Below, piece by piece: positions 1 through 64,000 of a DNA stretch of 64,000 bases. A model generated the notes under the pieces. That model was not told the origin of the DNA. It made no database searches and saw only the letters and a program-made list of their open reading frames with translations. The DNA is from a virus. Where the stretch lies: positions 4,394 to 68,393 of IMG/VR virus record IMGVR_UViG_3300009184_000044; one strand, 5' to 3'. The position numbers and the translations under genes are program-made. How positions within the stretch are numbered: the stretch's first letter is position 1; each line of letters begins with the position of its first letter.

Positions 1-2
1 TA

Positions 3-440
3 AAGGCGATTGTTCCACTGTGGCTATACGATGCAATGGCAGCAGACCTAACCTTGGCTCTTCCAGGAGATGGAACTATTTCTGTTTCAGCTGCTGAAAT
101 CCAGGGCTACCTAGCTGCAAGCAACGTAACTCTAGTTGGCTCACCAGACCTAAACTCCTTCGGAGCTCAGTCTGGTAGCGGTGCTAGCATTAACGCATTC
201 CCAGCTACCTTTGACTGGTACCTATTCGCAGAGGGTTCATTCTTGTTCCTTGATGGCGGTACTCTAGACCTAGGTATCATCCGTGACAGCTCTCTAGTTG
301 GCACAAACGACTACAAGATGTTCCTTGAAACCTTCGAGAACATTGCCTTTGTTGGTATCGAATCTCTAAAGATTACTTCAACATACAAGGTCAACGGTGT
401 GACCGCTGCCGCAGCAACTGCAGTAGCGTATACCGCTTAA
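3..440 (+). CDS. major capsid (hexamer) protein, C-terminal part, 5'-truncated by the window
   Basis: Frame is open from nt 3 (KAIVPLWLYDAMAADL...). The C-terminal motif GGTLDLGIIRDSSL..TNDYKMFLETFE resembles actinophage major capsid hexamer proteins. First gene of the structural operon. Confidence 0.75.
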   Translation, partial: KAIVPLWLYDAMAADLTLALPGDGTISVSAAEIQGYLAASNVTLVGSPDLNSFGAQSGSGASINAFPATFDWYLFAEGSFLFLDGGTLDLGIIRDSSLVGTNDYKMFLETFENIAFVGIESLKITSTYKVNGVTAAAATAVAYTA

Positions 441-455
441 TAGTTCCAATTTGGC

Positions 456-485
456 GGGTGGTGCTTCAGAAATGGAGCACCACCT
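456..485 (+). terminator. 13-bp hairpin with GAAA loop and no U-tract (attenuator or mRNA stabiliser)
   Basis: gggtggtgcttca-gaaa-tggagcaccacct lies between the two capsid genes. Confidence 0.6.
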
Positions 486-520
486 ACCACCAAAACTTTA
501 GATTTATTTAAGGATTTCGA

Positions 521-1402
521 ATGGCTTTCCCTAAGAATGGCGTGGTAGAGGCACCAAAGATTGTGCCGTCTGCTTTCGGCCTACTCGCTGTAGTCAAGCC
601 TGAAAACTCGGCTGACGAGGATATGTGGATTCGCGGTTTCTCACAGGAGTTTGAAACCGAACTTTATTCAGTAAAAAACTTGGACGATACTAATACTACT
701 AGTTCTGTACTTGTAGCTGAAGGTGTTCCTAACTATTTTACCAAAATTGACCCGTTTTTTATTGAAGTACAAGAAGTTCGTTCGACTCTTGGATTACTAG
801 GTCTTGACCGTATTGCACGTCTAACACGTCAAATTGAAGGCATTACTCAAGATGCTATGGAAAAAGAGTTGTGGGACGGTGCAATTCGTAAAGGTGCATC
901 TCACGATAACAAGGCTTTATCCTCTTCTACAGCAATTATTGTTAATAGTGGGACTGCTCTCTCTCCTAGGTTAGCACTTGCATACCTAGAGCAACATATT
1001 GGTGAATATTCTGAAGCCGGAGAGCAGGGGGTAATTCATATGACTCGAGATATAGCTGCTGCATTATCTAGCAATAACCAAATGCTATTTCACTCCAAAG
1101 ACGGTGACCACCTACAAACTTTTGGTGGTACTCCAGTTGTTATTGGGTCCGGCTATACAGGTAACGGACCTGATGGTGCAACAGGAGCAACTGCCACACA
1201 TACTAACAAATGGATGTACGCAACCGGTACCATGCGTACATATGTAGGTAATGTTGACATCGTAAACGACAATCTGGCACAGGGTTACGACGTGTCCGGA
1301 AACAAAAATGACATGCGTCTCAAAGCAATCCGCCCTGCTGCAGTTTACTTTGACACATCCATCCACCTAGCTGTCAGAGTCAATCTGACACTATTAACAT
1401 AA
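521..1402 (+). CDS. second capsid protein (major capsid pentamer-like)
   Basis: 293 aa directly after the capsid gene. The motifs PSAFGLLAV, TPVVIGSGY and WMYATG recall actinophage capsid pentamer proteins. Confidence 0.6.
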   Translation: MAFPKNGVVEAPKIVPSAFGLLAVVKPENSADEDMWIRGFSQEFETELYSVKNLDDTNTTSSVLVAEGVPNYFTKIDPFFIEVQEVRSTLGLLGLDRIARLTRQIEGITQDAMEKELWDGAIRKGASHDNKALSSSTAIIVNSGTALSPRLALAYLEQHIGEYSEAGEQGVIHMTRDIAAALSSNNQMLFHSKDGDHLQTFGGTPVVIGSGYTGNGPDGATGATATHTNKWMYATGTMRTYVGNVDIVNDNLAQGYDVSGNKNDMRLKAIRPAAVYFDTSIHLAVRVNLTLLT

Positions 1403-1424
1403 CAATTAAGAAGGAGCAAAGGCA

Positions 1425-2777
1425 ATGCCTACTCAAGACTATGCAGCAAGCATCCAGGGTGTGTCAATCCGTGTCACCCGTCTGGACGCTGCTGGAAACC
1501 TACTAACCGGCCCGCAGGATAGCTACACTACCTCGGCCTTCATGCGTGTTTCATTTACCCCTGAATATGAAGAGGGCGATGAAATTACCGAAAAGGGTGC
1601 TAATGGTGTTGTATGTGTATCATACAAAGCCCCAGACACTCTAAAGAGAATCACAATGGAACTCGCTATCTGTGAGCCAGACCCAGAGCTTTCTGCTCTA
1701 CTATCTGGTGGTCTACTGCTTCGCAAGAACGTTGGAACTACTCTTGACCCTAACAACCAGTCAATCGGTTGGGCTGCTCCAGGTGTTGGAGATGACCCTG
1801 CTGGTAACGGTGTTGCAGTTGAGGCTTGGTCTCACGCAGTGTCAGGTGGAAAGCGTGCTGGTGTTATGCCTTATTTCCACTGGGTATTCCCATATGCTAA
1901 GTTCCGTCAGTCAGGTGACCGTGTTATTGAAAACGGTCTATTGGCTAATACATTCGAAGGTTATGGCCTTGGAAACGTAAACTTCAAGTCAGGTATCGAC
2001 GGCCGCTGGGAGTTCCCTGTTGCTGCAGAGCGTCCATATGCTTACGCACGCAGTTCATGGGCACCTCTTGGTCTTCGTGGACTCTACACTTGGACCGATA
2101 ACTCAACTGACCAGGTTACATTTACTGCGTCTAACGCCCTACAGCCAAGTACAATCACTGTAAGCACTGCTCTACTAGATACCAACGTAGCTAGCCTTAG
2201 ATTCAGCAATGACCCTAAGATTGAAATTGGAGACCAGATTTATGTAACTAATGTCGGTAACTCATTCGATGGAACCTACTCAGTTTCTGCTGTTGCTCCA
2301 TTTACCACAACATTTGCTACTGCTAACATAACAAGCAACATACTTAAGTACACTGGTACTAACCTAACTCTAGTTGCTGGTGACGTAATTACTGTAACTG
2401 ACTACGTCAATACTGCGCTTAATGGCACTGCAATGACAGTCTTAACTGCTAATACTACTACAGTAACTGTTGCTAAGACCAACGTAGATGTCCCAACAGT
2501 AACTGCTACAGGTAACGTATCTATTACGAACGCTAGAGTCAGCTATGCTAAGGTAGCATCAAACGTTGCATTGTTCACTGTTGTATCACCTGCGCGTGTT
2601 CAGCTATCTAACTCTACAACTGAGGTCCGCCCTGCTACTCCAGTTGCAACTGCTACACTTACTCACACTGGAGCTAATGACGAGTTCAACGTTCCTGGTA
2701 GCGTAGTCTATAACCCAGCTAACGTAATTGATAACATTATCGTTGCTAACGAGACTGGCTCAACTGCAGCCAACTAA
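1425..2777 (+). CDS. major tail tube protein with C-terminal beta-rich extension
   Basis: N-terminal SIQGVSIRVTRLDAAG / EYEEGDEITEK..NG.VC motifs of actinophage major tail proteins. Strong SD (aaggag) and synteny agree. Confidence 0.8.
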   Translation: MPTQDYAASIQGVSIRVTRLDAAGNLLTGPQDSYTTSAFMRVSFTPEYEEGDEITEKGANGVVCVSYKAPDTLKRITMELAICEPDPELSALLSGGLLLRKNVGTTLDPNNQSIGWAAPGVGDDPAGNGVAVEAWSHAVSGGKRAGVMPYFHWVFPYAKFRQSGDRVIENGLLANTFEGYGLGNVNFKSGIDGRWEFPVAAERPYAYARSSWAPLGLRGLYTWTDNSTDQVTFTASNALQPSTITVSTALLDTNVASLRFSNDPKIEIGDQIYVTNVGNSFDGTYSVSAVAPFTTTFATANITSNILKYTGTNLTLVAGDVITVTDYVNTALNGTAMTVLTANTTTVTVAKTNVDVPTVTATGNVSITNARVSYAKVASNVALFTVVSPARVQLSNSTTEVRPATPVATATLTHTGANDEFNVPGSVVYNPANVIDNIIVANETGSTAAN

Positions 2778-2792
2778 TTAGCTAACTGAGTA

Positions 2793-2826
2793 GGGCGGTG
2801 CATCCAATAACTTGGGTGTGCCGCCC
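2793..2826 (+). terminator. 15-bp hairpin after the major tail gene
   Basis: gggcggtgcatccaa-taac-ttgggtgtgccgccc. Confidence 0.6.
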
Positions 2827-2849
2827 GCTTAGTTTCACAATGGAGAATT

Positions 2850-3959
2850 ATGAGTAATAATTTATGGGTTCAGCCAGAAGACCTTGGCGACTATGCTTAC
2901 TCTGAGTATGCCACCGAGGCGGCTCAAACAGCATCGTTTATGCTTTGGGCTATGTCTGGTCGTAAATATACTGGCGTAACAACAGTTACTGAAAGATATA
3001 CCTGTGTGCTTAGAAATAATCGCATGGGACCATCAACTAAAACTAATTCTCCTGTACTTTTTGGTGGAGATGTTTACAACATCCCATCAGGAGACTACGA
3101 TGAGTATTCAGAACTCACCGCAGATGGCCTCTCTCCCGACGCCCGCATCCGTCTTCGCGGAAGACCAATTGTAAAAATTATTGCTATGCGTAATAAAACT
3201 GGTGCTATTTTAGACCCGTCTAGTTATTACCTAGTAGACCATTCAACTATTCACGTTGTTGCTGGTACCCCTTGGACTCCTTGCAATACAGAAATTACCT
3301 ATACCTACGGAACCCCTGTTCCTATAGCCGGAAAGATGGCTGCTAGAACTCTTGCTATGGAGTTTGCCAAACTTTGGGCTGGAGATGATGACTGTGCTCT
3401 ACCTCAGCGTGTTACCTCTGTTTCTCGTCAGGGCGTCTCTTACACAATCCTTGACAACCAGGAGTTCATCGATGAACTTCGCACTGGTATCTACGCAATC
3501 GACCTTTTCTTAAAAACAGTAAACCCAGACAATGCCAGACGCAAGGCTAAAGTATTTACTCCTGATGTTCCTCGCGGTCGCCGTTATACAGCAAAGCCTC
3601 TATACCTAACTGCTGATGCAAAGTATGACGTAAACGTTCACGGAGCTACTGCAGGAACTTGGACTTCGGTTGGAACAACATCTAATTTGACCGCTCTTGT
3701 AGACGATGTTGGCTGGACTCCAGTTGTAACTCTTCGTAACTACGGTGGTACTAAATCTGTAGATTTAGATACAGGAGCAATTAGCGTAAACACAACTACT
3801 AACGTTGTAACCTTTAGCGTCTCTTACGACAAAGCATTTGCAGCAATTGGTATGGTAGACCCTGGGACTTGGACTCTTTACGCAACTAAAACTGTTGCTG
3901 GTGTTTCTACTATCTCACAACTTGCTACTGGTAACTTAACCATAAGAATGTGGCCGTAA
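2850..3959 (+). CDS. head-to-tail adaptor with C-terminal extension
   Basis: LWAMSGRKY and LPQRVTSVSRQGVSY motifs typical of actinophage adaptors; synteny. Confidence 0.7.
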   Translation: MSNNLWVQPEDLGDYAYSEYATEAAQTASFMLWAMSGRKYTGVTTVTERYTCVLRNNRMGPSTKTNSPVLFGGDVYNIPSGDYDEYSELTADGLSPDARIRLRGRPIVKIIAMRNKTGAILDPSSYYLVDHSTIHVVAGTPWTPCNTEITYTYGTPVPIAGKMAARTLAMEFAKLWAGDDDCALPQRVTSVSRQGVSYTILDNQEFIDELRTGIYAIDLFLKTVNPDNARRKAKVFTPDVPRGRRYTAKPLYLTADAKYDVNVHGATAGTWTSVGTTSNLTALVDDVGWTPVVTLRNYGGTKSVDLDTGAISVNTTTNVVTFSVSYDKAFAAIGMVDPGTWTLYATKTVAGVSTISQLATGNLTIRMWP

Positions 3960-3973
3960 AGGTATAAAAATAC

Positions 3974-4471
3974 ATGAGAGACTTAAACGCAGTTGATTCT
4001 GAGGCACTACGCCTCAAGAATATGCTTGACGGGGTACTGGAACGTGTGCAGAGTGTATATCAAAGCTACAACGTTCCACTACCTAATCGCCAGTATTGGA
4101 TGATTGGTGAGCCAGCCTTAGACTGCGAGCAAGTTGTTGTTGCCTTTGACCAGCTATATTTAGGAACTCCGGGAGATGAGATTGCTCAGCCAAACCGATG
4201 CAATGTTCCTCGTAGTGCTACGTTCCGTATTCTAATTGCCAGAGAAGTTGCTGTTGTTGGAGTAAATGGTCGCCCACCGACGGGTGAAAAGATTCAGCAG
4301 ACTTCTGTACTACCAACAATTGACGCTTGGATTCTTATGGAGACTGTTCGTGAATTTGATATGTGGGATGAAAGCGGTTATGGTCTTGGCGTTGTTGCTA
4401 GCTTAGAAATTGCTGGACCTGAAGGTGGATTCAACACAGTGGGGCTCAGACTAACGATGGCAGTTCCTTAA
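3974..4471 (+). CDS. tail completion / terminator-type virion protein
   Basis: Synteny in the neck/tail module; C-terminal GPEGG motif. Confidence 0.5.
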   Translation: MRDLNAVDSEALRLKNMLDGVLERVQSVYQSYNVPLPNRQYWMIGEPALDCEQVVVAFDQLYLGTPGDEIAQPNRCNVPRSATFRILIAREVAVVGVNGRPPTGEKIQQTSVLPTIDAWILMETVREFDMWDESGYGLGVVASLEIAGPEGGFNTVGLRLTMAVP

Positions 4472-4472
4472 A

Positions 4473-4898
4473 ATGGCTGTCTCGAGGTACAGGCTTCAAA
4501 TATATGATTCCAAACTTAACGTATTTTTAAATACCCCTAATTCAGGGGACCGCAAGGATTTGTGGAAGTATATTGAACGCCACCTAAAACTTGCAGTATT
4601 TGCATCTAAAAAAGATGTTGGTGTTAGAACTGGTGCTCTGCGTGCTAGTATTTCTGGATATCATTTGGGAAATGTTACTGGTCAATATGCTGGTGTTCGT
4701 GCCGTTAGACCTTATGCTTTGATGCATCACGAGGGAACTAGACCACATCTTATAAAACCAAACTCAGCTCCTAAATTGGTTTTTATGAGCAAAAGTCGAA
4801 TTATTAAAACCTCTCTTGTTCACCACCCAGGAACTAAGCCAAATCCATTCTTACGAAAAAATTTAGATATTCTTGCTGGTATCCGAGGACCTAAATAG
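4473..4898 (+). CDS. HK97 gp10-like neck/tail component
   Basis: VRTGALRASI, YALMHHEGTRPH and VHHPGTKPNPFL motifs. Confidence 0.7.
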   Translation: MAVSRYRLQIYDSKLNVFLNTPNSGDRKDLWKYIERHLKLAVFASKKDVGVRTGALRASISGYHLGNVTGQYAGVRAVRPYALMHHEGTRPHLIKPNSAPKLVFMSKSRIIKTSLVHHPGTKPNPFLRKNLDILAGIRGPK

Positions 4899-4980
4899 GC
4901 AATCTCAGGGCATAGTACAATAGACATAGGCGTTATGCAACGCTTTTCTACTACAACTACAAAAGAAAGATACTACTAAG

Positions 4981-5322
4981 ATGGCAAGATTTAAAGATTT
5001 TGGTAAAGGCAAAGACGACGGTTCAGATACTAAAGAACCAATTAAGTTTGCACTTCATGGCGAAGAATTTGTATGCCACCCAAGAATGCAGGGTAAGACC
5101 CTATTACAGTTCGTAGAGCTGGCTAACTCAGACGATGCAGGAGATTCTGCAAAAATTACCCGAGTTTTCTTTGAAAAAGTTATGTCTGCTGAGACATATG
5201 AGCGTTTCAATACTCTACTTGATGACCCAGACAAGATTGTTTCCGTTGAGACACTTGGTGAAATCATTGGCTGGATTATTGAGGAATATAGCAACCGCCC
5301 AAATCAGCAGCCAGAGGCCTAA
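4981..5322 (+). CDS. tail assembly chaperone (G)
   Basis: Two genes upstream of tape measure, with a slippery heptamer near its 3' end. Confidence 0.75.
   Translation: MARFKDFGKGKDDGSDTKEPIKFALHGEEFVCHPRMQGKTLLQFVELANSDDAGDSAKITRVFFEKVMSAETYERFNTLLDDPDKIVSVETLGEIIGWIIEEYSNRPNQQPEA
5298..5304 (+). promoter_or_regulatory. programmed -1 frameshift site C CCA AAT
   Basis: X XXY YYZ heptamer in frame. The -1 frame (PKSAARGLTLWAVDLWPYVNGKALVNG...) is open into ORF 5370..5711. Confidence 0.7.
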
Positions 5323-5369
5323 CACTCTGGGCGGTTGACCTCTGGCCGTATGTAAATGGTAAAGCACTA

Positions 5370-5711
5370 GTGAATGGATTGAAACTTGAAGAGATGGAAC
5401 TCTCTGACATGCTAGACGTCGTTCACTACTTCTATGAAGAAGACCTGAACTACTCTACTGTTGAGCAGGCTCAGATGACTGATGCTAGAAGAATCACCCT
5501 GTTTAAGCAACTTTACAATATTGACTATAAATATGCATCTAATGATGTAAAAAATAAAGTTGCTAGTAATTCTAATTTTGATTATGACTTTGATGACCTT
5601 GCTCCATTTGACCCTACCAATGCTGAGACAAAACCATTTGTCCCTGCAACTGACATGAATGAAAACTCAAGTACCCCATTTGGCGACATTCTAGATGCTC
5701 CAATTAATTAG
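5370..5711 (+). CDS. tail assembly chaperone frameshift extension (GT part)
   Basis: Same frame as the -1 product from 5298; immediately before tape measure. Confidence 0.7.
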   Translation: MNGLKLEEMELSDMLDVVHYFYEEDLNYSTVEQAQMTDARRITLFKQLYNIDYKYASNDVKNKVASNSNFDYDFDDLAPFDPTNAETKPFVPATDMNENSSTPFGDILDAPIN

Positions 5712-5732
5712 TGATTAGGAGGAGGTGAACAT

Positions 5733-8700
5733 ATGGCAGTAGTCGGTGAAGCAAGAATTACCGTTGTCGCCGACACTACCGGCGTAAAAGAGCAAATTCG
5801 TAGAGGTTTTCGTGGTGCTGCCGCTGAGGCAGAGACTGCTGCTAATGACACATCTAAAGCTTTCAATAAAGGACTGAATAAAAGTCTAGGTGAAGGTGCT
5901 CGCGGAATGAGTAAATTCCAAAGAGAATCTAAGCAACTAGCTAGCAGTTTCCACGCAGCTATCCGTAGTAGTTATAAACTCCAAGCTGGTATTGGAGCAT
6001 TGATTCCAACTTTATCCGCTGTTGGCGGAGGGTTGTTGGCTCTTATTGGAAACTTGGCTGGTGCCGCATCTGCCGGTATAGCACTAGTTGGCATGATGGC
6101 TCAGCTAAAAATTGCAAGCCTAGTCGGTAAGCAAGCTTTTAGTGGGGTAATGCAAGCTGTCAAGGCTGGCGGTACAGCTGCTGGCGGCACTACTAAAACT
6201 ATTAGAGAACTTAAAGAAGAAATGCAGCAACTTGCTTTCTCTGCTGAAGAGGCTGCTCTTAGTGAAGAAAAAGCTGCCATGGGGTTGGAAGAAGCTAGGA
6301 AAAAACTTGCTGCGGTCCAGAATCTGCCGCCAAACAACTCAGCTAGGCGTGAGGCCGAACTTGCATATAAAGAAGCTGACCTTGCTTATAGAAAAGCAAA
6401 AGATAAAAATGCTGACCTTCAAGAGCAAATAGCTAACCCTAAGAAAAAGAAAAGTGGCGGTGCAGGAGCCGACCCATATAAAGATTTAACTAAGACACAG
6501 AAGGCGTTTGCTCAATATCTAGTTAGCGTACAGCCTCGAATGAAGGAGCTAAGGGAGGCTGCTGCCTCAAGCTTCCTGCCCGAACTCACTAAACAAATGC
6601 AAACCATGTTTAAGGGTGGCTTCTTTCAAATGCTCGTTAAGGGGTTTGGAGATGTTAGCAAGGGGCTAGCCAAAGCAACTGGGGGATTTGCAGGAAGTCT
6701 TTTTGACCCACAAACTAAAGGTAACTTAGGCGAATTTTTTAAGAATAGCGGTACAACCGTTGGAACTCTAGGTAGCACTTTAGGTAAAGCTTTTGGCGGG
6801 TTCTTAACTTTAATGCGCGCTGTTCAGCCTTTAATTAGTAAATTTAGTCTGTTTTTAAATTCAAAAGCCGACAGCTTTGGAAAAAATATGCAAGGCAATT
6901 TTGCCAATATTATGCAATTTTTTAGAGATGCCGGAGATGCTGCTGCTGGATGGGGGTCAATCCTAGGTAAAATCTTTGAAAAATTCAAGGGGATGATTAA
7001 AGCTAACGTTGGACCTGGAACTGGCGGGCAGCTTCTCCTTGACTACTTCAAGCAAGGAACAGACGGATTCCGTGGTTTAGATGGTGCTGCTGGGGAGTTT
7101 GCTCGTAAACAGCACTTCCTAGCTGCTGCTACAAACCTAAAAGCAATTTTAGATAGCGTTAGTAAAATATTTGGTTTTATGTCTGACCTAGGTACTGACC
7201 CATCTGTTGCTAGTTTTTGGAGTATTCTTTCTGAACTAGAGGGGCCGTTATCAGAAATTTTTGCTTCTATTCAGGGTTCTAGCGATGAATTAGCTCGTAT
7301 GCTAGTTGCTATTTTAGAGATAGTAGCCTCATTCACTGACTCTGGTCAGTTAAATGCTTACATGAGTATTCTTACAGCTATTTTGAAAACTATAGTTGGC
7401 ATTATTAATGTTTTTAAACCTTTAATTCAAGCAATGGGGCCACTAGTCGGTACTGTTGGAGCTTTAGTTACTACAATGCTTCTTCTATCTAAAGCAACAA
7501 AAATTGCCTATGGAACTTATATGATTTTTAATAAAGTTATGATGTTCTTTACATTCCTGTCAAATGCTCAGAGAATGGCAACTATGGGTAACGTTGTTGC
7601 AACCAGCTTACTAACTCGAACTAAAGCCGCTTTAGTAGCCATGACTACCAAAGAGGGCATAAAAACAATGTTTAATACAATTAAACTTGGAATAGAAGCT
7701 ATTGCAAAATATGCAAGCGCTTCTGCCTCTATTGCAATGGGTGGAGCAGCCCAGGTTGCTGCAGTTGGTACAGGAGAGCTTGCTATTGCAGTAAATGCAG
7801 CGATTTGGCCTCTAACACTTATTGTTGCAGCTATTGCCTTAGTTGTAGTTGGAATTATTGCTCTTGTTGGTTGGATGAATCAAATTAAAGCCGACAACAT
7901 TAAAAAAGCTAGCAAAGAAATCAATAAAGAATTTGATAACACCAGAGGTAAAATTATTGGTGCTGCTGATGCTCAGCGTATGTGGACTGCATCTCTTCTG
8001 GCAGTTGGCGACGAACAGAAGGGTGGAATCAGAGACATTAAGGACATGGGTAAAGCTCTTAATGCTACTGGTGTTGCTTATGGTAGGGGTGGTACAGGGG
8101 CAAGATACTACTCTAGAGAAACATATAATGCTAGGGAAGTCATGGATACATACATGACAAGCCTAGCTAAACTAGCTAAAAAGAATCTTCCGGAGGCTCA
8201 GCGTCAATTCCGTAATTTGGTTGTTTCTAGCGGAATGAACCGACAGGCAACTGAACTTGCAATTACTTCTAATGAAGAGATGGTTAAGTCTCTAGAAAAG
8301 CAAGCTAAAGCAATGGGTGATACCATTATGAATGCTGACGGTACGGTCAATGCTATGAAGGCTGTTGACTATGCTATTGGTGAAGGCTCTTATGTCCGAC
8401 AAAAAGCAAGACTAGAGCAACAAAAGTTTGCTGAAACATTTAAGAATGCTGCTAAATCATTTATTGATACAAATGATGCTATGCAAAAAGCAACGGATGA
8501 AAAAGGTAAGTTTAGTTTAACTAAGTATTTGGACAATCTAAAGACCCAGACTGGTGCTCTTACCAACTGGAGAACTAATATCACTAAGCTTAATAGCTTA
8601 TTCAAGGATAAAAAAGCACTTCAAGGTATTATTGCTCAAGGCTCTGCCGGTGCTGATTTAGTTCAGTCTCTAGTTAGTGGTGGTGCAGCTGCCGTTGCTC

Positions 8701-9410
8701 AGTATACTGCTGTAGGTAAAGCTGCTTCCGGTGCTACTAAAGAAGCTGAAACTCTAGCTGCTGCGTATAGCGGCACCGAAGCTGTATATAATCTACTTAA
8801 AAAACAGTTTACAGGTCAGACAATAGAGAAAATACGAAATGAAATTGAAGGTGGACTAACTGGAATGGAGCTTGCCGCTAAGTATGGGATTAGGGATGCA
8901 GACGTAATTGCTGAGCAAAAACGTATCCAGGGTGGGGCTGACCTAGCTAAGAGTGTAAATCTTACTGCTCAGTGGGATAAGCAGTCTCTAGCCGATGCAA
9001 AAAAAGCTCTACAGGATGGTCTAGGTAAAACTGAAATCTATGTTAAATCTGCTAAAGATGGTGGATTCTTTTCTGCTGGACTACCTAATGGATTTAAGAC
9101 TGGTGGTTTAGTTAGCCGTTTTGCTAATGGCTGGGGTCCTAGCTACACTGGACGTGTTTCTGGACTTGGTACTGCCCGTTCAGACCAAATTCCTGCAATG
9201 ATTTCAAATGGTGAGTTTGTTATGAATGCTCGTGCTACTGCTCAAAATCTTTCACTCTTGACTGCTATGAACAATAATCAAAATGTTTCTGGCATTGGTG
9301 GCGGTATAAATGTAGTAGTAAATGCTGCTCCTGGAATGGATGAGCAACAGGTTGCGTCCCTTGTAGCATTCCAACTTAGGTCTCAAATGAGGATGGGTGC
9401 GACTATCTAA
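5733..9410 (+). CDS. tape measure protein
   Basis: 1225 aa, Ala/Gly-rich and helical, with hydrophobic segments. N-terminal VVGEARITV and C-terminal GLGTARSDQIPAMISNGEFV motifs. Confidence 0.9.
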   Translation: MAVVGEARITVVADTTGVKEQIRRGFRGAAAEAETAANDTSKAFNKGLNKSLGEGARGMSKFQRESKQLASSFHAAIRSSYKLQAGIGALIPTLSAVGGGLLALIGNLAGAASAGIALVGMMAQLKIASLVGKQAFSGVMQAVKAGGTAAGGTTKTIRELKEEMQQLAFSAEEAALSEEKAAMGLEEARKKLAAVQNLPPNNSARREAELAYKEADLAYRKAKDKNADLQEQIANPKKKKSGGAGADPYKDLTKTQKAFAQYLVSVQPRMKELREAAASSFLPELTKQMQTMFKGGFFQMLVKGFGDVSKGLAKATGGFAGSLFDPQTKGNLGEFFKNSGTTVGTLGSTLGKAFGGFLTLMRAVQPLISKFSLFLNSKADSFGKNMQGNFANIMQFFRDAGDAAAGWGSILGKIFEKFKGMIKANVGPGTGGQLLLDYFKQGTDGFRGLDGAAGEFARKQHFLAAATNLKAILDSVSKIFGFMSDLGTDPSVASFWSILSELEGPLSEIFASIQGSSDELARMLVAILEIVASFTDSGQLNAYMSILTAILKTIVGIINVFKPLIQAMGPLVGTVGALVTTMLLLSKATKIAYGTYMIFNKVMMFFTFLSNAQRMATMGNVVATSLLTRTKAALVAMTTKEGIKTMFNTIKLGIEAIAKYASASASIAMGGAAQVAAVGTGELAIAVNAAIWPLTLIVAAIALVVVGIIALVGWMNQIKADNIKKASKEINKEFDNTRGKIIGAADAQRMWTASLLAVGDEQKGGIRDIKDMGKALNATGVAYGRGGTGARYYSRETYNAREVMDTYMTSLAKLAKKNLPEAQRQFRNLVVSSGMNRQATELAITSNEEMVKSLEKQAKAMGDTIMNADGTVNAMKAVDYAIGEGSYVRQKARLEQQKFAETFKNAAKSFIDTNDAMQKATDEKGKFSLTKYLDNLKTQTGALTNWRTNITKLNSLFKDKKALQGIIAQGSAGADLVQSLVSGGAAAVAQYTAVGKAASGATKEAETLAAAYSGTEAVYNLLKKQFTGQTIEKIRNEIEGGLTGMELAAKYGIRDADVIAEQKRIQGGADLAKSVNLTAQWDKQSLADAKKALQDGLGKTEIYVKSAKDGGFFSAGLPNGFKTGGLVSRFANGWGPSYTGRVSGLGTARSDQIPAMISNGEFVMNARATAQNLSLLTAMNNNQNVSGIGGGINVVVNAAPGMDEQQVASLVAFQLRSQMRMGATI

Positions 9411-11260
9411 TGGTTGATTATAAAGAACCTCAGGGGCAAGAAAATTATGTAGTAAGAACGGGCCTTACAAAACTCCCTCAACCGCACCTTACTGGTATGG
9501 TTCTTGCTGGAGATATCCGTATCAACGGGCTAACACTAAACACTATCGATGCTAATAATGTTGTTTGGGTTTGTACAGATATTGAAGGTTGGTGGAATGC
9601 ATCTGGTGTTGAGGTTCAAGACTACAAACGTGGTCTTGATGATGGTTCTTATGACGTGCGTGGACGTTGGACTGCTCGTAACCTAACCTTAACTGGCTCT
9701 ATACTCACTCAAACACCATCCCAGGTGCCTGCTGCTCGTCAAAAACTTCTTGAGACATTTAATCTTGTCTACACTGGTGCTTGGTTATTTGTAGATGAGA
9801 GTCCTAAAAAAGCAGCTTATGTGCGTCTTGTTGGTCAGCCAACAGTTACTAATACAAGTGCCCGCGGTCGTATTGATTTTTCTATTCCGCTAAAAGCTGG
9901 AGACCCTATTAAATATGACTGGAGCGGCTCTGAATCTGGAAATGGTCTTACATCTGTAGGTGTTACTAATTTAATTGCAAATCCTAATTTTGAGACTAAT
10001 ATCACTGGATGGGTGGCTGGAGATAACGGCACAGTTAGTCGCTCAACGGCTACTGGTACTTTTTATTCTGGTGTAGCATCTTTGAAAATAAGTTCTAATA
10101 CAGGAAGCAGCGATTATTGGGCAAACACTAACTCACCATGGCCTCTGGTAACTGCTGGTCAGCCGTACACGGCATCTATTTATGTCCGTTCTGAAGTTTA
10201 CACAACAAGAATGCACATATGTATTGACTGGTTAGATGCCTCAAATGCTGTAACAAGAAGTGAGAGCGAAGATTTTTCAATTAATACTTCTTGGAGCCGA
10301 GCTTACTTGACGGCTACGGCACCAGCTAATGCAGTTAAAGCAGCTATAACATTACGCAATTTTAAAGCAGGTACTGGAAGTGAAGCTGTATTTTACGATA
10401 ATGCTCTACTCCATCAAGCATCATCTATTTATTCATATTTTGATATAACTAATGTACCCTTAACTAATCAGGGGAATACTGATGTTGCAGCAACTTTTGT
10501 TGTCACAGCGCCTATAACTGCTCCTGCCTATATAAGAAGTGTTTCTGGCTCAACCACTGAAACTATAAAAATAATTAAAGATTTGCGTGACACTACTTTT
10601 AGCACATCTAATGTTTCCAGCTCAATACAGGAATCTGGTGTTGCTACTCTAACTATTACAAACCCCTCCGGTACATCTGCTCATGGATTTTTTGTAGGAG
10701 ACTCTGTAACTGTAAGTAATACTAACACTTTTAAGTATCATAAATCAAATGTTGTAATTACAGCAATAACCTCAAATACTTTAAGCTATGTTAACCCCGG
10801 TCCAACTATTACTAGTATTTCTCACTCATCTAACCTAGCTACAGTAACTACAGCTACTGCTCATGGATTATCTGCAACAAATAGTTTTTATATTTCAGGT
10901 ACAAGTAACCCTATTTTTAATGGCGTCTACACTGTATTGAATAAGCTTACAGATACTACATTTACTTTTACTAAAGCAATATCAAATCAGCCGACTAGCT
11001 ACGAGGGCACCCTATCTTATCAAATAGCTAGTGCCGACGTGAGTAGTGGTGTGGTTACACTTTTTAAGAATGATACTTTGAGCATTGACACATATAACAA
11101 TAGCGTTGAGTACCGTGGTCTTCCTGACAGTTCTCGCTCTATGCTTGATTCCACTATTGACTGGATAAAATTAAAACCTGGAAATAACAGCGTTACTTTT
11201 ACTAAAACTGGTGGGGCTGGCGATGCAGTGGTCAAATACCGCTCTGGCTGGATAGGGTAG
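9410..11260 (+). CDS. distal tail protein (Dit) with inserted carbohydrate-binding-like domains
   Basis: Follows the TMP. Dit-like N-terminus (DIEGWW, ARNLTLTG) and C-terminus (WIKLKPGNN..YRSGW). The insert starts NLIANPNFE (CBM-like). Confidence 0.75.
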   Translation: MVDYKEPQGQENYVVRTGLTKLPQPHLTGMVLAGDIRINGLTLNTIDANNVVWVCTDIEGWWNASGVEVQDYKRGLDDGSYDVRGRWTARNLTLTGSILTQTPSQVPAARQKLLETFNLVYTGAWLFVDESPKKAAYVRLVGQPTVTNTSARGRIDFSIPLKAGDPIKYDWSGSESGNGLTSVGVTNLIANPNFETNITGWVAGDNGTVSRSTATGTFYSGVASLKISSNTGSSDYWANTNSPWPLVTAGQPYTASIYVRSEVYTTRMHICIDWLDASNAVTRSESEDFSINTSWSRAYLTATAPANAVKAAITLRNFKAGTGSEAVFYDNALLHQASSIYSYFDITNVPLTNQGNTDVAATFVVTAPITAPAYIRSVSGSTTETIKIIKDLRDTTFSTSNVSSSIQESGVATLTITNPSGTSAHGFFVGDSVTVSNTNTFKYHKSNVVITAITSNTLSYVNPGPTITSISHSSNLATVTTATAHGLSATNSFYISGTSNPIFNGVYTVLNKLTDTTFTFTKAISNQPTSYEGTLSYQIASADVSSGVVTLFKNDTLSIDTYNNSVEYRGLPDSSRSMLDSTIDWIKLKPGNNSVTFTKTGGAGDAVVKYRSGWIG

Positions 11261-11302
11261 AATAGTACTAATAAGTACTTAAGACGATTACGTTAGGATG
11301 TA

Positions 11303-14300
11303 ATGCCAGATTATATTGTTCCAGTTGGTGATTCAACTGCACCCCGTTATCGTTACTATACAGCAGACCTAGTTACCAATAAGATTATTGGTGAGCTATC
11401 GTTAGAAGACGTTAGTTACGAGCGCAGTTTAAAAAGTCCTGGTAGCTTTGATGGAAAAATTACTGTTACAGAGCAAACTAACTCTTTAGACCTTTATAAT
11501 GCAACTATGCCAGGAAAAACTGCAATTTATGTAGTTAGAAATGATGTATGCGTTTGGGGCGGCATTATTTGGGGTAGAACTTATGACATGATTGGTCGTA
11601 CCCTTACTTTTTCTGCTAGCGAGTTTACTAGCTATCTAAATCACAGAATGATTTGGAAGGCATACTCTCAAACATTTGAAGCCAGACTTGTAAAAGTTAA
11701 AAATAATAATAATACTTTTGTTTTTATACAATCCACTGGCAAAGTTTTATTGGAGGCTCCGTCTAGGGGCGAAAAAGTTCGCGTTTCGTTTTTACCTGCT
11801 AAACTAAGAAAATACACCGGTACTTATGAAATTTTAGATTTAGATACTGATGGAGCTCCGTCAAATCCGGGGCAAAGTTCATTTTACATTAAGATTCCAC
11901 CACTTCCTACCCCGCCTACAGGTACTTATCCCAATGTAACAATAACAATGAAGGTAGATACTTACTCTTTTTTGCGTGATTTAATTACCAATACTTTAAA
12001 TGATTTTCAATATATTCAATTTCCTAATGAAGAAATTACTCCTGGAATTAGAGTTCCAATAACAGTTACAAAAAAACAACTAGTAATTAGCGATGACGCT
12101 CATGGTATTGCTACTTTGACTACGGGGACTGCTCACGGGTTGATTGTTGGCCAACGAATTGAAATATCAAATGTTGATAAATTATTAAATGGTAGATATC
12201 TTGTTTCTGAGATTCCCAGTCCTACTACTTTTACATATGTAATTAGTGACCCTGTAAGTGATTATAATAAACTAAGCCCTATAACTCTTACTAATATTTC
12301 TCCAACAGAGGTTGTCATTCAACAAACTCCAGCTCAATATAGGCAGATTACCAAATACACTGAAGAGTATATAACTCACTTAGAAAGAACCGGCGGATTA
12401 GTAGAGCTTACACTAAACTCTGACCATAAATTTTCTATTGGGGATAAAGTTATTGTAAGTATTGAAGACAAAAAGCCGGCTCTTCAAATTGAAAATGATA
12501 AAAAAGTTAATAGTTTTGACTATGTAAAATATAATAACACTGTTGAAATTAGTGATATTACTTCTAGGAGTATATTTTTTACTGACCCTAATCCAAATCA
12601 TACAAATTCTAAATATGATAGAAAAAAGCAATCTGTTGAAAATATAGAAAATAATATTGTTAAAAATGCTGCAGAAAAAACTATGCTTAAAGTATTTCCG
12701 GGCGGAGCAGTTATCCACGGGTACAACATTGGTGAACAAGTAAAAATAATAAATGTTGACGGCTATAATACTAGCTGGTCTAATCCTATTTTTGATGGCT
12801 ATGCTGAAATATTTGAGGTTTCACCTGGTATATCTCATACAATCAACTACTACAAAGTGGTGGTTGACCCTGATATTACTGATGCTACGGAGTATCAAAA
12901 AGACACCCTTGTCTACATATATTTTGATATGGCCGACCCTAAATTTAAAGCTGGAGATGAAATCTTAATTGAGGGGTTAAGCAATGATATGACTACCCCT
13001 ACTCCTATAGATATTAGTTCTCTTAATGGTTATTTTAAAATTGAAGAAGACTCTGCTCCAGATAGTGCTCATGGTAACAGGTACTACGTCTATTTTAGAA
13101 TGCTTTGGGAGGCTACTGCATATGTGGGAGCGGGCTCTGGTGGTATTGCATCTGTAAATGGAAAATCTTGGATTGGATACGAACCTGCATATAGTGAAAT
13201 TAAATATGATGTCAGTTTAAAAGAACCGGACGCTCAATCTAGTATTTTACAGGTAAAATATAAAGCTGATGCTGGCGCATCTGCAAATAGGATGGTAGTA
13301 AATACTACTACTAGACATAGTTTAACTGCAGGCGATTACGTTTCTATTAAGTATTCAAAAACTGAAGACCAAGAAATTTATGGTGCTGACTATGTAAAAG
13401 TTATTACAGTGCCAGATTTAAATACTTTTAGCTACTCTATTCCAAAGAACTCTAAATCTACAAAAGATAAACCAATCCCTCCTAAAAAAGATACTGATGG
13501 ATTTGTCACAAAAGCTGGACTTGTTACTAGAATAAAGTCTATCATTGGTGCTCCTCAGCCGGTCTCTATCTCTTTCAGTCATGCTGAGTCTAAAGGTGCT
13601 AATGAAGGTGGAACTGTAACATTGTATTCCACTGACCACGGTCTCATGGCTGGTGACTATATTTTTGTTGATGCTGCTAGTAGTAAGTCTGAATTTTTAG
13701 AAAATGGTAGACAATCTGTAAAAATTACTGATACTACTAAAGATACAATTAGCTATAATATTAATGGCGATATCCCGACTACAGACTCCATGGAAATTAG
13801 AGGTGTGGGTTTTGACACTAGTAGTGGGCAAAAAGTTGTATTTTTTGATGTTGTAGAAAAAGGCTCTCAGGTAGCTGCTCGTACAAATACAATTACTAAA
13901 ATAAAGCCTAAATGGCATAAAGGTGCTTCAAATAGTAATTATGTAACCTATACAACTTCTGTTGCAACAACGGCAGTAGCTGGGGACAAAGTTACTATCT
14001 CTGGACTAGCTAACGTAGGTAGCATAACTACTAGCACCACAACTGCAACTCCTGCTATGGAATATTTTAAATATACTGCTGGCAGCGTTTTTGATACAAC
14101 AAAAATAAAAAAACAACTAGCTAAAACTTTACTTATAAAATTTACGTCTGCTCATGGGTTAAATCCTGACACTGGCTCTGCTGATGATAACGCGCCTAAA
14201 ACTAAAAATACTATAAAAATGTCGGGATTTATATCAAGAAATGATGTAATGACTGATGTACTTAGAAGTGCTGTTCTAGTTAGTGGTATTCGTTATAATT

Positions 14301-16450
14301 TAGAGTCGAGAAACTTAGCATCTGCATTAAATAATAAAGAGTTCCAGGTTTTAATGGTTCCTGATAGTACCTCGTTAATTATCAAAGTCGATATAGGTAA
14401 AAAAGATTTTGAATCTTTTTCTAGTCTTGTTAGTTCGTACTCTAGCACTGTCTACAATAAAAACTTTGTAACAAATACTTTTAAGAACTTTGCTCAGTTC
14501 AATAGGGCTGGAACTGTTGACTATGTTAGCGGCTCAACGTTCTCCGTAAAATACGACTTTTTATCTGGAAATAGTGGCAATGGCGTAAGTAGTTCGGACG
14601 CTATTGGTACTGAATACATTTTAGCAACTCAGGGAGCTGCTAAGCTAGCTGCATATAATAAGTCAAATATTGCTATTGGCTCTAAACTTAATGTTTTAGG
14701 CTTGCAAGATTATACTTCAACAACAACTAAAAAAGTATTAAAGTTTTCTAAACTGAATGGGCCTCACACAGTTAAAGCCGTTGCAGCTAACTCAAACTAT
14801 TCTGATGGAAAAACATCTACTAGAGTGACCGTTGTAAATAACTTAAAAACGGATGATGGTAAGAGTACTTTAGTACTGAATAACCTTCCTTACCCGGACT
14901 TTGATGCTAACTACACTGATGCAAAATACCCTTCACTATCTAAAGCAAAGATTGAAAAATGGCAATCTACTGCTGGAACTGCACGTTTAGATTTTACTAG
15001 AACTAATGCTCAAGTTCAAGAAATAACGGGAGTCGCTAGAACTGGCTCGCCTGCAATAACCGCTACTTTTACTACTTCTGATTCTCATAAGTTTGTTGTA
15101 GGAGATTTTGTTGAAGTGAGTATTACTGGTAAATCTTCAGCTGCTTTTGAGCAAGGCGGCAGGTCTAGACAACTCACGGCTGTAACCGATACAACTTTTA
15201 GCTATACAATGACGGCACCTACAAAAATTGTTTATTACTCTATAAGTGATGAAGTTGCTACTCTTTATTTTGCAAATAACTCTCCGCATAACTTAGTAGT
15301 TGGCGATGTAATAACTGTCTCCGGCATAGTTGCTTCAGTAAATGGCTCTAGAACTATAACTAGCACTGGAGTCAGTAGTATTAGTTTTGCAGTAGCTTCT
15401 GGAACTGCGGACGTTACAAAAGCTAGAAATAATGGAACTATATCTGTAACTAGTTACGTCAATTTTAGCAATAATGGTTATAACGGCTATGCAGTTCCCG
15501 GAGCTTTTATTCAACGTATTCCTACAGTATTTGCAAGAACTTTTGGTGAGTTTCCTCTAAATGCTAAAATTGGAACTTTTGGATACTCTACTAATGAATA
15601 TAGTGGAAATGCTATTCAAAACACTCCTATTACCGGAAGCTCGCTAAATACAGTTGCAAGTATATTAGATAAATATAGCAATGGAATTTCAGGCTTTGAG
15701 TATAGAGTTGACTCTAAATTAGAGTATGACACTAAAAACGATGCTCAAAGTAATAAAAACTTTACTAAAACTTTTGTTCTTATTCCAATATTTCCGGCGA
15801 CTATGACTGAATACCTAAATAGTCTACCTAACAATAAACTTGCTACTGGCCAATGGGCACCGCCAGCTGCATTTGGTGCAGATAAAGTTATTTTTGAATA
15901 CCCTGGAAATATTACTAACGTAAATATGACTGAAAGTGCGCAAGACTCGGCTACTCGTATGTTTGTATCTTCTAGCAGTAATGGTAGCGGTGCGGGAGAA
16001 GTTCCGTATGCAGCTGCGTCGGATACTACTTTGCTGGGGGCTGGTTGGCCGCTACTTGATAAAAAAGAAACTGTAACCTACCCTCAGCCTAACAATGCTG
16101 GTAATAAAAATGTTGATGATTTTGGAAACTATGATATAGAGACAGACCTTAACGTTTCTGCAGTTAGATTTTTACATGAATCTAAGCCTCCTCAGGGGGA
16201 TATTACAATAAGTGTAAATGGCTCTATCACTCCTGTTGTTGGCAGCTATAACCCCGGCGATTGGTGTTCTATAATTATTAAAGATAATTTTATAAAAAAT
16301 CGTCTAAATAGTCCACTTGAGCCTAGAAAAGATGTAATTGTTCGTAAAATTGATGCTATTAAAGTTTCAGTTCCAAATAACCCTGCATTCCCAGAAATGA
16401 TTGATTTGACACTAGTTCCTGATTGGCAGGTTGACACAATTGGCAAGTAG
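11303..16450 (+). CDS. minor tail / baseplate hub protein with a large repeated beta-domain insertion
   Basis: Hub-like N-terminus (YYTADLVT..IIGEL, VWGGIIW) and C-terminus (GWPLLD, SYNPGDWC). About 10 copies of an H.(L/F)..G(D/Q).V.I motif lie in between. Confidence 0.7.
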   Translation: MPDYIVPVGDSTAPRYRYYTADLVTNKIIGELSLEDVSYERSLKSPGSFDGKITVTEQTNSLDLYNATMPGKTAIYVVRNDVCVWGGIIWGRTYDMIGRTLTFSASEFTSYLNHRMIWKAYSQTFEARLVKVKNNNNTFVFIQSTGKVLLEAPSRGEKVRVSFLPAKLRKYTGTYEILDLDTDGAPSNPGQSSFYIKIPPLPTPPTGTYPNVTITMKVDTYSFLRDLITNTLNDFQYIQFPNEEITPGIRVPITVTKKQLVISDDAHGIATLTTGTAHGLIVGQRIEISNVDKLLNGRYLVSEIPSPTTFTYVISDPVSDYNKLSPITLTNISPTEVVIQQTPAQYRQITKYTEEYITHLERTGGLVELTLNSDHKFSIGDKVIVSIEDKKPALQIENDKKVNSFDYVKYNNTVEISDITSRSIFFTDPNPNHTNSKYDRKKQSVENIENNIVKNAAEKTMLKVFPGGAVIHGYNIGEQVKIINVDGYNTSWSNPIFDGYAEIFEVSPGISHTINYYKVVVDPDITDATEYQKDTLVYIYFDMADPKFKAGDEILIEGLSNDMTTPTPIDISSLNGYFKIEEDSAPDSAHGNRYYVYFRMLWEATAYVGAGSGGIASVNGKSWIGYEPAYSEIKYDVSLKEPDAQSSILQVKYKADAGASANRMVVNTTTRHSLTAGDYVSIKYSKTEDQEIYGADYVKVITVPDLNTFSYSIPKNSKSTKDKPIPPKKDTDGFVTKAGLVTRIKSIIGAPQPVSISFSHAESKGANEGGTVTLYSTDHGLMAGDYIFVDAASSKSEFLENGRQSVKITDTTKDTISYNINGDIPTTDSMEIRGVGFDTSSGQKVVFFDVVEKGSQVAARTNTITKIKPKWHKGASNSNYVTYTTSVATTAVAGDKVTISGLANVGSITTSTTTATPAMEYFKYTAGSVFDTTKIKKQLAKTLLIKFTSAHGLNPDTGSADDNAPKTKNTIKMSGFISRNDVMTDVLRSAVLVSGIRYNLESRNLASALNNKEFQVLMVPDSTSLIIKVDIGKKDFESFSSLVSSYSSTVYNKNFVTNTFKNFAQFNRAGTVDYVSGSTFSVKYDFLSGNSGNGVSSSDAIGTEYILATQGAAKLAAYNKSNIAIGSKLNVLGLQDYTSTTTKKVLKFSKLNGPHTVKAVAANSNYSDGKTSTRVTVVNNLKTDDGKSTLVLNNLPYPDFDANYTDAKYPSLSKAKIEKWQSTAGTARLDFTRTNAQVQEITGVARTGSPAITATFTTSDSHKFVVGDFVEVSITGKSSAAFEQGGRSRQLTAVTDTTFSYTMTAPTKIVYYSISDEVATLYFANNSPHNLVVGDVITVSGIVASVNGSRTITSTGVSSISFAVASGTADVTKARNNGTISVTSYVNFSNNGYNGYAVPGAFIQRIPTVFARTFGEFPLNAKIGTFGYSTNEYSGNAIQNTPITGSSLNTVASILDKYSNGISGFEYRVDSKLEYDTKNDAQSNKNFTKTFVLIPIFPATMTEYLNSLPNNKLATGQWAPPAAFGADKVIFEYPGNITNVNMTESAQDSATRMFVSSSSNGSGAGEVPYAAASDTTLLGAGWPLLDKKETVTYPQPNNAGNKNVDDFGNYDIETDLNVSAVRFLHESKPPQGDITISVNGSITPVVGSYNPGDWCSIIIKDNFIKNRLNSPLEPRKDVIVRKIDAIKVSVPNNPAFPEMIDLTLVPDWQVDTIGK

Positions 16451-19400
16451 AAGAATAACTAGAACTAAGAGTTTTAGTTCATATCTATCATCTATTAATG
16501 ATGAAGTTTCAGTACTAAAGTCTAGAGACGATACTACTGGATTAGGCCTTGCTAATGGGTCTGTATCTGCAAATTCTCTAGCTGATGAACTATCTTTAGC
16601 GTCTAATGGAATTCATAGTAGTAATTATATCCCCAACTACGCTGGTTGGCGTATTAGTGGTTCTGGTGTAGCCGAATTTTCTGATGTATTTGTGCGTGGA
16701 GATATCAACGCTTACTCGGGAACTATCGGTTACTGGAATATCAGCTCTCCTTCTGTTAGTCGTACTTTTGGTGATATCACCCTTTATGGAACTTTTCTTG
16801 AAAGTGCTGCCATTGGTGATTCAGATGTAAATAAAACTAGCGGTACATATGTTGCACTTTTTAAGTCTTATGAGTTGCAACCAAATTTTATTGTTTCTAA
16901 ATATCGTAGAGATAATATTGCAACTATTACTACTCCCGGACATGCTTTTCTTTTAGGAGATAAAGTATATGTATCCATTGACGGTGACGTAGATGGCTTT
17001 AATGCTTTAGCTTCTCCAGTATCTATTATTCAAGCTACCGGAGATACTATTAGCTATATCAACGATGGTGTTGATTTTACTAATCTAAACTCTAGCGGCG
17101 ATGCCGTTACTAATAATTCAATTGGTACTGTAACTCTTTATAATCCTGATGTTGCTGGTTTATATCTAAAAGACTATTCAAAGCGTGAGTTTGATTATGG
17201 ATACTTTTCTAATACTGGTGTTTCTTATACTTCTGCAGAAGATATCAACGTAATTGAAAATCCTAGTTTTGAATATAATAGCGCATATTCTGATACCTCG
17301 TGGGCAGCGGGTGCCGGCCTAACTTTGACTTCTAGCGGCGTTAGTTTATCGTCCTCTTCTGTCTATAGGGGTGGCAGTGCTTTTGGTTTAGGTCTTAACT
17401 GGACTACTGCAGTTAGTACCTACTTAACTGGAAACATAGACTATACCGCTGGAAAATCTTATAATGTATTTGGTTTAGGTAGAAATTTGTATTTTGGAAT
17501 TTCAATATTTCCTAAATATACTCCAGCGGAGTCGACTATAAGTAGCATACAGACATTTAACTTGACCGGCAATTTTACCTCTGCTACTGCAACTGCTACA
17601 ACTATTACCTACACAGGTAGTGGATTAAATTTTTCTGCTGGTCAGTACATAACTGTTCCTCAGCCGGGAACTGTCGGATTTACAACTAATGCTTCTAGAT
17701 TCAACATTACTAATCAAAAAATAAAAACTGCAAATAGCACAACTGTTACTGTCGAGTTAGCTGGTGCTGCTGTTTCCGAAACGGCTGCAGTGACTGCGTC
17801 TACGGGACTGTTAAGGGTAATTATTCCCGCTACTAGTCCTTTTACTTCCGGAGATACTGCATTCTTAGACGCTGATGCTGGAGTTTACAATGCCACTTAT
17901 GGTGAAATTACTAATTATTATTCTCCGCATACCATTGCTGATGGTACTCAGGGGTATACATACACTGTTGCGCCTTTTCCAGTGCCTACAACAACAACAT
18001 TTTATTTACAAACAGAGTACGGTTTTACAGAAACAACCGCAACCAATCTTACACTTGAGAGTCATTACAATACTGGTGGTGTTGTTTCTAGAACTCAAAA
18101 AATATTTAAACCATATGAACTTGCTTTAGATTTATCTGCCATTGCTTTTACATACTCTACTGGCTCTGTATCTACTTCAATATCAAATGTGCTTTCTAGC
18201 GGCACTACCGCACTATGGTCTAGCAGCTCAAGAAATAAATATTTAATAAGTACGGCTAATGACTATATGCTTGGGTATTTAGACTCTACAGTTAAAATAC
18301 CTGCAATGAAAAAGTCTATTTCAACTATTCTCGACGGTGCTAGCATAAATGCTGCATACCTTGCTGCTGATGCAACTGGATATAATCTTAGTTCCGATAT
18401 TAAAATTAATATTCCTGGCTGGCTAGTATTGCATGATGGAAATGGGATTGTACCCCCTTCTCCTACTAAATTAGAAACTATTGGTTATATTGCAGACAGC
18501 GTTTATTTATCTACTGCATCTAACTTCTTTTACGGCAATGAGCTAACTAACTACAGATGGTATACCGCTACTACAGATGCTGTAGTTTCAGGACCAAGTC
18601 AAGCTTCTATAGAAGGTACTAAATCTTGGATAGATGTAAACCTAGTAAGTCAATCTGCGCACCTAGACTATTTTGACTACGTTGGTTTTAGAAACAATAC
18701 ATTTGACTATACAATGACTGCTCGTCCAGGAATTACTATTTTAGATACAACAGCTACCATTGCTAAGTTTCCCGACTCTGTTTATGAAACTACTACAGTT
18801 ACCGGTGGCAAGTATCAATACTCTACTTCTTCTACAACATATAGGAATATATCCCCGTCTCTTAAACTTCTTACTGGCGAGAGGTCTTCTGCCTTTGAAC
18901 TATCTACCCTATCAAAGACTGTTAACTCTTCCGGTACAGAAGATTTTTCTAAAGGTGCAGTTGTTTATGGTGTTTATAATCAAAATGATTCAGGGTCAAC
19001 TACTATTTACACTGGCAGCGATAAATTTGTTTGGACGTCCTATACTTCTTTACTAGATAATGAAAATTTAGCGCAAGTTATTTTTGAACCTGATTTAGCT
19101 ACTTTCAAACAAAAAGTTTTAGGTTTATCGGGATTTACTGGAAGTACTCTACGTCTAACTACATCTAGTGCTCTTAGTCTTATATCTAGCTCTCATGCTT
19201 TGCAATTGGGAGCAACTGAGTCCGCAAACTTACGAGCTGATAGTAATGAAATACAAGCTGTAACTGCCAGTGTAGCTTCAACAATGTTTTTAAATCGCAG
19301 TGGTGGAAATGTTAATATTGGAAATGCTGCATCTACTATTACAGTTATAGGTGATTTGAAGGTAAATGGTGCTGCTGTCTATGATGGTGGAGTTAGCTAT

Positions 19401-22400
19401 GCTGGAACTGGAACATATGCAAGACTAAGAGCTACCGCTACCGATAGTGTCGGCACTGGTACTCAAGGGTTCCAATTGGGGGCTAATGGCGCTGTAAACC
19501 TACAAATGGACCGTAATAGTATTCAAGTTTATAGTGGTACTGGTAGTAATAAATCTGCCATAGGTGTAAACTCACTTGGCGGGGATGTCACCATCGGCTC
19601 TTCAACTTCTACAGTTTCTATTCCTGGCACTACATCTTTTGCAAATGTTGATACTACCGGGCATGTTAGTGCTGGTGGTGCAATTTATACATCTACTGGA
19701 AATATTAGAACTTTTAATGGAGATTTATACACATCTTCTGGAAATATCTACACATCTTCTGGAGGATTTACTGGGGATACTATTCGTCTTACATCTACTA
19801 CGGATGTTACAGCTATCTCAACTGCTCATGCTTTCCAGATTGGTGCAGCTACTAGCGGAACAGCTAACTTACGCATAGATTCTAATGAAATTGGTGCTTT
19901 TACATTTAATACTCCTAGTACACTAAGCCTAAATAATTTAGGTGGAACTGTTAGTATTGGAAGCACTTCGTCTGATGTACTTATCAAAAAATTGACTGTA
20001 GCGGGATATGTAACTAATGCTGCTGATGGAACTTTAGGGACTACTACAAGCATTCCTAAATCTGTGGTTGGTCTTGGTAACGTAGAGAATACTGCCCTCT
20101 CTACATGGGGAGGTTCTACTAATATCACCACAGTTGGGTCAATTAGCGCAGGAACTTGGAATGCCACTGCAATTGCTGATGGAAAAATTGCATCAGCTCT
20201 TACAGGTAAAACTTACAATGGCCTAACAATTACAACTAGCACAGGTACTTTGACAATTGCTGCTAGTAAAACTCTTACCGTAAATAACACAATTGCAATA
20301 AGTGCTACTAATGACAGCAATAGCGGTCTTAACATTGGGGGTGGTGGAACATTAGGAAGTGCGGCGTTTACAGCATCTACCGCATATATTTCTTCTACAC
20401 TAATGTCAGCACTAGGGGATACTATTTACGGTGGAGCTTCTGGTGCAGCTACTAAATTACTTGGAAACACTACTAGTACTAAGAAATTCCTGCGTCAAAC
20501 TGGTGATGGTACTGCTTCAGCCGCCCCTGCCTGGGATACTGTCACAAAAACTGACGTTGGCCTTGGTAACGTAGACAACACAACAGATGCAAACAAGCCA
20601 GTCTCCACAGCAACTCAGACTGCTCTAGACCTAAAGGCAAACCTTGCTAGCCCTGCATTTACGGGAACTGCAACTAGTACAGGACTAACAGTAAATGGAC
20701 TACTTGAAGTGCAGACTGGTGCTGTTCGCGTTGCTTTATTTGGTGGAGATGCTAACGGTTCGATAGAGCTTGGTAAATTAGGGGTATCAACAACACCGTT
20801 TATTGACTTCCATTCGGGAGCTACAACAACTGACTATGACTCTCGCATTATTGCATCTGGAGGTAATGGAACATCAGGGCAAGGAACATTAACTTACAAT
20901 GCAGCAACACATGTATTTAGTGGAGGTATAAATAACGCAGTATTTACAGGAAATATTCCGACTGTTACTGGCTCTGATGCCGGAAGCGTAAAATATGATA
21001 CTAATTTAGTAAATAGAGCATATTTAGATAGTCAAATTATTAATTTAATTTGGAGAGAACAAGTAAAATGTGCAACTACTGCAGCACTAGGTGCTTCAGA
21101 TAGTAACTCTCTCGGTAATCTTCTCGGTGGAACAATCACTCCTACCTACTCTAATGTTTTAGGAACTACAAGTACTGATGGTACTGGATATTTTGGAATA
21201 ACATCATCAACATCTCAAACTATTGCTTCTAGTGGAAGTCTTGTTTTTGCTCTAACTTTAGCTAGCTCACCTCATGCTCTATCTATTGGTCAAAGTGTGC
21301 GTATTAGCGTTACAGATACTCCAAGCACTTATATGGATGGAACTATTACTTTAATAAGCCAATCAAGTATGACTGTCACCATAAATGCTTCTTCCGGCAG
21401 TGGAACTTATAGTACATGGACTATAAGCACTATTAGGTCGACTCTTACAGTAACTCCATCTGTTAACTGGACTCAAGTTACTATTGATGGTCAAAGTCTT
21501 GCTATAAATGACCGTGTTCTTATTAAAAATCAAACTGCTGCTCTACAGAATGGTATTTATGTAGTAACTGGTATAGGTGCAGTTGGTACTACTACCCCGT
21601 TTATATTTACCAGAGCATTTGATTCTGATTTAGCTTCAGAAAACTTTGTAAGATATGGCGTATATGTTCAATATGGCAGCACTTACTCCGATAAAACCTT
21701 TACAAATATTGTAAATGGTGATGTTACAATGGGGACTACTTCCCTTACATTTGCTTTAGCTGGTGGTCTTGCTAATGCAATTGTTCCAACTTCTGGTACA
21801 TATAGAATTCCATATACAAATGCTACTAGAGGGCTTACATATACTAATGCTTCAACTCAGCCTGGGCAGCTTTTGAAGAGTGGTTATGCTGCTCCGGGTG
21901 CAAATGCTCCTGGTTGGTATGATGCAAACCCATTTGAAGTAAAAACAGGAAAAATTGCTTCTGGTGATTGGGATACCAATACAGACGGAGAAGCAACTGT
22001 AACTTTTAATGTTCCTTTTCCAAAAGGCGTTGTGCCAAATATAACATTTACTCCAGTGTCTAGCTCTACTAATTATATTCATTCAGTTACTTTAAAGGCA
22101 CTTCCAAACTATACTGGATTTACAGCCATTATTAGAAGTTGGGATGGTACAAATATAATTACTAGTCAGATTCCAACTACTTACTGGATAGCAACTCAGG
22201 GGGGAAGAACTAGTAAGTCAGCTATTGATATTACTGCTACAAGCGGTAATGGTTCTTTAGTTACAATTACTACTGATACTGCTCATGGATTTATTACTAG
22301 TGATAAAGTCACTATCGCTGGTGTAGTGCCTACTGGCTATAATGGAACTTATACTGTATCTACAAGTTCAACAATTCGATACAACTATTGTTTAAATCCT

Positions 22401-22964
22401 AATTTTACAACTAACGCAACTAACTGGACTGGAGCTGGTGCTACTGGTCGTGACACTACTCGTTTTTATCAGACCCCAGCCAGTCTTTCTGTAGGTACAG
22501 ATGGGACTGTCTTTACAGCATACTATACTGAATCTAGTTCAAGTAAATATTATTCTGGTGGAGTATATACTTCTAGTGCTTATGTCTATACAGGTTCAGC
22601 ATGCGGTGTCACTATTAACATAGATTTCTACAATGGAAATATTCTTTTGAATGGCTCAGTTCAACAGACTTTTGTAATGCCTGCTGCTACTTGGACAAGA
22701 GTAAATACTGGAGCTGCAACTGCACCAGCTGGTACTAATAAAATAAGACTTTGGATATCTAAGGGTACTGGTGGAGGAATAATGAATATTGATGCTGTAT
22801 TGATTGAACCTGTAGATACTTTAGGAACTTATTTTGATGGACCAACTTTTGGTGGAGCATTTAGTTTTACTTATTCAGATAATACAACTGGTTCAATGAC
22901 TACAGCAGGTTATGTGACGTTAGCAGCTGATGATGGTAGAACAGATTATACTGAAGTTACTTAG
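16431..22964 (+). CDS. large tail fibre / receptor-binding protein (start may be TTG at 16440)
   Basis: 2177 aa, Thr/Ser/Gly-rich. Contains fibre modules VGLGNVDNTTDANKPVS, FIDFHSG..DYDSRII and RVLIKNQT..QNGIYVV, plus a C-terminal CBM-like domain. Confidence 0.8.
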   Translation: MTQLASRRITRTKSFSSYLSSINDEVSVLKSRDDTTGLGLANGSVSANSLADELSLASNGIHSSNYIPNYAGWRISGSGVAEFSDVFVRGDINAYSGTIGYWNISSPSVSRTFGDITLYGTFLESAAIGDSDVNKTSGTYVALFKSYELQPNFIVSKYRRDNIATITTPGHAFLLGDKVYVSIDGDVDGFNALASPVSIIQATGDTISYINDGVDFTNLNSSGDAVTNNSIGTVTLYNPDVAGLYLKDYSKREFDYGYFSNTGVSYTSAEDINVIENPSFEYNSAYSDTSWAAGAGLTLTSSGVSLSSSSVYRGGSAFGLGLNWTTAVSTYLTGNIDYTAGKSYNVFGLGRNLYFGISIFPKYTPAESTISSIQTFNLTGNFTSATATATTITYTGSGLNFSAGQYITVPQPGTVGFTTNASRFNITNQKIKTANSTTVTVELAGAAVSETAAVTASTGLLRVIIPATSPFTSGDTAFLDADAGVYNATYGEITNYYSPHTIADGTQGYTYTVAPFPVPTTTTFYLQTEYGFTETTATNLTLESHYNTGGVVSRTQKIFKPYELALDLSAIAFTYSTGSVSTSISNVLSSGTTALWSSSSRNKYLISTANDYMLGYLDSTVKIPAMKKSISTILDGASINAAYLAADATGYNLSSDIKINIPGWLVLHDGNGIVPPSPTKLETIGYIADSVYLSTASNFFYGNELTNYRWYTATTDAVVSGPSQASIEGTKSWIDVNLVSQSAHLDYFDYVGFRNNTFDYTMTARPGITILDTTATIAKFPDSVYETTTVTGGKYQYSTSSTTYRNISPSLKLLTGERSSAFELSTLSKTVNSSGTEDFSKGAVVYGVYNQNDSGSTTIYTGSDKFVWTSYTSLLDNENLAQVIFEPDLATFKQKVLGLSGFTGSTLRLTTSSALSLISSSHALQLGATESANLRADSNEIQAVTASVASTMFLNRSGGNVNIGNAASTITVIGDLKVNGAAVYDGGVSYAGTGTYARLRATATDSVGTGTQGFQLGANGAVNLQMDRNSIQVYSGTGSNKSAIGVNSLGGDVTIGSSTSTVSIPGTTSFANVDTTGHVSAGGAIYTSTGNIRTFNGDLYTSSGNIYTSSGGFTGDTIRLTSTTDVTAISTAHAFQIGAATSGTANLRIDSNEIGAFTFNTPSTLSLNNLGGTVSIGSTSSDVLIKKLTVAGYVTNAADGTLGTTTSIPKSVVGLGNVENTALSTWGGSTNITTVGSISAGTWNATAIADGKIASALTGKTYNGLTITTSTGTLTIAASKTLTVNNTIAISATNDSNSGLNIGGGGTLGSAAFTASTAYISSTLMSALGDTIYGGASGAATKLLGNTTSTKKFLRQTGDGTASAAPAWDTVTKTDVGLGNVDNTTDANKPVSTATQTALDLKANLASPAFTGTATSTGLTVNGLLEVQTGAVRVALFGGDANGSIELGKLGVSTTPFIDFHSGATTTDYDSRIIASGGNGTSGQGTLTYNAATHVFSGGINNAVFTGNIPTVTGSDAGSVKYDTNLVNRAYLDSQIINLIWREQVKCATTAALGASDSNSLGNLLGGTITPTYSNVLGTTSTDGTGYFGITSSTSQTIASSGSLVFALTLASSPHALSIGQSVRISVTDTPSTYMDGTITLISQSSMTVTINASSGSGTYSTWTISTIRSTLTVTPSVNWTQVTIDGQSLAINDRVLIKNQTAALQNGIYVVTGIGAVGTTTPFIFTRAFDSDLASENFVRYGVYVQYGSTYSDKTFTNIVNGDVTMGTTSLTFALAGGLANAIVPTSGTYRIPYTNATRGLTYTNASTQPGQLLKSGYAAPGANAPGWYDANPFEVKTGKIASGDWDTNTDGEATVTFNVPFPKGVVPNITFTPVSSSTNYIHSVTLKALPNYTGFTAIIRSWDGTNIITSQIPTTYWIATQGGRTSKSAIDITATSGNGSLVTITTDTAHGFITSDKVTIAGVVPTGYNGTYTVSTSSTIRYNYCLNPNFTTNATNWTGAGATGRDTTRFYQTPASLSVGTDGTVFTAYYTESSSSKYYSGGVYTSSAYVYTGSACGVTINIDFYNGNILLNGSVQQTFVMPAATWTRVNTGAATAPAGTNKIRLWISKGTGGGIMNIDAVLIEPVDTLGTYFDGPTFGGAFSFTYSDNTTGSMTTAGYVTLAADDGRTDYTEVT

Positions 22965-22980
22965 GATTGGAAAATAAATA

Positions 22981-23109
22981 ATGTTTGTAATTTTAAAAAT
23001 AACTACTAATGAGGTGGATGAATTTATTGTATATAATAAACTAACTAATTTAGAGGCTGCTCGATACTCAACTTACGATGAGGCTTTCAAAGACCTTCTA
23101 TCTAGATAG
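22981..23109 (+). CDS. small hypothetical protein (42 aa, not in the ORF track)
   Basis: MFVILKITTNEVDEFIVYNKLTNLEAARYSTYDEAFKDLLSR* fills the gap after the fibre gene. Confidence 0.45.
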   Translation: MFVILKITTNEVDEFIVYNKLTNLEAARYSTYDEAFKDLLSR

Positions 23110-23659
23110 TTTTCTTTTTACTAGCAGCTTTAGCATCTTTAGCTGCTTGCTTGGCTTTATTTTTTTCTCTAATCTTTTGATTTTTAATCTTATCTCGCTC
23201 AGCTTTAGCTAATCTTTCAGCTAACCAAGCGTGATAAGCATCTACAGCATTTGCACTAGTTCTACTCTGCCATTGAAATTTACAACTAGAGCATTCAACT
23301 ACACGCATAGTCGACCAACGACCTCCGGTTGGACGCTTTACTGTTTTAGTCTTTAGTTTTATTGTTGGTGATGCACAGTAAGCACAGATAGGATACTTAC
23401 CTCTACGCATTTCTTGACCTTCCCAGTTAATAGAAAGTGCTCTTCGCATTTCTCCCTGGTCTAATCCGCCCCAAACTCCATACATTTGTTTTTCCTCTAA
23501 AGCACTCTTGACGCAGTCTTTTCTCACGGGACAGGTAAAACATAAACTTTTGGCTTGCTCTTGTTCATACTTTTTATTAGAAAAAAAGAAGTCCATTTTG
23601 TCTCTATTTTTTAGTTTTCCGCACTCGGCATCTTCATACCATTCAGGATTGGTAATCAC
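23102..23659 (-). CDS. whiB: WhiB-family transcription factor with C-terminal zinc ribbon and basic tail
   Basis: W...A.C, AKSLCFTCPVRKDC and YGVWGG (four Cys plus G[IV]WGG), then CAYC...CSSC. Confidence 0.85.
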   Translation of the reverse strand: MITNPEWYEDAECGKLKNRDKMDFFFSNKKYEQEQAKSLCFTCPVRKDCVKSALEEKQMYGVWGGLDQGEMRRALSINWEGQEMRRGKYPICAYCASPTIKLKTKTVKRPTGGRWSTMRVVECSSCKFQWQSRTSANAVDAYHAWLAERLAKAERDKIKNQKIREKNKAKQAAKDAKAASKKKTI

Positions 23660-24003
23660 TCGTCATGCACCTCTACAAAAGTAACGTGTAGAACTTCAGC
23701 GACTTCATCTCCATTTATGGTTGAGCCGTCATCTTGGCAAAAAGTAAGGTGATAGTTTCCATTTACTTCGCCCGCATATCCTTGGGATATAGCGGCAGAG
23801 TCTAAAAGTTTGAAGGCATCACCTAAAGAGGAAACAACTCCGTCTCTTTGGATAGAGGATGCTAATGCTCGCCTAACGACTTCGTGGTCTAGGTCAACAT
23901 GGTCGTAGGTAAAATATATAATCGAGCTATCTTCTAGCTTACGGGGGTAGCTATAGCCATCCCACTCAAACCAAAGCGACTCGCCTTTTCTGGAATCTTT
24001 CAT
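23656..24003 (-). CDS. hypothetical protein, probably leaderless (ATG 24003)
   Basis: ORF track gives 23656..24048. CTGACA-17-TACAAT lies 6 nt before ATG 24003. Confidence 0.6.
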   Translation of the reverse strand: MKDSRKGESLWFEWDGYSYPRKLEDSSIIYFTYDHVDLDHEVVRRALASSIQRDGVVSSLGDAFKLLDSAAISQGYAGEVNGNYHLTFCQDDGSTINGDEVAEVLHVTFVEVHDE

Positions 24004-24062
24004 GTTACGATTGTACCCCGACAAGTCTAACTTGTCAGGGTGAGTCACCGTGGATTACAAAA

Positions 24063-24272
24063 CTAGATTCTAGAGATACTTCTCTTTACAGTAGCGTAGC
24101 AAGTTACTTTGTAAGTACCTTCACCCAGCTGAACTTTATACTCTGTATCTACTAAATTATCTAGTGCATCTTCGTCTGATTCTAGAAAAGAAGATATACG
24201 TTTTAAGGCTACTTCTTTTACATCAGTTAGGGTTTTTCCTGTTAGTTCTAATTCAAAAGTTACTTTAGACAT
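24063..24272 (-). CDS. hypothetical protein
   Basis: 69 aa, TAATG-coupled to the upstream gene. Confidence 0.6.
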   Translation of the reverse strand: MSKVTFELELTGKTLTDVKEVALKRISSFLESDEDALDNLVDTEYKVQLGEGTYKVTCYATVKRSISRI

Positions 24273-24700
24273 TATTGTATTCTCTTTTCTAGTCGGTCTG
24301 GTGAATAGTGGACGCCTTCAAGGTCTGGTTGCTTACCATCAGTTGATTTGAAGATTACATCTCCGTAGCGGATAGCAATAATCTTACCTCTACGTCCGTT
24401 GTGGATAGCACCAGTAGCATCCTTAAAAGCATTAGTTGCAACTCTTACTTCATCGCCAACGACTAGCTGACCTGCTCTAGCCTGTACCCAGACTTCGTCT
24501 ATACTAGCCTCAGGCGAGCTTAGAGCCTCATTTAGAGCAAGTTTACTAAACATCTCTACAGCTTCTTTAGCCATATTTGGAGATAGTTTTGTATCTTTGG
24601 CCCAAGTCTCTAGTAAGTTTAGAACAGCGTTTCCTGAACCAACTTTAGCTTTTACTTCTTCTAACTGTTGTCTTACCCAATTAAAATTTACTTCTGGCAT
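24272..24700 (-). CDS. hypothetical protein with an SH3/KOW-like C-terminal domain
   Basis: LVVGDEVRV...NGRRGKIIAI pattern; coupled to both neighbours. Confidence 0.55.
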   Translation of the reverse strand: MPEVNFNWVRQQLEEVKAKVGSGNAVLNLLETWAKDTKLSPNMAKEAVEMFSKLALNEALSSPEASIDEVWVQARAGQLVVGDEVRVATNAFKDATGAIHNGRRGKIIAIRYGDVIFKSTDGKQPDLEGVHYSPDRLEKRIQ

Positions 24701-25725
24701 TATTCTGTTTCTTTCCTTGTTAGTCCTAAAATAGTCTCAAATAGAACGCTATTCTGGGTGTTTGAATTTATTGAATTTAAGTATTCTTCTTTTTGCTTAG
24801 TAGCAAGTAGATATCTATCAAATGCAGTCATATCTTCAATCTCGGATGCTAGAACATTCCAACTATTTCCAATTCTTGAAGACTCTCTCCATTCGGTTGC
24901 AATTGGTGTTAATTCATTCATTGCCTGAGCATAGACGAATGACCACCAAGTGCCTCCTTTACGCCTCTGAGGGGCCACTAGAACGCCTATAGAGTCGGAA
25001 ATGGTCTCGGATATCACTTGATTTGTATGGGCTTTAGATGTCCTCATAGGCTCTATAGGGTGGCGAATAGTCCTCCCTATGGCACTAGTCCAGGTGCCGT
25101 TTGCCTCTGTAGTCACCCATCGGTCTGTGGTTGTATAGAATTCTGGAGTAGATTTTGTTATGTATAAAGAGTCTAGGTTTATACCTATAAGCGACTCTGA
25201 TGCACCAGTGGGTAGTAACTCTGCTACTGACTCGTTTGTCTTCCATGGGAGGCTTGGGTAAATGGTGGTTGGCCACTTTTCAGATAAAAGTTTTGAGCAA
25301 GCATCTACTAAGATGTCAAGATATTCTGAAGATAAAGCTAAAGAATACTCGCTACGTTTATTGTAGAAAGCACCAACTAATTTTTCTGGCTGTCTTACAA
25401 CTGATGCAAGGCTATGTCCAAGTACCCAGTATTGTGGCGAATCAATCACCAATTTAAGTTTGTCTGAGCCAAATAGTTTTTGAATTACATTCAATGCACC
25501 GTATGCTCTATTGGCACTTATAGCAGTAGGTGGAACAACTCCAACAAATACTGCATCGTATATATCTAAATCTTCCTTTGACCAAATTATGCTGGATGGC
25601 ATCCACTCAACGTCGTGCCCATCATTAGTTAGGGACTCATTCAAAGCAGCAAAAAATCCAAAGTTGGTTAGATGTGCTTTTGGGGATACATGGCTAGATG
25701 CCATTCCTGTCAAAAGAATTTTCAT
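24700..25725 (-). CDS. putative glycosyltransferase-like protein (GT-B fold?)
   Basis: MKILLTG N-terminus, DGHDVEW, YDAVFVG and GTWWS..YAQA. Resembles GT-like genes in actinophage replication modules; function not secure. Confidence 0.45.
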   Translation of the reverse strand: MKILLTGMASSHVSPKAHLTNFGFFAALNESLTNDGHDVEWMPSSIIWSKEDLDIYDAVFVGVVPPTAISANRAYGALNVIQKLFGSDKLKLVIDSPQYWVLGHSLASVVRQPEKLVGAFYNKRSEYSLALSSEYLDILVDACSKLLSEKWPTTIYPSLPWKTNESVAELLPTGASESLIGINLDSLYITKSTPEFYTTTDRWVTTEANGTWTSAIGRTIRHPIEPMRTSKAHTNQVISETISDSIGVLVAPQRRKGGTWWSFVYAQAMNELTPIATEWRESSRIGNSWNVLASEIEDMTAFDRYLLATKQKEEYLNSINSNTQNSVLFETILGLTRKETE

Positions 25726-25742
25726 GTTTATCCTTAATCAAT

Positions 25743-25777
25743 AGCAGGGGGACACTGCATAGGCAATGCCCCCCGCT
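25743..25777 (-). terminator. hairpin downstream of the SSB gene
   Basis: agcagggggacactgc-atag-gcaatgccccccgct, an imperfect inverted repeat. Confidence 0.45.
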
Positions 25778-25787
25778 ACCTAGTTGA

Positions 25788-26339
25788 TTAGAACGGAGCG
25801 TCTGCCGAACTCACTGGAGCCGCTGGGGCTGGAGCAGGAGCAGATGCGTACACCGGAGCAGCAGCAGGTGCTGGAGCCGGAGCTGGAGGTGCTACAGGGG
25901 CTGATGCCACTGCGTTAGGAACAACACCATCAACGACTGCTGGGAAATAGTCCTTGATTTCGTTGCTCTTCTTGCCCTGCCAAGTGCGAGAACCTACACG
26001 GCCACGGAAAGAACGGTCACGAAGAGCCGCTTCAATCTGTGCATTAGTTGGGTTCTGGTCGAAGTAAGACTTCGGTAGACCTAGGGATTCCATCTTCTTG
26101 AAGAAGATACCTAGTGCTGCAGCTGAATCTGGAGAAACAACTAGGTTGTCCCAGATACGACGCTTAGCGTGTGGTCCACCCTGTACTTCGGTGGTGATGG
26201 CAAACATGGTCTTGCCAGACTGAGACACCTTTGCAGTTGCCTCGATTACCTTCAAGGCATAGTCGCCATCTGGTAGTGGTTCAAAGCTAGAGGTTTCTCC
26301 AGCTTCTTTAACTAGGTCGCTCCAATTGAGTGAACTCAT
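25788..26339 (-). CDS. DUF669-type single-stranded DNA-binding protein
   Basis: FEPLPDGDY...SGK.M motif; Pro/Ala linker and C-terminal DAPF tail. Confidence 0.75.
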   Translation of the reverse strand: MSSLNWSDLVKEAGETSSFEPLPDGDYALKVIEATAKVSQSGKTMFAITTEVQGGPHAKRRIWDNLVVSPDSAAALGIFFKKMESLGLPKSYFDQNPTNAQIEAALRDRSFRGRVGSRTWQGKKSNEIKDYFPAVVDGVVPNAVASAPVAPPAPAPAPAAAPVYASAPAPAPAAPVSSADAPF

Positions 26340-26351
26340 AGTTTATATTTC

Positions 26352-27122
26352 CTAACTGTTCTGTGTTGGGGTTGGGTTGATAGCCTTCGCTCCGAAGACC
26401 ATATCGAGCATTCTTTCAATGCCCAAATCTTGCTGTTCAACGACTTTTCCAAGTCGTCCTTGAACACGTTCACCAGCTTCATATTCTGGTGTACGTTCTA
26501 CATACATACGACGAACCTTGTATGGAGGTTGCATTGGGTCAGGATTTGGAATCTGCTCCACTGTAACTGCTCCTAGGATGTCATAGAAGTAGGGTGCCTG
26601 AATTGCTAGCTGACCTTGTAGGTAAGGACGGTATACGCCATCCTGACCCTTACGAGCCATAGCAGTCAGTACTACAGCCTCAAGAGGCTGAGTTGGGTGC
26701 ATTGTAAGGTCACGCAAGTCACGAAGTAGAGCACCCATGTGGCGAAGTAGTTCGCCCCACTGTTGCATCTTCATTTGCTCGGTACCAGCAATATTGTCCA
26801 TACACTTAACCTGCAACTCAGAAATTGAGTCGATGATTAGTGATTTGAACTGGTGCTTTCCAGTTTGTAGCCACTGGAATGCCTTCATAACCACATCATA
26901 GTCGCGAACACTCACAACTACGGTGTCCCAGGTTCCATCAGCCACAGGTGGCTCTTCACGGATTGGGTCCCAGTACTTTACATTGATTGGGAGGAATCTA
27001 TGTCCACCCTCAACGTCAAGCATTAGGCGTGGGTATGGTGCGGTGACTGCAAGGGTAGATTTACCTACCTTTGACTCGCCATAGACCATCAAGGTCAAAG
27101 AACGTTGTACGTTTGACATCAT
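26352..27122 (-). CDS. AAA_24 / Sak4-like ATPase recombinase
   Basis: Walker A YGESKVGKST, LDVEGG and Walker B IIDSISE; lies between the exonuclease and SSB genes. Confidence 0.8.
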   Translation of the reverse strand: MMSNVQRSLTLMVYGESKVGKSTLAVTAPYPRLMLDVEGGHRFLPINVKYWDPIREEPPVADGTWDTVVVSVRDYDVVMKAFQWLQTGKHQFKSLIIDSISELQVKCMDNIAGTEQMKMQQWGELLRHMGALLRDLRDLTMHPTQPLEAVVLTAMARKGQDGVYRPYLQGQLAIQAPYFYDILGAVTVEQIPNPDPMQPPYKVRRMYVERTPEYEAGERVQGRLGKVVEQQDLGIERMLDMVFGAKAINPTPTQNS

Positions 27123-28078
27123 TCACTTCCTTTTTTCTCTTCAGTGTTACCATAGTAGTCATATGGGTTTCCTACCACATATGAATCTTCAATTGCCGCT
27201 TCTGCAGCTGAGCCATCATCTACTAGTGGACAGATGGCAAAGAATTGACACTTCCACTTGCAGTCGCGACTCGGACGAGGATATGCAACCAACTGGTGGT
27301 CAACGCCCTCGTCTAATGCTCTGCGAACTGTGAGCATATCACCTATGCTACCAGTTAAGCGTTTCCAAAACGCACGCAAAGCAAAAATATTATGACGAAC
27401 TTCCATCTGCTCGTAGAAAGGTGGCTTTGCATTAGCAGTACGCTTTACCTTTTTTATTAGAGTAAAGATACCACCGTCAGAGCGTTCACCCTCTTTGTTC
27501 TGAGCAGCCTCTAGTGTCATGTATGTAAGAATCTGTTCGTTCATATGTGCAGTTGCACCGAACTCAGTAAAAGAGCCACCAACAGTTTTAAAGTCACGGA
27601 ACATACGAGCACCGTCTGACTTGCGACGAACACGCATATCAATCTTGCCTTGAAGTTCTACAGCACCGTCAAACATTGGCATTGAAATAATTTCTTCAGT
27701 AGAAATCATCTCTAGTTCAGCATCGATACCCTCGTCCTCTACCCATTGTAGATAGCCTTCAAGCATAATACGACCGAGTTCTGCCTCTGCATCTAGGTCA
27801 GAAGTATCTCGGTAATCATCCATTAGAGTCTTGCGGTCAGCGGCTACTAGATTAGAGTGAGCCTCTAGTAGACCAATCTTGCCCTCGGAAGAATAGTACT
27901 GGTCTAGTGCCTCGTGAATACGAGAACCTAATGCTAGTGGGCCAACAAACTCCTGTTGCTTTGGCTTTAGTCGACGATAATATGCTAACCACCACTTGCG
28001 ACGGCAGTCCTTGAATGTTTGAATTTCTGAGTTAGAAACTCTTAGTGGGCCATGCCCGCCTGTGTAATCATATGTCAT
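27119..28078 (-). CDS. Cas4/RecB-like PD-(D/E)XK exonuclease
   Basis: SNSEIQTFKDCRRKW, GKID, RDFKT and a C-terminal C..C...C Fe-S motif. Confidence 0.85.
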   Translation of the reverse strand: MTYDYTGGHGPLRVSNSEIQTFKDCRRKWWLAYYRRLKPKQQEFVGPLALGSRIHEALDQYYSSEGKIGLLEAHSNLVAADRKTLMDDYRDTSDLDAEAELGRIMLEGYLQWVEDEGIDAELEMISTEEIISMPMFDGAVELQGKIDMRVRRKSDGARMFRDFKTVGGSFTEFGATAHMNEQILTYMTLEAAQNKEGERSDGGIFTLIKKVKRTANAKPPFYEQMEVRHNIFALRAFWKRLTGSIGDMLTVRRALDEGVDHQLVAYPRPSRDCKWKCQFFAICPLVDDGSAAEAAIEDSYVVGNPYDYYGNTEEKKGSE

Positions 28079-28087
28079 GTGTTTACC

Positions 28088-29896
28088 TTACTTAGTCTTC
28101 TCTTCTTTTAGCAATTCGAGAAGTTTGCTCTTATCCCGAACGATTTGTTCGAAATTATCTGCTTTTGTATCTAGTGCCTGAATAACGCGTTCTTCAATTG
28201 TATCTTCGGTTACATAATCAGTGATAATCACTGAGTCGTGAATCTCAGAACCAATACGGTGAACTCGGTCCATGGCCTGTTTGTGGTCAACAAGAGACCA
28301 TGGTCTTTGTAGCATAACAAGTCTGCGAGCCGCTGTCAAGGTCACTCCTACACCACCTGCTTGAGCGGTGAATAGAATCCATTTTATACGACCTGACTGG
28401 AAATCGTCAATAGCCTTTTGGCGTTCATCTTCATCTTGAGCACCAGTAATTAATCCATGTTCAATTCCAGCCTTAGTCATACGAGCACTTAGTAATTCAA
28501 TCAACTGACGAGATACAGCACACACTGCAACAGAATCATCTCCGAAGTCGCCTTCATCAATGTCTTCCATTAGAGCATCTACCTTACACGATGGGTCTGA
28601 CAAAAGTATTTTTTCTGCTCCATCTTCTCCAATAGTTACTTCAGCGTATGAGCTAGCCAACTGCAGTAGACGAATAGTTTGAGTCAATGGATTAGGTGCA
28701 ACTACTGCCTCGCCTACTCCTGGCTCTTCCTTTTCTAGAAGTGCAATCATATTGTCTCGCATTTGTTTATAGGCTTTAGCCTGCTTAGCTGACATCTCAA
28801 CATCACGACGGTCATTGATAATCTCTGGTAGCCAAGGTAACACACGAGATTTCAACATGCGACGCATGCGAGGATTAATTGCAGCATAGAACTCTTGCTC
28901 CATGTGTGGCTTTACGCCTAGAACCATCATTCCGCCAAAAGCGTTCATCATAGTATTTACCATGCGGTCAATCCACTTGGTTTTGCTAGGCCACTCTTCT
29001 GGAGAAATCCAGTGCAAGATAGCCCACATATCTAAAACGTTGTTAGCAATAGGTGTACCAGTAAGTGCAAAACGAATATCTGCATCGCCACTTGCAGCAA
29101 ATAGAGCACGACTCTGCTTAGATTTAGGGTCTTTTGAGCGGTGCATCTCGTCTGCAACAATTGCTTTGAAGTCAATAAGATTCAACTCACGCTTATGTGA
29201 TTCACAGCGGGAATGTGTAACACGCTCGTCATGTCCACCACAGTCAGGACACTTTGCCAAAGCAATTGAGCCATAAGGTGCTAGACGGGAATGAGTGCGT
29301 AGGGACTCCCAGTTGATTACATAAACATTTGCTGGGTGCTCAAACTGACCACGACGCTGAGTAGCAGTTCCTTTGATAACCTGAACATCAACTCCAGGCC
29401 ACCATCTTTCAAACTCACGCTCCCAGTTCTTTTTCAAAGTATTAGGGCAAACGATTAAGGCTGGAAATACATCTTCGCCCTTGTCATGCATAGACTTTAG
29501 AGCACGGATTGCCTGAGCAGTTTTACCTAGTCCCGGTTCGTCTGCTAAAAGTGCGCGTCTAGCGGTGGATAGGAACTTTACTCCCGCACGCTGATGTGGA
29601 AATAGGTCCTCGTCGCCATCATCTGTAATCTCTAAATCACGAAGTTCATTAGATGGAGTAATACGAGTAGCTACCTCACCAGATGCCCATGCAGCTAGGC
29701 TGGGACCAATTATTAGGTCTTCTCTAAATGTAGAGCGTAGAGCAAGACATCCAGCCCATGAAGTTGGAATACGCCAAACTTGTTCTTTGGCTGACCAAGA
29801 GGCTCCAGGGATACTCTTACATAATTCTTTCAAACGCCATTCGGCATTTATGATGATGTGTTTACCGGAATCATCCAGTTCAACATTTACAGGCAC
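28088..29896 (-). CDS. SNF2-family DNA helicase
   Basis: LADEPGLGKT, ADEMH, LTGTP, GGVGVTL and QAMDRVHRIG motifs. Confidence 0.9.
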   Translation of the reverse strand: MPVNVELDDSGKHIIINAEWRLKELCKSIPGASWSAKEQVWRIPTSWAGCLALRSTFREDLIIGPSLAAWASGEVATRITPSNELRDLEITDDGDEDLFPHQRAGVKFLSTARRALLADEPGLGKTAQAIRALKSMHDKGEDVFPALIVCPNTLKKNWEREFERWWPGVDVQVIKGTATQRRGQFEHPANVYVINWESLRTHSRLAPYGSIALAKCPDCGGHDERVTHSRCESHKRELNLIDFKAIVADEMHRSKDPKSKQSRALFAASGDADIRFALTGTPIANNVLDMWAILHWISPEEWPSKTKWIDRMVNTMMNAFGGMMVLGVKPHMEQEFYAAINPRMRRMLKSRVLPWLPEIINDRRDVEMSAKQAKAYKQMRDNMIALLEKEEPGVGEAVVAPNPLTQTIRLLQLASSYAEVTIGEDGAEKILLSDPSCKVDALMEDIDEGDFGDDSVAVCAVSRQLIELLSARMTKAGIEHGLITGAQDEDERQKAIDDFQSGRIKWILFTAQAGGVGVTLTAARRLVMLQRPWSLVDHKQAMDRVHRIGSEIHDSVIITDYVTEDTIEERVIQALDTKADNFEQIVRDKSKLLELLKEEKTK

Positions 29897-29970
29897 TAGG
29901 CCATCCTTTCGTCGCTAATACATACTAACACAAAAAAATAAAACTTATTGCATTTCTTGCTAATATCTTT

Positions 29971-30438
29971 TTATTTTAATAAATCTAGTGGTTTCCAACC
30001 AATTTTTACTAATCTTAGCAAACCATGTCGGATTGCGTCAAGTGCATGTCCTTCTCCACCTTTGTGCCAATAGCCTAACTTTTTTAGCTTAGGGTTTTCA
30101 AACATGGCTTTGGCATCAGCAGGAGACTGGAAATAGATGTCATCTGGCTCTCTGCCAATGTCCATCATAATCTGCTTTAGGATTCCAATTTGCTCAAGTG
30201 AGTATGGAGCCTGAGAATTTTTTACAGTTTGAGCATTGATAGTAAATCTTTCACAAACGATATCCATCGGCGTGTTGCTAGTTATTGCTAAAGCAAATGC
30301 CTCTCGAATTGGCTTGGCGTACTCGTTTTGCTGGTACTCCCCAGACCACATCAGGACTGGCTCTTCACCATCTTGATAATCAAACATAGCAATTCCTGTT
30401 GCTTTTCCAGGGTCAATTGCAAGAACAAATTTAGGCAT
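29971..30438 (-). CDS. RuvC-like Holliday junction resolvase
   Basis: LAIDPGKATG, VCERF and HALDAIRH motifs. Confidence 0.75.
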   Translation of the reverse strand: MPKFVLAIDPGKATGIAMFDYQDGEEPVLMWSGEYQQNEYAKPIREAFALAITSNTPMDIVCERFTINAQTVKNSQAPYSLEQIGILKQIMMDIGREPDDIYFQSPADAKAMFENPKLKKLGYWHKGGEGHALDAIRHGLLRLVKIGWKPLDLLK

Positions 30439-32251
30439 ATTTCTGCCCCCAATTCTCTAGTGGTCCATCTACATCAGCAGTAAGTGGCACTGCCCAACCA
30501 TCTGTCGTTGTCATACACTCACGAACAATTTTTTGAATTTCAGCAGCACTTTCGCGTGGCGCATTTAACACAATTTCATCGTGCACTGGAACGATTAGGT
30601 ATTCAGTCAAATCTGCTTGGTCTAGTTTTACTAAGTTTGATTTGAAAACTTCAGCTGCTCCACCTTGAATCAGATAGTTCACAAGAGTATATACGCGGTC
30701 TTCATCACAAGGAAGTCTACGACCAGTCCAAGTATTTACATAGCCTTGACCCTCAGCACGAAGACGACGCATACCAACATCTTCAACTTGTTTTTGAAAT
30801 CCAATCATTCCCGGGAATCTGATATCAAACTCATTAGATACAGCACGCATCTGGTCTTCAGGAACACCAGCAGTCAAAGCCTGCTTAGACACACCTGCGC
30901 CATATAGGCGGCCATAAACTACACCCTTAATAAGGCCACGACGCTTGTCTGACTTTTGCATAGATGGGTCTTGATAAATCTCACGACCAATTTCGGTAAA
31001 CGGGTCGGAGCCAGTTGCATCAGCAAGGTTGAACAAGTTGATAAGGTTAGGGTCTTTAGACATAGACGCAAACATACGGAACTCGACTTGGTCTAGGTCT
31101 GAGGTAATAATTACATGGTCATCATCTTTAGGTAAAAATGCACGACGGACAGTGTCATCACCTTTAGGCAGTGTTTGCAGGGCAGGGTTCTGAATAGACA
31201 TACGACCGGTACGGGCACCAAGAGTTTTTACTGATGGGTGAACAAAACCATTGACGTTGTCATTGATGAAATTGGAGAAATAAGTGGATGCAAGTTTATC
31301 TGCCTTACGTTGTTTTAGAACTGTCTCAGCTAGCATCTTTACTTCAGGTGAGCCATCGCGAACAAGCATCTTTAGTTGGTCTGCTGATGCTGACTTATTT
31401 CCTGATGGAGTAGTTTCGGTAATCATTGCACCCATAGCCTCTAGCTGACGAACCAGCTGAGCATTACTAGTGATAGACATTCCGTTGTAGTTCTTTTTAC
31501 CCCACTCTTTTACCTGCTCGGTGTACTGCACAAGTTCGTCATACTTCTTTTTCGAATAGTCGAGGTCTAGACGGGCACCATTGAGTTCCATGCGAGTAAC
31601 GATGCGACGAGTATTCATTTCAAGTTCATAGGCTTGGCTGTAAGGCTTACCCGGACCGCACTTTTCCCAGAACTGCTCGAATAGTTTCATTGTAAGAACA
31701 GTGTCAAGAGCACCATAAGCCCAGTAGGGTTCAAAGTTGATTGGAACAGTCCCCCAAGTCCATCCATTTTTAGATAGAGATACATCAAGATTAGACTGCA
31801 AAGCAGCAGCACGCCCATCTACATAATCAGATGTAAGACGTTTTAGTGCACCAGAACCGAGTGGGTCAATTAGGTGCGCCATAATCATTGTGTCGTGAGC
31901 ACGGTCCCATGGCATTTTCCAACGCGACTGAACATCAAACCAACGAGCTTCAAAAGCGATATTGTGGCAAACTATCTGACCATCAAATTTATCCATTGAT
32001 TCATAAAAAACACCAGCCCATTCATTCCAAGGAATAGACCATCCAGTTTGACCATCGCCAACTTGTACAAGTCTTATTTGTCCGTGCCACGGGGATAATG
32101 CATCGTCACGCTTCCCCCCGGGAAGTTCTCCAGTTTCAATGTCTACAGCAATGGCATTGTGTGGACGTCTTTCGCTCAGCCATGAAATAAAATTTGATGC
32201 TTGTTGTGAACTATCAACTAGTTCTAACTTGACGTCGCCGAGTCCAGCCAT
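30431..32251 (-). CDS. polA: family A DNA polymerase (3'-5' exonuclease plus polymerase); likely start ATG 32251
   Basis: ExoI DIETG, HNIAFE, YGALD; RTGRMS, motif A DLDQVEFR, motif B KGVVYGRLYG, motif C VHDE. Confidence 0.95.
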   Translation of the reverse strand: MAGLGDVKLELVDSSQQASNFISWLSERRPHNAIAVDIETGELPGGKRDDALSPWHGQIRLVQVGDGQTGWSIPWNEWAGVFYESMDKFDGQIVCHNIAFEARWFDVQSRWKMPWDRAHDTMIMAHLIDPLGSGALKRLTSDYVDGRAAALQSNLDVSLSKNGWTWGTVPINFEPYWAYGALDTVLTMKLFEQFWEKCGPGKPYSQAYELEMNTRRIVTRMELNGARLDLDYSKKKYDELVQYTEQVKEWGKKNYNGMSITSNAQLVRQLEAMGAMITETTPSGNKSASADQLKMLVRDGSPEVKMLAETVLKQRKADKLASTYFSNFINDNVNGFVHPSVKTLGARTGRMSIQNPALQTLPKGDDTVRRAFLPKDDDHVIITSDLDQVEFRMFASMSKDPNLINLFNLADATGSDPFTEIGREIYQDPSMQKSDKRRGLIKGVVYGRLYGAGVSKQALTAGVPEDQMRAVSNEFDIRFPGMIGFQKQVEDVGMRRLRAEGQGYVNTWTGRRLPCDEDRVYTLVNYLIQGGAAEVFKSNLVKLDQADLTEYLIVPVHDEIVLNAPRESAAEIQKIVRECMTTTDGWAVPLTADVDGPLENWGQKYA

Positions 32252-32311
32252 ATTTGTGTCCTTAAATGTCTTTGTGTATATGTTATACCCTAGGGGTACA
32301 TAATGCAAGTC

Positions 32312-32782
32312 TTACGGAATAATCTCTATCTTGTAAATGGTAGCAATTTTTTCATCAGACTTTGATGCCTCTTCTAGAAGACGCTGAGCTACGTTTGTTA
32401 AATAGCGAGCACCACCGTCATCATATTTATAAAGAGCATCTAGGACTGCAGTTGGTTCATCACTAACCTGAGCCCAATAGCGATTCTTTTCAGGGAATAC
32501 TAGTTCAGCTTCTTGAGTTGGATAGCACTCTTCGCATGAGATAGCTTGTTCCGAGACATTGTTTACTGAAATTTCTTGAAGTCCATAGCGTTTAACTAGC
32601 GGGCAAGCCGCACCATGAAATACTAAAGAAACTCCAATTCTAGAAAGAATATACGAGCCACTCTCTGTTCTGTACAGTTTAAATTCAATCCATCGAGTAG
32701 CCCCTCTTTTGAATGAAGAGGATTCTCCTAGTAGGGAGCCATCGAACTGTAAAGTTCTGGCTCCATCCCTAACCTCAATCAT
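32312..32782 (-). CDS. hypothetical protein
   Basis: 156-aa ORF coupled to the upstream gene. Confidence 0.65.
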   Translation of the reverse strand: MIEVRDGARTLQFDGSLLGESSSFKRGATRWIEFKLYRTESGSYILSRIGVSLVFHGAACPLVKRYGLQEISVNNVSEQAISCEECYPTQEAELVFPEKNRYWAQVSDEPTAVLDALYKYDDGGARYLTNVAQRLLEEASKSDEKIATIYKIEIIP

Positions 32783-33027
32783 TATTTATCAATAGCAGTT
32801 TTTGCTTTTGCTGAATCTACTAAAGCAAGTTTTTCTTCTAGCTCAACAACTTTAGCTTCTAGGTCAGCGTTACGCTTACGTTCAAAGGTTACTAATGCTT
32901 CAAGCTCAGTTGTAGCATTCATTGCTCTACCTAGCTGGTCGCGAGTCAAAGATAGTACGTTATTTACATACTCTAGCTCAGGATTTGGGGTTGGGGTTGT
33001 GGTTGGGGTTGATGCGTCTTGAGACAT
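32782..33027 (-). CDS. hypothetical coiled-coil protein
   Basis: 81 aa with a heptad pattern; SD aggaaag and upstream -10 TACAAT. Confidence 0.6.
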   Translation of the reverse strand: MSQDASTPTTTPTPNPELEYVNNVLSLTRDQLGRAMNATTELEALVTFERKRNADLEAKVVELEEKLALVDSAKAKTAIDK

Positions 33028-33082
33028 ATTGTCTTTCCTAACTTGTCGTGTGGGGCATTACATATCTATTGTATAGCTGTTT

Positions 33083-34279
33083 TTATAGTCTTACTGGGAT
33101 GACCGATAAGAATTCTCTAGGTGAGTAGTCTCCACCTAAAACCATGGTTAGTAGGCCGGGCTTTGACTCTAGGCCAGCAATATCTCTGAACCACTCTGAG
33201 CCGGGGTCTGTGGTCGGGGCTTGTACCCAAAGGCGATGCCCGATATCCATACATTTGAAATTGTGAAAATGCCCTGAAATCCAAACATCTGCATTACCTA
33301 ATGCTGTCTGTCCAGCAGATTGCCCAGATAAATACTTTAAAGCATCTCTAGATTGATGTCCGTGAAATAACCCGAGCATAGTTCCGCAAATATCTACAGT
33401 TAGGGTTTGATGCCCAGATGCTGGGTACCTAAACTCTATGTGTTGCAATGCAGGGTTTTCTGCACAAGCATCTTGAACTGCTGATGCAATTTCCACGTTC
33501 CAACCATCGGCTGGGTCTGCTGCAACTTGACGAGTAACTTCATCATGGTTTCCATTTACTACTGGAATAATCATGCGTTCTGCTAATGGGGCCAAAGATT
33601 TAATTTGAGCCATAAGTAAACGACGTGCAACACGCACTTGCTCAGTTAGGCCTAGGTCGGAGGCTGCTTGACCTTGCAAACGTCCATTCTGACTTGTAAG
33701 ACCTTCAACATGGTCTCCTGGAAGTGCAAGAGTAATTGTTCCTAGATTTAGACCAAGTTTTTTATATCTGTTATAGCGGTCTACTGCTGCTTCAGTTAGG
33801 TGGAGGATGCGGTCTATTGACTGCTGTGTACCCTGACCATTTGCTTTTTTACCAATTTGCTGGTCGCTAGGTGCAATTAAAAATGAACCATTTCCAGTTG
33901 ATTGTTTGATACCTTTTTCTGGACGCCACTTACGGACTTCATCAATAAGTTTTTCAGCATCTAATCTGTCAACTAAAGATGTCCCAACTGGAAGTAAATT
34001 TACACGGACGGACTCTAGCCACTCACCGTGATAAGTCTGCCATTTACCTCTACGCATAGAAGTAACTGTCCAATCATTTGGATTCAATTCAAATTCTTGA
34101 AGAATAGTTTTAGCGTCAGGAATCTCTGCTGATGGGCGAGGCTTAGAGATTACAAACCCACCTCTTGAATCATCAACGTCCATACGAGGACGCCAGTCCT
34201 CAGGTGTATTTAACGCTTTAATATCAGAACCAGTTCGTCCTGGTTCAACTAGTTTTTTTAATTTGTCGTCTAGGCTCAT
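33083..34279 (-). CDS. calcineurin-like metallophosphoesterase (Mre11/SbcD-like)
   Basis: SDQQIG, GDHVEG, GNHDE, HGH and GHFH motifs. Confidence 0.85.
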   Translation of the reverse strand: MSLDDKLKKLVEPGRTGSDIKALNTPEDWRPRMDVDDSRGGFVISKPRPSAEIPDAKTILQEFELNPNDWTVTSMRRGKWQTYHGEWLESVRVNLLPVGTSLVDRLDAEKLIDEVRKWRPEKGIKQSTGNGSFLIAPSDQQIGKKANGQGTQQSIDRILHLTEAAVDRYNRYKKLGLNLGTITLALPGDHVEGLTSQNGRLQGQAASDLGLTEQVRVARRLLMAQIKSLAPLAERMIIPVVNGNHDEVTRQVAADPADGWNVEIASAVQDACAENPALQHIEFRYPASGHQTLTVDICGTMLGLFHGHQSRDALKYLSGQSAGQTALGNADVWISGHFHNFKCMDIGHRLWVQAPTTDPGSEWFRDIAGLESKPGLLTMVLGGDYSPREFLSVIPVRL

Positions 34280-34545
34280 TGCTGAGTTTTTCTAGCACAG
34301 GGGCATGATTCTGAACGATGTCTATCAATCGAGCTTTTTGAGATATCAAATCCTTCTTCACGAAAAATCTTATATAATTCTCCACTAGAGATACGCCCCG
34401 GAAAATCAAGGGAAACGTTCAAAATTGATTCCAATTGTGTTTTTTCTTCTTTAGTGATTTTATCGCTAATTAGAAGAAGTCCAACTTTACAAACAGTTGT
34501 TGCCGCTTGAACGCTTGCTGCTTTTAGTCTGGTAGATAGAGACAT
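34276..34545 (-). CDS. small putative DNA-binding protein coupled to the phosphoesterase
   Basis: HTH-like ISSGELYKIFREEGFDISKSSIDRHR with terminal C.C. ATGA overlap; SD before ATG 34545. Confidence 0.55.
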   Translation of the reverse strand: MSLSTRLKAASVQAATTVCKVGLLLISDKITKEEKTQLESILNVSLDFPGRISSGELYKIFREEGFDISKSSIDRHRSESCPCARKTQQ

Positions 34546-34618
34546 ACTATTCCTTTCGTACTTTGTAAATGTCATTTAGATTCTACTACAAACCTTAAAG
34601 GGTTTGTCTAGTGTTTTG

Positions 34619-34969
34619 CTAACTTGCTTTTCGGCGTGTCCTTTTTACTTTAATGTCTACTGGAGTGGGGGTTTCAGTATATCCTGGATTTGATGATAGT
34701 AAGAGTTGCTTAATAAATTTGACTTCTACTGATGTTTCTTTTGCCGAATCGGATGTTTGGTGGACTTGGTCGGCAAGTGAGCTTCCGCCATTTGGCCAAA
34801 GCTGATGCTCGACTCGGTCTAGTCTTTCTGAGATAGTTCTACCTTTTGCATCTAAACCAATAGAGTCATTGATTTTTCGTACTAGTCTATATGTTGCAAC
34901 AATTCCACCAATAATTACACCAATTGCGGTGATTGTTGCTGAGACTGTAAGAATAGTGTCCATTGGCAT
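34619..34969 (-). CDS. single-TM membrane protein (NGGSSL.D family)
   Basis: N-terminal TM helix then LWPNGGSSLADQV, a motif common in actinophage membrane proteins. Confidence 0.6.
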   Translation of the reverse strand: MPMDTILTVSATITAIGVIIGGIVATYRLVRKINDSIGLDAKGRTISERLDRVEHQLWPNGGSSLADQVHQTSDSAKETSVEVKFIKQLLLSSNPGYTETPTPVDIKVKRTRRKAS

Positions 34970-35206
34970 GAGTTATACTGATATTCCTAGTAGATGCGGT
35001 TAGTTTCGTTTCTACAATTTTACCCTATTTGGGTCGCCCTGATTCGGCAGGTTGTTAGGTCAGCCACTTTCGGTCAGTAGTGCTTTTTGCACTTTTTAAA
35101 AATTAAGCCATTTAGTGCTTGCAACTGACTGCTCTTCGTGTATCATGTTGTAAGCAGACACGGGAGAAATTATGAATTTATACAAAGACACAGAGGTTCG
35201 ATAGTC

Positions 35207-37828
35207 ATGTCATCATGGGAATCAGCAAGTAACGGCCGCCTGAAAAAAGGTGCCGAATGGTATGCCAAAAACGATTGGAAAATTCTTCCTGTTCATGGTA
35301 TTGATGACGGTGGTCGCTGCACTTGCAATAGTCAGCATGGCGACTCTAAAGATATTGGTAAACACCCAGCTATAGGTGAGTGGAATGTAAACGCTACTAA
35401 TGAAATACATAGCATTGATGCGTGGTGGGATAAAAACTCTAATTACAATGTTGGTGTTTTTTGTGCCCCGTCTGGATTCTTTGTAATTGATATTGACCCT
35501 CGCTCTGGTGGGACTGATAGTTTTGACGAGTTTGAGCGTTTAGTTGAGGGAGCACTCCCTCCTACTGTTGAAGCTATTACTGGTGAATACAGCATTGCTG
35601 GAAAAATTGTTCGTGGTCGCCACCTCTACTACAAAGCAGATTCTGAAGAACAGTTAGTTGGAAATCTTTTAAAAGCTGGTCTAAAAGGTATTGATATCAA
35701 GCACAATGGTTATGTTCTTGTTGCTCCATCACGCCACTTCTCTGGCACTACATATGACTGGGCTCCTGGTAAGGCTCCTTGGGAAATCGAGATGGCGCAG
35801 GCACCAGAAGAACTCTTAGGATTTTTACGAAAGAATAAGCGTACATCTACTAGCTATTCCGAAGGTACTTGGGACTGGATGGGTGGTCTTGAGGTCTCTG
35901 GTGAGAAAGTTGATATTGAAGGTCTTCTTGAGAATGGTATTGATGAAGGTTCTCGTGCAGTAGAAATTTATCGTCTTGCTTGTGCACTTGCAAATAAGTT
36001 TGGAACTACTCCAGATGCTCGCATGATGATTGAGACAATGATGATTCGTTTCAATCACGAGAAAGTTCGCCCTCCTATGGAGTTAGAGGGTCCAAACTCC
36101 CTACTAATGCATACTCGTCGTGCAATTGATTTTATTGCTAGTACTCCAAAAACTGAACGTATCTGGCCAGGATTGAATGGTTGGGAGCAAGGTAAGAAGT
36201 GGGCAGAGCAGTCGCAGGCTGAGAGTAATGCTTTAATTGCTGCAAGTTCTTCTGATGACCCTCACTCTGCACCAGTTGCTAATGCTGTTGGTGCTGCTGT
36301 TACTCGTATGGTTTCTGATGGAATGTCTGCTCGTGGAGCAGCTAGCGGTGGCAACATAGATGTTCCTGATGACCCTGATGCTATTGACGCAGAGGATGGT
36401 GGTACTCCAGGATTTCGTACACTTACCGATGTTGGTAATGGTCGTCGTCTAATTGACACCTATGGCTCTGCTGTTCGCTATACTCCCGGGCTTGGTTGGT
36501 TTCACTGGGACGGTCAATACTGGAAACCAGATGTTGAAGAACTCGAAATTAGTGAACTTGCAAAACGTATCTCTCCAATTATTGCTAGTGAAGTTTCCAA
36601 CTACGATGATGGTGCTCAGCAGAAAAAGCAGGATATTGTCAAGTGGGCACAGCAGGCAAAATCAAATAGTCGTCTTGTAAATATGGTCAAGAGTGCCAAC
36701 TCCGATACTCGTATTGTTGTTGGCGTAAAGCAGTGGGATGGGGATTCCAACATGCTTGGTGTCTCTAATGGTGTCATTGACTTGCGTACTGGTGAACTAC
36801 TTCGTGGTAGACCGGACTTATATATCACGCGTCGTGCTCCAGTTGCCTACACTCCAGGACTTCGTAATGTTCGTTGGGAGCAATTTATTGATTTTGCTAC
36901 TGGTGGAGATAAAGAACTTCAGGACTGGCTACAGCGCGCAGTTGGATATACGCTGAGTGGATTTAAGACTCAGGATATTATGTTCTTAGTTTATGGTCCT
37001 CCGGGTTCCGGTAAAAACACGTTTGTTGAAACTATTGTTAAAGCTCTTGGAACTCAGGAGTATGCATGGCCTCTTGACTCAAGCGTACTTGCTCAAGGAG
37101 ATGGTCGTGCTAATCAGTCTGACCAGTACCACTGGGCTGAGTTGCGTGGTCGTCGTATGATTTGGGTTGACGAGTTGCCTGAAACAGAACGTCTAAAAGA
37201 AAACTCAGTAAAAAAGTTGACTGGTTCATCTGAAATTTCAGCACGTTCTCCTGGTGAAAAACCGTTCACATTCGAGGCTCAGGGTAAGTTGTGGGTTACT
37301 ACAAACCACAGACCTATTATTTCCGATGACGCTATGTGGCGTCGTCTGCGTCCTATTCCTCTAACTAATGTCCCTCAAAACCCTAACCCAGATTTGAAGG
37401 CTTACCTACATGACCCTGATGGCGGACTACCTGCTGTCCTTTCATGGGCTGTTGAAGGTGCTGTAAAGTATTTAAACTCTAGCGAGAGAGACCCTCTTGG
37501 CTGGTGTTCTGCTGTTCGTGAAGCTGCTGAAATCTATCGTAAGAATGAAGACCGTATTGGTCTATTCTTAGATGAAGAAACAAAGCAGTCTGAGGGGACT
37601 TCTCTTACTGTTAAGGCTTTGTATGGTGTATACCGTCTATGGAGTGATGACCGTGGTGAACGTCCTATGTCTCAAATTGCATTCCATCGTAAACTTGCTG
37701 ACCGTGGGCTATCTGTTGAAGGCCAGGGCTCTAGAGCAGAAATTTTAGGAATGATGTTACTACCTAAAGCTGTTGTCAATACTGGGGTTGATTGGAGTAC
37801 TGCTACTAGATTCGCTAAGAACTTTTAG
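35207..37828 (+). CDS. bifunctional primase-polymerase fused to a D5/SF3 helicase (likely start ATG 35207)
   Basis: Prim-pol motifs GKHP, IDIDPRSGG, HLYY, GYVLVAPS; D5 motifs TDVGNGRR, GPPGSGKNT, TNHRP, AMWRR. Confidence 0.9.
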   Translation: MSSWESASNGRLKKGAEWYAKNDWKILPVHGIDDGGRCTCNSQHGDSKDIGKHPAIGEWNVNATNEIHSIDAWWDKNSNYNVGVFCAPSGFFVIDIDPRSGGTDSFDEFERLVEGALPPTVEAITGEYSIAGKIVRGRHLYYKADSEEQLVGNLLKAGLKGIDIKHNGYVLVAPSRHFSGTTYDWAPGKAPWEIEMAQAPEELLGFLRKNKRTSTSYSEGTWDWMGGLEVSGEKVDIEGLLENGIDEGSRAVEIYRLACALANKFGTTPDARMMIETMMIRFNHEKVRPPMELEGPNSLLMHTRRAIDFIASTPKTERIWPGLNGWEQGKKWAEQSQAESNALIAASSSDDPHSAPVANAVGAAVTRMVSDGMSARGAASGGNIDVPDDPDAIDAEDGGTPGFRTLTDVGNGRRLIDTYGSAVRYTPGLGWFHWDGQYWKPDVEELEISELAKRISPIIASEVSNYDDGAQQKKQDIVKWAQQAKSNSRLVNMVKSANSDTRIVVGVKQWDGDSNMLGVSNGVIDLRTGELLRGRPDLYITRRAPVAYTPGLRNVRWEQFIDFATGGDKELQDWLQRAVGYTLSGFKTQDIMFLVYGPPGSGKNTFVETIVKALGTQEYAWPLDSSVLAQGDGRANQSDQYHWAELRGRRMIWVDELPETERLKENSVKKLTGSSEISARSPGEKPFTFEAQGKLWVTTNHRPIISDDAMWRRLRPIPLTNVPQNPNPDLKAYLHDPDGGLPAVLSWAVEGAVKYLNSSERDPLGWCSAVREAAEIYRKNEDRIGLFLDEETKQSEGTSLTVKALYGVYRLWSDDRGERPMSQIAFHRKLADRGLSVEGQGSRAEILGMMLLPKAVVNTGVDWSTATRFAKNF

Positions 37829-37900
37829 TAGTGTGTTAGGATGTTTATATCACTTATAGTGATGTAAGATATAAATGTGCTGCTCGGGAGAGAGGTACAG

Positions 37901-37929
37901 CGGGGGTTGAGAGAGATACTCAGCCCCCG
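37901..37929 (+). promoter_or_regulatory. 11-bp hairpin in the 5' leader of the glycosyltransferase gene
   Basis: cgggggttgag-agagata-ctcagcccccg. Confidence 0.45.
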
Positions 37930-37953
37930 TACACTTAAAGAAAAAAGGTCATA

Positions 37954-38724
37954 ATGAAAGTTTTTATTGCAACCCCAATGTACGGTGGCATGGCAAAGAG
38001 CGTCTATATTGCAGGTCTTTCTGATTTGATTAAAGAGCTTTCTGCCAGAGGGCACAGCGTTTCTCATACATCTATTACAAACGAAAGTCTAATAACTCGT
38101 GCAAGAAGCACTCTTGCAAATGAATTTATGAAGACCGATTTTGATGCTTTGCTTTTTATTGATGCAGACCATGGTTTTTCTGCAGAAGACGTTGTAGCAA
38201 TGGTTGAGTCTGGTAAAGATTTAATTGGTGCTCCGTACCCTATGAAGGCAATTAACTGGGAAAATGTGCGAAAAGCAGCTCTTGCTGGTAAAGAGAATCT
38301 AGAAATATACTCCGGTCTTTTTGCTATTAACTTTTTAGATGAAGAGCAAACTTTTAAAGCCAACGAGCCTTTTAAAGTAAAAGATGTTGGCACCGGTATG
38401 ATGTTTATTCGTCGAAATGTTTTTGAAAAGATGAAAGAAGTTTGTAGCGCATATAAATACAACACTATTGGCGATAATATACCTTTTGGTCAGGATATGA
38501 TTGAGTATTTTAAGACTATGATTACCCCAGAGCCTGAGAGCATATTGCTATCTGAGGATTATGCTTTCTGCCACATTTGGCGTGAGCTTGGGGGAGAAGT
38601 TTGGGCGGCCCCGTGGGTTCGTATTTCTCACGCGGGAGAATACAACTTTACTGGAATGCTTCTTGCGACTTTAGAAATTAATCAGGTTGATTCTGTAGAA
38701 GAACCTAAAAAGAAGAAAAAATAG
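37954..38724 (+). CDS. GT-A fold glycosyltransferase-like protein
   Basis: FIATPMYGG, SLITRARSTL, LLFIDAD (DxD), GTGMMFIRR and LSEDYAFC motifs. Confidence 0.8.
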   Translation: MKVFIATPMYGGMAKSVYIAGLSDLIKELSARGHSVSHTSITNESLITRARSTLANEFMKTDFDALLFIDADHGFSAEDVVAMVESGKDLIGAPYPMKAINWENVRKAALAGKENLEIYSGLFAINFLDEEQTFKANEPFKVKDVGTGMMFIRRNVFEKMKEVCSAYKYNTIGDNIPFGQDMIEYFKTMITPEPESILLSEDYAFCHIWRELGGEVWAAPWVRISHAGEYNFTGMLLATLEINQVDSVEEPKKKKK

Positions 38725-38798
38725 TAAAATCTTTCTGCCGTCAATGCCGTCAAAGTGTGAGATAATTAAGACATAACTTCACCGCCAGAAATGGAATT

Positions 38799-38960
38799 AT
38801 GTCTGAAATTCCTAAAAATAAGTCCAATGTATGCTATGTTTGCAAAGAACGTTTTGTAGTAGATATTTTAGCTCGTTGCTGTGAAATGAAGCATGAAGGT
38901 ATTGTCTTTGAGAGACGTCCTGAGCAGGAACCTGGACCTAAACATAAACCTAAACTTTAA
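38799..38960 (+). CDS. small zinc-finger-like protein (53 aa, not in the ORF track)
   Basis: MSEIPKNKSNVCYVCKERFVVDILARCCEMKH..., a CxxC-x12-CxxxH pattern. Confidence 0.55.
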   Translation: MSEIPKNKSNVCYVCKERFVVDILARCCEMKHEGIVFERRPEQEPGPKHKPKL

Positions 38961-39129
38961 CAGCCTTTTTCCAAAGTTTTTCAAATACCCAGTAAGTAAA
39001 GATTTTAAACAAAACCTCTAGCCCTACAATCTGAGCGGCAGTTTCAAACTTATGAGTGACAGTTAAGGCAATTAAAAAAGTTATTAGACTCTGCCAAACT
39101 CTGTAAATTATAGATTTTAGTAAAATCAT
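38950..39129 (-). CDS. DUF2061-like two-TM membrane protein (59 aa, not in the ORF track)
   Basis: MILLKSIIYRVWQSLITFLIALTVTHKFETAAQIVGLEVLFKIFTYWVFEKLW matches the KS.sWR...EV..K...Y..hEr.W pattern. ATGA-coupled to the APS kinase gene. Confidence 0.7.
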   Translation of the reverse strand: MILLKSIIYRVWQSLITFLIALTVTHKFETAAQIVGLEVLFKIFTYWVFEKLWKKAVKV

Positions 39130-39872
39130 AGTCCTAATTCTGCACGCTTTTTAGTTGCCGAGATAGCCTGAAGTTCTGGACTTAGTTCTATCTTTTCAAT
39201 TAAATAGCCAACGTCACGCCCATAAACGATGTTTGTGATGTTTGGCAAACGCATCTTTAGAGTGTCTGGCTGTTCTGGAATGAACTCAACTACTTGGTGA
39301 AAAGTTAGAGGGTCTTTCTCCGAGGTGTCGTGAGTGTTACGGATGCCGATAAGAACTTGCTTGGTTCTGTTATGTGCTTCTTCTTTTAGGGCTTGATGAC
39401 CTTCATGCCATGGTTGATAGCGACCTAGCATTAGTGTTGTTGGAGCAGACCAGTCAAATAAGCCAAACTTACTAATTACCTCGTCGGCCATCTCTTTATC
39501 TGACTTCCATTCGTAAAAAGTGTGGTCAGCATCAATTACAGGAATCCACATAGCGTCGGTGTCAGCAAAACGACTAGAAGCAATAGTGTTCATTACAATT
39601 TTGATGTTTGGGATACCAAAGGCTTTACGAGTCGCTTTGGTCGGACAGATGAAATCAACAATAACGGTATGACCTTGCTTAGATAGCAATCTAGCCATTT
39701 CACCTAGGCGACGAGCATTTTCTGCTCTGTCCTTTTCGCTAAAGCCAAGGTCAGAGTTTAGAGTGGAGCGGACCTCGTCTGCATTGAGGTGAATAGCGTT
39801 TAGACGCTCTTTTAGAGCTTCAGCTAGAGTTGTTTTACCTGAGCCTGGTAGTCCTAGGATTTGAATAATCAT
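39126..39872 (-). CDS. cysC: adenylylsulfate (APS) kinase fused to a HIGH-type nucleotidyltransferase domain
   Basis: GLPGSGKTT, LNADEVR..L..DLGFS..DR.EN.RR and VIVDFICP; C-terminal GRYQPWHEGH and ISATKKR. Confidence 0.8.
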   Translation of the reverse strand: MIIQILGLPGSGKTTLAEALKERLNAIHLNADEVRSTLNSDLGFSEKDRAENARRLGEMARLLSKQGHTVIVDFICPTKATRKAFGIPNIKIVMNTIASSRFADTDAMWIPVIDADHTFYEWKSDKEMADEVISKFGLFDWSAPTTLMLGRYQPWHEGHQALKEEAHNRTKQVLIGIRNTHDTSEKDPLTFHQVVEFIPEQPDTLKMRLPNITNIVYGRDVGYLIEKIELSPELQAISATKKRAELGL

Positions 39873-40708
39873 TGTAGTTTTGCCTTTGCGTAATTATATA
39901 TTTCTAAGTCTAATGCGTTATTAGCGTATATAAGGTCGATGTCGGCCTGTGTGAGCAAGGCTTTTAGGGACTGAGTTGTGTAGGTAGTACCGTCTAAGTC
40001 GGTATAGCTACTAAAATTTACATACGGAGCGTCTGTTTTTGCCATTATTTCTGCGTTTATATCCAAATACTCTTGCTTGATATCTACTTTATGATTGTCA
40101 AGAATCCACTGAAAAACTTTATCCATAAATTCACTATGTTTTTCAGTAATGCCTAGTATGGTTATTTTATCTACAGTGCTTTTAGCAATTTCTAGAGATG
40201 TAGAATCTTCAAGAAACCAGTCTTTATAGTAATCTTTATACATTTCTGCCCTATTAAGTTCTATTAAGGAACCGTCTTCTCTATAGACAGACACATTATT
40301 TATTCTAAAAGAGTCGTCGTCTATTTGACTAGATAAAAATCTAGTAACTAAATTATTTTTTGAATAGTCAGAATCTTCTAATAAGTAATAACACATTTTT
40401 TCATAGATTGAATTTAAATTTTTATACGGTTCTTTTTCTTGAAGTTCATTATTCATAAGTAGCCAAATAAAATTACTTACTACCCTGTCTAAGGGCTCTC
40501 TAATTAGGCAAGCACTTTCTATCTCTGGATATTCTGTAAGTGGTTTAATACCAAAATGACCATGAATGTAGGCAAACTTTTTGTAGTCATATATGCCGAA
40601 TGGTGAGTATGGGTATGAAAGAATGTTCTTAAGATTAAGTAATCTAGCAATTGTTCTTACTGCTAATCCGCCAGTTTTGGGTATATGTAGCATGTAAAGT
40701 GTTTTCAT
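39869..40708 (-). CDS. sulfotransferase (Sulfotransfer_2-like)
   Basis: PAPS-binding motifs LHIPKTGG (5'-PSB) and LIREPLDRVVS (3'-PB); C-terminal N.LD.EIY..AK. Confidence 0.8.
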   Translation of the reverse strand: MKTLYMLHIPKTGGLAVRTIARLLNLKNILSYPYSPFGIYDYKKFAYIHGHFGIKPLTEYPEIESACLIREPLDRVVSNFIWLLMNNELQEKEPYKNLNSIYEKMCYYLLEDSDYSKNNLVTRFLSSQIDDDSFRINNVSVYREDGSLIELNRAEMYKDYYKDWFLEDSTSLEIAKSTVDKITILGITEKHSEFMDKVFQWILDNHKVDIKQEYLDINAEIMAKTDAPYVNFSSYTDLDGTTYTTQSLKALLTQADIDLIYANNALDLEIYNYAKAKLQ

Positions 40709-40716
40709 ATTGACTC

Positions 40717-41958
40717 CTAAGTAAATATGTAGTATGAATCAAGAACTGTAGATGTGCTAGTTTGAGTGAAAGTATTAGTAGACCATCCCGCTATAGTTCC
40801 AGCAGTAGGGGAATTTCCATATCCGGATGTTGTTGTAGCAAATGGACTAATGGATGTAGTAGCAGTTGAGGTAGTAGTGTAAGAAACTAATGAAGTTGTC
40901 ACTGCTGTTCCACTTGTTGTAACTGGACCCCAAACAACTCCATCTGTCTTAAGTTTTGCTGCTGCAGATATAGAACCGATGTTTACTAAAATATCTCCAT
41001 CTGATGTAAGTCTTAGGTTTGAGGCAATTGTTGAGTACACTGAACCAGCAGAAATGCTTCTAGCCCAGTTGAGGGTTCCATCTGAGTTTAGTTTTACTAT
41101 AGGGCTAATATTTGTACTGCTAACTGAACCAGATAAAAAGTAAACATTTCCAGAAGCATCTATATCGAGTAAAGCACTTGCACTCCACTTAGTGTAGTTT
41201 CCTCCTGTGGGGACACTTTTTCTCCAAGTAGCAGTGAGACTGGAGTTAAATTTATACACATATTGACTAGAAACTCCATAAATATTTCCAGAAGCATCCC
41301 ACTTAAGTGTTTCATGGGCCCAATTATATACTGCAAGTTTTGTTAAAGTTGGACTAAGTTTAAAGGTACCTGATATATTATAAACCCATACATTTCCGGA
41401 TGGGTCTACTCCTGAAATTCTGTATATCGCATACCCAAGATAGGTGCTGTACGCCATGGAACCATCAGATTTATTTAGAGTAACTACATAGCCGTCATCT
41501 GTGTCTTTTGAAAATGCTGCTTCGTGATTAATTGCTGTTACTAATTGAGTGCTATTTAAAATTAAAATTGGTAGTGGACCATTTTGATTAGCATAAGTTG
41601 TTGCTTTTTTAGACCAAACAACGCTACCATCGCTGAGACTAAGTGCTGTAACTACTGGCATAGCAGATGAATTTATAGTTGAAATGTATATATTTGAAGA
41701 ATCTATTGCAAAATATGCGCCTAAACCTGACAACCCTCCATGGGTTTTTGCCCACTGGAAAACTCCATCTTTAGAATATTTATATAGATATCCGCTATTT
41801 GAAACATAGACATTTCCAGAAGAATCGCTAATAATATCTCTAGCAGCAAAAGTATTACCATTTGCTTCTACTGACCTTGGAAAAACAAAATATTTATTGA
41901 CAATACCTACAACAGCACTTTTAAGGCTGCCAATCAATCCAGCAACTGCACCAGACAT
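40717..41958 (-). CDS. beta-propeller repeat virion/adhesion protein
   Basis: Repeated DSSGNVY / DASGNIY / DG...W motifs; the MSGAVAGLIGS N-terminus is typical of fibre-associated proteins. Confidence 0.65.
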   Translation of the reverse strand: MSGAVAGLIGSLKSAVVGIVNKYFVFPRSVEANGNTFAARDIISDSSGNVYVSNSGYLYKYSKDGVFQWAKTHGGLSGLGAYFAIDSSNIYISTINSSAMPVVTALSLSDGSVVWSKKATTYANQNGPLPILILNSTQLVTAINHEAAFSKDTDDGYVVTLNKSDGSMAYSTYLGYAIYRISGVDPSGNVWVYNISGTFKLSPTLTKLAVYNWAHETLKWDASGNIYGVSSQYVYKFNSSLTATWRKSVPTGGNYTKWSASALLDIDASGNVYFLSGSVSSTNISPIVKLNSDGTLNWARSISAGSVYSTIASNLRLTSDGDILVNIGSISAAAKLKTDGVVWGPVTTSGTAVTTSLVSYTTTSTATTSISPFATTTSGYGNSPTAGTIAGWSTNTFTQTSTSTVLDSYYIFT

Positions 41959-43058
41959 TATGTAAGACCGTTACCGCTAATAATCCAAGAAGTAGAAGTA
42001 ATTTTTACTGCGGTAGCCATACCGTAAGCAGCTAAAGTTCTAGTCCCTGTAGTTCCAGGACCTGCTAGGTACATAGTATCAGTCGTAATTGCAATGCTGA
42101 CAGATACGGTTGCTAAATTTATAAACGTAATTGTTGTACCAATTTGGTAACCAACGCTACCATTTGCAGGAATAGTTATTGTTTGAGAAGCAGTGGTTCC
42201 AGAGAAATAAATATGCTTGCCGGCATCTGATGCTACAAGTGTATAAGATGCAGTTTTAGCATTCTGTGGCATACCCATAAATCCAGCAGTAGTTGCTGAT
42301 GTTGTAGCTACAGCATCTGCTGGAGTAATAGTAGGGGTTGTACCAAATACTAGGGCACCAGAGCCAGTATCATCTGAGATAACAATTGCCAGTTGAGCTG
42401 AAGTTGTAGAAGCAAACTGGCCTAGACCGGTTCCTGTTAAGCCTAGACCTGTGGTCGGGTGGACGTGGTCTGCTCGTGCAGCCGTAGTTGCTGTACCAAC
42501 TGCTGCAGTTCCGGATGCAGAAGGAGTTGTTGAACTTAGTCCAGTAATGCTATTGAATGAGGTTCCGCTTATTATTCCTGCAGAAAAAGCTCCCGATGCA
42601 TCTCTGGAAACAATTGTTGATGCTGTATTTATATCTGTAGCGTTAGTTGCAATAGAGATAGTGTCGGTGCTTGCTGTACCCGTAATACTTATTCCAGTAC
42701 CGGCAGTGAATGTTAAAGTGTCGGTTGTTGATGAGGCTATAGGGTTAGTTCCGGAAGGGACGGAAATGGTACTAAAAGAGTTTGATGCAGAACCGCCACC
42801 AACTAAGCTAGTTCCTACAGATGCAGCACCACTAGTGATGTCAATATAGTATCCACGATTTGTATTTCCAGTTTCAAAAATACGAAGTTGATTTCTAAAA
42901 ACGTCAATTGTTACGCCAGTAGTTAGAGTTGTATTGGTTATTGCTTTAGCGAGGTCAATCTGACCGCCCTCATCACCGACTGAATTAGTTGATTTCAGGA
43001 AGCCAGTGGTAGAGATATCGCCATCAGCGGTTATACCAGTTCTAAAAAATCTAGCCAT
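41958..43058 (-). CDS. fibre-like virion protein
   Basis: ASTIVSRDASGAFSAG, ARADHVHP, SYTLVASDAGKHI and C-terminal WIISGNGLT fibre modules. Confidence 0.75.
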   Translation of the reverse strand: MARFFRTGITADGDISTTGFLKSTNSVGDEGGQIDLAKAITNTTLTTGVTIDVFRNQLRIFETGNTNRGYYIDITSGAASVGTSLVGGGSASNSFSTISVPSGTNPIASSTTDTLTFTAGTGISITGTASTDTISIATNATDINTASTIVSRDASGAFSAGIISGTSFNSITGLSSTTPSASGTAAVGTATTAARADHVHPTTGLGLTGTGLGQFASTTSAQLAIVISDDTGSGALVFGTTPTITPADAVATTSATTAGFMGMPQNAKTASYTLVASDAGKHIYFSGTTASQTITIPANGSVGYQIGTTITFINLATVSVSIAITTDTMYLAGPGTTGTRTLAAYGMATAVKITSTSWIISGNGLT

Positions 43059-43067
43059 AGACTAATC

Positions 43068-46000
43068 CTAGCCGATAATTACGTATCGATATCCAGTTAG
43101 TGATATGCCGGTAGGGGAGAATGTAGTAATTCCGCTTGCTGTTGTAACATCAACTTCAACTTGAACGCCTCCTGAGTCGAATAGCTGAGCAACTACACCA
43201 TTAGTAAACCCGTGGTTTACGGTAACTGCTGTGCCGGAAGTGACTGTAGTAAAGGTACCTGTTACTTTACGAGCAATAGTAGGAGTTACTGCAGCAGCAT
43301 AAGTGGTGACTGTTGTATCAGCGCTTACAGGAAGGTCGGAGTAAGCAGCTTGGCTGATTGCAGTACCGTTACCTTTTAGGAGACCCGTTACGCTAGTAGT
43401 AAGTGTAAGTGCTGGTGTTGCACCTCCGCTAGAGCTACCTGTAAAGCCATTAGCAGAGACAACTGATACAGCAGTTACTGTTCCTGTTCCGTAAGCAACA
43501 GTATCTGTAGAAAGGGTTCCATCAGTGGCAATCTTTACAAATCCAGCAGTAGGTCCAGCAGCAACAACGGTAGGAAGTTTAACTGTTCCAGTTATAGTAG
43601 TTGTAACACTAGATTGACCAATAGAAATTGCAGCAGGTGCTGCGTAAGCGTTAGAAGTTCCAGCAGCATTTCTAGTACCGATTAAGATGCTTCCAGCAGT
43701 CGAGCTAGTTCCAGTTGCATAACCAACATCTACAAGTACGTTACCTGATGTTGCAGCAACACCTGTACCTGTTGCAATACCTGTACCTATAATTACGTTT
43801 GCAGTTACTGCAGTGGCACCGGATGTGACGTTTATACTTCTAAATGTTGCGGTAGCTGTGTCTATTGTCAGCTGTGAACCGCTAATTGTTACACCAGCAG
43901 TGTTTGCTGTTCCAATAGAGATTGTACCTTTAGTGGAACCATTTCCAGCATTAATTGTAACGTTTCCACCGGTACCGGCTGTAATGTTAGCATCACCAGC
44001 GGTAATAGCTACGTTACCACCTGTTGTTGCAAGAGTACCCACGGTTGCAGTACCAGCAAGAATATTAACGTTACCAGCGGTAGCGGTTGAGCCAGCTCCA
44101 GTAGCGCTACCACCTCTAACGTTTACTGTTCCACCGGTACCTGTTGTTGTTGAAGTTGTGTTACCTGCGTTGACGTTAACGGAGAATCCGTTACCGCTTA
44201 CAGCTGCTGCTGAGACAGTAAGAGTACCTCCTGATGCAACAAACATATTTGTGTTGGATGTGGTGCTAACAGTTGGAGCAGAAAGAATGGTTGTAGTAAG
44301 AGTTCCCGTACTTGGTAGATAACTTAGTGGCAAAGTTACAGCGTTTAGAAGTAAGTTTTTTGAACCTGTACCGCTAGTAGTAAACACAGGGTAGTATGTA
44401 GTGGCGGCGGTAGTTTCAGTAGCGGTGACGGTAGTTGAGTTACCAGCGTTAGTTGCGTTGGTAACAGTGCTTGCACCAATTGCAGTTGCAATTTCTGCAC
44501 CTGTAGCAATAGCTAGAGTTCCGTTAGTAGAACTTGTTTTTAGTAGACCATCGGTAGCAAAGGCAGCAGCACCAAGTTTTACAGTTCCATTAATTGTTGT
44601 GGTTGGTGTTCCAGCATTAGTACCAATTATGATGGTTGTTGTGCTACCTGTAGCACCAGCGGTACCAATGTTTATTGCCTTGGTACCTGAAGACATAGCA
44701 CCAGTACCAATATTTATTGCACCAGTTGTGAAAGCAGTTCCTGTAGCTATGTTCACATTTCCAGTGGTTAATGCAGAAGCTACGTTTAAATCACCTGTTG
44801 TGCTGTTATTAAAAAAGTTAAGACTTTGATTAACAGCCGACATATTCAAGTTGAAGTTGTTGCTACCAAGAATTATTGCACCAGTTGGAAGTAGCTGAGT
44901 AGCGTATAAATATCCGCTGTAATTAAGTCTTGTAGTACCGGATGGTGCTGTGGTTGAACCATCAAATTGACCAGTGGTTGGTGTTGTGCCGTTATAGACT
45001 ACAAATGATGAAGAAGCTGAACCTGCTGTTACACCAACGCTTCCAGGTAATGTTCCAGAGGAAACGTTAGATGCGTTTAGAGATGTAAGAGTTGCACCGG
45101 AACCAACAAAACTGGTTGCAGTAAGAGCACCAGTAGAAGCAACATAGCTAATTGCGTTAGCGTTAGAGTTTTGAGCTAGAGCCTTGAATCCAGTTGTAAC
45201 GCTTGGAGACATTACAAGATAGTAAGTTCCTGAGACGGTTTCAGTTACGTTTGCGTTATTAGTGTTTGTAACGGCGTTAGTGCTAATAAGAGTTGTAACA
45301 TCTGTACCAGATGCAGCAGTAAAAGCACCTGTACCGTTACCCTTAAGGATTCCTGTTAGGGTGCTAGCTCCTGTACCACCGTTAGCAACAGGTAATACTC
45401 CACCAGTTGTTCCAGCGAACTGAGCCCAAGTGATATTGTCGGTACCAATTTTAATGGCGTTGGTTGGGGTAGTAGCAGTACCTGTGGAGTTCATTGCCCA
45501 TGTGCTACCACCGTTTACAGTTCCAGATGTGACATAAGCTAGGTCTCCTGGGAATACTTCACCAGCAACGCTGTTGTCGAAGTCAGTTGCACGGGTAAGT
45601 GTAACGTTTGCTCCAGGAGTTCCAGTTACTGTATAGATACCGTTTTGCTTTTGGTCAGTCTGGTTTTTTAAAAGAACTCGGTTAGCTGCAGCTAAAGTTA
45701 CACCATCAATTTGAGCGGTTGTAAATACAAATGTTGCACCTTGACCCGTACCTTGTGAGGCATCAGAAGTACCGGCTGTGTAGGTACCTGTAATAGCTGC
45801 AGTAGATGCAACTAGAACAGCAGCGTGTACGTTGAATCCTGCTTGAGAGTTTGCAATAGATGTATCTACATAGGTAGTTGTTGCAAGGGTACCTGTTGCT
45901 GCAGGAAGAGTGAGTGTTCCTGAAGCAGTAGTATTTGCTACTAATGTGGTACTTCCACTAGTTCCTTGGAATACTGCTCCAGTGCTTTGAATAGTAGGAG

Positions 46001-46574
46001 AGGTAAAAGTTTTGTTAGTTAGTGTCTGGGAACCAGTTAGGGTTGCCACGGTTGAGTCAATTGCAATAGTTACAGCTGCGGAACCTGTGTATGGACTGGA
46101 GCCTGTGCTAGCTTGAAGGCCTGTTCCGATAGTTAGTCCGAAAGGGTTTGCAGCAGAGATAGTTATGTTTGAGGCACCTGTAAAGCCAACCCCATTTATA
46201 TTTGCTCCAGGAGAAAGAGCAGCGGCTGTGGTAGCAGATGTGGCAGTATCTGCGTTACCTTGAAGAGCACCAACAAAAAGTGTTGATGTGATTGAGGTCA
46301 TACCTGCAAGGGTAGTTACAGCACCAGAAGAGTTCCCAATTGTGTACTGAGTTGTACCTACATATAATGAACTACCGCCTGTAGCAACAGTCTGCCAAGC
46401 TGAACCGTTATAGACTCTTAGGGTGTTTGCAGTTGAGTCAAACTGTAGTCGTCCACCTACTAGGTTGGCAGCACCAGTGATAGCGTCTATTGAGCTGCCC
46501 GATAGTCTACCTACAACAAAGTTTTGTAGTTCATTGACATTTAGGTTAATTGGGGTAAGAAAATTACGAGCCAT
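43068..46574 (-). CDS. long fibre-like virion protein
   Basis: 1168 aa, Thr/Gly-rich; INGVGFTG, TLTNKT, RVLLKNQT.QKQNGIY..TRATDFD and GGNV.I.AG repeats. Confidence 0.8.
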   Translation of the reverse strand: MARNFLTPINLNVNELQNFVVGRLSGSSIDAITGAANLVGGRLQFDSTANTLRVYNGSAWQTVATGGSSLYVGTTQYTIGNSSGAVTTLAGMTSITSTLFVGALQGNADTATSATTAAALSPGANINGVGFTGASNITISAANPFGLTIGTGLQASTGSSPYTGSAAVTIAIDSTVATLTGSQTLTNKTFTSPTIQSTGAVFQGTSGSTTLVANTTASGTLTLPAATGTLATTTYVDTSIANSQAGFNVHAAVLVASTAAITGTYTAGTSDASQGTGQGATFVFTTAQIDGVTLAAANRVLLKNQTDQKQNGIYTVTGTPGANVTLTRATDFDNSVAGEVFPGDLAYVTSGTVNGGSTWAMNSTGTATTPTNAIKIGTDNITWAQFAGTTGGVLPVANGGTGASTLTGILKGNGTGAFTAASGTDVTTLISTNAVTNTNNANVTETVSGTYYLVMSPSVTTGFKALAQNSNANAISYVASTGALTATSFVGSGATLTSLNASNVSSGTLPGSVGVTAGSASSSFVVYNGTTPTTGQFDGSTTAPSGTTRLNYSGYLYATQLLPTGAIILGSNNFNLNMSAVNQSLNFFNNSTTGDLNVASALTTGNVNIATGTAFTTGAINIGTGAMSSGTKAINIGTAGATGSTTTIIIGTNAGTPTTTINGTVKLGAAAFATDGLLKTSSTNGTLAIATGAEIATAIGASTVTNATNAGNSTTVTATETTAATTYYPVFTTSGTGSKNLLLNAVTLPLSYLPSTGTLTTTILSAPTVSTTSNTNMFVASGGTLTVSAAAVSGNGFSVNVNAGNTTSTTTGTGGTVNVRGGSATGAGSTATAGNVNILAGTATVGTLATTGGNVAITAGDANITAGTGGNVTINAGNGSTKGTISIGTANTAGVTISGSQLTIDTATATFRSINVTSGATAVTANVIIGTGIATGTGVAATSGNVLVDVGYATGTSSTAGSILIGTRNAAGTSNAYAAPAAISIGQSSVTTTITGTVKLPTVVAAGPTAGFVKIATDGTLSTDTVAYGTGTVTAVSVVSANGFTGSSSGGATPALTLTTSVTGLLKGNGTAISQAAYSDLPVSADTTVTTYAAAVTPTIARKVTGTFTTVTSGTAVTVNHGFTNGVVAQLFDSGGVQVEVDVTTASGITTFSPTGISLTGYRYVIIG

Positions 46575-46582
46575 TTAGGTTC

Positions 46583-47032
46583 CTAAGATAGGTAAGCAAA
46601 ACCGGTAAAAGCTTCGCTAAAGGTTACGGTAAGGGAGTCATTATCGATATATTTAATGGTACCTTCTACGGTAAAGTCTGCAGTATCTGTTGTTGTGATG
46701 CTTGGTTTGTAGCCCAAATTGTGAGTTATATTCCATGTATATGATACCGCATTTTGAGTATGCTTATAAAAGACGGGTTGCGTCTCTCCGGGTATTCCTT
46801 GAGGGCCTTGCGGTCCTGTAGGTCCGGTTGGGCCTGTGCTTCCGGCTGAGCCGGTTGGTCCGGTTGGGCCTGTGCTTCCGGCTGAGCCGGTTGGTCCGGT
46901 TGGGCCTGGAATTCCTTGAGGACCACCCTGAGAGACCTCGACGTGAGTAATCTGCTCTTGAACAATAATCTTGTTCTGGTCTTGTTTATCAACAATAATT
47001 CTTAGGGGTTGGTCATCGCTATCTAGTGGCAC
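46583..47032 (-). CDS. collagen-like (Gly-X-Y) virion protein
   Basis: [21 protein letters not shown]... run followed by the W.I.HNLGY.P domain. Confidence 0.8.
46821..46908. repeat. perfect 36-bp tandem repeat (2 copies plus a 16-bp partial) in the collagen region
   Basis: ggtccggttgggcctgtgcttccggctgagccggtt at 46821 and 46857, partial copy at 46893. Confidence 0.9.
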
Positions 47033-47403
47033 TATCGAGTCACCTCAGCTTTTACAACAAAATTTCCTTCTACAAGTCGGGTCACTTCACCACCTGCAGA
47101 TACCAGCTCTAAGTCATAAACATATTGACCTGGAGTTAGACCAGCAGTTGTCGCAGCAGATAATATAAGAGTTACCTGACCTTTAGTTTCCGCGGTAGTT
47201 CCAAGAGTAATTTTACCATTGACTGTGGTAAGGTCTATAATTGTAGAAGTAGAAGTTACACTTGAACGAACTTGCATACGAGCTGTATATCCATTTAGGT
47301 CGATGGCTTTTTTGGCAGAGTCAGTCCAAGTCAAGGTACGACGAAATGTGGCACCCTGATTACACAGGAAGTTGTGAAGTCCGGCTGGCCCGCAGCAGCT
47401 CAT
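47032..47403 (-). CDS. BppU-like / fibre-anchoring virion protein
   Basis: [20 protein letters not shown] and YVYDLEL...[15 protein letters not shown] motifs. Confidence 0.7.
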
Positions 47404-47439
47404 AATGCCTCATTTCGGAATAAAGATGTAGTCTCCTAT

Positions 47440-47445
47440 ATTTTA
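47440..47445 (-). promoter_or_regulatory. candidate -10 box (TAAAAT) for the 47403-38950 operon
   Basis: TANNNT hexamer about 37 nt upstream of the first gene, in a divergent intergenic region. Confidence 0.4.
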
Positions 47446-47563
47446 CAACAGTTTTGAGATACTAAGACTGGCTTAGGGTGTAGTATGCTTACATACGGCT
47501 ACAAATCCTAAAAATGTTTTTGAAATGCTACGGCCAATTATTGGTGAAGAAAGGTGATAAACC

Positions 47564-47791
47564 ATGTCTCAGGCTGAAGTTCTAGATAGAACTGATACAA
47601 ACGACTCAGATTCAGATGACCATTACGCTCATTATGCAAATGCTGCTAAGGTTACCGAGGGGTATATTATGGGAACTCCAGTAATAGCCCTATGCGGAAT
47701 AGAGTTTATACCCTCTAGAGACCCTGAAAAACTAAGGATTTGCCCGATTTGCAAAAAAATTGTAGAGGCACTATTCTTGAATCACGAGTAA
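47564..47791 (+). CDS. DUF3039 family protein (actinobacterial host-like)
   Basis: HYAHY....VTEG.IMGTPVIALCG..FIPSRDPEK..ICPICKKI matches the DUF3039 pattern. Confidence 0.85.
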   Translation: MSQAEVLDRTDTNDSDSDDHYAHYANAAKVTEGYIMGTPVIALCGIEFIPSRDPEKLRICPICKKIVEALFLNHE

Positions 47792-47862
47792 TACTCGCCT
47801 CTTAGGAGTCGAGGTATACTAGTATTCCTATCAATCACTCCCACCAAAGGCGGTATATCCCC

Positions 47863-49896
47863 ATGTTTTCATTCAAGTTAAATGAAGAGTTCGTAGCGGA
47901 GTATAAGCAAAAAGAATCACCTTTTGGTTACAAAGATGCCGCTGGCAACTCTGTAGGCGAAATAACTTTCTTACGCACATACTCCCGTAAAAAAGAAGAT
48001 GGCACCAAGGAAACTTGGTCAGAAGTTTGTGAGCGTGTTACTAATGGTACATATTCAATCCAGAAAGACCACGCTAAGCAGAACCGTCTGCCATGGTCAG
48101 ATGCTAAGGCTGCTGCCTCGGCTAAAGAATTTTTTGACTCTTTATTCCGTCTCAAGTGGTCTCCTCCAGGTCGTGGTCTTTGGGTCATGGGAACTAACAT
48201 TGTAAACGTTCAGAAGAACTCGGCTGCTTTGCAGAACTGTGCTTTTGTGTCTACTTTGGAAATGACCAAAGCAAACCCGGGTAAGCCTTTTGCATTCCTA
48301 ATGGAAGCCTCGATGCTGGGTGTGGGTGTGGGCTTTGATGACAAGGGTGCTGATAAGAACTTTGAAATTTATACTCCTGGAGATGTCCAGACTTATGTTA
48401 TTCCTGACACTCGTGAGGGTTGGCAGGAGAGCACTGTTGCTCTAATTAACTCATTCCTAAAAGCAGACCAAGCAAGCCTAGAATTTGATTACAGTGAAAT
48501 TCGTCTATACGGTGCACCTATTGCTACTTTTGGTGGAACTGCGTCTGGACCAGACCCTTTGATTGCTCTACACAACAAAATTCGTGAAATTTTTAATGGT
48601 CGTGCGGGTGAGCTTTTGACTACTATTGATATTGCAGATATTGGTAACCTAATTGGTCGTTGTGTTGTATCTGGAAACGTTCGTCGTTCAGCTGAGCTAC
48701 TAATTGGTCGCATTGACGATGACAACTTCCTAAATCTAAAAAACGCTGAAAAGTTCCCTGAGCGTAACTCTTACGACTCCGAGAACCCGGGTTGGGGTTG
48801 GATGTCAAACAACTCAGTAATGGTAAATGTTGGTACTGACTTCTCAAAAATTATTGATGGAATTATCCTTAACGGTGAGCCGGGTGTTATTTGGGAAGAT
48901 GTGTCTAAGGCTTATGGTCGTCTAGGCGACCCAATAAACAACAAGGACCACCGAATCATGGGCTACAACCCTTGTGCAGAGCAGAGCCTTGAAAGCTACG
49001 AAATGTGTACTCTTGTTGAGACTTATCTAAACCGCCACGAAAGTAAGGAAGACTACCTTCGCACTTTGAAGTTTGCCTACCTATATGCTAAGACTGTAAC
49101 TCTTCTACCTACTCACTGGGAAGAAACTAATGCTATCATGCAGAGGAACCGCCGTATCGGAACCTCGATGTCTGGTATTGCCAACTTTGCTGACCGCAAG
49201 GGTCTTCCAGAACTTCGTACTTGGATGGACGAGGGCTATGCGGTCGTTAAGAAATATGATGTTACTTACTCTGAGTGGTTAGGTATTCGTGAGTCAATCA
49301 AGACTACAACTGTAAAACCATCAGGTACTGTATCTATCTTGGCTGGAGAATCTCCGGGCGTTCACTGGACTCCAGGTGGTAAGTTCTTCAACCGTGCAAT
49401 TCGTTTTGGTAATGATGACCCTATGTTGACGTTGTTCAAGATGGCTAACTACACTGTTGAGCCTGATGTATCTAACCCTGACCACACAACTGTTGTTTAT
49501 TTCCCAATCAAGTCATTGGCAGAGCGTGCAGAACGAGACGTAACTATTTTTGAGAAGATGGCACTTGCTGCAACTGCTCAGCGTTATTGGTCAGATAACT
49601 CTGTGTCTGTAACTATCTCGTTTGACCCTGAGACAGAAGCTAAGCACGTTGAGTCTGTACTTCATATGTATGATGGTCAGCTAAAAACTGTATCGTTCTT
49701 GCCTTCAGGTAATATGACTTACCCTCAGATGCCTTATACGCAAATTACTGAAGAAGAATATGAAGCGTCAGTGTCAAAACTATTCCCTATCTCTCTTGAT
49801 GGTATCTATCAAGGTCTTGGTGTTGATGCTATTGGCGAAAGTTATTGCGTAACAGATGCATGTGAAATCAAGTTGATTGTAGAAAACCAGAAGTAA
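47863..49896 (+). CDS. nrdJ: class II (adenosylcobalamin-dependent) ribonucleotide reductase, monomeric type
   Basis: RTYSR, PPGRGLW, GNVRRSAE, NPCAEQ and TTVKPSGTVS, with a C-terminal CVTDAC. No small subunit nearby. Confidence 0.92.
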   Translation: MFSFKLNEEFVAEYKQKESPFGYKDAAGNSVGEITFLRTYSRKKEDGTKETWSEVCERVTNGTYSIQKDHAKQNRLPWSDAKAAASAKEFFDSLFRLKWSPPGRGLWVMGTNIVNVQKNSAALQNCAFVSTLEMTKANPGKPFAFLMEASMLGVGVGFDDKGADKNFEIYTPGDVQTYVIPDTREGWQESTVALINSFLKADQASLEFDYSEIRLYGAPIATFGGTASGPDPLIALHNKIREIFNGRAGELLTTIDIADIGNLIGRCVVSGNVRRSAELLIGRIDDDNFLNLKNAEKFPERNSYDSENPGWGWMSNNSVMVNVGTDFSKIIDGIILNGEPGVIWEDVSKAYGRLGDPINNKDHRIMGYNPCAEQSLESYEMCTLVETYLNRHESKEDYLRTLKFAYLYAKTVTLLPTHWEETNAIMQRNRRIGTSMSGIANFADRKGLPELRTWMDEGYAVVKKYDVTYSEWLGIRESIKTTTVKPSGTVSILAGESPGVHWTPGGKFFNRAIRFGNDDPMLTLFKMANYTVEPDVSNPDHTTVVYFPIKSLAERAERDVTIFEKMALAATAQRYWSDNSVSVTISFDPETEAKHVESVLHMYDGQLKTVSFLPSGNMTYPQMPYTQITEEEYEASVSKLFPISLDGIYQGLGVDAIGESYCVTDACEIKLIVENQK

Positions 49897-50120
49897 TGAT
49901 AATCGTATACAGCAATCCGAACTGTGTTGCATGTGAGCAGACTAAAAGATTTCTAACTCTAAAAGAGATTCCTTTTGAATCTAAGATGATTCAAGATAGC
50001 CCAGAGGTGTTTGCTCTAATTGAGGAAAAAGGATACGCATCAGCACCAGTGGTTGTTGCTGGTGAAGACAACTGGGCTGGATTTAGATTAGATAAACTTA
50101 ACTCACTAGTTAAGGAATAA
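49896..50120 (+). CDS. nrdH: NrdH-like glutaredoxin
   Basis: VYSNPNCVAC, GY.SAPVV and WAGFRLDK motifs. Confidence 0.9.
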   Translation: MIIVYSNPNCVACEQTKRFLTLKEIPFESKMIQDSPEVFALIEEKGYASAPVVVAGEDNWAGFRLDKLNSLVKE

Positions 50121-50122
50121 AA

Positions 50123-50320
50123 ATGCCTACATATGAATATAAATGTGAAACCCACCCTGAAGACCAAGAACATCGGTATGTAGAGGTTAGAGCTATCACA
50201 GCTGAGGAACCAAAAGACCTGATTTGCAAAGTTGAGGGATGCGGTGCTAAACTAAATAAAATATTCTTTGCTCCGCCAATTCACTTTGGTGATGGTTTTG
50301 GAGGAAGTACATTTAGATAG
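50123..50320 (+). CDS. FmdB-like zinc-ribbon protein
   Basis: MPTYEYKC...C..C...L.KIF.AP.I.F.GF pattern. Confidence 0.75.
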   Translation: MPTYEYKCETHPEDQEHRYVEVRAITAEEPKDLICKVEGCGAKLNKIFFAPPIHFGDGFGGSTFR

Positions 50321-50333
50321 AGAGTAGAGTCCC

Positions 50334-50672
50334 ATGCTAGAAAACCTTATACCTAAGGATTACCCTGATTTTGAAGAGCATGGAACCCCTCCTTGTGCTG
50401 AGTCATTCCCGGATGCATTCTTTACGACAGACAAGAGTGAATCTTCTGTCTTGAGAAATGGCAAAGTTTCTATGAAAACTTGGGCTAGGTATGACTATGA
50501 AAAAGAGGCTAAAGCTATCTGTGCTGAATGTCCTTACAAAAAAGCCTGTCTAGAGTTTGCCCTAAAGTATTCAGAAATTGGTATCTGGGGTGGAACTACT
50601 GAGCTAGAGCGTAGAAGAATGCGACCAGCTCATAATTTAGGTTCAACTAGCCAGCCTCGTCCTAGAGTATAA
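50334..50672 (+). CDS. whiB: second WhiB-family transcription factor
   Basis: PPCAESFPDAFF, AKAICAECPYKKAC and GIWGGTT..ERR motifs. Confidence 0.9.
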   Translation: MLENLIPKDYPDFEEHGTPPCAESFPDAFFTTDKSESSVLRNGKVSMKTWARYDYEKEAKAICAECPYKKACLEFALKYSEIGIWGGTTELERRRMRPAHNLGSTSQPRPRV

Positions 50673-50731
50673 TAGAAACATGCCCTTGGGAGAGGGAGGC
50701 TTAAACCCCAAACTCAACCCTAGGGAGATAT

Positions 50732-51001
50732 ATGAAACTCGTTTTGATGATTTTCAAGAGAACTATTGCTCTTGTAATTCTAAAAGTCAGTGCTGTTCTT
50801 GCTGCTGGTTCTATTGGTGGCGTTGAACTATGGAAGTCAGCTTTGATTGCTGCTTTCGTTGGAATCATGGAAGTTGCAGAGTCTTTGGCTCGTGCTTACG
50901 TCGTAGATGGCGTTCTAGACCATGATGAAATCAACATCGCTTTTGCTAGCTCTGCTGAGGCAGCTTTGGCTGAGACCAAGAAAAGCTCAACTAAAGAATA
51001 A
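50732..51001 (+). CDS. small membrane protein (possible holin)
   Basis: Two hydrophobic helices then DG.L..DEIN.AF; has its own TATAAT promoter and terminator. Confidence 0.6.
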   Translation: MKLVLMIFKRTIALVILKVSAVLAAGSIGGVELWKSALIAAFVGIMEVAESLARAYVVDGVLDHDEINIAFASSAEAALAETKKSSTKE

Positions 51002-51019
51002 TTAAGTTCTTTACAACTT

Positions 51020-51045
51020 GCCCCTCGCTTGTCGGGGGGTTTGTT
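51020..51045 (+). terminator. intrinsic terminator
   Basis: gcccctcg-cttgt-cggggggt followed by ttgtt. Confidence 0.65.
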
Positions 51046-51099
51046 GCATTAAAGGGGAATGTTTGCTAGTATGTTTGAGTTATCTAACAAAGGAGTAAT

Positions 51100-51333
51100 A
51101 TGTCATACGACGAATGGATTGCCTTAGGTATTGCTAATGGCTGGACTGGTCCAGCAGTTTGCTATACGCACGATGGGCTACCTACATCAGCGGCTGAAGA
51201 TGACGAATTTGAGGTGGGCGACCCATGCATTCACATTCTGCGTCTTTACGATGATGCTGAAGTAAAGCAAGCAGTTCAGGAAAATCATTCTCCATCAGTG
51301 TGGCGTGCTACAAATGATGGAATTGATGTATAA
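51100..51333 (+). CDS. hypothetical protein
   Basis: SD aaggag; GW.GP.VC.THDG.P...GDPCIH pattern; TTGCAT-17-TAGTAT promoter upstream. Confidence 0.7.
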   Translation: MSYDEWIALGIANGWTGPAVCYTHDGLPTSAAEDDEFEVGDPCIHILRLYDDAEVKQAVQENHSPSVWRATNDGIDV

Positions 51334-51344
51334 TAGGAGTTATT

Positions 51345-51479
51345 ATGGCAAAAGGTAAAAGTGGCGCAAAGCCAGTACCAGAAGTAAAAAGTTCTGGTAG
51401 ACAAAACGGTAAGGCGTCTAAAAAGCGTCCTAAAGTTTTTGATAAAGAAAAGCGTAAGCTAGTAACAAAACAAAACTAA
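51345..51479 (+). CDS. small Lys/Arg-rich protein (44 aa, not in the ORF track)
   Basis: SD aggag; MAKGKSGAKPVPEVKSSGRQNGKASKKRPKVFDKEKRKLVTKQN*. Confidence 0.65.
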   Translation: MAKGKSGAKPVPEVKSSGRQNGKASKKRPKVFDKEKRKLVTKQN

Positions 51480-51490
51480 ATAGTGAACAA

Positions 51491-51790
51491 GGGGATGACT
51501 GGTTTCGACAGTTGTCTTGATGTTAGTGAAGCAAGCAGAAACGGCCACGCATTCTTAAAGTGTGGTAAAACAATAAATGCTGAACGTACTTCCGCATTCG
51601 CTCTAGCCGCGTGATTTAATCGCAACGCTTAGGCCCCTGACAAAGCACTAGTTCTAGGTGGGCAGTCAGGTTTTAAATAAATAGAACAACCCTCTCGTAG
51701 TGCCCTGCAATACCGTGGTTGGTAAAACCTAAGCTTGTAGAAGAATAACTGAATGTCAATTGGACCGGGGTTCGATTCCCCGCATCTCCA
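51491..51790 (+). ncRNA. ssrA: tmRNA
   Basis: 5' GGGGATGACTGGTTTCGAC. 3' T-arm CGGGGTTCGATTCCCCG and CATCTCCA give a 7-bp acceptor with G3:U. The tag ORF at 51579-51614 reads AERTSAFALAA*, after AATAAAT. Confidence 0.95.
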
Positions 51791-51848
51791 CGCTTGTAGA
51801 CAGAGGAGCGTAAAGCGGTCTACCCGTCCTAGGCAACGGAATCTCCAA

Positions 51849-51920
51849 GGACTGGCGTAGCCAAGGTGCTACGAGTCGATTCGGTAAGTAGTAGTCGGTA
51901 GTGCAAATCTACACAGTCCA
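51849..51920 (+). ncRNA. tRNA-like RNA lacking a canonical anticodon arm
   Basis: Acceptor GGACTG/CAGTCC plus discriminator A; D-like TAGCCAAGGT; T-arm GTAG-TGCAAAT-CTAC; 72 nt. Confidence 0.55.
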
Positions 51921-51955
51921 CTCATGTAACATAAAACTATCTGGGAGGATACAAC

Positions 51956-52363
51956 ATGAAGAATAAAGTAGTAATAACATTAGTAACACTAGTAAGCCTA
52001 GTTGTAGGTGGAGTGGCAACAGCAATGTTTTTGCCTAAGCCATTTAGCGACCTTACCGTAGAAAAAGAGATTCCACAGCCTCTTGACTCCAAGGAGCGTG
52101 CTATATGGTCAAAGGAGCACTTTTTAAAGATACTCAAGGAAGATTTCCCTGCAACCACAGAGAATTTCTCTGACGAATTTTTGCTAGAAGGAACTCTTGA
52201 TGTATGTCGCATTGGTGATTTGTCATACAGTTCTATTGCCGAAGATGTATCAAACAAGTTTGGCGTTCCTACTAGCCATCAGTTTGTTGATAGTTACATC
52301 GGATTCTCGGTGATTTACTTCTGTCCACAAGAAGATAACATCATTTGGGTAATCAAGAAGTAG
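51956..52363 (+). CDS. secreted / membrane-anchored protein (DUF732-like C-terminus)
   Basis: N-terminal signal/TM helix; L..G..VC and Y/FCP C-terminal pattern; SD ggagg. Confidence 0.55.
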   Translation: MKNKVVITLVTLVSLVVGGVATAMFLPKPFSDLTVEKEIPQPLDSKERAIWSKEHFLKILKEDFPATTENFSDEFLLEGTLDVCRIGDLSYSSIAEDVSNKFGVPTSHQFVDSYIGFSVIYFCPQEDNIIWVIKK

Positions 52364-52372
52364 TAAAATAAA

Positions 52373-52798
52373 TGTGAGTGATTCGCCCCTCGTCACTCTT
52401 GTAACTTCGGGTAGTATCTCGTTGCTATCGCAAGGGGCACTTTTAGGCTCTTTACTGCTGAGTCCACAAGACCAACCAGCAGAGCGAAAGCTTGAGACGA
52501 CCCGCAAGGGTGGGAACCTCTGGAACCAAGGTCCAAACTTGGGAAAGGTCAGTACTAGGTCTTCCAAATTTGGCGTGTCGAATTTGACAAGATTCAAATC
52601 TTTTGATACGCTGTAAGCAACAAGTTCTCGACGGAGAACTTGGAGTATGGCAGAATCGCTCCCACCGCCAGTGGGGGAGAAATGCAGTCTTGGCTCTTAG
52701 CGGAGTGGTTTAGCGACCAAACAAGATGTCTGCTCAAAGCGGTACTTAGAGAACCGCTGGCTAGGCAGTGATGGTAAAACGCAGTCCATCTACTCACA
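52373..52798 (+). ncRNA. large structured non-coding RNA candidate (about 430 nt; possibly two RNAs)
   Basis: At least 10 helices including GNRA-capped hairpins and a 5'/3' closing stem. TAAAAT -10 at 52364 and a terminator at 52801. No credible ORF. Confidence 0.75.
52584..52612 (+). promoter_or_regulatory. sigma-A type promoter inside the ncRNA region
   Basis: TTGACA (52584-89), 17 nt, TACGCT (52607-12). Confidence 0.55.
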
Positions 52799-52800
52799 CT

Positions 52801-52840
52801 AACCCCTTCCACTTCATTGTTGGTAAGGGGTTTTTACTTT
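52801..52840 (+). terminator. intrinsic terminator of the ncRNA
   Basis: aaccccttccac-ttcatt-gttggtaaggggtt followed by tttacttt. Confidence 0.75.
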
Positions 52841-52944
52841 AATCTTGTATAAATTTAGGATTAAGGTTATAACTAATTTGAGTTGCAAATCTTTGTACAG
52901 GATGATACCTTATGATTATTACCTATAAAGATAAGGAGAATACA

Positions 52945-53355
52945 ATGACTGACGGATACCAACCAGACTTTGACCATGATTTAGAGCGTGGAAAGGTAGG
53001 GGAGAGCTTACTTGGGACGTTCCTTGGCGACTTGGCTGATGGAGCTAAATTTGAAGTAAAGACTGACTACCTTGCTAAAGAGTATGGAAACTTCTACATA
53101 GAATGCCAGCAATTTAACTGGTCGGATGAATCAGACCTTCGGGACTCTGGGATTAGAACAACTAAAGCGGAGTGGTGGGTCTGTGCTGGTCCGAACGCTA
53201 ATGGGATGCTTGTTATACGTACTTCGGACTTGAAAGACTTGATTGAGGAAAAAGGTTACTCTTTAGGTAAGCAGCGAATAACTAATGACTTCACTAATGG
53301 CAGTTATGGCTACAAAGTAAAAGTCGTCGACGTGCTTAAGAAATTAGGGTTCTAA
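52945..53355 (+). CDS. PD-(D/E)XK nuclease-like protein
   Basis: FD.DL..G..GE, FEVKTD, GNFYIE and SGI.TTKA.WW; SD aaggag before ATG 52945. Confidence 0.6.
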   Translation: MTDGYQPDFDHDLERGKVGESLLGTFLGDLADGAKFEVKTDYLAKEYGNFYIECQQFNWSDESDLRDSGIRTTKAEWWVCAGPNANGMLVIRTSDLKDLIEEKGYSLGKQRITNDFTNGSYGYKVKVVDVLKKLGF

Positions 53356-53795
53356 TGAGTAATAATGTAAACTGGAGTGAGCTACTTGCAAAGTTGCCTA
53401 AGAGTGCTGAGACTGAAAAGCCTTTAGGTGGTAAGTATGCAGTGTCTACTTGGACTGACCGTAAATGCTCGATTAGACATCGTACTGCTGAAGCTTTTTT
53501 GAAGTGTTCATCTAGCTGGACCCATAATGGTGAAAAACTTACAAAGAATTTCCGCTACTTTACTGGCTTTGGCCAGTGGATTGTAATGCACTCGCATTAC
53601 TCTGGCGACTACTACACTGAGCACAACAACAAGTATCTAAACCATGGGCACATGATTGAGAACGTCTATATGTTTGAAACCTATGAGCAAGCCAGTCAGT
53701 ACATAACAGGTCGGATAGATAAAGACTGTTTTGAGGGAGATTGCAATGGATACTGTAGGGGGCTTAATACAAAAATTATTCACATTAAGCTATAG
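53355..53795 (+). CDS. hypothetical Cys/His-containing protein
   Basis: TAATG-coupled ORF; C..RHRT....KC and C..DC..C. Confidence 0.6.
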   Translation: MSNNVNWSELLAKLPKSAETEKPLGGKYAVSTWTDRKCSIRHRTAEAFLKCSSSWTHNGEKLTKNFRYFTGFGQWIVMHSHYSGDYYTEHNNKYLNHGHMIENVYMFETYEQASQYITGRIDKDCFEGDCNGYCRGLNTKIIHIKL

Positions 53796-53820
53796 TCATA
53801 TTTTTGTGATACAATAATCT

Positions 53821-53903
53821 TAGATATGCCAATTGGGTATCTATAAACCAGCTGGTCTTCGGACAGCGAAGACTAGCGTTATTCTCGTCTAAGGAGAGAA
53901 AAC
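53821..53903 (+). promoter_or_regulatory. structured 5' UTR of hsp20 (candidate RNA thermometer)
   Basis: -10 TACAAT at 53810. Hairpins at 53821-43 and 53851-77, and a third at 53882-900 overlapping the SD. Confidence 0.5.
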
Positions 53904-54398
53904 ATGATACACCCTGAAACAAATCCTCACGACCCGTGGGGAAAGCAGTGGGTACCAACTAAAAAGGTATCCGCACCTAAGGTAATCACTATTGATGACC
54001 TATTCCCACGCATTGAGCGTTGGGGAATCGGATGGGAGCCCGTCCTTCAGTCGCTACGCACTGTAGCCGAAACCAAGCCAAACTACCCTCCATACAATAT
54101 CGTCAAGGATGGCGACAAGTATGAAATCGTTATGGCTGTTGCTGGGTTCAAGAAGGACCAAATCGATGTTGAACTAACTGGTAGAGACCTAGTCGTGTCC
54201 AGTGCAGTTGATGTTGAAAAGGCAGATATCCGCGACGTAATCCACCAAGGCATTGCTCAAAGGAACTTCAAAGTAACCTTTTCGCTTGCTGAGCATGTTG
54301 AAGTGAAGTCAGCGAAACTTGCTGATGGACTTTTGACTATTAAGCTAAAGATGGAACTTCCGGAAGAAAAAAAGCCGAAAGTCTTTGAGATTGAATAA
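53904..54398 (+). CDS. hsp20: small heat-shock protein (Hsp20/alpha-crystallin)
   Basis: NYPPYNI, MAVAGF, HQGIAQRNF..TF.LAEHVEV..A.LADGLL.I motifs. Confidence 0.95.
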   Translation: MIHPETNPHDPWGKQWVPTKKVSAPKVITIDDLFPRIERWGIGWEPVLQSLRTVAETKPNYPPYNIVKDGDKYEIVMAVAGFKKDQIDVELTGRDLVVSSAVDVEKADIRDVIHQGIAQRNFKVTFSLAEHVEVKSAKLADGLLTIKLKMELPEEKKPKVFEIE

Positions 54399-54409
54399 TT
54401 TCTAAATTG

Positions 54410-54440
54410 AAAGCCCCGCTTAGGCGGGGTTTTCTTTTTG
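54410..54440 (+). terminator. intrinsic terminator
   Basis: aaagccccgc-ttag-gcggggtttt-cttttt. Confidence 0.85.
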
Positions 54441-54455
54441 GGGTAAACTATAGTT

Positions 54456-55115
54456 ATGGAAACTCTTGACCCTGGCTTAGCCCTCTTATATGCACGCGTT
54501 TCTACGCAGTTGCAGGTGAATGATGGCGTATCGCTGGATGTACAGGAAAGGCAGTTGATTACAGCTGCTGAGTTCCACGGATTCACTCGTTGGGAAATTA
54601 TTCGTGAGGAAGGTCGTTCTGGTAAGAGTATTACTGGTAGACCTGCCCTTACAGCCGCCCTTAGTCGCCTAGAGACTGGTGATGCTCAGGCATTGTTCGT
54701 TACTCGTATTGACCGCCTAGCTCGTAGCACAACGGACTTCTTGGACATCGTTGATAGGGCAAACAGGAAAAATTGGCGTTTGATTATGCTAGACCTAAAT
54801 CTAGACACTTCTTCTTATCAGGGGCGTTTCGTGGTTACGATTATGTCTGCTTTGGCTGAGATGGAGCGTGGAATCATTTCTGCTCGTCAAAAGGACATCC
54901 ACAAGGATAGACGAGACCGCGGGGTGAAGTGGGGCGTTGATATGGGCCCTAAGAATAAAACTCCTGAAGAAGTAAAGAATAGGGTATACTCCGAACGAAG
55001 TCGTGGCCGCACCTATCGTGATATAGCTAACGGACTGAATGCTGATGGGATATTGGGGCAAAATGGGGGAAAGTGGTACCCGACCACAGTAAAGAATTTG
55101 TTGGATAACGAGTAA
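54456..55115 (+). CDS. serine recombinase (resolvase/invertase-like), leaderless
   Basis: YARVST..Q, SG...RP.L and RIDRLARS, with a C-terminal IA..LN.DG...GKW..TTV domain. TAAACT lies 6 nt before the ATG. Confidence 0.9.
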   Translation: METLDPGLALLYARVSTQLQVNDGVSLDVQERQLITAAEFHGFTRWEIIREEGRSGKSITGRPALTAALSRLETGDAQALFVTRIDRLARSTTDFLDIVDRANRKNWRLIMLDLNLDTSSYQGRFVVTIMSALAEMERGIISARQKDIHKDRRDRGVKWGVDMGPKNKTPEEVKNRVYSERSRGRTYRDIANGLNADGILGQNGGKWYPTTVKNLLDNE

Positions 55116-55145
55116 CTATAGATTGCATGTGCTAGTATTTTCTCT

Positions 55146-55412
55146 ATGAATAGTGAAAATAAAGTAACATCTAAGCTTGGCAAAGTAGTTGCTGATGCAT
55201 TAGATACTAGAGAAAAGATGCAAATCGCTACAGAGAACGCTATAGATGCTTCTTTTGCTATGGGAATTCAAATTGGCATCGATGAAGAACGTCAGAGAAT
55301 TATTGAGTGGATTTCAGAGAATCGCTCAACATTTGAGTTTGATGGCGGTGGCACTATGCATCGAGACCACTTCCGCTCTGAGGATTTGATTCGTTTTATT
55401 TCTGGAGAGTAA
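55146..55412 (+). CDS. hypothetical protein, paralog 1 of the E..RII..L / LI.GE family
   Basis: DEERQRIIEWI...DLIRFISGE; leaderless (TAGTAT then 7 nt to the ATG). Confidence 0.65.
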   Translation: MNSENKVTSKLGKVVADALDTREKMQIATENAIDASFAMGIQIGIDEERQRIIEWISENRSTFEFDGGGTMHRDHFRSEDLIRFISGE

Positions 55413-55591
55413 TGCATCAGGAGAACGCTAGGTCATTTGTTCTTGGCTTTGAAGCTGGTGAAGCTTCAGAACAATTACGCATTCTTAAGTTGCTAGAAAA
55501 TAGACGCAAAGAGTATGTTGCAAAACATTACATTGATGGTATACTAGAAATGGACGAGCTTATTGCTCTAATCAGAGGAGAGAATGAATGA
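55412..55591 (+). CDS. hypothetical protein, paralog 2 (59 aa, not in the ORF track)
   Basis: MHQENARSFVLGFEAGEASEQLRILKLLE...ELIALIRGENE*; overlaps both neighbours. Confidence 0.65.
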   Translation: MHQENARSFVLGFEAGEASEQLRILKLLENRRKEYVAKHYIDGILEMDELIALIRGENE

Positions 55592-55785
55592 GTAACCCAG
55601 AAAACGGAGCCGCTCGTAATACTATGAGTGAGTTTGAACGCCAGTGTTATGACTGGGGTTGGGCGGATTCTAAAGAACGCATAATCAAACTGTTAGTAGA
55701 GGCAGATACTACTCACCTAAATGCTGAAGGGCTAAAGGGTTGGTATTTTGCACTCGGCCTTATTGAGGGAGAGACTGATGAATGA
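55588..55785 (+). CDS. hypothetical protein, paralog 3
   Basis: DSKERIIKLL...LGLIEGETDE. Confidence 0.65.
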   Translation: MSNPENGAARNTMSEFERQCYDWGWADSKERIIKLLVEADTTHLNAEGLKGWYFALGLIEGETDE

Positions 55786-55981
55786 AGAGATAACTAAAAA
55801 AGAGATAGTAGCATTTGTGCTAATTGTTGTTGCAATGCTTGGGTGCTTAGCCTATGGGTTCTTCCTGCTCAAGGGGAATCAAAAGCCGACACCTACTCCT
55901 ACCCCTGTCTCCTGTTGGGAACAATATGAAGACGCTGGGGAAGAGACTGCTATTCAGATGTGTGAGGGTGAAGGTGAGTAA
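55778..55981 (+). CDS. small membrane protein
   Basis: One TM helix, a PT linker and a CW..Y...AI..CE tail. Confidence 0.55.
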   Translation: MNEEITKKEIVAFVLIVVAMLGCLAYGFFLLKGNQKPTPTPTPVSCWEQYEDAGEETAIQMCEGEGE

Positions 55982-56132
55982 AGAACTAAAGATGTTGCTT
56001 ATCACCATGGCACTATTTATTGGTGGCATTGTGTACATGTATGTAAGTCAGCACTATAAATGTGAAACTATTAGGTATCAAGACTTGGGTGGAACGCACT
56101 CCAAGGATGTATGTGAGTGGGTAAATCAGTGA
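55974..56132 (+). CDS. small membrane protein
   Basis: GTG start overlapping the previous gene; TM helix and two Cys. Confidence 0.5.
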   Translation: MSKELKMLLITMALFIGGIVYMYVSQHYKCETIRYQDLGGTHSKDVCEWVNQ

Positions 56133-56251
56133 ACTATGTAGTTTGTCAGCATGACCTGACGCACCAATATGCTAAGCATGAGTGTGATGGGTGCTGTGCT
56201 CAGTATTTTCTAAAGCCAATTGAGGAAAGTGAAGATGCCAGCCGCACCTAA
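56129..56251 (+). CDS. small Cys/His-rich protein (40 aa, not in the ORF track)
   Basis: GTGA overlap; VNYVVCQHDLTHQYAKHECDGCCAQ... Confidence 0.4.
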   Translation: MNYVVCQHDLTHQYAKHECDGCCAQYFLKPIEESEDASRT

Positions 56252-56615
56252 TCCAAAAAAGAAATCATCTATTCCAACCAGCATCAAGGTTGGTACACAA
56301 GTATTTGCAGTTATTGAACGTTCCCCTGATATAGATGGAATGCTTAGCGATGGCACTTATGGCTATACGCTAGACGAGAAGAATCTAATTGTTATAAGTT
56401 CTGATATACACAAGACTAAAAAGCAAATTACTCTCCTACATGAGATTCTGCACGCTTGTCGCATGGTGTTTGATAACTCACTAAAGCCGAAGAAGTCAGA
56501 TGATTTTGAAGTCTGGGAGCATTACTTTATTGGAACTGTTGAGCACTCGTTGTTGTTAGTGTTTTCGCAGAACAAAGGTCTAGTGGAGTGGCTACTAGAA
56601 GATTCAGAGCTTTGA
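56235..56615 (+). CDS. HEXXH metallopeptidase-like protein (ImmA/IrrE-like)
   Basis: TLLHEILHA motif plus a downstream Glu. Confidence 0.65.
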   Translation: MPAAPNPKKKSSIPTSIKVGTQVFAVIERSPDIDGMLSDGTYGYTLDEKNLIVISSDIHKTKKQITLLHEILHACRMVFDNSLKPKKSDDFEVWEHYFIGTVEHSLLLVFSQNKGLVEWLLEDSEL

Positions 56616-56628
56616 TAGAATTTAGGCT

Positions 56629-58203
56629 ATGACGAAATTTTATGACGCAAACGGTGCTGTGGTTTACAACGGAGACTGTTTAGAAGTACTCCGTGGGTTG
56701 GAAGATAACTCAGTAGATTCAATTGTTACTGACCCTCCATATGGACTTAGCAATACAGACCCAGACCATGTCGTCGAGGCTATCTCAAAGTGGGCTACTG
56801 GAGAACGTGATTTTACGCCCGCAGGTAAGGGCTTTATGGGTAAAGCGTGGGATGCATTTGTTCCACCTCCTGCTGTGTGGGATGAATGTTTTAGAGTGCT
56901 AAAACCTGGTGGTCATATGTTGGTGTTTGCTGGAAGTAGAACGCAGGACCTAATGGGGTTATCTGTGCGTATGGCTGGATTTGAAATTCGCGATGGTATC
57001 GCATGGATTTATGGCTCTGGGTTTCCTAAGAGTATGGATATAAGTAAAGCAATTGATAAGTCTGCTGGTGCAGAACGAGAAGTTGTTGGAAGTAAAAGGA
57101 TGGTTGGAAGTGCAGCCCAAGACTGGTCTGAAAAAGGCGATAAGTTATTTGCTGGTAATACCAGTAGCGTTGGTGTTCCTGCTCGTGATATCCCTATCAC
57201 AGCTCCATCTACCGAGATGGCGAAAGAGTGGGAAGGATGGGGAACGGCACTAAAGCCTGCCCTTGAACCTATCATTGTTGCTCGTAAGCCTGTTAGTGAA
57301 AAGACTGTAGCTGCAAATGTTTTGAAGTGGGGTGTCGGTGGAATCAACATTGATGGCACTCGTGTTGGTAATGAAGAAGTAGTAATCAATACTTTTGATA
57401 ACGGTGCTAAGCCTTTTGGAGATGCTGTTGGTGAACCTTATACAGGTCGCAAGAGTGTTGGTCGTTGGCCGGCAAATGTTATGTTTACGCACGCAGAAGA
57501 TTGCGTAGAGGTTGGCACTGCTGTAGAAATTATTAGTAATCACAACGCACCTCAAGGTACGTTTGCTGGTGGAGACCCAAATAGAGGTTCTGATACTTCT
57601 GAGTATCGTGATTATGAGGTCGCTACTGCTGTATTTGAATGCGTAGATGGTTGCCCTGTTAAGGAAGTAAACAGACAGAGCGGTATCAGTAAGAGTAGAG
57701 CTGGAAAGATGGCTGTACCTGATATTCGTTCTGGTAAGTATGGTTCTGAGTATGGTGCTAGAGAAGATATTGATGGAACTGTCAGGGGTTTTGATGATGC
57801 TGGCGGTGCTAGTAGATTCTTCTATACTGCAAAGGCTAATAAGAAAGACCGCAATGAAGGTCTAGAGCATTTGGAAGAAGTCTCTGTTGGTAGTTATGAT
57901 GGCAATATTGATAGTGAGGGAACTCGTAAACTAGGTGCTGACCCTGCTAAACCTAACAAGCCTGGACATAACTTCCACCCAACTGTAAAGCCTACGTCGC
58001 TTATGCGCGAGTTGGTAAGACTGGTAACTCCTAAGGGTGGAATTGTGTTGGACCCATTTACTGGTAGCGGAAGTACAGGTAAAGCTGCTATACTTGAGAG
58101 ATTCCAGTTTGTTGGTATTGAACTGACTTCTGAGTATCTACTAATTATTGAAGGTCGCTTGAACCACGCCGCTAAACAAGTTGACGGGGAGTTAGATTTT
58201 TAG
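56629..58203 (+). CDS. N6-adenine/N4-cytosine DNA methyltransferase (beta class), leaderless
   Basis: GDCL, VTDPPYG, HPTVKP and VLDPFTGSGSTG motifs. Confidence 0.92.
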   Translation: MTKFYDANGAVVYNGDCLEVLRGLEDNSVDSIVTDPPYGLSNTDPDHVVEAISKWATGERDFTPAGKGFMGKAWDAFVPPPAVWDECFRVLKPGGHMLVFAGSRTQDLMGLSVRMAGFEIRDGIAWIYGSGFPKSMDISKAIDKSAGAEREVVGSKRMVGSAAQDWSEKGDKLFAGNTSSVGVPARDIPITAPSTEMAKEWEGWGTALKPALEPIIVARKPVSEKTVAANVLKWGVGGINIDGTRVGNEEVVINTFDNGAKPFGDAVGEPYTGRKSVGRWPANVMFTHAEDCVEVGTAVEIISNHNAPQGTFAGGDPNRGSDTSEYRDYEVATAVFECVDGCPVKEVNRQSGISKSRAGKMAVPDIRSGKYGSEYGAREDIDGTVRGFDDAGGASRFFYTAKANKKDRNEGLEHLEEVSVGSYDGNIDSEGTRKLGADPAKPNKPGHNFHPTVKPTSLMRELVRLVTPKGGIVLDPFTGSGSTGKAAILERFQFVGIELTSEYLLIIEGRLNHAAKQVDGELDF

Positions 58204-58247
58204 TAGTATAGTGGCGTAATAAGAAACAAAAACAAAAGGAAAACACA

Positions 58248-58907
58248 ATGACTTATGAAGAAAATGACCCTCGTAACTTCTATGAGAAGTTTCCTGAGGA
58301 ACTAATGCCCCCTTTGAATGCTGGTGGTGCTGCTATCCCTGTTCCAGAGTTTGGACCATTGCTTGGAGTTGTAACTCCTCCTCCAAGTTCTCCTAAGCCT
58401 GCATCAGTGCGTGAAATATTTGATGCTCGTCGAGACGAAATTGTCGCTGCCCCTAAGGTTGTAGTAAAGAAAAAGTCTGCTCGTATCAATCCAGATGCTA
58501 TTCCTGTATTGGCAACGGCTGTTATTTTGGTTGCGTTGTTGATGATTACATCATTCAGCGTTTCGTTCAGTGGTATCTATGCTGTATCTGCTTGGACTGG
58601 ACTTCCTGGATTCTTACAGTGGCTACCAGCTATTTTTATCGACGCTGCTATTTTGGCTTATACAATCTCTTTGGTTGTATTCAAAGCTAGAGGTGAAAGC
58701 ACATGGAGAACTTTTGCTGGTCTAACTGCATTCGCTACTGTATCTGTTGTTGCAAACATTGCACATACTCTTTCATTCTGGGATGGCTCTCTTGCTGACT
58801 TCCGTGCTTGGGTTGGTGTGCTAATTACTGCATCTGCACCTATTGCTGTATTGCTTGCATCAGAAGAAATTACTCGCTTGGCTTTTGAAAAGCCAGATAG
58901 TGAGTAG
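58248..58907 (+). CDS. DUF2637-like multi-TM membrane protein
   Basis: Four TM helices; SFSGI...P.FIDAAI and SVVANIAH motifs. Confidence 0.65.
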   Translation: MTYEENDPRNFYEKFPEELMPPLNAGGAAIPVPEFGPLLGVVTPPPSSPKPASVREIFDARRDEIVAAPKVVVKKKSARINPDAIPVLATAVILVALLMITSFSVSFSGIYAVSAWTGLPGFLQWLPAIFIDAAILAYTISLVVFKARGESTWRTFAGLTAFATVSVVANIAHTLSFWDGSLADFRAWVGVLITASAPIAVLLASEEITRLAFEKPDSE

Positions 58908-59463
58908 TCGGATGCTAATTGGTTTAGCGGGGTATGCTCGCTCTGGTAAAGACACACTTGCTGATGACCTAGTTCAAAATGCTGACTATACAAAGATTGC
59001 TTTTGCTGACCCTATGCGTGAGGCATTGGTTCGTCTAAACCCAACTATTGAGGTTGGTGGATTCAAGCTGGCTAAGTTGGCTACTGCTGTAAATGTTTTT
59101 GGCTGGGAAGAATTGAAAAAGATAAGCCCAGATATTCGTGGACTAATGCAAAGACTAGGAACAGAAGTTGGTCGTCAGATGTTTGGCGAAGACTTTTGGG
59201 TTCAGCAGACTATGAAACGAGTTGCAGAAGTTTCTGGAAACTGTGTTGTGTCTGATGTTCGCTATCCTAACGAGGCTCAGGCTATTAGAGATGCTGGTGG
59301 TATCTTGATTAGAATTGAACGTAATGGCGTAGACGCACCTAATGACCATACTTCTGAAACTGCTTTGAGCTCATTTGAGTTTGATTATGTTTTGAGGAAT
59401 GATGAAAGTATTGAGTATTTTCTACGCAATGCTAAATCCGTCCTTATAGAAGTGCTAAACTAA
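58900..59463 (+). CDS. deoxynucleoside monophosphate kinase
   Basis: IGLAGYARSGKDT, FADPMRE, RGLMQRLGTE.GR, SDVRYPNE and H.SE motifs. Confidence 0.9.
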   Translation: MSSRMLIGLAGYARSGKDTLADDLVQNADYTKIAFADPMREALVRLNPTIEVGGFKLAKLATAVNVFGWEELKKISPDIRGLMQRLGTEVGRQMFGEDFWVQQTMKRVAEVSGNCVVSDVRYPNEAQAIRDAGGILIRIERNGVDAPNDHTSETALSSFEFDYVLRNDESIEYFLRNAKSVLIEVLN

Positions 59464-59495
59464 TTTCAAATTTACTAATAGAACAAGAGACTAAA

Positions 59496-59771
59496 ATGCG
59501 TGAACGCTACATTCGTAAGCTACAAAAGAATCGCCACTTGGCTGAGATTAGTTTTAATATCTTGGCAAATGTAACGTTCAAGAACCTAACTGCTCGTGAG
59601 CGTAAGCAGATGGCTAAGTTGATTTACAAGGCTGAGTTGCTAGAGATGGAAGTAAAGAGTCGTAAGATTGCTGACACTATGAAGTCTTTCAAAGACCTTA
59701 TGGATAACATTGATATGCAACTAAAAGACGGAGATTTTGGCGATGATGATGATGATGATTTCTTCAAATAA
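59496..59771 (+). CDS. hypothetical protein with acidic C-terminus
   Basis: 91 aa, basic N-terminus and DDDDDFFK tail. Confidence 0.6.
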   Translation: MRERYIRKLQKNRHLAEISFNILANVTFKNLTARERKQMAKLIYKAELLEMEVKSRKIADTMKSFKDLMDNIDMQLKDGDFGDDDDDDFFK

Positions 59772-59818
59772 TTCGGCGTTTCGCCCCAAGGCCCGTAGAA
59801 GAGGACTATAATAAATAG

Positions 59819-59909
59819 TGTAATAAAGGTTTTTTGTGTTCCCCTTTATTACTGCTCCTTTCTGCAATAAGAAACCCTCGCCTTTACTTTCTTCAGGCGG
59901 GGGTTTTTT
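59819..59909 (+). ncRNA. candidate small RNA with an anti-Shine-Dalgarno linker
   Basis: TATAAT at 59807-12; 10-bp hairpin at 59820-52; single-stranded CTCCTTTCT at 59855-63; terminator hairpin at 59869-909; no ORF. Confidence 0.65.
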
Positions 59910-59969
59910 ATTTAATAAATATATGTAAATGTATTTGACAAGTACTTGTTTTGTGTGTATGTTCTAGAT

Positions 59970-60452
59970 ATGCAAACATTTTTACCTTATAAAGATTTTG
60001 TCCTATCTGCTCGAGTGTTAGATAACAAACGCTTGAATAAGCAGATTCTTGAGGGATATCAAATCCTCAAAGTCCTCACTAGTGATGACCCTAATGCTGC
60101 TTGGCGCAACCACCCTGCTGTAAAAATGTGGAGAGGTTGTGAGACGGCACTTATGACTTATGTTTTTGACTGTGTCAATGAAGCTAATAAACGTGGCATA
60201 AAGACAGAAAATAATGTTGCTAATATAAAAGCTTTATATTTTGATAGGTCTGAGAAGTTCGGTAATGGCTACCCTAATTGGTTCTATGACGAGAAGAAGT
60301 TATCTAGAGTTATGGCAACGCATAAAGCAAACTTGTATCGCAAAGACCCTGTGTACTATTTTCAGTTCAGTAGTTCAGTGGATGATGTAGATAACAAACC
60401 TTGCTGTGATAAATGCAATTACTACTGGGTAACGCATGTCAGTGGAGTTTGA
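59970..60452 (+). CDS. pyrimidine-dimer DNA glycosylase / endonuclease V-like (MSMEG_6728 family), leaderless
   Basis: MQTFLPY.DF..SA.VLD.KRL.KQ..E, W.NHPAV.MWRG and H.ANL.RKDP.YY motifs. TTGACA-17-TATGTT lies 6 nt before the ATG. Confidence 0.85.
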   Translation: MQTFLPYKDFVLSARVLDNKRLNKQILEGYQILKVLTSDDPNAAWRNHPAVKMWRGCETALMTYVFDCVNEANKRGIKTENNVANIKALYFDRSEKFGNGYPNWFYDEKKLSRVMATHKANLYRKDPVYYFQFSSSVDDVDNKPCCDKCNYYWVTHVSGV

Positions 60453-60651
60453 GAAACAACCTTGGAGTTATAGAATTATGCATAAGACAAGAAATAAATT
60501 ACCTAAAAGATTTCAGCTAACTTTTACTTTAGTAGGGCTTACTATCTTGGCTGTTATCTTGTCGGGACTCTATTTAATATGTGTTGGTGTGTGGAAACTA
60601 TTGCGGCCGATACGAAAGTTGATTAGTAAAATTATAAATAAAACTAGATAA
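60436..60651 (+). CDS. small membrane protein
   Basis: One TM helix flanked by basic residues. Confidence 0.5.
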   Translation: MSVEFEKQPWSYRIMHKTRNKLPKRFQLTFTLVGLTILAVILSGLYLICVGVWKLLRPIRKLISKIINKTR

Positions 60652-60688
60652 AGAAAAGCCCCCTGTTTTCTACGCAGGGGGTTTTCTT
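60651..60688. terminator. bidirectional terminator between convergent genes
   Basis: aagaaaagccccctg-ttttctacg-cagggggttttctt. Confidence 0.8.
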
Positions 60689-60704
60689 ATTCCTTGTCGG
60701 AAAC

Positions 60705-61238
60705 TTATAGAGACTTTTTGGTTGGAACAACCTTCTTGACTGCTGATACAACCTTTGCTGCAACAGTCTTCTTAGGAGCTGCTGTGAAAAGGGTTAGAGG
60801 GTCAACTAAACGCTCGAAAGGTAGAAGGTGTGCTTCTACTCCTGCGAAGTTCTTTCCCATTGTTGCAACGGTCATATGAAGGTGGGCCCCGGTACTTGCG
60901 GAACCGCTAGGTGTGTTCTTACCGCCACCAACTAGACCTAGAACAGTCTGGCCACCAACAACCTTGTCGCCTTTTACAAGGGTAGGTTTTGCTGCAAGGT
61001 GAGCGTATAGAACCCAGTGCTTTGCATCTGCTGATGAATGAACGATAATCCAACCAAGAACGTCAGTCCATTCAACTAGACCAACTGTGCCATCACAGAT
61101 AGCTTTGATTGGAGACTTCTCCTTTGGTGCCCAGTCCTGACCACGGTGAGGACGGCCGTTGCGGTATGGTGCTAAGTTGCCCAGTTCGTCGCCACGAAGC
61201 TTTGGGTCAAATGGTTCGTAATAAGTTACGTCTGCCAT
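60705..61238 (-). CDS. M23 peptidase (probable endolysin)
   Basis: HRGQD (HxxxD), YAHL and STGAHLH (HxH) motifs; basic amphipathic tail. Confidence 0.85.
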   Translation of the reverse strand: MADVTYYEPFDPKLRGDELGNLAPYRNGRPHRGQDWAPKEKSPIKAICDGTVGLVEWTDVLGWIIVHSSADAKHWVLYAHLAAKPTLVKGDKVVGGQTVLGLVGGGKNTPSGSASTGAHLHMTVATMGKNFAGVEAHLLPFERLVDPLTLFTAAPKKTVAAKVVSAVKKVVPTKKSL

Positions 61239-61294
61239 GTTTCTCCTTGTTATAAATAAAATGAGGGGTGGAAGTGATACATCTAATTTTACCG

Positions 61295-61489
61295 CTAATT
61301 GCTTTTGGCTAGTTGGGCCTTGGCATAGTTATGGCGGTAGGTGTGGATAAATGCACTCTGAAAGTTTTGACAGACAGTCATATTGTAAATTTTTGGTTTA
61401 CCTTGAATATATTCTCTCCAAGCTTCTAATGCAAGCAGAGAGACGTCCTTGTGCTTTATAGAGTAATAGTGCTTTAGGTAGGCAAACAT
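61295..61489 (-). CDS. hypothetical protein
   Basis: 64 aa, TAATG-coupled. Confidence 0.55.
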   Translation of the reverse strand: MFAYLKHYYSIKHKDVSLLALEAWREYIQGKPKIYNMTVCQNFQSAFIHTYRHNYAKAQLAKSN

Positions 61490-61689
61490 TACTCGTCATC
61501 CTCATCTTTGCTACGTCTGATAGGGAATGTAAGCACCCAGATTAGAAGTGTAACTCCAATTAGTTTACCAACGATGTCTCTTGCTGAGCCTTCTAAGAGT
61601 ACCCAACCCAATGCTAGACCTAGTAGGGTCCATGCTTGGTCAAGTAGGTCTTTGAATAGTTCGGCTATGAATTTAGTTATTTTCTTCAT
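61489..61689 (-). CDS. two-TM small membrane protein (holin-like)
   Basis: QAWTLLGLALGWVLLEGSAR.IVG.LI..TLLIW; near the M23 gene. Confidence 0.6.
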   Translation of the reverse strand: MKKITKFIAELFKDLLDQAWTLLGLALGWVLLEGSARDIVGKLIGVTLLIWVLTFPIRRSKDEDDE

Positions 61690-64000
61690 TATTTTCTCCT
61701 GTTTATTCGGTTAGATGAACCGCTTGAAGATGCGGTAGCTAGGGCTGCTGTCTGGGCAATTTGTCCAACAACAAGTGTGGTTACAACTAGGGTTTGTGCT
61801 TTCTTACGAGCCTTAGGTGAGATGTCAGCACCAACGTTTCCAACTAAGTTCAGAACGTTTGCGATGGCAACGGCTGCTTGTCCAACACCTGGGATGTTTG
61901 CAAGGGTTGGGTCTACTTGGATGTCGTCCTGCTGGGCTGCAAGGTAAAGAGCATCTAGAGCTTGCTCGTACTCTGGTGAGCCTTCTGTGGCTGTTTCAAA
62001 TACAACAAGGGCTGCTTCTACAAGTTGTGTAGCCTGTTCTGGGGTAAGTTCAGTTGGGTCTACTGCTTGTAGGTCCACTTGCATTAGGTCTTCAATCACT
62101 GCTGGAATCTCTGCTGAACCTTCTGGTTCTGGTTGTGGTTCTGGTTCTGGTTTAGGAATTGGAGCAGGCTCTATGTTGATAATGTCTTGAATTGAAGTTA
62201 GGTCTGGCTGCTGTTCGGTAGATAGTTCTTGATAAGAAGTTGCGACTGTTTGTTCAGCAGAAGAAAGAGTTGTCTCGGCTAAAGTCTTTTCTTGAGTAAA
62301 AGTTGAAAGACTTTCTGCTGCCGCTGTGTGCTCTTGCTCGGTAGTTGTTTTAGTCGCATTAGTACTTAGTTCTAATTGTTGAGCAGATGTGAGGTTAGTT
62401 TGGTTTTGTTCGTAAGTAGTTTGAGTAGAAGTAAGTGTTTCAGAAGCTGTATTCATTTTTTGCTGGATATTAGTAACTTTAGATTTGTTAGTAGAAAGTT
62501 GTCCGGCAGCGTCAGAATAAGCCTGTTCTGCTGTGTTTAGGGCTTCGCGTGCAACAGTAGTCTCTTGCCCTTTGTTAATGAGAAGTTGAGAGGCTGATGT
62601 GGCAGCGTCCTGAGCTTCCTGCAATTTAGGGTAAAGCGAGTTTAAAACTTGAGCATCGTTGATGACATTGTAATAACCTGCTGTTGAGTTTTGGGCGGCT
62701 ACTTGTTGGTTGTCCTGTGCTATCTGCCATTCTTCTTCTGCTTGCTGGTTAGCAATAACGGTTGCATCGTAGTAGACCTGTGCGTTGTTTAGGTCAGGGA
62801 GTAGAGCAGGGTCGTGAATTAGAGGGTGGACTTGGTTAGGAACTATCTCGGTAGTGTAGTAGGTTTCGGTAGTGTAGGTAGTTTGTTCAACGTAGGTAGT
62901 TGTGGTAGTAGAAGTTGTACCTAGGTAAGAAGAAGGAACTAGAACATAGCCTGTTTGTGGAGTGTAGTAGTAAAGCCAGACGTTAGCTCCACCACCATTC
63001 TCGTAATAGTAAAGGGTGATGGTGTGAGTAGAGCCAGCCTCAAAGTAGACTGCGGGAGATGTAGAACCGCCACCTCCTTTATCTCTCCAGTCGCTAATGA
63101 TTTGAACTCCATCTATTAGGAGGATAGTTCCGTCATCTGCTGGGGAGTAGAACTGGTAGTTGCCAGAGGTTGGGAAGGAGATGTTTCCAGTAAAGCGAAC
63201 AATTACATCCTCGGACTTGCTTGAGTTTAGAACTACTCCTCCACCCCAGTTGAAGTTAATGTCTGGAACTGTGGTTGTGTAGATAGGTCGCTCTAATGAA
63301 GATGGGAGTGGTGGAGCATTGTTATAGCCTTGACGGTTAAATACATCAGCGGTTAGGCCACCTGTAAGAGTTGTAGTGGTGACTGGAACAAGAGTAGTGG
63401 TTGGAACTTGTCTTGTGTGCTGTTGTTGATAGGTGTCTGGGGTCCAGGATGGGTCAGGAATAAGGTTGTTGTCGTAGTTAGCCTGTGCTTGATTCAGCTG
63501 TTCTGTGGCGTTCTGAAGGTTTGTGCGTGTGTTATTGACTGTGTTCTGAGCATCTAGGTACTCATTGTAAGCAGTTGTATATGTGTCTAGAAGTTGGTTA
63601 TAGGTGGCAACTGTTTGGTCGTACTCTGCTTTGAAGGTGTCAAGGTCAGACTTGGCTGTTTGGAAGTTAGAGGTTGCTTGGTTGTTTGAGATGGTAGCAG
63701 CGTTGAGCTCTTGTTCAAAAGTTTGAACGGCTGCCTGGGCTGCTTCCAAGGCTGACTTTGCATTAGTAGTAGTAAGTTCTTGAGATGAGAGCTCTGAGTT
63801 TGCTTGGTCGAGTTCTTGAGTAAGAGTTGTTAGATTCTCCTTGGCTGCATCTAGATTTGCTTTGGCTTCATTGGTTGCATCTGTTTGGATGTTTAGGGCT
63901 GCTAGTGCTGCATCATGGTTTGAAGTTGCTTGAGTTAGGGCAGATAGTAGGCTGGACTCTTTTTGTAGGGCAGTGTTGTATTTAGTGAGGGCAGTCTGGA
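61689..64000 (-). CDS. large coiled-coil protein with a PA14 domain and hydrophobic C-terminus (5'-truncated by the window)
   Basis: The frame stays open from 63749 to the window end. PA14 motifs INFNWGGG, VRFTG, ADDG..L.IDG..I.DW and YYENGGGA. Confidence 0.75.
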   Translation of the reverse strand, partial: QTALTKYNTALQKESSLLSALTQATSNHDAALAALNIQTDATNEAKANLDAAKENLTTLTQELDQANSELSSQELTTTNAKSALEAAQAAVQTFEQELNAATISNNQATSNFQTAKSDLDTFKAEYDQTVATYNQLLDTYTTAYNEYLDAQNTVNNTRTNLQNATEQLNQAQANYDNNLIPDPSWTPDTYQQQHTRQVPTTTLVPVTTTTLTGGLTADVFNRQGYNNAPPLPSSLERPIYTTTVPDINFNWGGGVVLNSSKSEDVIVRFTGNISFPTSGNYQFYSPADDGTILLIDGVQIISDWRDKGGGGSTSPAVYFEAGSTHTITLYYYENGGGANVWLYYYTPQTGYVLVPSSYLGTTSTTTTTYVEQTTYTTETYYTTEIVPNQVHPLIHDPALLPDLNNAQVYYDATVIANQQAEEEWQIAQDNQQVAAQNSTAGYYNVINDAQVLNSLYPKLQEAQDAATSASQLLINKGQETTVAREALNTAEQAYSDAAGQLSTNKSKVTNIQQKMNTASETLTSTQTTYEQNQTNLTSAQQLELSTNATKTTTEQEHTAAAESLSTFTQEKTLAETTLSSAEQTVATSYQELSTEQQPDLTSIQDIINIEPAPIPKPEPEPQPEPEGSAEIPAVIEDLMQVDLQAVDPTELTPEQATQLVEAALVVFETATEGSPEYEQALDALYLAAQQDDIQVDPTLANIPGVGQAAVAIANVLNLVGNVGADISPKARKKAQTLVVTTLVVGQIAQTAALATASSSGSSNRINRRK

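What the first reader, a model, noticed from the sequence alone, without database searches (positions are those of the whole stretch)
37954..40708. Sulfation module co-transcribed with fibre genes: possible sulfated virion coat
Seen: the minus-strand operon runs fibre genes, propeller, sulfotransferase, APS kinase fusion and DUF2061, with ATGA overlaps at 39869-72 and 39126-29. A GT-A glycosyltransferase converges on it. The APS kinase carries a C-terminal HxGH...SAT nucleotidyltransferase domain. Known: ATP sulfurylase belongs to the HIGH superfamily, APS kinase makes PAPS, sulfotransferases use PAPS, and some actinophages glycosylate their virions. Inference: the 248-aa fusion is a minimal PAPS synthase, and the module sulfates glycans on the Ser/Thr-rich fibres or on the host surface rather than acting as a sulfur-metabolism AMG.
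Basis: partly seen in the sequence, partly recalled or inferred. Interest (0 to 1): 0.75.

Follow-up and report, generated by a model that had tools for sequence, protein, structure and literature searches.

The report
Phage sulfation cassette with mini PAPS synthase
A lake phage of actinobacteria ends one of its fibre gene cassettes with a sulfate-transferring enzyme, a tiny two-domain enzyme that probably makes the activated sulfate it needs, and a small membrane protein, so this widespread viral "cysC" gene probably serves sulfation, not host sulfur nutrition.

Summary
The genes, their order and both ATGA overlaps are exactly as described. The core is three genes. The first is a Sulfotransfer_2-type sulfotransferase (39869-40708). 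The second is a 248-aa fusion (39126-39872) of a lid-less APS-kinase-like domain and a ~105-aa HxGH/ISAT nucleotidyltransferase (NT). The third is a DUF2061 gene (38950-39129). They close a tightly packed Ser/Thr-rich fibre cassette in a WhiB-carrying freshwater phage.

Comparative evidence supports the "minimal PAPS synthase" reading but does not prove it:
- The NT family is fused to APS kinases in both domain orders, some of them full-length canonical ones.
- It sits beside at least three different sulfotransferase families in phages, and beside others in metagenomic contigs.
- It occurs in complete phage genomes and in SAR11 cells where no canonical ATP sulfurylase or PAPS reductase was found.

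Against it:
- The NT's nearest solved relatives are NMN adenylyltransferases.
- The kinase has NADE in place of DGDN.
- 55 of 81 loci show no recognised sulfotransferase nearby.
- Bacterial DUF2061 genes are not linked to sulfate genes.

The convergent Anp1-like transferase travels with the primase, not with the module. The target of sulfation is unknown. The scan has found this module before on other DNA. I found no paper describing it; a published survey of freshwater phages files their cysC genes under sulfate assimilation.

The parts
47032..47403 (-). first gene of the cassette, tail-fibre-assembly-like protein (123 aa)
   Evidence: phrog_1084 E 2.5e-27 and phrog_3304 'L-shaped tail fiber protein assembly' E 6.4e-13
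46583..47032 (-). collagen-repeat fibre protein (149 aa)
   Evidence: Pfam Collagen E 7.1e-8; many PHROG tail-fibre families
43068..46574 (-). 1168-aa Ser/Thr/Gly-rich fibre-like protein
   Evidence: S+T 0.30, G 0.13; phrog_2647 segment 226-444; no Pfam family
41958..43058 (-). 366-aa Ser/Thr-rich fibre protein (P0006)
   Evidence: S+T 0.32; its C-terminal part recurs in fibre genes of L006 and L183
40717..41958 (-). 413-aa beta-propeller-like protein with Thr/Ser-rich tail (P0005)
   Evidence: language-model neighbour: viral SBBP/DUF5122 propeller cluster, score 0.93; no Pfam hit; always directly upstream of the sulfotransferase in L005 and L006
39869..40708 (-). sulfotransferase, Sulfotransfer_2-like (P0002, 279 aa); 5'-PSB loop H8-x-P-K-x-G-G14 (40667-40687), 3'-PB motif R70-x-P-x-D-R-x-x-S78 (40475-40501)
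   Evidence: Pfam PF03567 E 7.3e-4, 20.2 bits (cut-off 22); relatives reach 27.3 and 25.6 bits; 10 of 13 members hit PF03567; motif residues invariant in 13 sequences
39453..39872 (-). fusion protein P0001, N-terminal lid-less APS-kinase-like domain (residues 1-~140); P-loop at 39828-39854
   Evidence: Pfam APS_kinase 75.6 bits but profile positions 4-91 of 152 only; PDB APS kinases E 3e-12; Foldseek 3uie E 4.8e-9; VIA-align 4rfv Z 16.9, rmsd 2.1, 127 aligned
39129..39452 (-). fusion protein P0001, C-terminal ~105-aa HxGH/ISAT nucleotidyltransferase domain (residues ~141-248); HEGH at 39396-39407, ISAT at 39153-39164; candidate ATP sulfurylase
   Evidence: CTP_transf_like E 1.1e-3; invariant GRYQPWHxGH, TSxKDP, PNxTN, YGRxVGY, SAT..R; family fused to APS kinases in both orders
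38950..39129 (-). DUF2061 small membrane protein (59 aa), last gene of the operon
   Evidence: Pfam PF09834 E 4.9e-12; a DUF2061 gene starts within 400 nt downstream of the fusion in 64 of 81 loci
38799..38960 (+). 53-aa Cys-rich ORF, convergent, overlaps the DUF2061 3' end by 11 nt; neighbour, not shown to belong
   Evidence: homologues in L005, L006 (cluster 72) and in L183, which lacks the sulfation genes
37954..38724 (+). Anp1-like (GT-A type?) transferase P0004, convergent neighbour that travels with the primase; not part of the module
   Evidence: phrog_1574 E 1.9e-40; invariant D70/D72; 5 of 8 relatives weak Anp1 hits; follows the primase in L183-L185 without the fusion

Best explanation
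The last three genes of this fibre cassette form a self-contained sulfation unit. In the 248-aa fusion, the small HxGH/ISAT nucleotidyltransferase domain adenylylates sulfate (ATP + sulfate -> APS + PPi). The lid-less APS-kinase-like domain then phosphorylates the 3'-OH of APS to give PAPS. The neighbouring Sulfotransfer_2-type enzyme uses that PAPS in the infected cell to sulfate a hydroxyl group, most likely on a glycan or a Ser/Thr-rich fibre protein encoded just upstream. DUF2061 is a small membrane partner of unknown role.

Shown:
- gene order and tight packing;
- family-level identity of the kinase-like, NT, sulfotransferase and DUF2061 parts;
- conservation of the catalytic motifs;
- recurrent fusion and neighbourhood patterns.

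Inferred:
- both enzyme activities;
- that the NT is the ATP sulfurylase (about 0.55);
- that the target is the virion (about 0.35).
For: (1) Co-transcription is likely: eight co-oriented genes are joined by overlaps or gaps of 9 nt or less.

(2) The kinase domain keeps the P-loop and the residues aligned with the APS-binding signature of solved APS kinases: D32, R35, F44, R49, N52, R54-R55 and F74-I-C-P77. Its fold matches APS kinases best (Z 16.9; Foldseek E 4.8e-9).

(3) The NT domain is the most conserved part of the protein. Its family has 759 cluster representatives at E <= 1e-3. Of the best 150:
- 71 are kinase-NT and 6 are NT-kinase;
- 41 stand alone;
- 30 have other or unknown partners;
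- 2 are NT+DUF2061.

(4) I picked 34 of these for odd architecture. Eight carry a full-length canonical APS_kinase (110-212 bits), four in each domain order. One is NT+DUF2061.

(5) In phages, Pfam-supported sulfotransferases of three different clusters lie near the fusion in 16 of 81 loci. The count is 26 of 81 with a fourth cluster recognised by motif only.

(6) In metagenome contigs, NT-APSK fusions lie by sulfotransferases in at least 14 of 80 loci, among polysaccharide genes. None of the 79 neighbour proteins scanned (of 618 ORFs) was an ATP sulfurylase, CysD/CysH or CysN.

(7) Five complete related phage genomes have 0 of 5 PF01747 and 0 of 5 PF01507.

(8) In five SAR11 single-cell genomes:
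- PF01747 is found in 0 of 5, and PF01507 gives only weak partial hits;
- the NT gene is found in 4 of 5 (fused, adjacent or elsewhere);
- short kinases lie next to sulfotransferases in 2.

(9) Nanopelagicales isolates lack complete assimilatory sulfate reduction (PMC12817590, one passage). A phage in such a host would have to supply both steps itself.

(10) A DUF2061 gene sits in a Mesorhizobium nod locus with nodH, nodP and nodQ (preprint 10.1101/2022.04.26.489235, one passage).
Against: - No enzyme activity has been measured for any member that I could find.
- The NT domain has no sequence match to the Sat family. Its nearest relatives with solved structures or curated names are NMN adenylyltransferases (2qjt E 1.5e-4; NF002243 E 5.5e-6, far below its cut-off).
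- The kinase has N30-A31-D32-E in place of DGDN. In human PAPSS1, changing either Asp of DGDN to Ala abolishes APS kinase activity (PMC8528679, abstract). The family also lacks the lid segment (profile positions 92-152 unmatched) and misses NCBIfam's equivalog cut-off (79.3 against 138.7).
- 55 of 81 phage loci show no recognised sulfotransferase within -5/+4 kb.
- Of 5 complete phage genomes, only 1 has a sulfotransferase hit over a Pfam cut-off. Three more have only sub-threshold hits and one has none.
- In cultured phages (Xylella Sano, Stenotrophomonas DLP_6; ~38% identity) the fusion sits among early or nucleotide-metabolism genes, next to a NADAR gene and MazG. There it has no DUF2061 and no annotated sulfotransferase.
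- In 30 Pseudomonadota DUF2061 loci, 0 of 30 had an APS kinase, sulfurylase or sulfotransferase within 1.5 kb; catalase, KatG, Dps and disulfide-reductase genes were common instead.
- The AlphaFold model is weak over residues 210-230 (pLDDT 52-69), and the C-domain's fold was not searched on its own.
Confidence: 0.6

Rival explanations
1. The fusion is not a PAPS synthase. The NT domain is an NMNAT-like or other adenylyltransferase, and the kinase-like domain phosphorylates that product or its precursor. This would be NadR-like or CoA-synthase-like logic, for example NAD-related metabolism or counter-defence. The sulfotransferase next door would be a separate cargo gene.
For: - The nearest named relatives of the C-domain are NMN adenylyltransferases.
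- The Sano-type homologue lies next to NADAR and MazG genes.
- The DGDN motif is changed and the lid is missing.
- 55 of 81 loci lack a recognised sulfotransferase nearby.
Against: - The NMNAT matches cover only the first ~55 residues (the HxGH half) and are far below the family cut-offs.
- The domain is ~105 aa, against 168-181 aa for the matched archaeal NMNAT chains, so little room is left for a large acceptor.
- The N-domain scores far better for APS kinase (E 5.6e-21) than for AAA_28 (9.4e-6), the Pfam family that, from my recollection, covers the NadR ribosylnicotinamide kinase. It also scores far better than for dephospho-CoA kinase (0.0054).
- The same NT family is fused to full-length canonical APS kinases in both orders and lies by sulfotransferases in phages, SAR11 and metagenomes.
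Confidence: 0.15
2. This is a classical auxiliary metabolic gene. The phage 'cysC' boosts the host's assimilatory sulfate reduction during infection, which is how a published survey reads the cysC genes of freshwater phages.
For: [quoted passage not shown] Phage cysC transcripts exceeded non-phage ones in some samples (PMC10914622, passages). Whether those cysC genes are this fusion was not checked.
Against: - No PAPS_reduct (cysH/cysD) was found among the window's ORFs scanned or in 5 complete related genomes (0 of 5).
- The gene is translationally coupled to a sulfotransferase at the end of a fibre cassette.
- The likely host order lacks the rest of the pathway, so extra PAPS would have no reductive sink.
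Confidence: 0.07
3. The module does make and use PAPS, but the target is not the virion. It would sulfate a host envelope polymer (for example to block superinfection or change the cell surface) or a small molecule.
For: - In most of the related loci the fusion and DUF2061 lie among small accessory genes (WhiB, thioredoxin, 2OG oxygenases, halogenase, carbamoyltransferase, GlcNAc transferase), not among fibres.
- Fibre-like genes are nearby in only 18 of 81 loci.
- Cellular NT-APSK fusions sit in envelope-polysaccharide loci.
- DUF2061 is predicted to be a membrane protein.
Against: - In the window and all five closest loci the sulfotransferase directly follows a fibre-like gene.
- 14 of the 26 loci with a sulfotransferase or sulfotransferase-like gene also have a fibre-like gene.
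- Neither point shows what the substrate is.
Confidence: 0.25
4. Only the kinase half works in the pathway, using APS made by the host. The NT domain would be a regulatory or nucleotide-binding appendage, much as fungal ATP sulfurylase carries an inactive APS-kinase-like domain (from my own knowledge).
For: SAR11 genomes carry the short kinase alone next to sulfotransferases (L095-L097), so the kinase can stand without a fused NT.
Against: - The HxGH and ISAT catalytic motifs and about 35 further C-domain residues are invariant in 37 sequences down to 64% identity. That fits catalysis, not mere binding.
- One of those kinase-only SAR11 genomes carries a stand-alone NT gene elsewhere.
- No canonical sulfurylase was found in these phages or SAGs to supply APS.
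Confidence: 0.08

Closest known systems
Bifunctional PAPS synthases and Sat-CysC or CysN-CysC fusions (human PAPSS1/2, PDB 1x6v; Aquifex Sat/APS kinase, 2gks; M. tuberculosis CysNC, 4rfv)
   Same: One polypeptide joins a sulfate-adenylylating module to an APS-kinase fold. The kinase domain aligns structurally with these chains (Z 15.4-16.9).
   Different: - The sulfurylase part here is a ~105-aa HxGH/ISAT domain with no sequence match to Sat (PF01747) or to CysD/CysN.
- The kinase lacks the lid and has NADE in place of DGDN.
- The whole protein is 248 aa, against 546-630 aa for the solved fusions.
Dedicated PAPS supply plus tailoring sulfotransferase loci of bacteria: rhizobial nodPQ-nodH; Xanthomonas raxPQ-raxST (both recalled from my own knowledge; the nodH/nodP/nodQ plus DUF2061 locus is seen in one passage)
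   Same: A private PAPS source is encoded next to the sulfotransferase that consumes it, for decoration and not for assimilation. A DUF2061 gene accompanies one such locus.
   Different: Those loci use canonical CysD/CysN-CysC. Here the unit is phage-borne, sits at the end of a fibre cassette, and uses the small NT domain.
Archaeal/NadM-type NMN adenylyltransferases (PDB 2qjt, 1f9a, 1ej2)
   Same: They share the GR[FY]QPxHxGH motif and the following beta-alpha unit. They are the best PDB and NCBIfam sequence matches for the C-domain.
   Different: Only ~55 residues match, and scores are far below the family cut-offs. The domain is about 60 residues shorter. It is recurrently fused to APS kinases, not to Nudix or NadR-type kinases.
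Freshwater phage 'cysC' auxiliary metabolic genes (COBRA study, PMC10914622, passages read)
   Same: Probably the same kind of gene: whiB-carrying and other lake phages with an APS-kinase hit, transcribed in situ.
   Different: That study reads them as assimilatory sulfate reduction. It does not mention the fused NT domain, DUF2061 or sulfotransferase neighbours in the passages I saw. Its supplements were not read.
Virion glycosylation of mycobacteriophages by phage glycosyltransferases (recalled; only papers citing it were seen in the listing)
   Same: A precedent for actinophages decorating their own virion proteins after translation.
   Different: That is sugar transfer, not sulfate. No sulfated phage particle was found in the literature searched (0 papers for four phrases).

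Membership tests
APS kinase (CysC; Pfam PF01583, TIGR00455) | Walker A P-loop GxxGxGK[ST] | tested here: met
   G7-L-P-G-S-G-K-T-T15; P9, G10, G12, K13 and T14 are invariant in 37 sequences
APS kinase (CysC; Pfam PF01583, TIGR00455) | DGDN Mg/phosphoryl-transfer motif (both Asp essential in hPAPSS1; abstract of PMC8528679) | tested here: not met
   Aligned residues are N30-A31-D32-E33. N30, A31 and D32 are invariant in the family, so the first Asp is Asn. More distant homologues have NGD or DAD
APS kinase (CysC; Pfam PF01583, TIGR00455) | APS-binding signature (R after the DGDN motif, LGFS...DR.EN.RR, FISP); the residue roles are recalled from the literature | tested here: met
   R35, L42-G-F-S45, D48-R49, E51-N52, R54-R55 and F74-I-C-P77 align with 3cr7 and 4bzq. 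The Ser of FISP is Cys (invariant C76)
APS kinase (CysC; Pfam PF01583, TIGR00455) | Full domain including the lid segment; curated score cut-offs | tested here: not met
   The Pfam match covers profile positions 4-91 of 152 (75.6 bits, over Pfam's cut-off of 21.1). TIGR00455 gives 79.3 bits against a cut-off of 138.7. The structural match is 127 of 143 residues, Z 16.9
APS kinase (CysC; Pfam PF01583, TIGR00455) | Catalyses APS + ATP -> PAPS + ADP | not testable with these tools
   needs an enzyme assay
HxGH/ISxT nucleotidyltransferases (Pfam PF01467 CTP_transf_like) | HxGH motif near the N-terminus of the domain and ISxT motif near its end | tested here: met
   H156-E-G-H159 and I237-S-A-T240. 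H156, G158, H159, S238, A239 and T240 are invariant
HxGH/ISxT nucleotidyltransferases (Pfam PF01467 CTP_transf_like) | Score over the Pfam gathering cut-off (21 bits) | tested here: inconclusive
   P0001 scores 19.7 bits. Family members found with the C-domain pass: P0254 41.3, P0264 38.8, P0255 35.7 bits
HxGH/ISxT nucleotidyltransferases (Pfam PF01467 CTP_transf_like) | Rossmann-like nucleotide-binding fold | tested here: inconclusive
   The model shows beta-alpha-beta units at 145-209, but both fold searches were filled by the kinase domain (residues 1-143). The domain could not be folded alone
ATP sulfurylase, Sat type (Pfam PF01747) or CysD type (PF01507) | Sequence membership | tested here: not met
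   Neither family appears among P0001's Pfam hits at E <= 0.01
ATP sulfurylase, Sat type (Pfam PF01747) or CysD type (PF01507) | Catalyses ATP + sulfate -> APS + PPi | not testable with these tools
   Inferred from fusions and neighbourhoods only
NMN adenylyltransferase, archaeal/NadM type (TIGR01527, NF002243) | Full-length match over the curated cut-off | tested here: not met
   22.5 bits against 181.2, and 26.1 against 127; only residues 147-207 match
PAPS-dependent sulfotransferase (Pfam PF03567 Sulfotransfer_2) | 5'-phosphosulfate-binding loop (PKxGG/T) and 3'-phosphate-binding motif (RxPxxRxxS); motif definitions recalled | tested here: met
   H8, P10, K11, G13, G14 and R70, P72, D74, R75, S78 are invariant in 13 sequences down to 36% identity
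PAPS-dependent sulfotransferase (Pfam PF03567 Sulfotransfer_2) | Score over the Pfam cut-off (22 bits) | tested here: inconclusive
   P0002 scores 20.2 bits. Relatives score 27.3 and 25.6 bits. 10 of 13 members hit at E <= 0.01, best 1.3e-6. PDB sequence and profile searches found nothing significant
PAPS-dependent sulfotransferase (Pfam PF03567 Sulfotransfer_2) | Sulfotransferase fold | not tested
DUF2061 (Pfam PF09834) | Score over the cut-off across the whole 52-position profile | tested here: met
   46.5 bits against 23.1, profile positions 1-52. The window's copy lacks the HERxW motif seen in most phage copies
GT-A glycosyltransferase, Anp1/GT62-like (for P0004) | DxD motif; family-level sequence match; GT-A fold | tested here: inconclusive
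   D70-A-D72 is invariant in 8 sequences. P0004 has no Pfam hit, and 5 of 8 relatives hit Anp1 weakly (best E 2.5e-4). Language-model neighbours score 0.98-0.99. The fold job was accepted, then interrupted

The most novel reading that the evidence does not exclude
The ~105-aa HxGH/ISAT domain is a third, previously unrecognised and minimal kind of ATP sulfurylase. Paired or fused with a stripped-down APS kinase, it would be the PAPS source of many lake and marine phages. It would also serve streamlined bacteria (SAR11) that are thought unable to activate sulfate. In this phage the PAPS would be spent on sulfating the virion's own Ser/Thr-rich fibres, giving a sulfated phage particle.
Probability: 0.3. 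Interest if true: 0.85.

Novelty: new variant of a known kind. Interest (0 to 1): 0.62.

Why it matters
- If the small domain is an ATP sulfurylase, a textbook reaction has an unnoticed, very compact catalyst. That would change how 'cysC' hits in viromes are counted in sulfur-cycle budgets: sulfation rather than assimilation.
- It would show that cells and phages of lineages described as lacking sulfate activation (Nanopelagicales hosts, SAR11) can still make PAPS for surface decoration.
- A sulfated phage fibre or sulfated host surface would be a new kind of phage-host interface chemistry.
- The 248-aa enzyme would be a handy one-gene PAPS generator for biotechnology.

Tried and rejected
- **Nucleotide search of cultured phages:** no match to 37800-47500.
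- **PDB sequence and profile searches:** nothing significant for the sulfotransferase or for P0004.
- **Fused, longer forms of DUF2061 by word search:** none found (weak evidence). Fusions were later found from the NT side.
- **Promoter and terminator scan of 37700-48000:** 21 promoter-like sites against 22.0 +/- 5.3 in shuffles, and 7 terminator-like sites against 7.0 +/- 2.5. This gives no information on transcription units.
- **Expression:** no RNA holder was listed for 38900-43100. No reads were laid.
- **Idea that DUF2061 is a sulfate-specific partner or channel:** rejected as a general rule.
  - 0 of 30 Pseudomonadota loci had sulfate-activation or sulfotransferase genes within 1.5 kb. 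One had a TauE sulfite exporter, and 9 had catalase, peroxidase, Dps or disulfide-reductase genes.
  - In SAR11 SAGs DUF2061 occurs in 2 of 5, and not next to the kinase or NT genes.
- **Idea that the Anp1-like transferase belongs to the module:** rejected.
- **Binding of DUF2061 to the fusion:** Complex prediction was never run, because its queue was full and it was then declared unavailable. The question stays open.
- **Fold tests:** The C-domain was not folded alone, so its fold neighbours are untested (one search covers residues 1-143 only).
- **Sulfotransferases elsewhere in 5 complete related genomes:** only 1 hit over a cut-off, 3 more genomes with sub-threshold hits, and 1 with none. 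This is inconclusive.
- **Literature searches that found no description of the module:**
  - DUF2061, 6 papers, all passing mentions by listing, one read;
  - 3 papers, irrelevant by title and abstract;
  -;
  - 0 papers for four phrases;
  - no listed paper holds 'cytidylyltransferase-like'.

Full report
**What is there**

The window is 64 kb of a 68-kb IMG/VR virus record that CheckV rates about half complete. It has no nucleotide match among cultured phages.

It carries two WhiB genes (23102-23659 on the minus strand, 50334-50672 on the plus strand). Its G+C content is about 42%. The public runs that hold it are labelled freshwater metagenome or metagenome where a label is given. Together these point to a lake actinophage. 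The exact host is an inference.

Genes 47403 to 38950 on the minus strand form one tightly packed block. Junctions are 1-nt or 4-nt overlaps or gaps of 8-9 nt. In order, the genes are:
- a tail-fibre-assembly-like protein;
- a collagen-repeat fibre;
- a 1168-aa protein and a 366-aa protein with 30-32% Ser+Thr;
- a 413-aa protein with a Thr/Ser-rich tail, whose only fold lead is a viral beta-propeller cluster (score 0.93);
- then the three genes of the finding.

**The three core genes**

*Sulfotransferase.* P0002 (39869-40708) scores just under Pfam's Sulfotransfer_2 cut-off (20.2 bits against 22). Its family is convincing at the sequence level:
- 10 of 13 aligned members hit that family, and only one other family appears, Sulfotransfer_1 in a single member.
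- Two relatives pass the cut-off.
- The residues of the two PAPS-binding motifs (H8, P10, K11, G13, G14; R70, P72, D74, R75, S78) are invariant down to 36% identity.
- PDB sequence searches gave nothing, and no fold test could be run.

*Fusion protein, N-terminal half.* P0001 (39126-39872) starts with an APS-kinase fold. Foldseek gives 3uie at E 4.8e-9. VIA-align gives 4rfv at Z 16.9, rmsd 2.1, 127 residues aligned. It has the P-loop and the LGFS..DR.EN.RR / FI(C)P signature that aligns with solved APS kinases.

It is not a standard member, for three reasons:
- Only profile positions 4-91 of 152 match, so the lid segment is gone.
- The NCBIfam equivalog cut-off is missed.
- DGDN reads NADE, with the Asn invariant. 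In human PAPSS1, changing either Asp to Ala abolishes the kinase (abstract of PMC8528679).

*Fusion protein, C-terminal half.* The last ~105 residues are the best-conserved part. GRYQPWHxGH, TSxKDP, PNxTN, YGRxVGY and SAT..R are invariant in 37 sequences. This is an HxGH/ISxT nucleotidyltransferase. Its nearest named relatives are archaeal/NadM NMN adenylyltransferases, but only over the first ~55 residues and far below their cut-offs. It has no match to Sat or CysD.

*DUF2061.* P0003 (38950-39129) is a clear DUF2061.

**Is the fusion a PAPS synthase?**

The fusion is common. There are 3675 hits at E <= 0.001, and the best 120 are almost all 243-256 aa and full length. In IMG/VR, 589 of 599 candidate stretches encode a relative.

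*The 81 phage loci* (the 80 best plus the window):
- A DUF2061 gene is present in 68, and starts within 400 nt downstream of the fusion in 64.
- WhiB lies in 31.
- Pfam-supported sulfotransferases of three unrelated clusters (Sulfotransfer_2 in two forms, Sulfotransfer_3/1) lie nearby in 16 of 81.
- A fourth cluster has only sulfotransferase-like motifs and sub-threshold hits. It raises the count to 26 of 81.
- The other 55 show none within the stretch examined.

*The NT domain searched alone against 1.8 billion representatives:*
- It finds 759 relatives at E <= 1e-3.
- By local HMMs, the best 150 comprise 71 kinase-NT, 6 NT-kinase, 41 stand-alone, 30 other or unknown, and 2 NT+DUF2061.
- I sent 34 of them to Pfam, chosen for unusual architecture, so not a random sample. 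Eight carry a full-length canonical APS kinase (110-212 bits), four in each domain order. One is NT+DUF2061. One is a membrane domain plus short kinase plus NT.

A small domain that evolution has repeatedly welded to APS kinase on either side most simply makes the kinase's substrate.

*Independent contexts agree:*
- NT-APSK fusions in metagenome contigs lie beside sulfotransferases in at least 14 of 80 loci, among glycosyltransferase, Wzy, PMT and export genes. None of the 79 neighbour proteins I scanned (representatives of 618 ORFs) was a Sat, CysD/CysH or CysN.
- In SAR11 single-cell genomes the same pair occurs fused (L090-L092), as two adjacent genes (L093, L094), or as the short kinase alone. 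In L096 and L097 the lone kinase is next to sulfotransferases and glycosyltransferases.
- In five such genomes PF01747 was found in 0 of 5. PF01507 gave only weak partial hits in ~520-aa ORFs.
- The NT gene was found in 4 of those 5 genomes. One of these is a stand-alone copy, 44% identical to the phage domain, in a kinase-only genome. These genomes are incomplete, so absences there are weak evidence.
- Five complete (CheckV 100%) phage genomes with the fusion have neither PF01747 nor PF01507 (0 of 5 each).
- Nanopelagicales isolates lack a complete assimilatory pathway (one passage of PMC12817590). 'Ca. Pelagibacter' lacks it too (abstract start in the listing).

**Evidence against, and rivals**
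- Nothing has been assayed.
- The NMNAT-like motif, the altered DGDN and the missing lid keep a non-sulfate chemistry possible.
- In cultured phages with a ~38%-identical fusion (Xylella Sano and Salvo, Stenotrophomonas DLP_6 and others), the gene lies among early genes. In Sano it is next to a NADAR gene and MazG, with no DUF2061 after it.
- Of the five complete lake-phage genomes, only one has a sulfotransferase hit over a cut-off. Three have sub-threshold hits and one has none.
- DUF2061 is not a sulfate marker in general. It occurs in 65 of 301 sampled Pseudomonadota. In the 30 best loci, none had a sulfate-activation or sulfotransferase gene within 1.5 kb, while nine had catalase, peroxidase, Dps or disulfide-reductase genes.
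- The Mesorhizobium nod locus with nodH, nodP, nodQ and DUF2061 is therefore an exception, not the rule. The role of DUF2061 here stays open. The planned co-folding test could not be run.

**The neighbours**

The convergent gene P0004 has an invariant DxD and weak Anp1 (GT62) similarity in 5 of 8 relatives. Its language-model neighbours are labelled nucleotide-diphospho-sugar transferases.

P0004 follows the primase in three of four further relatives, none of which has the fusion within 3 kb. In the close relative L183 (primase 89% identical), the same position holds the transferase, the small Cys-rich ORF and a fibre cassette that ends with other genes.

So the sulfation trio is a swappable end-piece of a fibre cassette, and the transferase is not part of it. 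The sulfotransferase and DUF2061 genes have lower G+C (0.32 and 0.31) than the fusion (0.43). That fits cassette exchange, though it does not prove it.

In the window and all five closest loci, the sulfotransferase directly follows a fibre-like gene. This is the only evidence that fibres are the target.

**Comparison with what is known**
- It works like a PAPS synthase coupled to a tailoring sulfotransferase (PAPSS, Sat-CysC fusions; nodPQ-nodH and raxPQ-raxST, the last two recalled).
- It is not a member of the Sat or CysD families, and it fails two defining features of canonical APS kinase.
- The COBRA study reports 62 phage cysC genes in lake phages and places them in assimilatory sulfate reduction (passages). 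Whether those genes are this fusion was not checked.
- I found no paper that describes the NT domain, the DUF2061 link or phage sulfotransferases.
- Supplementary tables of the COBRA paper, which I did not read, may list the genes.

**Earlier notes of this scan**

Earlier notes describe the same module on other genomes, with the same reading. I treated them as leads. I re-derived the fusion, neighbourhood and SAR11 evidence here.

**Verdict**
- The reading as a private PAPS supply for sulfation is the best available (about 0.6).
- The identity of the small domain as a new, minimal ATP sulfurylase is likely but unproven (about 0.55).
- The virion as target is a guess (about 0.35).

Noticed in passing
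window 38799-38960 (+): A 53-aa Cys-rich ORF (CxxC ... CC) sits between the Anp1-like gene and the operon and overlaps the DUF2061 3' end by 11 nt. Homologues occur in L005, L006 and L183, including a relative without the sulfation genes.
   Followed up: partly
window 23102-23659 (-) and 50334-50672 (+): Two WhiB-family genes lie in one phage. The first is unusually long (185 aa, WhiB domain at residues 7-74).
   Followed up: no
window 11303-16450 and 16431-22964 (+): Two very large tail-region proteins (1715 and 2177 aa; the latter 27% Ser+Thr) with no Pfam family, downstream of a Dit-like protein.
   Followed up: no
window 54456-55115 (+): A serine recombinase (Resolvase plus Recombinase domains) that ends after 219 aa, inside the Recombinase domain. 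It may be an integrase remnant or a split gene.
   Followed up: no
window 39869-40708 and 38950-39129: The sulfotransferase and DUF2061 genes have G+C of 0.32 and 0.31, against 0.43 for the fusion between them and ~0.42 for the window. This suggests separate histories for the three core genes.
   Followed up: partly
L093 5995-6793 and L094 5995-6776 (SAR11 single-cell genomes): The short kinase and the NT occur as two adjacent genes amid methylated-amine and organosulfur genes (dimethylglycine-dehydrogenase-like, homocysteine S-methyltransferase, SBP56 selenium-binding/methanethiol-oxidase-like, enoyl-CoA hydratase), not in a glycan locus.
   Followed up: no
L189-L218 (Pseudomonadota genomes): Bacterial DUF2061 genes often lie next to Mn catalase, KatG plus a LysR regulator, Dps/ferritin or a pyridine-nucleotide disulfide oxidoreductase (9 of 30 loci). 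This hints at an oxidative-stress or metal link for this uncharacterised family. Some copies are tandem duplications within one ORF.
   Followed up: partly
L084 4989-5684 (Ralstonia phage RSL1 ORF238): An APS-kinase-like N-domain is followed by a different, non-HxGH C-terminal part, directly upstream of three glycosyltransferase genes (annotated beta-glucosyl-HMC-alpha-glucosyltransferase) and two nucleotidyltransferase genes.
   Followed up: no
L082 5553-6726 (Xylella phage Sano gp34-gp35): The ~38%-identical fusion is preceded by a NADAR-domain gene and lies near MazG, with no DUF2061. This is a context that points to nucleotide or NAD biology, not sulfation.
   Followed up: partly
L129 and L130 (metagenome contigs of 188 and 193 kb): An NT-APSK fusion sits in a conserved block with an amidinotransferase/DDAH-like gene, two methyltransferases, two B12-radical-SAM genes and (in L129) a sulfatase.
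   Followed up: no

Follow-up and report, generated by a model that had tools for sequence, protein, structure and literature searches.

Positions 52373-52840 of the window (the whole 64,000-nt stretch of viral DNA analysed here) are GC-richer than their surroundings (0.485-0.51 across 52400-52800 vs 0.34-0.43 in the flanks) and lack a credible ORF, the mechanically called ORFs (e.g. 52374-52616, 80 aa) being without Pfam match, which raises the question whether this interval encodes one large structured RNA or several smaller elements. A preliminary description, which had noted both properties, took it for a single ornate RNA of about 430-470 nt with its promoter at 52364, representing a new class or a reduced GOLLD-like RNA. 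While the interval is indeed non-coding, structured and conserved, and lies near a tmRNA/tRNA-type gene, we consider it very probably a row of modules, that is two independent RNA genes with their connecting signals. One half belongs to a known orphan family (manA), here in a new host group; the other, which we call domain A, represents a new family of small RNAs.

The setting is a stable-RNA (tmRNA/tRNA) island of an uncultured freshwater actinophage, the host evidence being a WhiB gene in the window and a DNA polymerase I sharing 76% identity with its counterpart in Actinomycetia phage DSL-LC01, with Microbacterium phages as next best matches. A blastn search with 52300-52900 against 50,697 records of named phages gave no match. 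The pattern GAGTCCACANNACCAAC matched 84 stretches, mostly by chance in coding DNA, and these were filtered by downstream motifs; of 18 stretches in the scan of genome contigs only L154 was real (the same contig as L145), and L168, from a Nanopelagicales MAG, was a coding-region false positive.

Modules of the RNA island

The island starts with the tmRNA gene and a tRNA-like element (module B); next come ORF135 and the tail private to it, then domain A, and finally manA between its promoter and terminator (Table 1). The tmRNA gene was covered by metatranscriptome contigs in all four lake runs. Module B is found with 88-99% identity in more than 20 loci (blastn), and its cloverleaf, obtained with RNAalifold, has 6 of 32 pairs changing on both sides; in L076, L117, L069, L086 and L128 it is separated from domain A by only 3-5 nt. 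ORF135 matches no Pfam family and a protein search anchored on it returned zero relatives; weakly similar proteins (29% identity over 73 aa, E 3e-7) are encoded directly 5' of domain A in L005 and L006. At the other end of the island, copies of the 25-nt motif between the terminator and ORF147, 88-96% identical, precede various genes in more than 10 loci (blastn), making it a candidate phage promoter or operator for downstream genes.

Table 1. Features of the island and helices of domain A (positions in the window)
Feature	Position	Strand	Description
tmRNA gene	51491..51793	+	tag peptide AERTSAFALAA; Rfam RF00023, 115.6 bits; ARAGORN; first island element
Module B	51794..51921	+	two hairpins, then tRNA-like cloverleaf without ARAGORN call
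ORF135	51956..52363	+	protein gene between module B and domain A; ORF list
Tail behind ORF135	52364..52444	+	hairpins; window-specific
Domain A	52445..52567	+	123-nt doubly pseudoknotted RNA; model R1, pair counts
Domain A, P0 and S1	52446-47/52564-65; 52448-50/52494-96	+	
Domain A, H1, H2 and H3	52455-60/52477-82; 52483-85/52490-92; 52500-03/52508-11	+	
Domain A, H4a and H4b	52520-21/52547-48; 52526-30/52538-42	+	
Domain A, PK1 and PK2	52463-65/52512-14; 52469-73/52558-62	+	
manA promoter, sigma-70/SigA-type	52584..52612	+	TTGACA-N17-TACGCT, read from sequence
manA RNA	52621..52800	+	Rfam RF01745
Intrinsic terminator	52801..52835	+	stem 52801-52832, 3' end running into UUUUU
Conserved 25-nt motif	52847..52871	+	between terminator and ORF147

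All helices named in the preliminary description are present where it placed them, and a single RNA would agree with the fold of the whole interval, which is better than that of shuffles (z -4.0) and of which the MFE structure includes the proposed closing stem (tgtgagtg/tactcaca), based on a real 8-bp complementarity (52373-80/52791-98). However, the 5' arm of this stem, as well as the proposed gagtga/tcactc helix and gcccct/aggggc pseudoknot, falls in the tail behind ORF135, where 52365-52444 had no blastn match in any of approximately 168 compared loci and the fold of 52364-52444 was not better than shuffles (z -0.77). As for the 3' arm of the closing stem, its UACUC is taken up by GAGUA (52643-47), both in the manA consensus and in 14 out of 14 relatives. 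The TAAAAT at 52364, put forward as -10 box, overlaps the ORF135 stop codon and lacks a -35 element, and a promoter scan gave no promoter-like site there. The promoter that we do recognise separates the two modules, and the proposed helix gcgtgtcgaa/tttgatacgc, although a true dyad (z -3.26), overlaps its TTGACA-N17-TACGCT, so that a promoter had been read as a helix.

The two modules are also found apart, at variable spacing and in either order. Among the 17 listed contexts, the spacing of domain A and manA is 50-70 nt in six, which would agree with a single RNA, but 289-406 nt in nine and 1211 nt in L110, and in relatives tRNA genes or ORFs lie between them. In L039 the order is reversed, with the end of manA 2 nt 5' of domain A, and L003 has domain A without manA, with a minus-strand ORF 3' of domain A. 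A functional link between the two is possible because they are close neighbours in those six contexts. Rfam searches of 52200-53000 (E up to 10) gave no match to RNase P, group I or II introns, GOLLD, ROOL, raiA or OLE, as the preliminary description had surmised for RNase P and the introns, and none of these families reached its gathering score in the whole window. With separable modules, a promoter in mid-interval and some 80 window-specific nucleotides at the 5' end, the reading as one RNA is largely refuted by comparison of the loci, and we regard it as most improbable; the ornate look of the interval arose because adjacent independent elements, the promoter dyad included, were read as one fold.

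The manA RNA

The 3' half of the interval matches the Rfam family manA (RF01745) with 55.4 bits vs a gathering score of 55.2 (E 2.6e-13), over model positions 1-192 of 192 (52624-52800). It is a borderline member, since the whole-window Rfam scan in gathering mode did not list RF01745. Relatives scored 52.0-67.0 bits, with five out of eight Rfam matches above the cut-off (L092 67.0, L124 66.4, L006 64.9, L150 62.8 and L083 62.3) and the others just below (L110 54.0, L039 52.6 and L075 52.0). As a full-length match to a known family was found for the 3' half only, the prospect of an undescribed RNA is confined to the 123-nt domain A. Both modules passed the covariation check that had been proposed, here done as pair counting against shuffles: in the manA alignment of 14 sequences, pairing holds in 88.9% of cells and changes on both sides are seen at 31 of 50 pairs, an observed value reached by none of 500 shuffles, with slid controls 33-45% paired; a MAFFT shift accounts for the poor score of the helix at columns 125-130. 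The helices caagttctc-GACG-gagaacttg, ctccc/gggag, gtcttg/caagat with its two hairpins, agcggt/accgct and gatgg/ccatc are thus not novel, being consensus helices of manA which are kept in 14 relatives. Likewise, the two hairpins in the junction, described as having identical loops, do both carry UAGCG, but belong to the known family. The inner junction has two hairpins rather than three, the third (model positions ~98-115) being deleted, a variant common to the relatives.

The manA promoter has a -35 box TTGACA (52584-89), a 17-nt spacer and a -10 box TACGCT (52607-12), and is contained in a dyad at 52572-52612; a consensus scan made no call because TACGCT fits at only three of six positions. 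It is 91% conserved 5' of manA in L110, and a TTGACA-N17-TAAAGT is found at the same distance in L150, L092, L124 and L140. The RNA begins approximately 7-9 nt after this promoter, with a predicted start near 52619-21. Downstream, the U-tailed terminator of the preliminary description was confirmed by folding (-15.1 kcal/mol, z -3.2, followed by UUUUU), having been missed by a consensus terminator scan. Terminators of unrelated sequence follow manA in seven contexts, analogous ones being present in L150, L092, L124, L075, L144 and L083. From its own promoter and terminator signals we infer that manA is a free-standing RNA of about 215 nt.

A riboswitch was the original proposal for the manA family. 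As a cis-acting riboswitch, manA would respond to a ligand or signal by letting transcription either end at 52801-52835 or continue into ORF147, ORF146 and hsp20. The terminator indeed follows the last aptamer helix by 5 nt, and a cis-regulatory role fits the linkage of manA to hsp20 (PF00011, E 5e-15), which is downstream in both the window and L110, and in cyanophage P-SSM2, where manA (181.6 bits) is located 16 nt 5' of an ORF and hsp20 450 nt downstream. According to Weinberg et al. 2010 (PMC2864571), the genes 3' of manA include ibpA chaperones and nucleotide-synthesis genes. On the other hand, the downstream protein genes vary among loci. In five full contexts manA is situated between a mini tRNA-like helix and a tRNA-Gly gene starting 47-49 nt later, in L092 the next gene is tRNA-Asn at 54 nt, and in L039 it is domain A. 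In the window itself the promoter-like motif at 52847-71 separates the terminator from ORF147, and no obvious anti-terminator pairing was seen by eye. A 164-nt metatranscriptome contig covers 52637-52798 only, and this confinement to manA speaks weakly against read-through, as the data are assembled contigs, which may contain DNA and in which starts, ends and strand are not readable. No contig in the four metatranscriptome runs covered domain A, module B past 51822 or ORF135, where gaps in assembled contigs are uninformative. Taken together, a riboswitch is a possible but doubtful explanation for the manA RNA of this phage.

Fold, neighbourhood and possible role of domain A

Domain A was detected in 63 loci with one match each (50-160 bits, model R1), giving 41 distinct sequences of 103-138 nt and 47-63% GC, in which the 13 different lengths do not differ by multiples of 3. 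It consists of a three-way junction (S1, H1 and H2) followed by two hairpins, with the loop of H1 pairing with the 3' end (PK2) and probably also with the strand after H3 (PK1, which is invariant), while the 5' GG is able to pair with the 3' CC (P0) in an invariant register. With this fold, 98.8% of cells form a pair and changes on both sides occur at 22 of 33 pairs, none of 500 shuffles reached the observed value, and slid controls were 31-53% paired; PK2, for example, occurs as AGACC/GGUCU, AAACC/GGUUU, GAACC/GGUUC and CCCCC/GGGGG. More than 40 positions are invariant, including long unpaired stretches. The MFE fold of domain A alone was not better than that of shuffles (z -0.24). Several helices proposed from the single sequence, ctgctg/cagcag (52455-60/52477-82), (g)agc-GAAA-gct(t), accc-GCAA-gggt and ccaag/cttgg, are supported by covariation. 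For the base of H4, ACCU/AGGU and CUGG/UCAG were dropped because they are mismatched in many sequences, and were replaced by the covarying H4a. An HDV-like mapping of domain A was also discarded, as it fails because GGCUC pairs with GAG after H2 (U-A to C-G, C-G to G-C).

The description of domain A as new rests on Rfam 15 and on a literature search by words. There was no Rfam 15 match at E up to 10, no overlapping Rfam match in 14 loci (E up to 0.01 or 0.001) and no tRNA called by ARAGORN, and the word search, sequence being unsearchable in papers, turned up no paper describing domain A or the RNA islands of such phages. Outside the clade, models R1 and R2 found nothing significant in phages DSL-LC01, Pumpernickel, Bxz1, GodonK, Big4 and Mimi, nor in P-SSM2, Syn9, S-SM2, S-RSM4 and T4 (best 14.6 bits, E 0.06, with a first-look filter that may miss weak relatives), with complete relatives G001 and G002 as positive controls; manA was not found in DSL-LC01 or Pumpernickel.

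In the relatives domain A is located 0-8 nt from tRNA, tmRNA or tRNA-like genes. Among the 40 contexts with 30 nt of upstream sequence, 16 have a tRNA, a tmRNA or a CAGUCCAC-type tRNA-like 3' end within 8 nt upstream, and 24 have no recognised tRNA-like element directly 5' of domain A. One of these 24, L029, has an apparent tRNA-like element at this place by eye. Downstream, a tRNA starts between -1 and +4 nt after domain A in 9 of 43 contexts, and 17 of the 34 contexts without following tRNA have a run of at least four Ts within 12 nt. We think it rather probable that domain A is excised as a discrete stable RNA. It would be cut from tRNA/tmRNA operon transcripts by tRNA-processing enzymes. 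RNase P, in maturing the 5' end of a tRNA downstream, would generate the ...N-CCA(A) 3' terminus of domain A, and its 5' terminus would result from 3' maturation of the tRNA-like element upstream; in contexts lacking a downstream tRNA, the U-run may end the RNA. Excision by tRNA enzymes would not be the sole route, because of the 24 contexts without recognised upstream element. Once released, the compact domain A RNA would remain stable, in the manner of rnaC and rnaD from the tRNA cluster of phage T4.

The same position at gene borders might reflect activity of domain A itself, which as a self-cleaving ribozyme or processing element would cut at its own 5' edge, releasing the 3' terminus of whichever tRNA, tmRNA or tRNA-like element lies upstream; HDV-like ribozymes are reportedly found 3' of phage tRNAs, freeing tRNA 3' ends. 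The 5' edge (an invariant A-G, then GC) is 1-7 nt after a tRNA or tmRNA end in 11 loci (ARAGORN table) and similarly placed after a tRNA-like element in six further contexts, and the compact, doubly pseudoknotted fold, in which many unpaired bases are invariant, is reminiscent of catalytic cores. Yet there was no match to an Rfam ribozyme family (E up to 10), the order of the helices is in our own reading unlike that of the HDV fold, many contexts have no recognised upstream element to be freed, and cleavage at the 5' edge explains neither why NCCA is conserved at the 3' end nor why the next tRNA abuts so exactly, making a ribozyme quite improbable.

Also unlikely, if slightly less so, is that domain A has no function of its own and is structural punctuation (a terminator, insulator or exonuclease block) protecting neighbouring stable RNAs. 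Its placement at the borders of RNA genes and the T-runs in half of the contexts without following tRNA would be consistent with this, and the three-way junction with pairing between a hairpin loop and the 3' strand recalls exonuclease-resistant RNAs, which have a comparable topology. However, the invariant positions with their long unpaired stretches are more than a mere block needs, the 8-9 nt between PK2 and the U-run are unlike intrinsic terminators, and domain A also fits tightly between two tRNAs, where a terminator would be unwanted.

Release as a stable RNA leaves the question of what domain A might do. Its 3' tail is U-CCA-A, with the CCA at 52564-66, and CCA is found one base after PK2 in 37 of the 41 distinct sequences. 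As a guess, and not a likely one, domain A may bind a protein or enzyme, to which it would present an NCCA-bearing helix resembling a tRNA acceptor; a stacked H1+PK2 helix is possible on paper. The conserved CC is explained equally well by P0 pairing with the invariant 5' GG.

Relation to known RNAs and wider meaning

Viral tRNA-like structures such as that of TYMV have a pseudoknotted acceptor arm, in which the 3' strand pairs with a hairpin loop, and an N-CCA end. Domain A shares with these the pairing of the 3'-terminal strand with a hairpin loop, helices able to stack and the N-CCA end, but differs in having no evident T-loop or anticodon-like arm and three bases between the stacked helices, while its CC may be engaged by P0 instead. 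T4 encodes two stable RNAs (species 1 and 2) inside its tRNA cluster, rnaC and rnaD, of 139 and 119 nt, of which rnaD begins 1 nt past tRNA-Arg and has ACCA as its 3' end; domain A likewise is non-coding, lies inside a tRNA cluster and abuts tRNA genes. The resemblance in size, position and 3' end is a likeness of kind only, as homology is absent in both sequence and structure (the best R1 score was 9.4 bits, on the wrong strand, and R2 gave 10.3 bits at another place in T4). The roles of rnaC and rnaD are given as unknown in PMC3014915. GOLLD and ROOL are also phage-borne, non-coding and found near tRNA-type genes, but they are single RNAs of 500-800 nt, unlike the separate RNAs of 123 nt and approximately 180 nt described here, which lack an Rfam match to either family.

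The manA RNA of the window agrees with RF01745 in hairpin P1 with its GACG loop, the GAGUA/UACUC closing stem, the inner multi-hairpin junction and the 3' hairpins, as well as in being phage-borne with hsp20 and nucleotide-metabolism genes nearby. It differs in its far lower score than the P-SSM2 copy, in the absence of one of three junction hairpins, in its host group (freshwater actinophage vs marine cyanophage and gamma-proteobacteria), and in that both here and among its relatives it is equipped with a promoter and terminator of its own or flanked by tRNA-like elements and tRNA genes, rather than simply being part of a 5' UTR. Combining both modules, one tentative possibility is that domain A is the founder of a new class of RNAs in phage tRNA/tmRNA operons, which would owe their release to the tRNA-processing machinery and in turn act upon it (as acceptor mimic, decoy or new ribozyme), with manA being a free-standing trans-acting RNA rather than a riboswitch.

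Domain A is a well-supported new RNA family, in which two thirds of the pairs covary, and its exact abutment to tRNAs and NCCA end make simple biochemistry feasible. The island suggests that tRNA-like punctuation yields several stable RNAs, as in T4 with rnaC and rnaD. For manA, an orphan riboswitch candidate since 2010 that was known from marine cyanophages and a few gamma-proteobacteria, the presence in freshwater actinophages widens the range of the family to promoter-to-terminator units and to copies wedged between tRNA-like elements and tRNA genes. It also offers a concrete alternative, in which manA acts in trans as a stable RNA with a possible tie to hsp20 and which, if true, would redirect a 15-year search for the ligand.

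Composition of the interval 52373-52840

The preliminary description had proposed a single RNA of about 430 nt with its own promoter and terminator. All helices listed for it were found in the sequence, the GC content of the interval does exceed that of the flanks (0.485-0.51 versus 0.34-0.43), and the interval as a whole folds better than its shuffles (z -4.0). One large RNA is not supported. Comparison with relatives splits the helices into three groups, belonging to a known family (manA), to a new conserved RNA (domain A) and to non-conserved sequence. The first hairpin and its pseudoknot lie in the stretch 52365-52444, for which blastn gave no match among the fetched loci and which folds unremarkably (z -0.77) and gave no promoter-like site in a promoter scan, leaving the -10 box placed at 52364 without backing. 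The supposed closing stem has its 5' arm in this same stretch, and its 3' arm is used by the closing stem of manA (GAGUA 52643-47 with UACUC 52791-95). In the window, ORF135 and the private stretch sit between the conserved tRNA-like module B and domain A, and in five related loci module B directly adjoins domain A. It is well supported that the interval combines two things, a new small RNA family and, in a host group new for it, a variant of the known orphan family manA whose membership is borderline.

Features of the RNA region and neighbouring genes (window positions)
Feature	Position	Details
WhiB-type regulator gene	50334-50669	
tmRNA	51491-51793	115.6 bits; tag AERTSAFALAA; directly upstream of the interval
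Module B	51794-51921	two hairpins and tRNA-like cloverleaf; acceptor GGACUG/CAGUCC, T-loop UGCAAAU
ORF135	51956-52363	directly precedes the private stretch
Domain A	52445-52567 (+)	123 nt
Promoter	52584-52612	TTGACA (52584-89), 17-nt spacer, TACGCT (52607-12)
manA (RF01745)	52624-52800	model positions 1-192; 55.4 bits (gathering score 55.2); E 2.6e-13
Intrinsic terminator	52801-32	stem, -15.1 kcal/mol, z -3.2, into UUUUU
Promoter-like motif	52847-52871	25 nt, conserved, after the terminator
Hsp20 gene	53904-54395	
Serine recombinase	54456-55112	

Domain A and its tRNA-type neighbours

Domain A first came to light when relatives reached via the downstream ORF were found to share a block of 127 nt at 91% identity, and the search was widened by motif scans of viral, metagenome and genome collections. 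The covariance model matched 63 loci, once each, with 41 distinct sequences among them (50-160 bits, 47-63% GC); two complete relatives used as controls hold one copy each, and nothing was found in ten other named phages. The fold is a three-way junction (S1, H1, H2) to which a hairpin, H3, and an arm that varies, H4, are added; four short forms have a GAAA-capped stub in place of H4. Pseudoknot PK2 joins the H1 loop to the 3' end by base pairing. Of 1280 cells 98.8% are paired, with changes on both sides in 22 of 33 pairs; none of 500 shuffles reached the observed support, and slid controls were 31-53% paired. A second pseudoknot, PK1, and a closing pair P0 (5' GG with 3' CC) are putative, their register never varying. 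The 13 length values (103-138 nt) do not differ by multiples of three, so the earlier non-coding call holds for this part. No Rfam family matched domain A at E up to 10 or overlapped it across 14 loci scanned, and its standing as a new small RNA family is well supported.

A tRNA, tmRNA or CAGUCCAC-type tRNA-like 3' end lies at most 8 nt upstream in 16 of the 40 distinct contexts having enough upstream sequence, and a tRNA starts -1 to +4 nt past the last base in 9/43 contexts; half of the remaining 34 (17/34) have a run of at least four T within 12 nt of domain A. N-CCA directly follows PK2 in 37 of the 41 distinct sequences. Given these neighbours, T-runs and N-CCA ends, tRNA-processing enzymes would release the RNA, and RNase P would define its 3' end wherever a tRNA follows. 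Phage T4 offers the nearest precedent: rnaD (119 nt), which ends in ACCA, begins there 1 nt past tRNA-Arg, with rnaC next (roles given as unknown in PMC3014915). Domain A has no homology to the T4 RNAs.

Module B, whose cloverleaf ARAGORN misses, is 88-99% identical across more than 20 loci, and its 3' end AGUCCAC repeats the GAGUCCACA motif of the domain A H1 loop. A tmRNA precedes domain A by 1-821 nt in most of the related loci. In locus L003 a tRNA-like element of 84 nt (GGACUGUG...CGCAGUCCAC; 1670-1755 and 2055-2138) occurs twice, with a small ORF between the copies, the second of which ends 3 nt upstream of domain A.

The manA module and its mode of action

In a permissive Rfam scan of 52200-53000, which identified the 3' half, manA was the sole real match; it was over the cut-off in a second search and was not listed by a whole-window gathering-mode scan. 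The helices from caagttctc-GACG-gagaacttg through gatgg/ccatc are manA consensus helices; the model has three inner hairpins, of which one is absent here. Related phage contigs contain the same variant (52.0-67.0 bits), and across 14 sequences 88.9% of cells are paired, with both-side changes in 31 of 50 pairs (0/500 shuffles reach this; slid controls 33-45% paired). In assembled contigs of four lake metatranscriptome runs the tmRNA was covered, and in one run a 164-nt contig spans 52637-52798 only, with 2 mismatches, a weak hint of manA as a discrete RNA from contigs that show neither ends nor strand. In L140 (3904-about 4160) a manA-like start (P1 hairpin and GGAGUGUGGCGGAAU) is followed by long internal insertions, with no manA score at E up to 0.001.

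The proposed helix gcgtgtcgaa/tttgatacgc is a real dyad (z -3.26), but it surrounds a promoter. The manA hairpin P1 begins about 9 nt past TACGCT, the promoter block is 91% identical upstream of manA in L110, there 1211 nt from domain A, and four further loci have TTGACA-N17-TAAAGT at equal distance from manA. The weak point of this reading is that the consensus promoter scan missed the site, because its -10 matches only 3/6 positions. The U-tailed terminator was confirmed by folding, and in six relatives manA is followed by terminators of unrelated sequence.

Domain A and manA occur together in 17 listed contexts. Six of these have 50-70 nt between the two, with the promoter inside; nine have 289-406 nt, which include a tRNA, another promoter and further elements; and in L110 the distance is 1211 nt. 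In L039 the order is reversed, manA ending 2 nt before domain A. Outside these 17, in L003, a minus-strand ORF and no manA comes after domain A. Five full contexts read mini tRNA-like helix, manA, tRNA-Gly, the latter starting 47-49 nt past manA. The mini element, seen in six sets of loci about 55 nt upstream and ending 5 nt before manA, has an acceptor stem, one hairpin and a T-arm (UUCAAGA/UUCGAUA-type loop), without a D-arm; in five of these, L083 being the exception, a conserved hairpin CACUCCAC...GUGGAGUG stands between manA and tRNA-Gly.

We give even chances to manA being a free-standing RNA. A cis-acting riboswitch appears rather unlikely: hsp20 lies downstream in the window and in L110, in cyanophage P-SSM2 an ORF starts 16 nt after manA (181.6 bits) and hsp20 follows at 450 nt, and the original manA paper names ibpA chaperones among the associated genes (PMC2864571), but the genes downstream of manA vary, it occurs in tRNA contexts, and the promoter-like motif lies past the terminator, all of which speak against a simple 5'-UTR switch. 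Copies of that motif, a candidate phage-specific promoter or operator, stand before differing genes in over 10 related loci, at 88-96% identity. In the window and 12 related loci hsp20 lies within about 0.2-3 kb of the RNA island, upstream or downstream.

The phage and the range of domain A

The 68-kb IMG/VR virus record that includes the window (estimated completeness 51%) appears, on several lines of evidence, to come from an uncultured freshwater actinophage. The DNA runs containing the stretch are labelled as freshwater or lake metagenomes, and the best match of DNA polymerase I, at 76% identity, is the enzyme of Actinomycetia phage DSL-LC01, with Microbacterium phages next. WhiB is reported as restricted to actinobacteria and their phages (PMC10611076), and the WhiB-type regulator together with the serine recombinase suggests a temperate actinophage; a class II ribonucleotide reductase, a glutaredoxin, Hsp20 and a siphovirus-type tail protein, also encoded, are counted among the lines of evidence. 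Divergent, GC-rich copies of domain A (61-63%) were found in L104/L145/L154 and L138, and since the 25-kb contig that carries one of them was binned to a Betaproteobacteria MAG, domain A may not be confined to actinophages.

Follow-up and report, generated by a model that had tools for sequence, protein, structure and literature searches.

A candidate small-RNA family with a copy of the 16S rRNA tail in WhiB-bearing freshwater phages

Known RNAs that expose anti-Shine-Dalgarno sequences

The closest described RNAs are the csRNAs of streptococci, which are reported to hold an unpaired region between two stem-loops that is complementary to the Shine-Dalgarno (SD) sequence and mostly also to the start codon, with CAU in 53 of 61 (PMC3091779). 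We analysed a stretch of phage DNA of 64 kb, here called the window, and found a comparable element on its plus strand near its right end. As far as the csRNAs are described in that source, the phage element is like them in size, in its two stem-loops and in the unpaired anti-SD stretch between these, and CAT lies 6-12 nt 5' of the motif in 12 of 22 phage members. However, csRNAs belong to Firmicutes chromosomes, whereas the present element is phage-borne on actinophage-like contigs. The two share no sequence similarity, and an Rfam scan of 59700-60000 found no csRNA family. In addition, the CAU of the phage RNAs, where there is one, usually lies in the 5' hairpin and not in the open linker, and the window copy has none. 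The csRNA promoters depend on CiaR and carry a repeat. No direct repeat was found in the 35 nt upstream of the phage element, the phage is from freshwater and not streptococcal, and CiaR control of its RNA is not expected.

Within the Actinobacteria, the 6C (B11) small RNA is reported to need no chaperone to bind several mRNAs, using C-rich sequences that it exposes (PMC6486639), which shows that a short C/G-rich duplex can be enough in these bacteria. The 6C RNA is chromosomal and exposes C-rich hairpin loops, whereas the phage RNA would offer a CU linker and has U-rich loops. The 6C model gave no hit at its gathering score across the whole window, nor at E <= 10 in 59700-60000. Among the Firmicutes, RsaE/RoxS and the loops of RNAIII pair with SD regions through exposed C-rich or UCCC motifs and block initiation. 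These are different families, with CCCC/UCCC motifs, and no Rfam match was found for the phage RNA. To our knowledge, no literal, phage-borne copy of the 16S tail has been reported among the C-rich small RNAs of Firmicutes.

Phages themselves provide looser parallels. The mycobacteriophages L5, D29 and StarStuff make abundant non-coding RNAs that were found by RNA-seq at the right genome end or in other intergenic gaps. The transcribed region is about 500 bp, the passages that describe these RNAs mention no anti-SD motif, and a search of the phage collection found no similarity between them and the present element. The RegB endoribonuclease of T4 attacks the SD sequence GGAG and so shuts off a class of messages. 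It is a precedent for a phage that reaches many messages through their shared ribosome-binding site, although RegB is a protein enzyme and not an RNA. We found no paper in the full-text literature on small RNAs of phages infecting freshwater actinobacteria, and the terms sRNA, tmRNA and non-coding are absent from two papers on freshwater actinophages (PMC10202952, PMC6802176).

Anatomy and conservation of the element

A sequence-only reading of the window had described a TATAAT box, a perfect 10-bp hairpin, an unpaired linker and a terminator, and we recovered all four. The -10 box of the candidate gene lies at 59807-59812 on the plus strand, as do all the features that follow, and matches the consensus at 6/6 positions; transcription is predicted to start at 59818..59820, the 6th to 8th nucleotide past it. 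The 5' stem-loop (59820..59852), indicated by both the fold and covariation, has 10 perfect base pairs between the arms GTAATAAAGG (59820-59829) and CCTTTATTAC (59843-59852) and a 13-nt U-rich loop, TTTTTTGTGTTCC. It is followed by a linker that is predicted to be single-stranded, TGCTCCTTTCTGC (59853-59865; as RNA UGCUCCUUUCUGC), within which the proposed seed CTCCTTTCT (59855-59863; as RNA CUCCUUUCU) is identical to the final 9 nt of the 16S rRNA tail. A Rho-independent terminator occupies 59869..59909, with a 15-bp stem that includes the A-tract and U-tract, the GC core CCCTCGCC/GGCGGGGG, an 11-nt loop and six U.

The RNA from 59815 to 59912 folds to exactly this structure at -36.3 kcal/mol, compared with -16.4 +/- 2.75 for its shuffles (z -7.24; 0/200 fold as well), and the motif has a mean unpaired probability of 0.89 in the computed fold. 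The standard terminator scan, which allows loops of 3-8 nt only, did not list the terminator; a scan for hairpins plus T-runs with loops of up to 13 nt placed it among only five sites in the 68,393-nt record. The seed CTCCTTTCT is present once in that record, both strands counted, where about 0.5 occurrences of a given 9-mer are expected by chance. This single occurrence is by itself not beyond chance, and the case rests on comparative data.

The 16S rRNA tail ends in 8-9 nt that are identical to the conserved motif of the family. The tail of B. longum is given as CACCUCCUUUCU (bioRxiv 10.64898/2026.08.12.744520), and GAUCACCUCCUUUCU is described as widely conserved in 16S rRNA (PMC6288834). 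The match agrees with the earlier identification of the linker as 16S anti-SD sequence.

In related phages, we examined 34 distinct loci that follow a homologue of the 91-aa gene preceding the element. The same layout, with motif and terminator, recurs at 21 of them, and three more show it with a degenerate CU stretch. In this layout, a -10 box is followed after about 7 nt by a 5' hairpin whose sequence varies, then by (C/U)UCCUUUC(U) and lastly by a terminator, and the motif is near-invariant among the loci that bear the layout. In L003, the element sits behind a different gene and the 91-aa gene is missing. The copies in L287/L299 and L292 were retrieved by DNA pattern alone and were then seen to have a 91-aa homologue. 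Conservation of the linker in relatives had been proposed as a check on the RNA, and in the 24-row alignment TCCTTT is invariant or nearly so at a mean column identity of 47%. Across the 18 members folded, the motif is unpaired with a probability of 0.46-0.93, and at the lower end it is partly paired. In a near-identical strain, none of the 16 listed differences in 59480-60100 falls within 59807-59909.

A covariance model built from the window clade only found full-length copies in L220 (E 4e-5), L233 (1e-4), L230 (1.7e-4) and L231 (2e-3). In the members outside model building, both partners have changed in all 10 pairs of the 5' stem, and pairing is kept in 87.8% of cells. The model-guided alignment, which was fitted to the model and in which 2 of 20 rows are probably spurious (L230 2198-2277 and the minus strand of L287), pairs in 93.9% of cells, compared with 73.0% in shuffles (0/500 reach the true value) and 49-66% when the partners are slid. 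In the terminator, 7 of the 14 consensus pairs carry compensatory changes across 24 relatives. Based on these comparisons, the element has the structure of a base-pairing small RNA, namely a terminator and a conserved fold with covariation in both helices. In silico it also has the conserved and accessible seed of such an RNA, TCCTTT being both near-invariant and largely exposed in the predicted folds.

Searching whole records with the covariance model R2 returned the known copy in G000 and in the record of L233, and the record of the window holds a single copy of the RNA gene. On the record of L221 the model found nothing at E <= 1, and direct cmsearch of the L221 copy gave E 0.03-0.09. A distant-mode search of the phage collection with 59300-60500 gave no match, and a loose DNA pattern (TCCTTTCT..GAAACCC) run against viral contigs returned mostly chance sites among the matches listed. 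Rfam 15 over the whole window passed only tmRNA at the gathering score; in 59700-60000 at E <= 10, the best of 29 hits was BSnc120 with 24.5 bits against a gathering score of 114, and all were far below their thresholds. Since the layout recurs, the hairpin co-varies and no Rfam family matches, the element is very probably a real and undescribed small-RNA family of WhiB-bearing freshwater phages.

Neighbouring genes, promoter and reading frames

The 91-aa gene (59496..59771, plus strand) lies upstream of the small RNA and accompanies it in most relatives. Its product, for which we found 64 homologues, is 40-60% identical among the phages that keep the RNA. Its AlphaFold model (pLDDT 86.8) is a hairpin of two long helices, and the protein has an acidic tail, DDDDDDFF. 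There was no Pfam or PHROG match to the protein, no PDB fold match to the model at E <= 0.001, and nothing was found when its profile was run against bacterial or archaeal genomes. This neighbour yields no clue to the partner of the RNA.

On the other side, the promoter and start of a gene for a denV-like pyrimidine-dimer glycosylase span 59935..59972 (plus strand), with TTGACA, 17 nt, TATGTT, 6 nt and an ATG at 59970. This leaderless layout, which recurs upstream of other denV homologues (in 11 of 61 distinct regions), marks the downstream boundary of the RNA and is not part of it. The phage record, from freshwater (lake-water) metagenomes, carries WhiB, a protein that has been used as a marker of actinophages (PMC10202952, PMC6802176). 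A search with this WhiB protein against bacterial or archaeal genomes found nothing. The host is presumably an actinobacterium, and the marker makes the earlier guess to that effect a reasonable one.

We tabulated the promoter regions of 23 members. A TAnnnT box stands at a fixed distance before the 5' hairpin in 22 of them (L244 has TAGGTT), and in all 23 the 5' stem begins 0-3 nt downstream of the 7th nucleotide past the -10 box. The -35 box is a 6/6 match to TTGACA in L206, L221, L220 and L236 (4/23), whose -10 boxes match at only 4-5 of 6 positions; one other member has a 5/6 and six have a 4/6 match at -35. Perfect -10 boxes pair with poor -35 boxes and vice versa, the window having 6/6 at -10 and 2/6 at -35. 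This compensation, together with the covarying 5' hairpin and the terminator, is comparative evidence for a stand-alone small-RNA gene, as the sequence-only reading had proposed. That reading does need a correction in one respect, as the best -35 hexamer of the window matches at only 2/6 positions and its TATAAT therefore has no usable -35. For this reason, we infer independent transcription in the window from the relatives. A GCGTTT box at 59776..59781 (plus strand), just past the stop codon of the 91-aa gene and about 25 nt upstream of the -10 box, is a possible upstream promoter element. Judged by eye, GCGTTT(T/C) recurs at the equal place in the window, L215, L204, L206, L207, L221 and L222 amid differing bases, and its counterpart in L208 is GCGTGTTTT.

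Alternatively, the transcript of the 91-aa gene may simply have this structured element as its 3' end, with a hairpin for stability and a terminator but no action in trans, and with the CU stretch kept for local pairing with upstream purines or with the A-tract of the terminator. The poor -35 boxes of the window, L215 and L200 (2-3/6) are in keeping with this, and in the window the RNA could also arise through read-through from the 91-aa gene with processing. Given read-through, a purine-rich stretch, GTAGAAGAGGA (59795..59805, plus strand), pairs with the CU linker in the longer fold of 59772-59969. By eye, the motif can also pair with purines that precede the terminator, for example as TCCTTT/AAAGGA in L220, L230 and L231. 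However, the upstream stretch has counterparts at the same place in L200 (GTAGAAAGG) and L215 (CAGAAAAGGA), is missing in other clades, and varies at 59795 and 59801 in the near-identical strain, and is thus clade-specific at best. Likewise, the partner near the terminator shifts register between members without covariation, and a plain terminator has no need of an invariant motif of 6-8 nt. Four members have the perfect TTGACA directly after the stop codon and correctly spaced to the -10 box, which argues that the unit is transcribed on its own in them, and the copy in L003 does without the 91-aa gene altogether. We consider a role confined to the 3' end quite unlikely.

The RNA had also been said to hold no open reading frame. 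Three mechanically called ORFs overlap it (59834-59938, plus strand, 34 aa; 59836-59928, plus strand, 30 aa; 59721-59867, minus strand, 48 aa), but all three cross the hairpins and none has a counterpart in the relatives, and the claim stands. A further reading would turn the element around, such that the conserved feature is a ribosome-binding site, AGAAAGGA(G), of a small ORF on the minus strand. A start codon does follow AGGA by 5-12 nt on that strand in 14 of 23 members, and in 12 of those it is ATG. However, the other nine lack one, including the window, in which no ATG, GTG or TTG occurs 3-13 nt after AGGA, as had been noted from the sequence alone. The minus-strand ORFs range from 1 to 74 aa and their frames shift among close relatives (MSTNNH... 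in L204, MLNNKQ... in L206). In addition, only on the plus strand is the stem followed by the T-run, and that strand also carries the promoter-like boxes with their -35/-10 compensation, while no promoter is apparent on the minus strand. With no conserved frame across the 23 members, the minus-strand ORF was dropped as an extremely unlikely explanation. Some loci regarded as further small RNAs ('Family B': L255, L258, L276 and others) were also rejected, being in fact minus-strand gene starts with an SD site, 6 nt, an ATG and ORFs of 24-214 aa.

Pairing with ribosome-binding sites and competing roles

Our preferred reading, to which we give an even chance, is that the window encodes at about 59818-59909 (plus strand) a small RNA of about 90 nt, a member of a conserved family, that would pair with SD sites and block initiation. 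The RNA would be built like a classical base-pairing regulator, with a 5' stem-loop, a short single strand and a Rho-independent terminator. The stem-loop would begin with the very first bases of the transcript and shield its 5' end, and the single-stranded (C/U)UCCUUUC(U), as a copy of the 3' tail of 16S rRNA, could pair with SD sites of the AAGGA/AGGAG type. In about half of the family, a CAU 6-12 nt upstream may also pair with the start codon. Such pairing would keep 30S subunits off the targeted messages. From sequence comparison we infer transcription of the RNA, its ends, its pairing in vivo and the messages hit, which may be those of the host, early genes of the phage, or both. The 24 sequencing runs listed as containing the stretch are of DNA or of unknown kind, none being recorded as RNA, a blank that carries no weight for or against a transcript. 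A 9-nt seed would have to compete with ribosomes that bear the same sequence, which counts against the block.

The CATs that lie 6-12 nt 5' of TCC in 12 of the 22 members account for 13 of the 16 CATs in all 5' parts. Where present, the CAU is usually within the 5' hairpin, and the window clade as a whole has none upstream of the motif. AAGGA forms the core of the phage's ribosome-binding sites and is covered in 34-40 of 68 gene calls. Of these 68 crude calls, 57 have an SD match of 4 nt or more, mostly to AAGGA. The complement of the motif is present over 5 nt or more in 28 of 68 upstream regions, compared with 3 of 68 control windows inside genes. As gene starts were picked partly by SD energy, these SD counts are inflated.

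Prediction of targets among the start regions of the phage, which the earlier reading had put forward, gave a mixed outcome. The start regions pair slightly better with the RNA than the genome average (mean -9.9 vs -8.35 kcal/mol, sd 3.3), but duplex scans revealed no outlier, and the best start region, at -17.1 kcal/mol, is weaker than chance sites within genes. This candidate, upstream of 55588-55785, was dropped, as it rests on an 8-nt match of which about 0.7 are expected by chance. The failure of any phage mRNA to stand out would suit a protein sponge, in which the CU stretch would capture, in place of an mRNA, a host protein with affinity for the 16S tail or for single strands rich in C and U (for example ribosomal protein bS1, or an enzyme of maturation or decay); an invariant single-stranded CU motif between two hairpins fits a protein-binding site equally well. 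However, no protein partner is indicated, the 91-aa protein being a helical hairpin without a recognisable RNA-binding fold, and the spacing of the CAU points to pairing with start regions. We regard a sponge as very unlikely.

The sequence-only reading had gone further and suggested that the RNA favours leaderless transcripts of the phage. This part is weak because most phage genes have SD sites; by layout the denV-like gene is leaderless, and one or two others may be. As the genes of the phage share AAGGA-type sites, a global block would hit the phage too. It is possible but unlikely that the RNA is a general switch that silences SD-dependent messages, or else a bait for toxins that clip the 16S tail (MazF-mt3, MazF-mt11 or RelE1-like). 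With a general switch, leaderless genes such as the one immediately downstream would stay translated; as a bait, the RNA would be an anti-defence against host conflict systems that act at the level of translation.

Taken more specifically, the RNA could be a decoy or competitive substrate for a host endoribonuclease toxin that cuts the anti-SD tail, and thus an anti-defence RNA that protects ribosomes during infection. Several such toxins have been reported from actinobacteria: MazF-mt3 cuts single-stranded U^CCUU, including that of the 16S anti-SD, and MazF-mt6 cuts UU^CCU (PMC5408214), the anti-SD is removed by MazF-mt11 (PMC12274833), and the anti-SD region is cleaved by RelE1 (PMC12620021). 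The invariant core UCCUUU includes U^CCUU and is predicted to be single-stranded. On the sense strand of phage genes, TCCTT is rare (31 vs 49.7 expected, z -2.9), as is TCCTTT (4 vs 14.8 expected, z -3.0), and 6 of 7 other C/T-only pentamers tested are not depleted (|z| <= 1.3). However, AAGGA, which is TCCTT read on the opposite strand, shows a still stronger depletion (z -4.8), so the depletion of TCCTT may be strand-symmetric or reflect avoidance of words that resemble the SD or anti-SD sequence. Each RNA displays the motif once and each record contains a single gene for the RNA, to set against thousands of ribosomes. Furthermore, no toxin of this kind is known from the host of the phage, and a decoy leaves the CAU at SD-to-AUG spacing unexplained. 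On balance, a decoy is distinctly improbable. Type III antitoxins of the ToxI type consist of tandem repeats of an RNA unit beside a toxin gene. The present RNA is a single copy in its record, and its neighbours are the 91-aa helical protein and a DNA glycosylase.

In conclusion, the family is a candidate addition to Rfam and a compact case, in which an RNA of 90 nt carries one invariant motif of 6-9 nt, equal to the 16S tail, that has been kept across diverged phages. Freshwater actinobacteria are abundant and hard to culture, and in their phylum both leaderless translation and toxins that cleave the 16S tail feature prominently. If the RNA does act as a decoy, it would represent RNA counter-defence of a new kind. 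If instead it blocks ribosome-binding sites, as we prefer, it would give these phages a simple tool to reprogram translation.

A candidate small-RNA gene and its relatives

We found every part that the sequence-only reading had listed for the candidate small-RNA gene, namely a TATAAT -10 box (59807-59812, +), a hairpin of 10 perfect base pairs (59820-59829 with 59843-59852, +), the linker UGCUCCUUUCUGC (59853-59865, +) and a terminator (59869-59909, +). The element occupies a 198-nt gap between a 91-aa ORF (59496-59771, +) and a gene whose ATG is at 59970 (+) and whose product is a denV-like pyrimidine-dimer glycosylase (PF03013, E 2e-17). Its predicted RNA folds as that reading had drawn it (-36.3 kcal/mol, z -7.24; equalled by none of 200 shuffles), and an Rfam scan matched it to no known family. 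A structure model of the 91-aa protein shows a confident two-helix hairpin (pLDDT 86.8) and a disordered acidic tail that ends in DDDDDDFFK and resembles the acidic tip that single-strand-binding proteins have at their C terminus; family and fold matches to this protein were looked for and none was found.

The sequence of the element by itself proves nothing, since CTCCTTTCT occurs once in the whole record and a 9-mer would turn up about that often by chance. There are 64 homologues of the 91-aa protein, and a profile of 32 of them yielded 15 metagenome and 31 viral loci (numbered L), representing 34 distinct sequences. Directly after the 91-aa stop codon, 21 of the 34 share a layout that runs from a -10-like box and a hairpin through (C/T/A)TCCTTTC to a terminator that is GC-rich and has a T-run. 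In three others (L210, L211 and L238) this layout is kept and the CU stretch is degenerate, L240 shows a terminator and CU-rich sequence but no clear -10, and nine lack the CU motif. One of these nine, L225, retains a TAGAAT box, hairpin and terminator (1470-1600) in the same place behind its 91-aa homologue, and may hold a replaced or diverged RNA. In addition, a DNA pattern of motif plus terminator independently recovered known members together with three new loci (L287/L299 and L292), which carry diverged 91-aa homologues (55% and 43% identity). The order 91-aa gene, RNA, leaderless denV is found in the window, in L215 and three loci identical to it, in L208/L209/L224 and in L223.

Other elements were seen among the loci. 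Seven loci (L201, L204, L206, L221, L222, L233 and L235) have a second conserved non-coding element, absent from the window, about 20-130 nt past the small-RNA terminator and ahead of convergent genes; it consists of a CCCC..GGGG hairpin followed by TTTCTTTCTAGGGGC, TTATTACGCG and GCCTTTATGCCTTGTCTAG. A different, well-conserved element is present in about 20 viral loci (L246, L247, L248, L252, L257, L264, L269, L270, L275, L311 and duplicates), where, by eye, an upstream AGAAAGGAG and a downstream CTCCTTTCT could base-pair; a second CU-rich hairpin and then a terminator lie beyond them.

Promoter, structure and strand

A TAnnnT box stands at a constant distance from the hairpin in 22 of 23 tabulated members, the exception being L244 (TAGGTT), and in all 23 the first paired base lies 0-3 nt beyond the seventh base after the -10; the predicted RNAs are 79-104 nt long. 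In four members (L206, L221, L220 and L236) the -35 is a perfect TTGACA, 16-18 nt away from a weaker -10 (4-5/6), and in tabulated members whose TATAAT is perfect the -35 is poor, a compensation of the kind shown by working promoters. The window TATAAT lacks a -35 (best hexamer match 2/6). This poor -35 of the window clade, together with a possible pairing of the linker with 59795-59805, would suit the reading that the element is just the structured 3' end of the mRNA of the 91-aa gene, but this reading clashes with the members having perfect promoters and with L003, in which the element lies behind a thioredoxin-like gene and ahead of denV, and we consider it unlikely.

Conservation points to a small-RNA gene. 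The 5' hairpin differs in sequence from clade to clade and its stem is always present. R2, a covariance model for which only the window clade was used, finds the other clades at full model length (E 4e-5 to ~0.1 for 18 expected members), and on its alignment both partners change in all 10 pairs of the 5' stem and in 7 of the 11 terminator pairs. In this alignment, which was fitted to the model and has two doubtful rows, so that the pairing figures are biased towards structure, 93.9% of cells pair, compared with 73.0% after shuffling (reached in 0 of 500) and 49-66% with slid partners. Despite the fitting, the size of this gap is persuasive support for the predicted structure. TCCTTT shows no or almost no variation across 24 members aligned simply with MAFFT (47% mean column identity), and a near-identical strain (run X5) has 16 listed differences across 59480-60100, none of them within 59807-59909.

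On the minus strand, AGAAAGGA(G) resembles a strong ribosome-binding site, and the motif could accordingly mark a gene start. A start codon 3-13 nt behind it is missing in 9 of 23 members, including the window, and the remaining 14 have ORFs of 1-74 aa with frames shifting between close relatives. We rejected this coding reading, which is very improbable and weaker than the 3'-end reading. The same check separates the small-RNA members from a look-alike group of the pattern scan (L255, L258, L276 and others), which passes it with a Shine-Dalgarno (SD) site, 6 nt, ATG and an ORF of 24-214 aa; these were discarded as minus-strand gene starts. Overall, the element is very probably a real small-RNA gene.

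The CU segment and ribosome-binding sites

The motif had been proposed to copy the 16S anti-SD sequence, and CUCCUUUCU is indeed identical to the final nine bases of the 16S tail. In the actinobacterium Bifidobacterium longum that tail has been given as CACCUCCUUUCU (bioRxiv 10.64898/2026.08.12.744520), and GAUCACCUCCUUUCU of the tail is reported to be widely conserved (PMC6288834); the part of the motif invariant across the family is UCCUUU. AAGGA, to which UCCUU is complementary, is the core of the phage ribosome-binding sites in 68 crude gene calls. Of the 68 genes, 34-40 cover each of the five central positions, and at least 5 nt of the motif complement occurs in 28 of 68 upstream regions versus 3 of 68 intragenic control windows, both results being inflated because gene starts were chosen partly by SD energy. 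Inside genes, AAGGA is depleted on the sense strand (52 observed versus 95.7 expected from codon shuffles, z -4.8), and thus potential binding sites of the small RNA concentrate at gene starts.

CAT lies 6-12 nt 5' of TCC in 12 of 22 members, at positions that account for 13 of the 16 CATs in the 5' parts. Read on the RNA, CAU, a spacer and UCCUUUCU together mirror a generic start region. The CiaR-dependent streptococcal csRNAs are described as two stem-loops with an unpaired anti-SD/anti-AUG segment between them, including the same CAU, spacer and anti-SD design (PMC3091779). The window copy lacks the CAU. In the most likely mechanism, the RNA would be made early from a host-type promoter and protected by its 5' stem and terminator, and its open CU segment would pair with AAGGA/AGGAG ribosome-binding sites, hindering 30S binding. 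From 6C RNA it is reported that short C-rich contacts can be enough for small RNAs of actinobacteria to work and that no chaperone is needed (PMC6486639). We give pairing with SD sites about an even chance; across the phage start regions, predicted pairing with the RNA is slightly above the genome average and no single target stands out.

The most interesting rival is a decoy for toxins that inactivate ribosomes by cutting the 16S tail, as several actinobacterial toxins do exactly at this sequence: MazF-mt3 is reported to cut at U^CCUU (PMC5408214), a site included in the invariant UCCUUU, MazF-mt11 just ahead of the anti-SD (PMC12274833), and RelE1 likewise inactivates ribosomes by cutting the anti-SD tail (PMC12620021). 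By the same codon shuffles, the phage sense strand is poor in UCCUU (31 versus 49.7 expected, z -2.9) and UCCUUU (4 versus 14.8, z -3.0), and of eight other pentamers tested in all, six of the seven made of C/U only are not depleted (|z| <=1.3). However, the reverse complement AAGGA is depleted as well, the motif is in single copy, and no tail-cutting toxin is known for the host, itself only a presumed actinobacterium; a decoy is improbable. A protein-binding sponge is less probable than either the decoy or the 3'-end reading.

Host, leaderless genes and meaning

The window covers 64 kb of a 68,393-nt virus record (completeness 51%, CheckV) and has a G+C of about 42%. WhiB (here 50334-50672) has been used as a marker for phages of Actinobacteriota (PMC10202952, PMC6802176), and the stretch is present in freshwater metagenome runs, making the earlier guess of an actinobacterial host reasonable. 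The record also encodes a class II ribonucleotide reductase, Hsp20, a DNA methylase and a dNMP kinase. A full-length tmRNA gene (51491-51793, +; Rfam, 115.6 bits; tag peptide AERTSAFALAA) lies a few kb away from both WhiB and the small RNA.

The layout ahead of the denV-like gene is leaderless (59935-59972, +: TTGACA, 17 nt, TATGTT, 6 nt, ATG, no SD site), as is that of 11 of 61 distinct upstream regions of its homologues (seen in L001-L009, L024, L029, L033, L040 and L049). The gene at 23656-24003 (-), with CTGACA, 17 nt, TACAAT, 6 nt and ATG, may be leaderless too. An SD match precedes 57 of the 68 gene calls, a count inflated by the same choice of starts, leaving little behind the suggestion that the RNA shifts translation towards leaderless phage messages. 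The serine recombinase ORF (54456-55115, +) may be a third leaderless gene (TAAACT, 6 nt, ATG); at 219 aa, with the Resolvase domain and, of the Recombinase domain, only the first half (positions 6-52 of 102), it may be split or truncated. Another phage group (L012, L013, L018-L023, L025, L028, L031, L034-L036, L043-L044, L047-L048, L050-L053, L056, L058-L059) drives denV from TTGACAAGCAAGCG..TATAAT-type promoters, with a conserved leader GGTCCATTAAACGAGAGAG or GTTTCCGTTAAAC directly before the ATG.

In our literature searches, no paper came up that describes a small RNA from freshwater actinophages or a phage RNA copying the 16S tail. We file the element as a new family of anti-SD small RNA whose design is closest to that of the csRNAs. 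A decoy or a translation switch is less likely than an anti-SD small RNA and, if true, would be far more novel.
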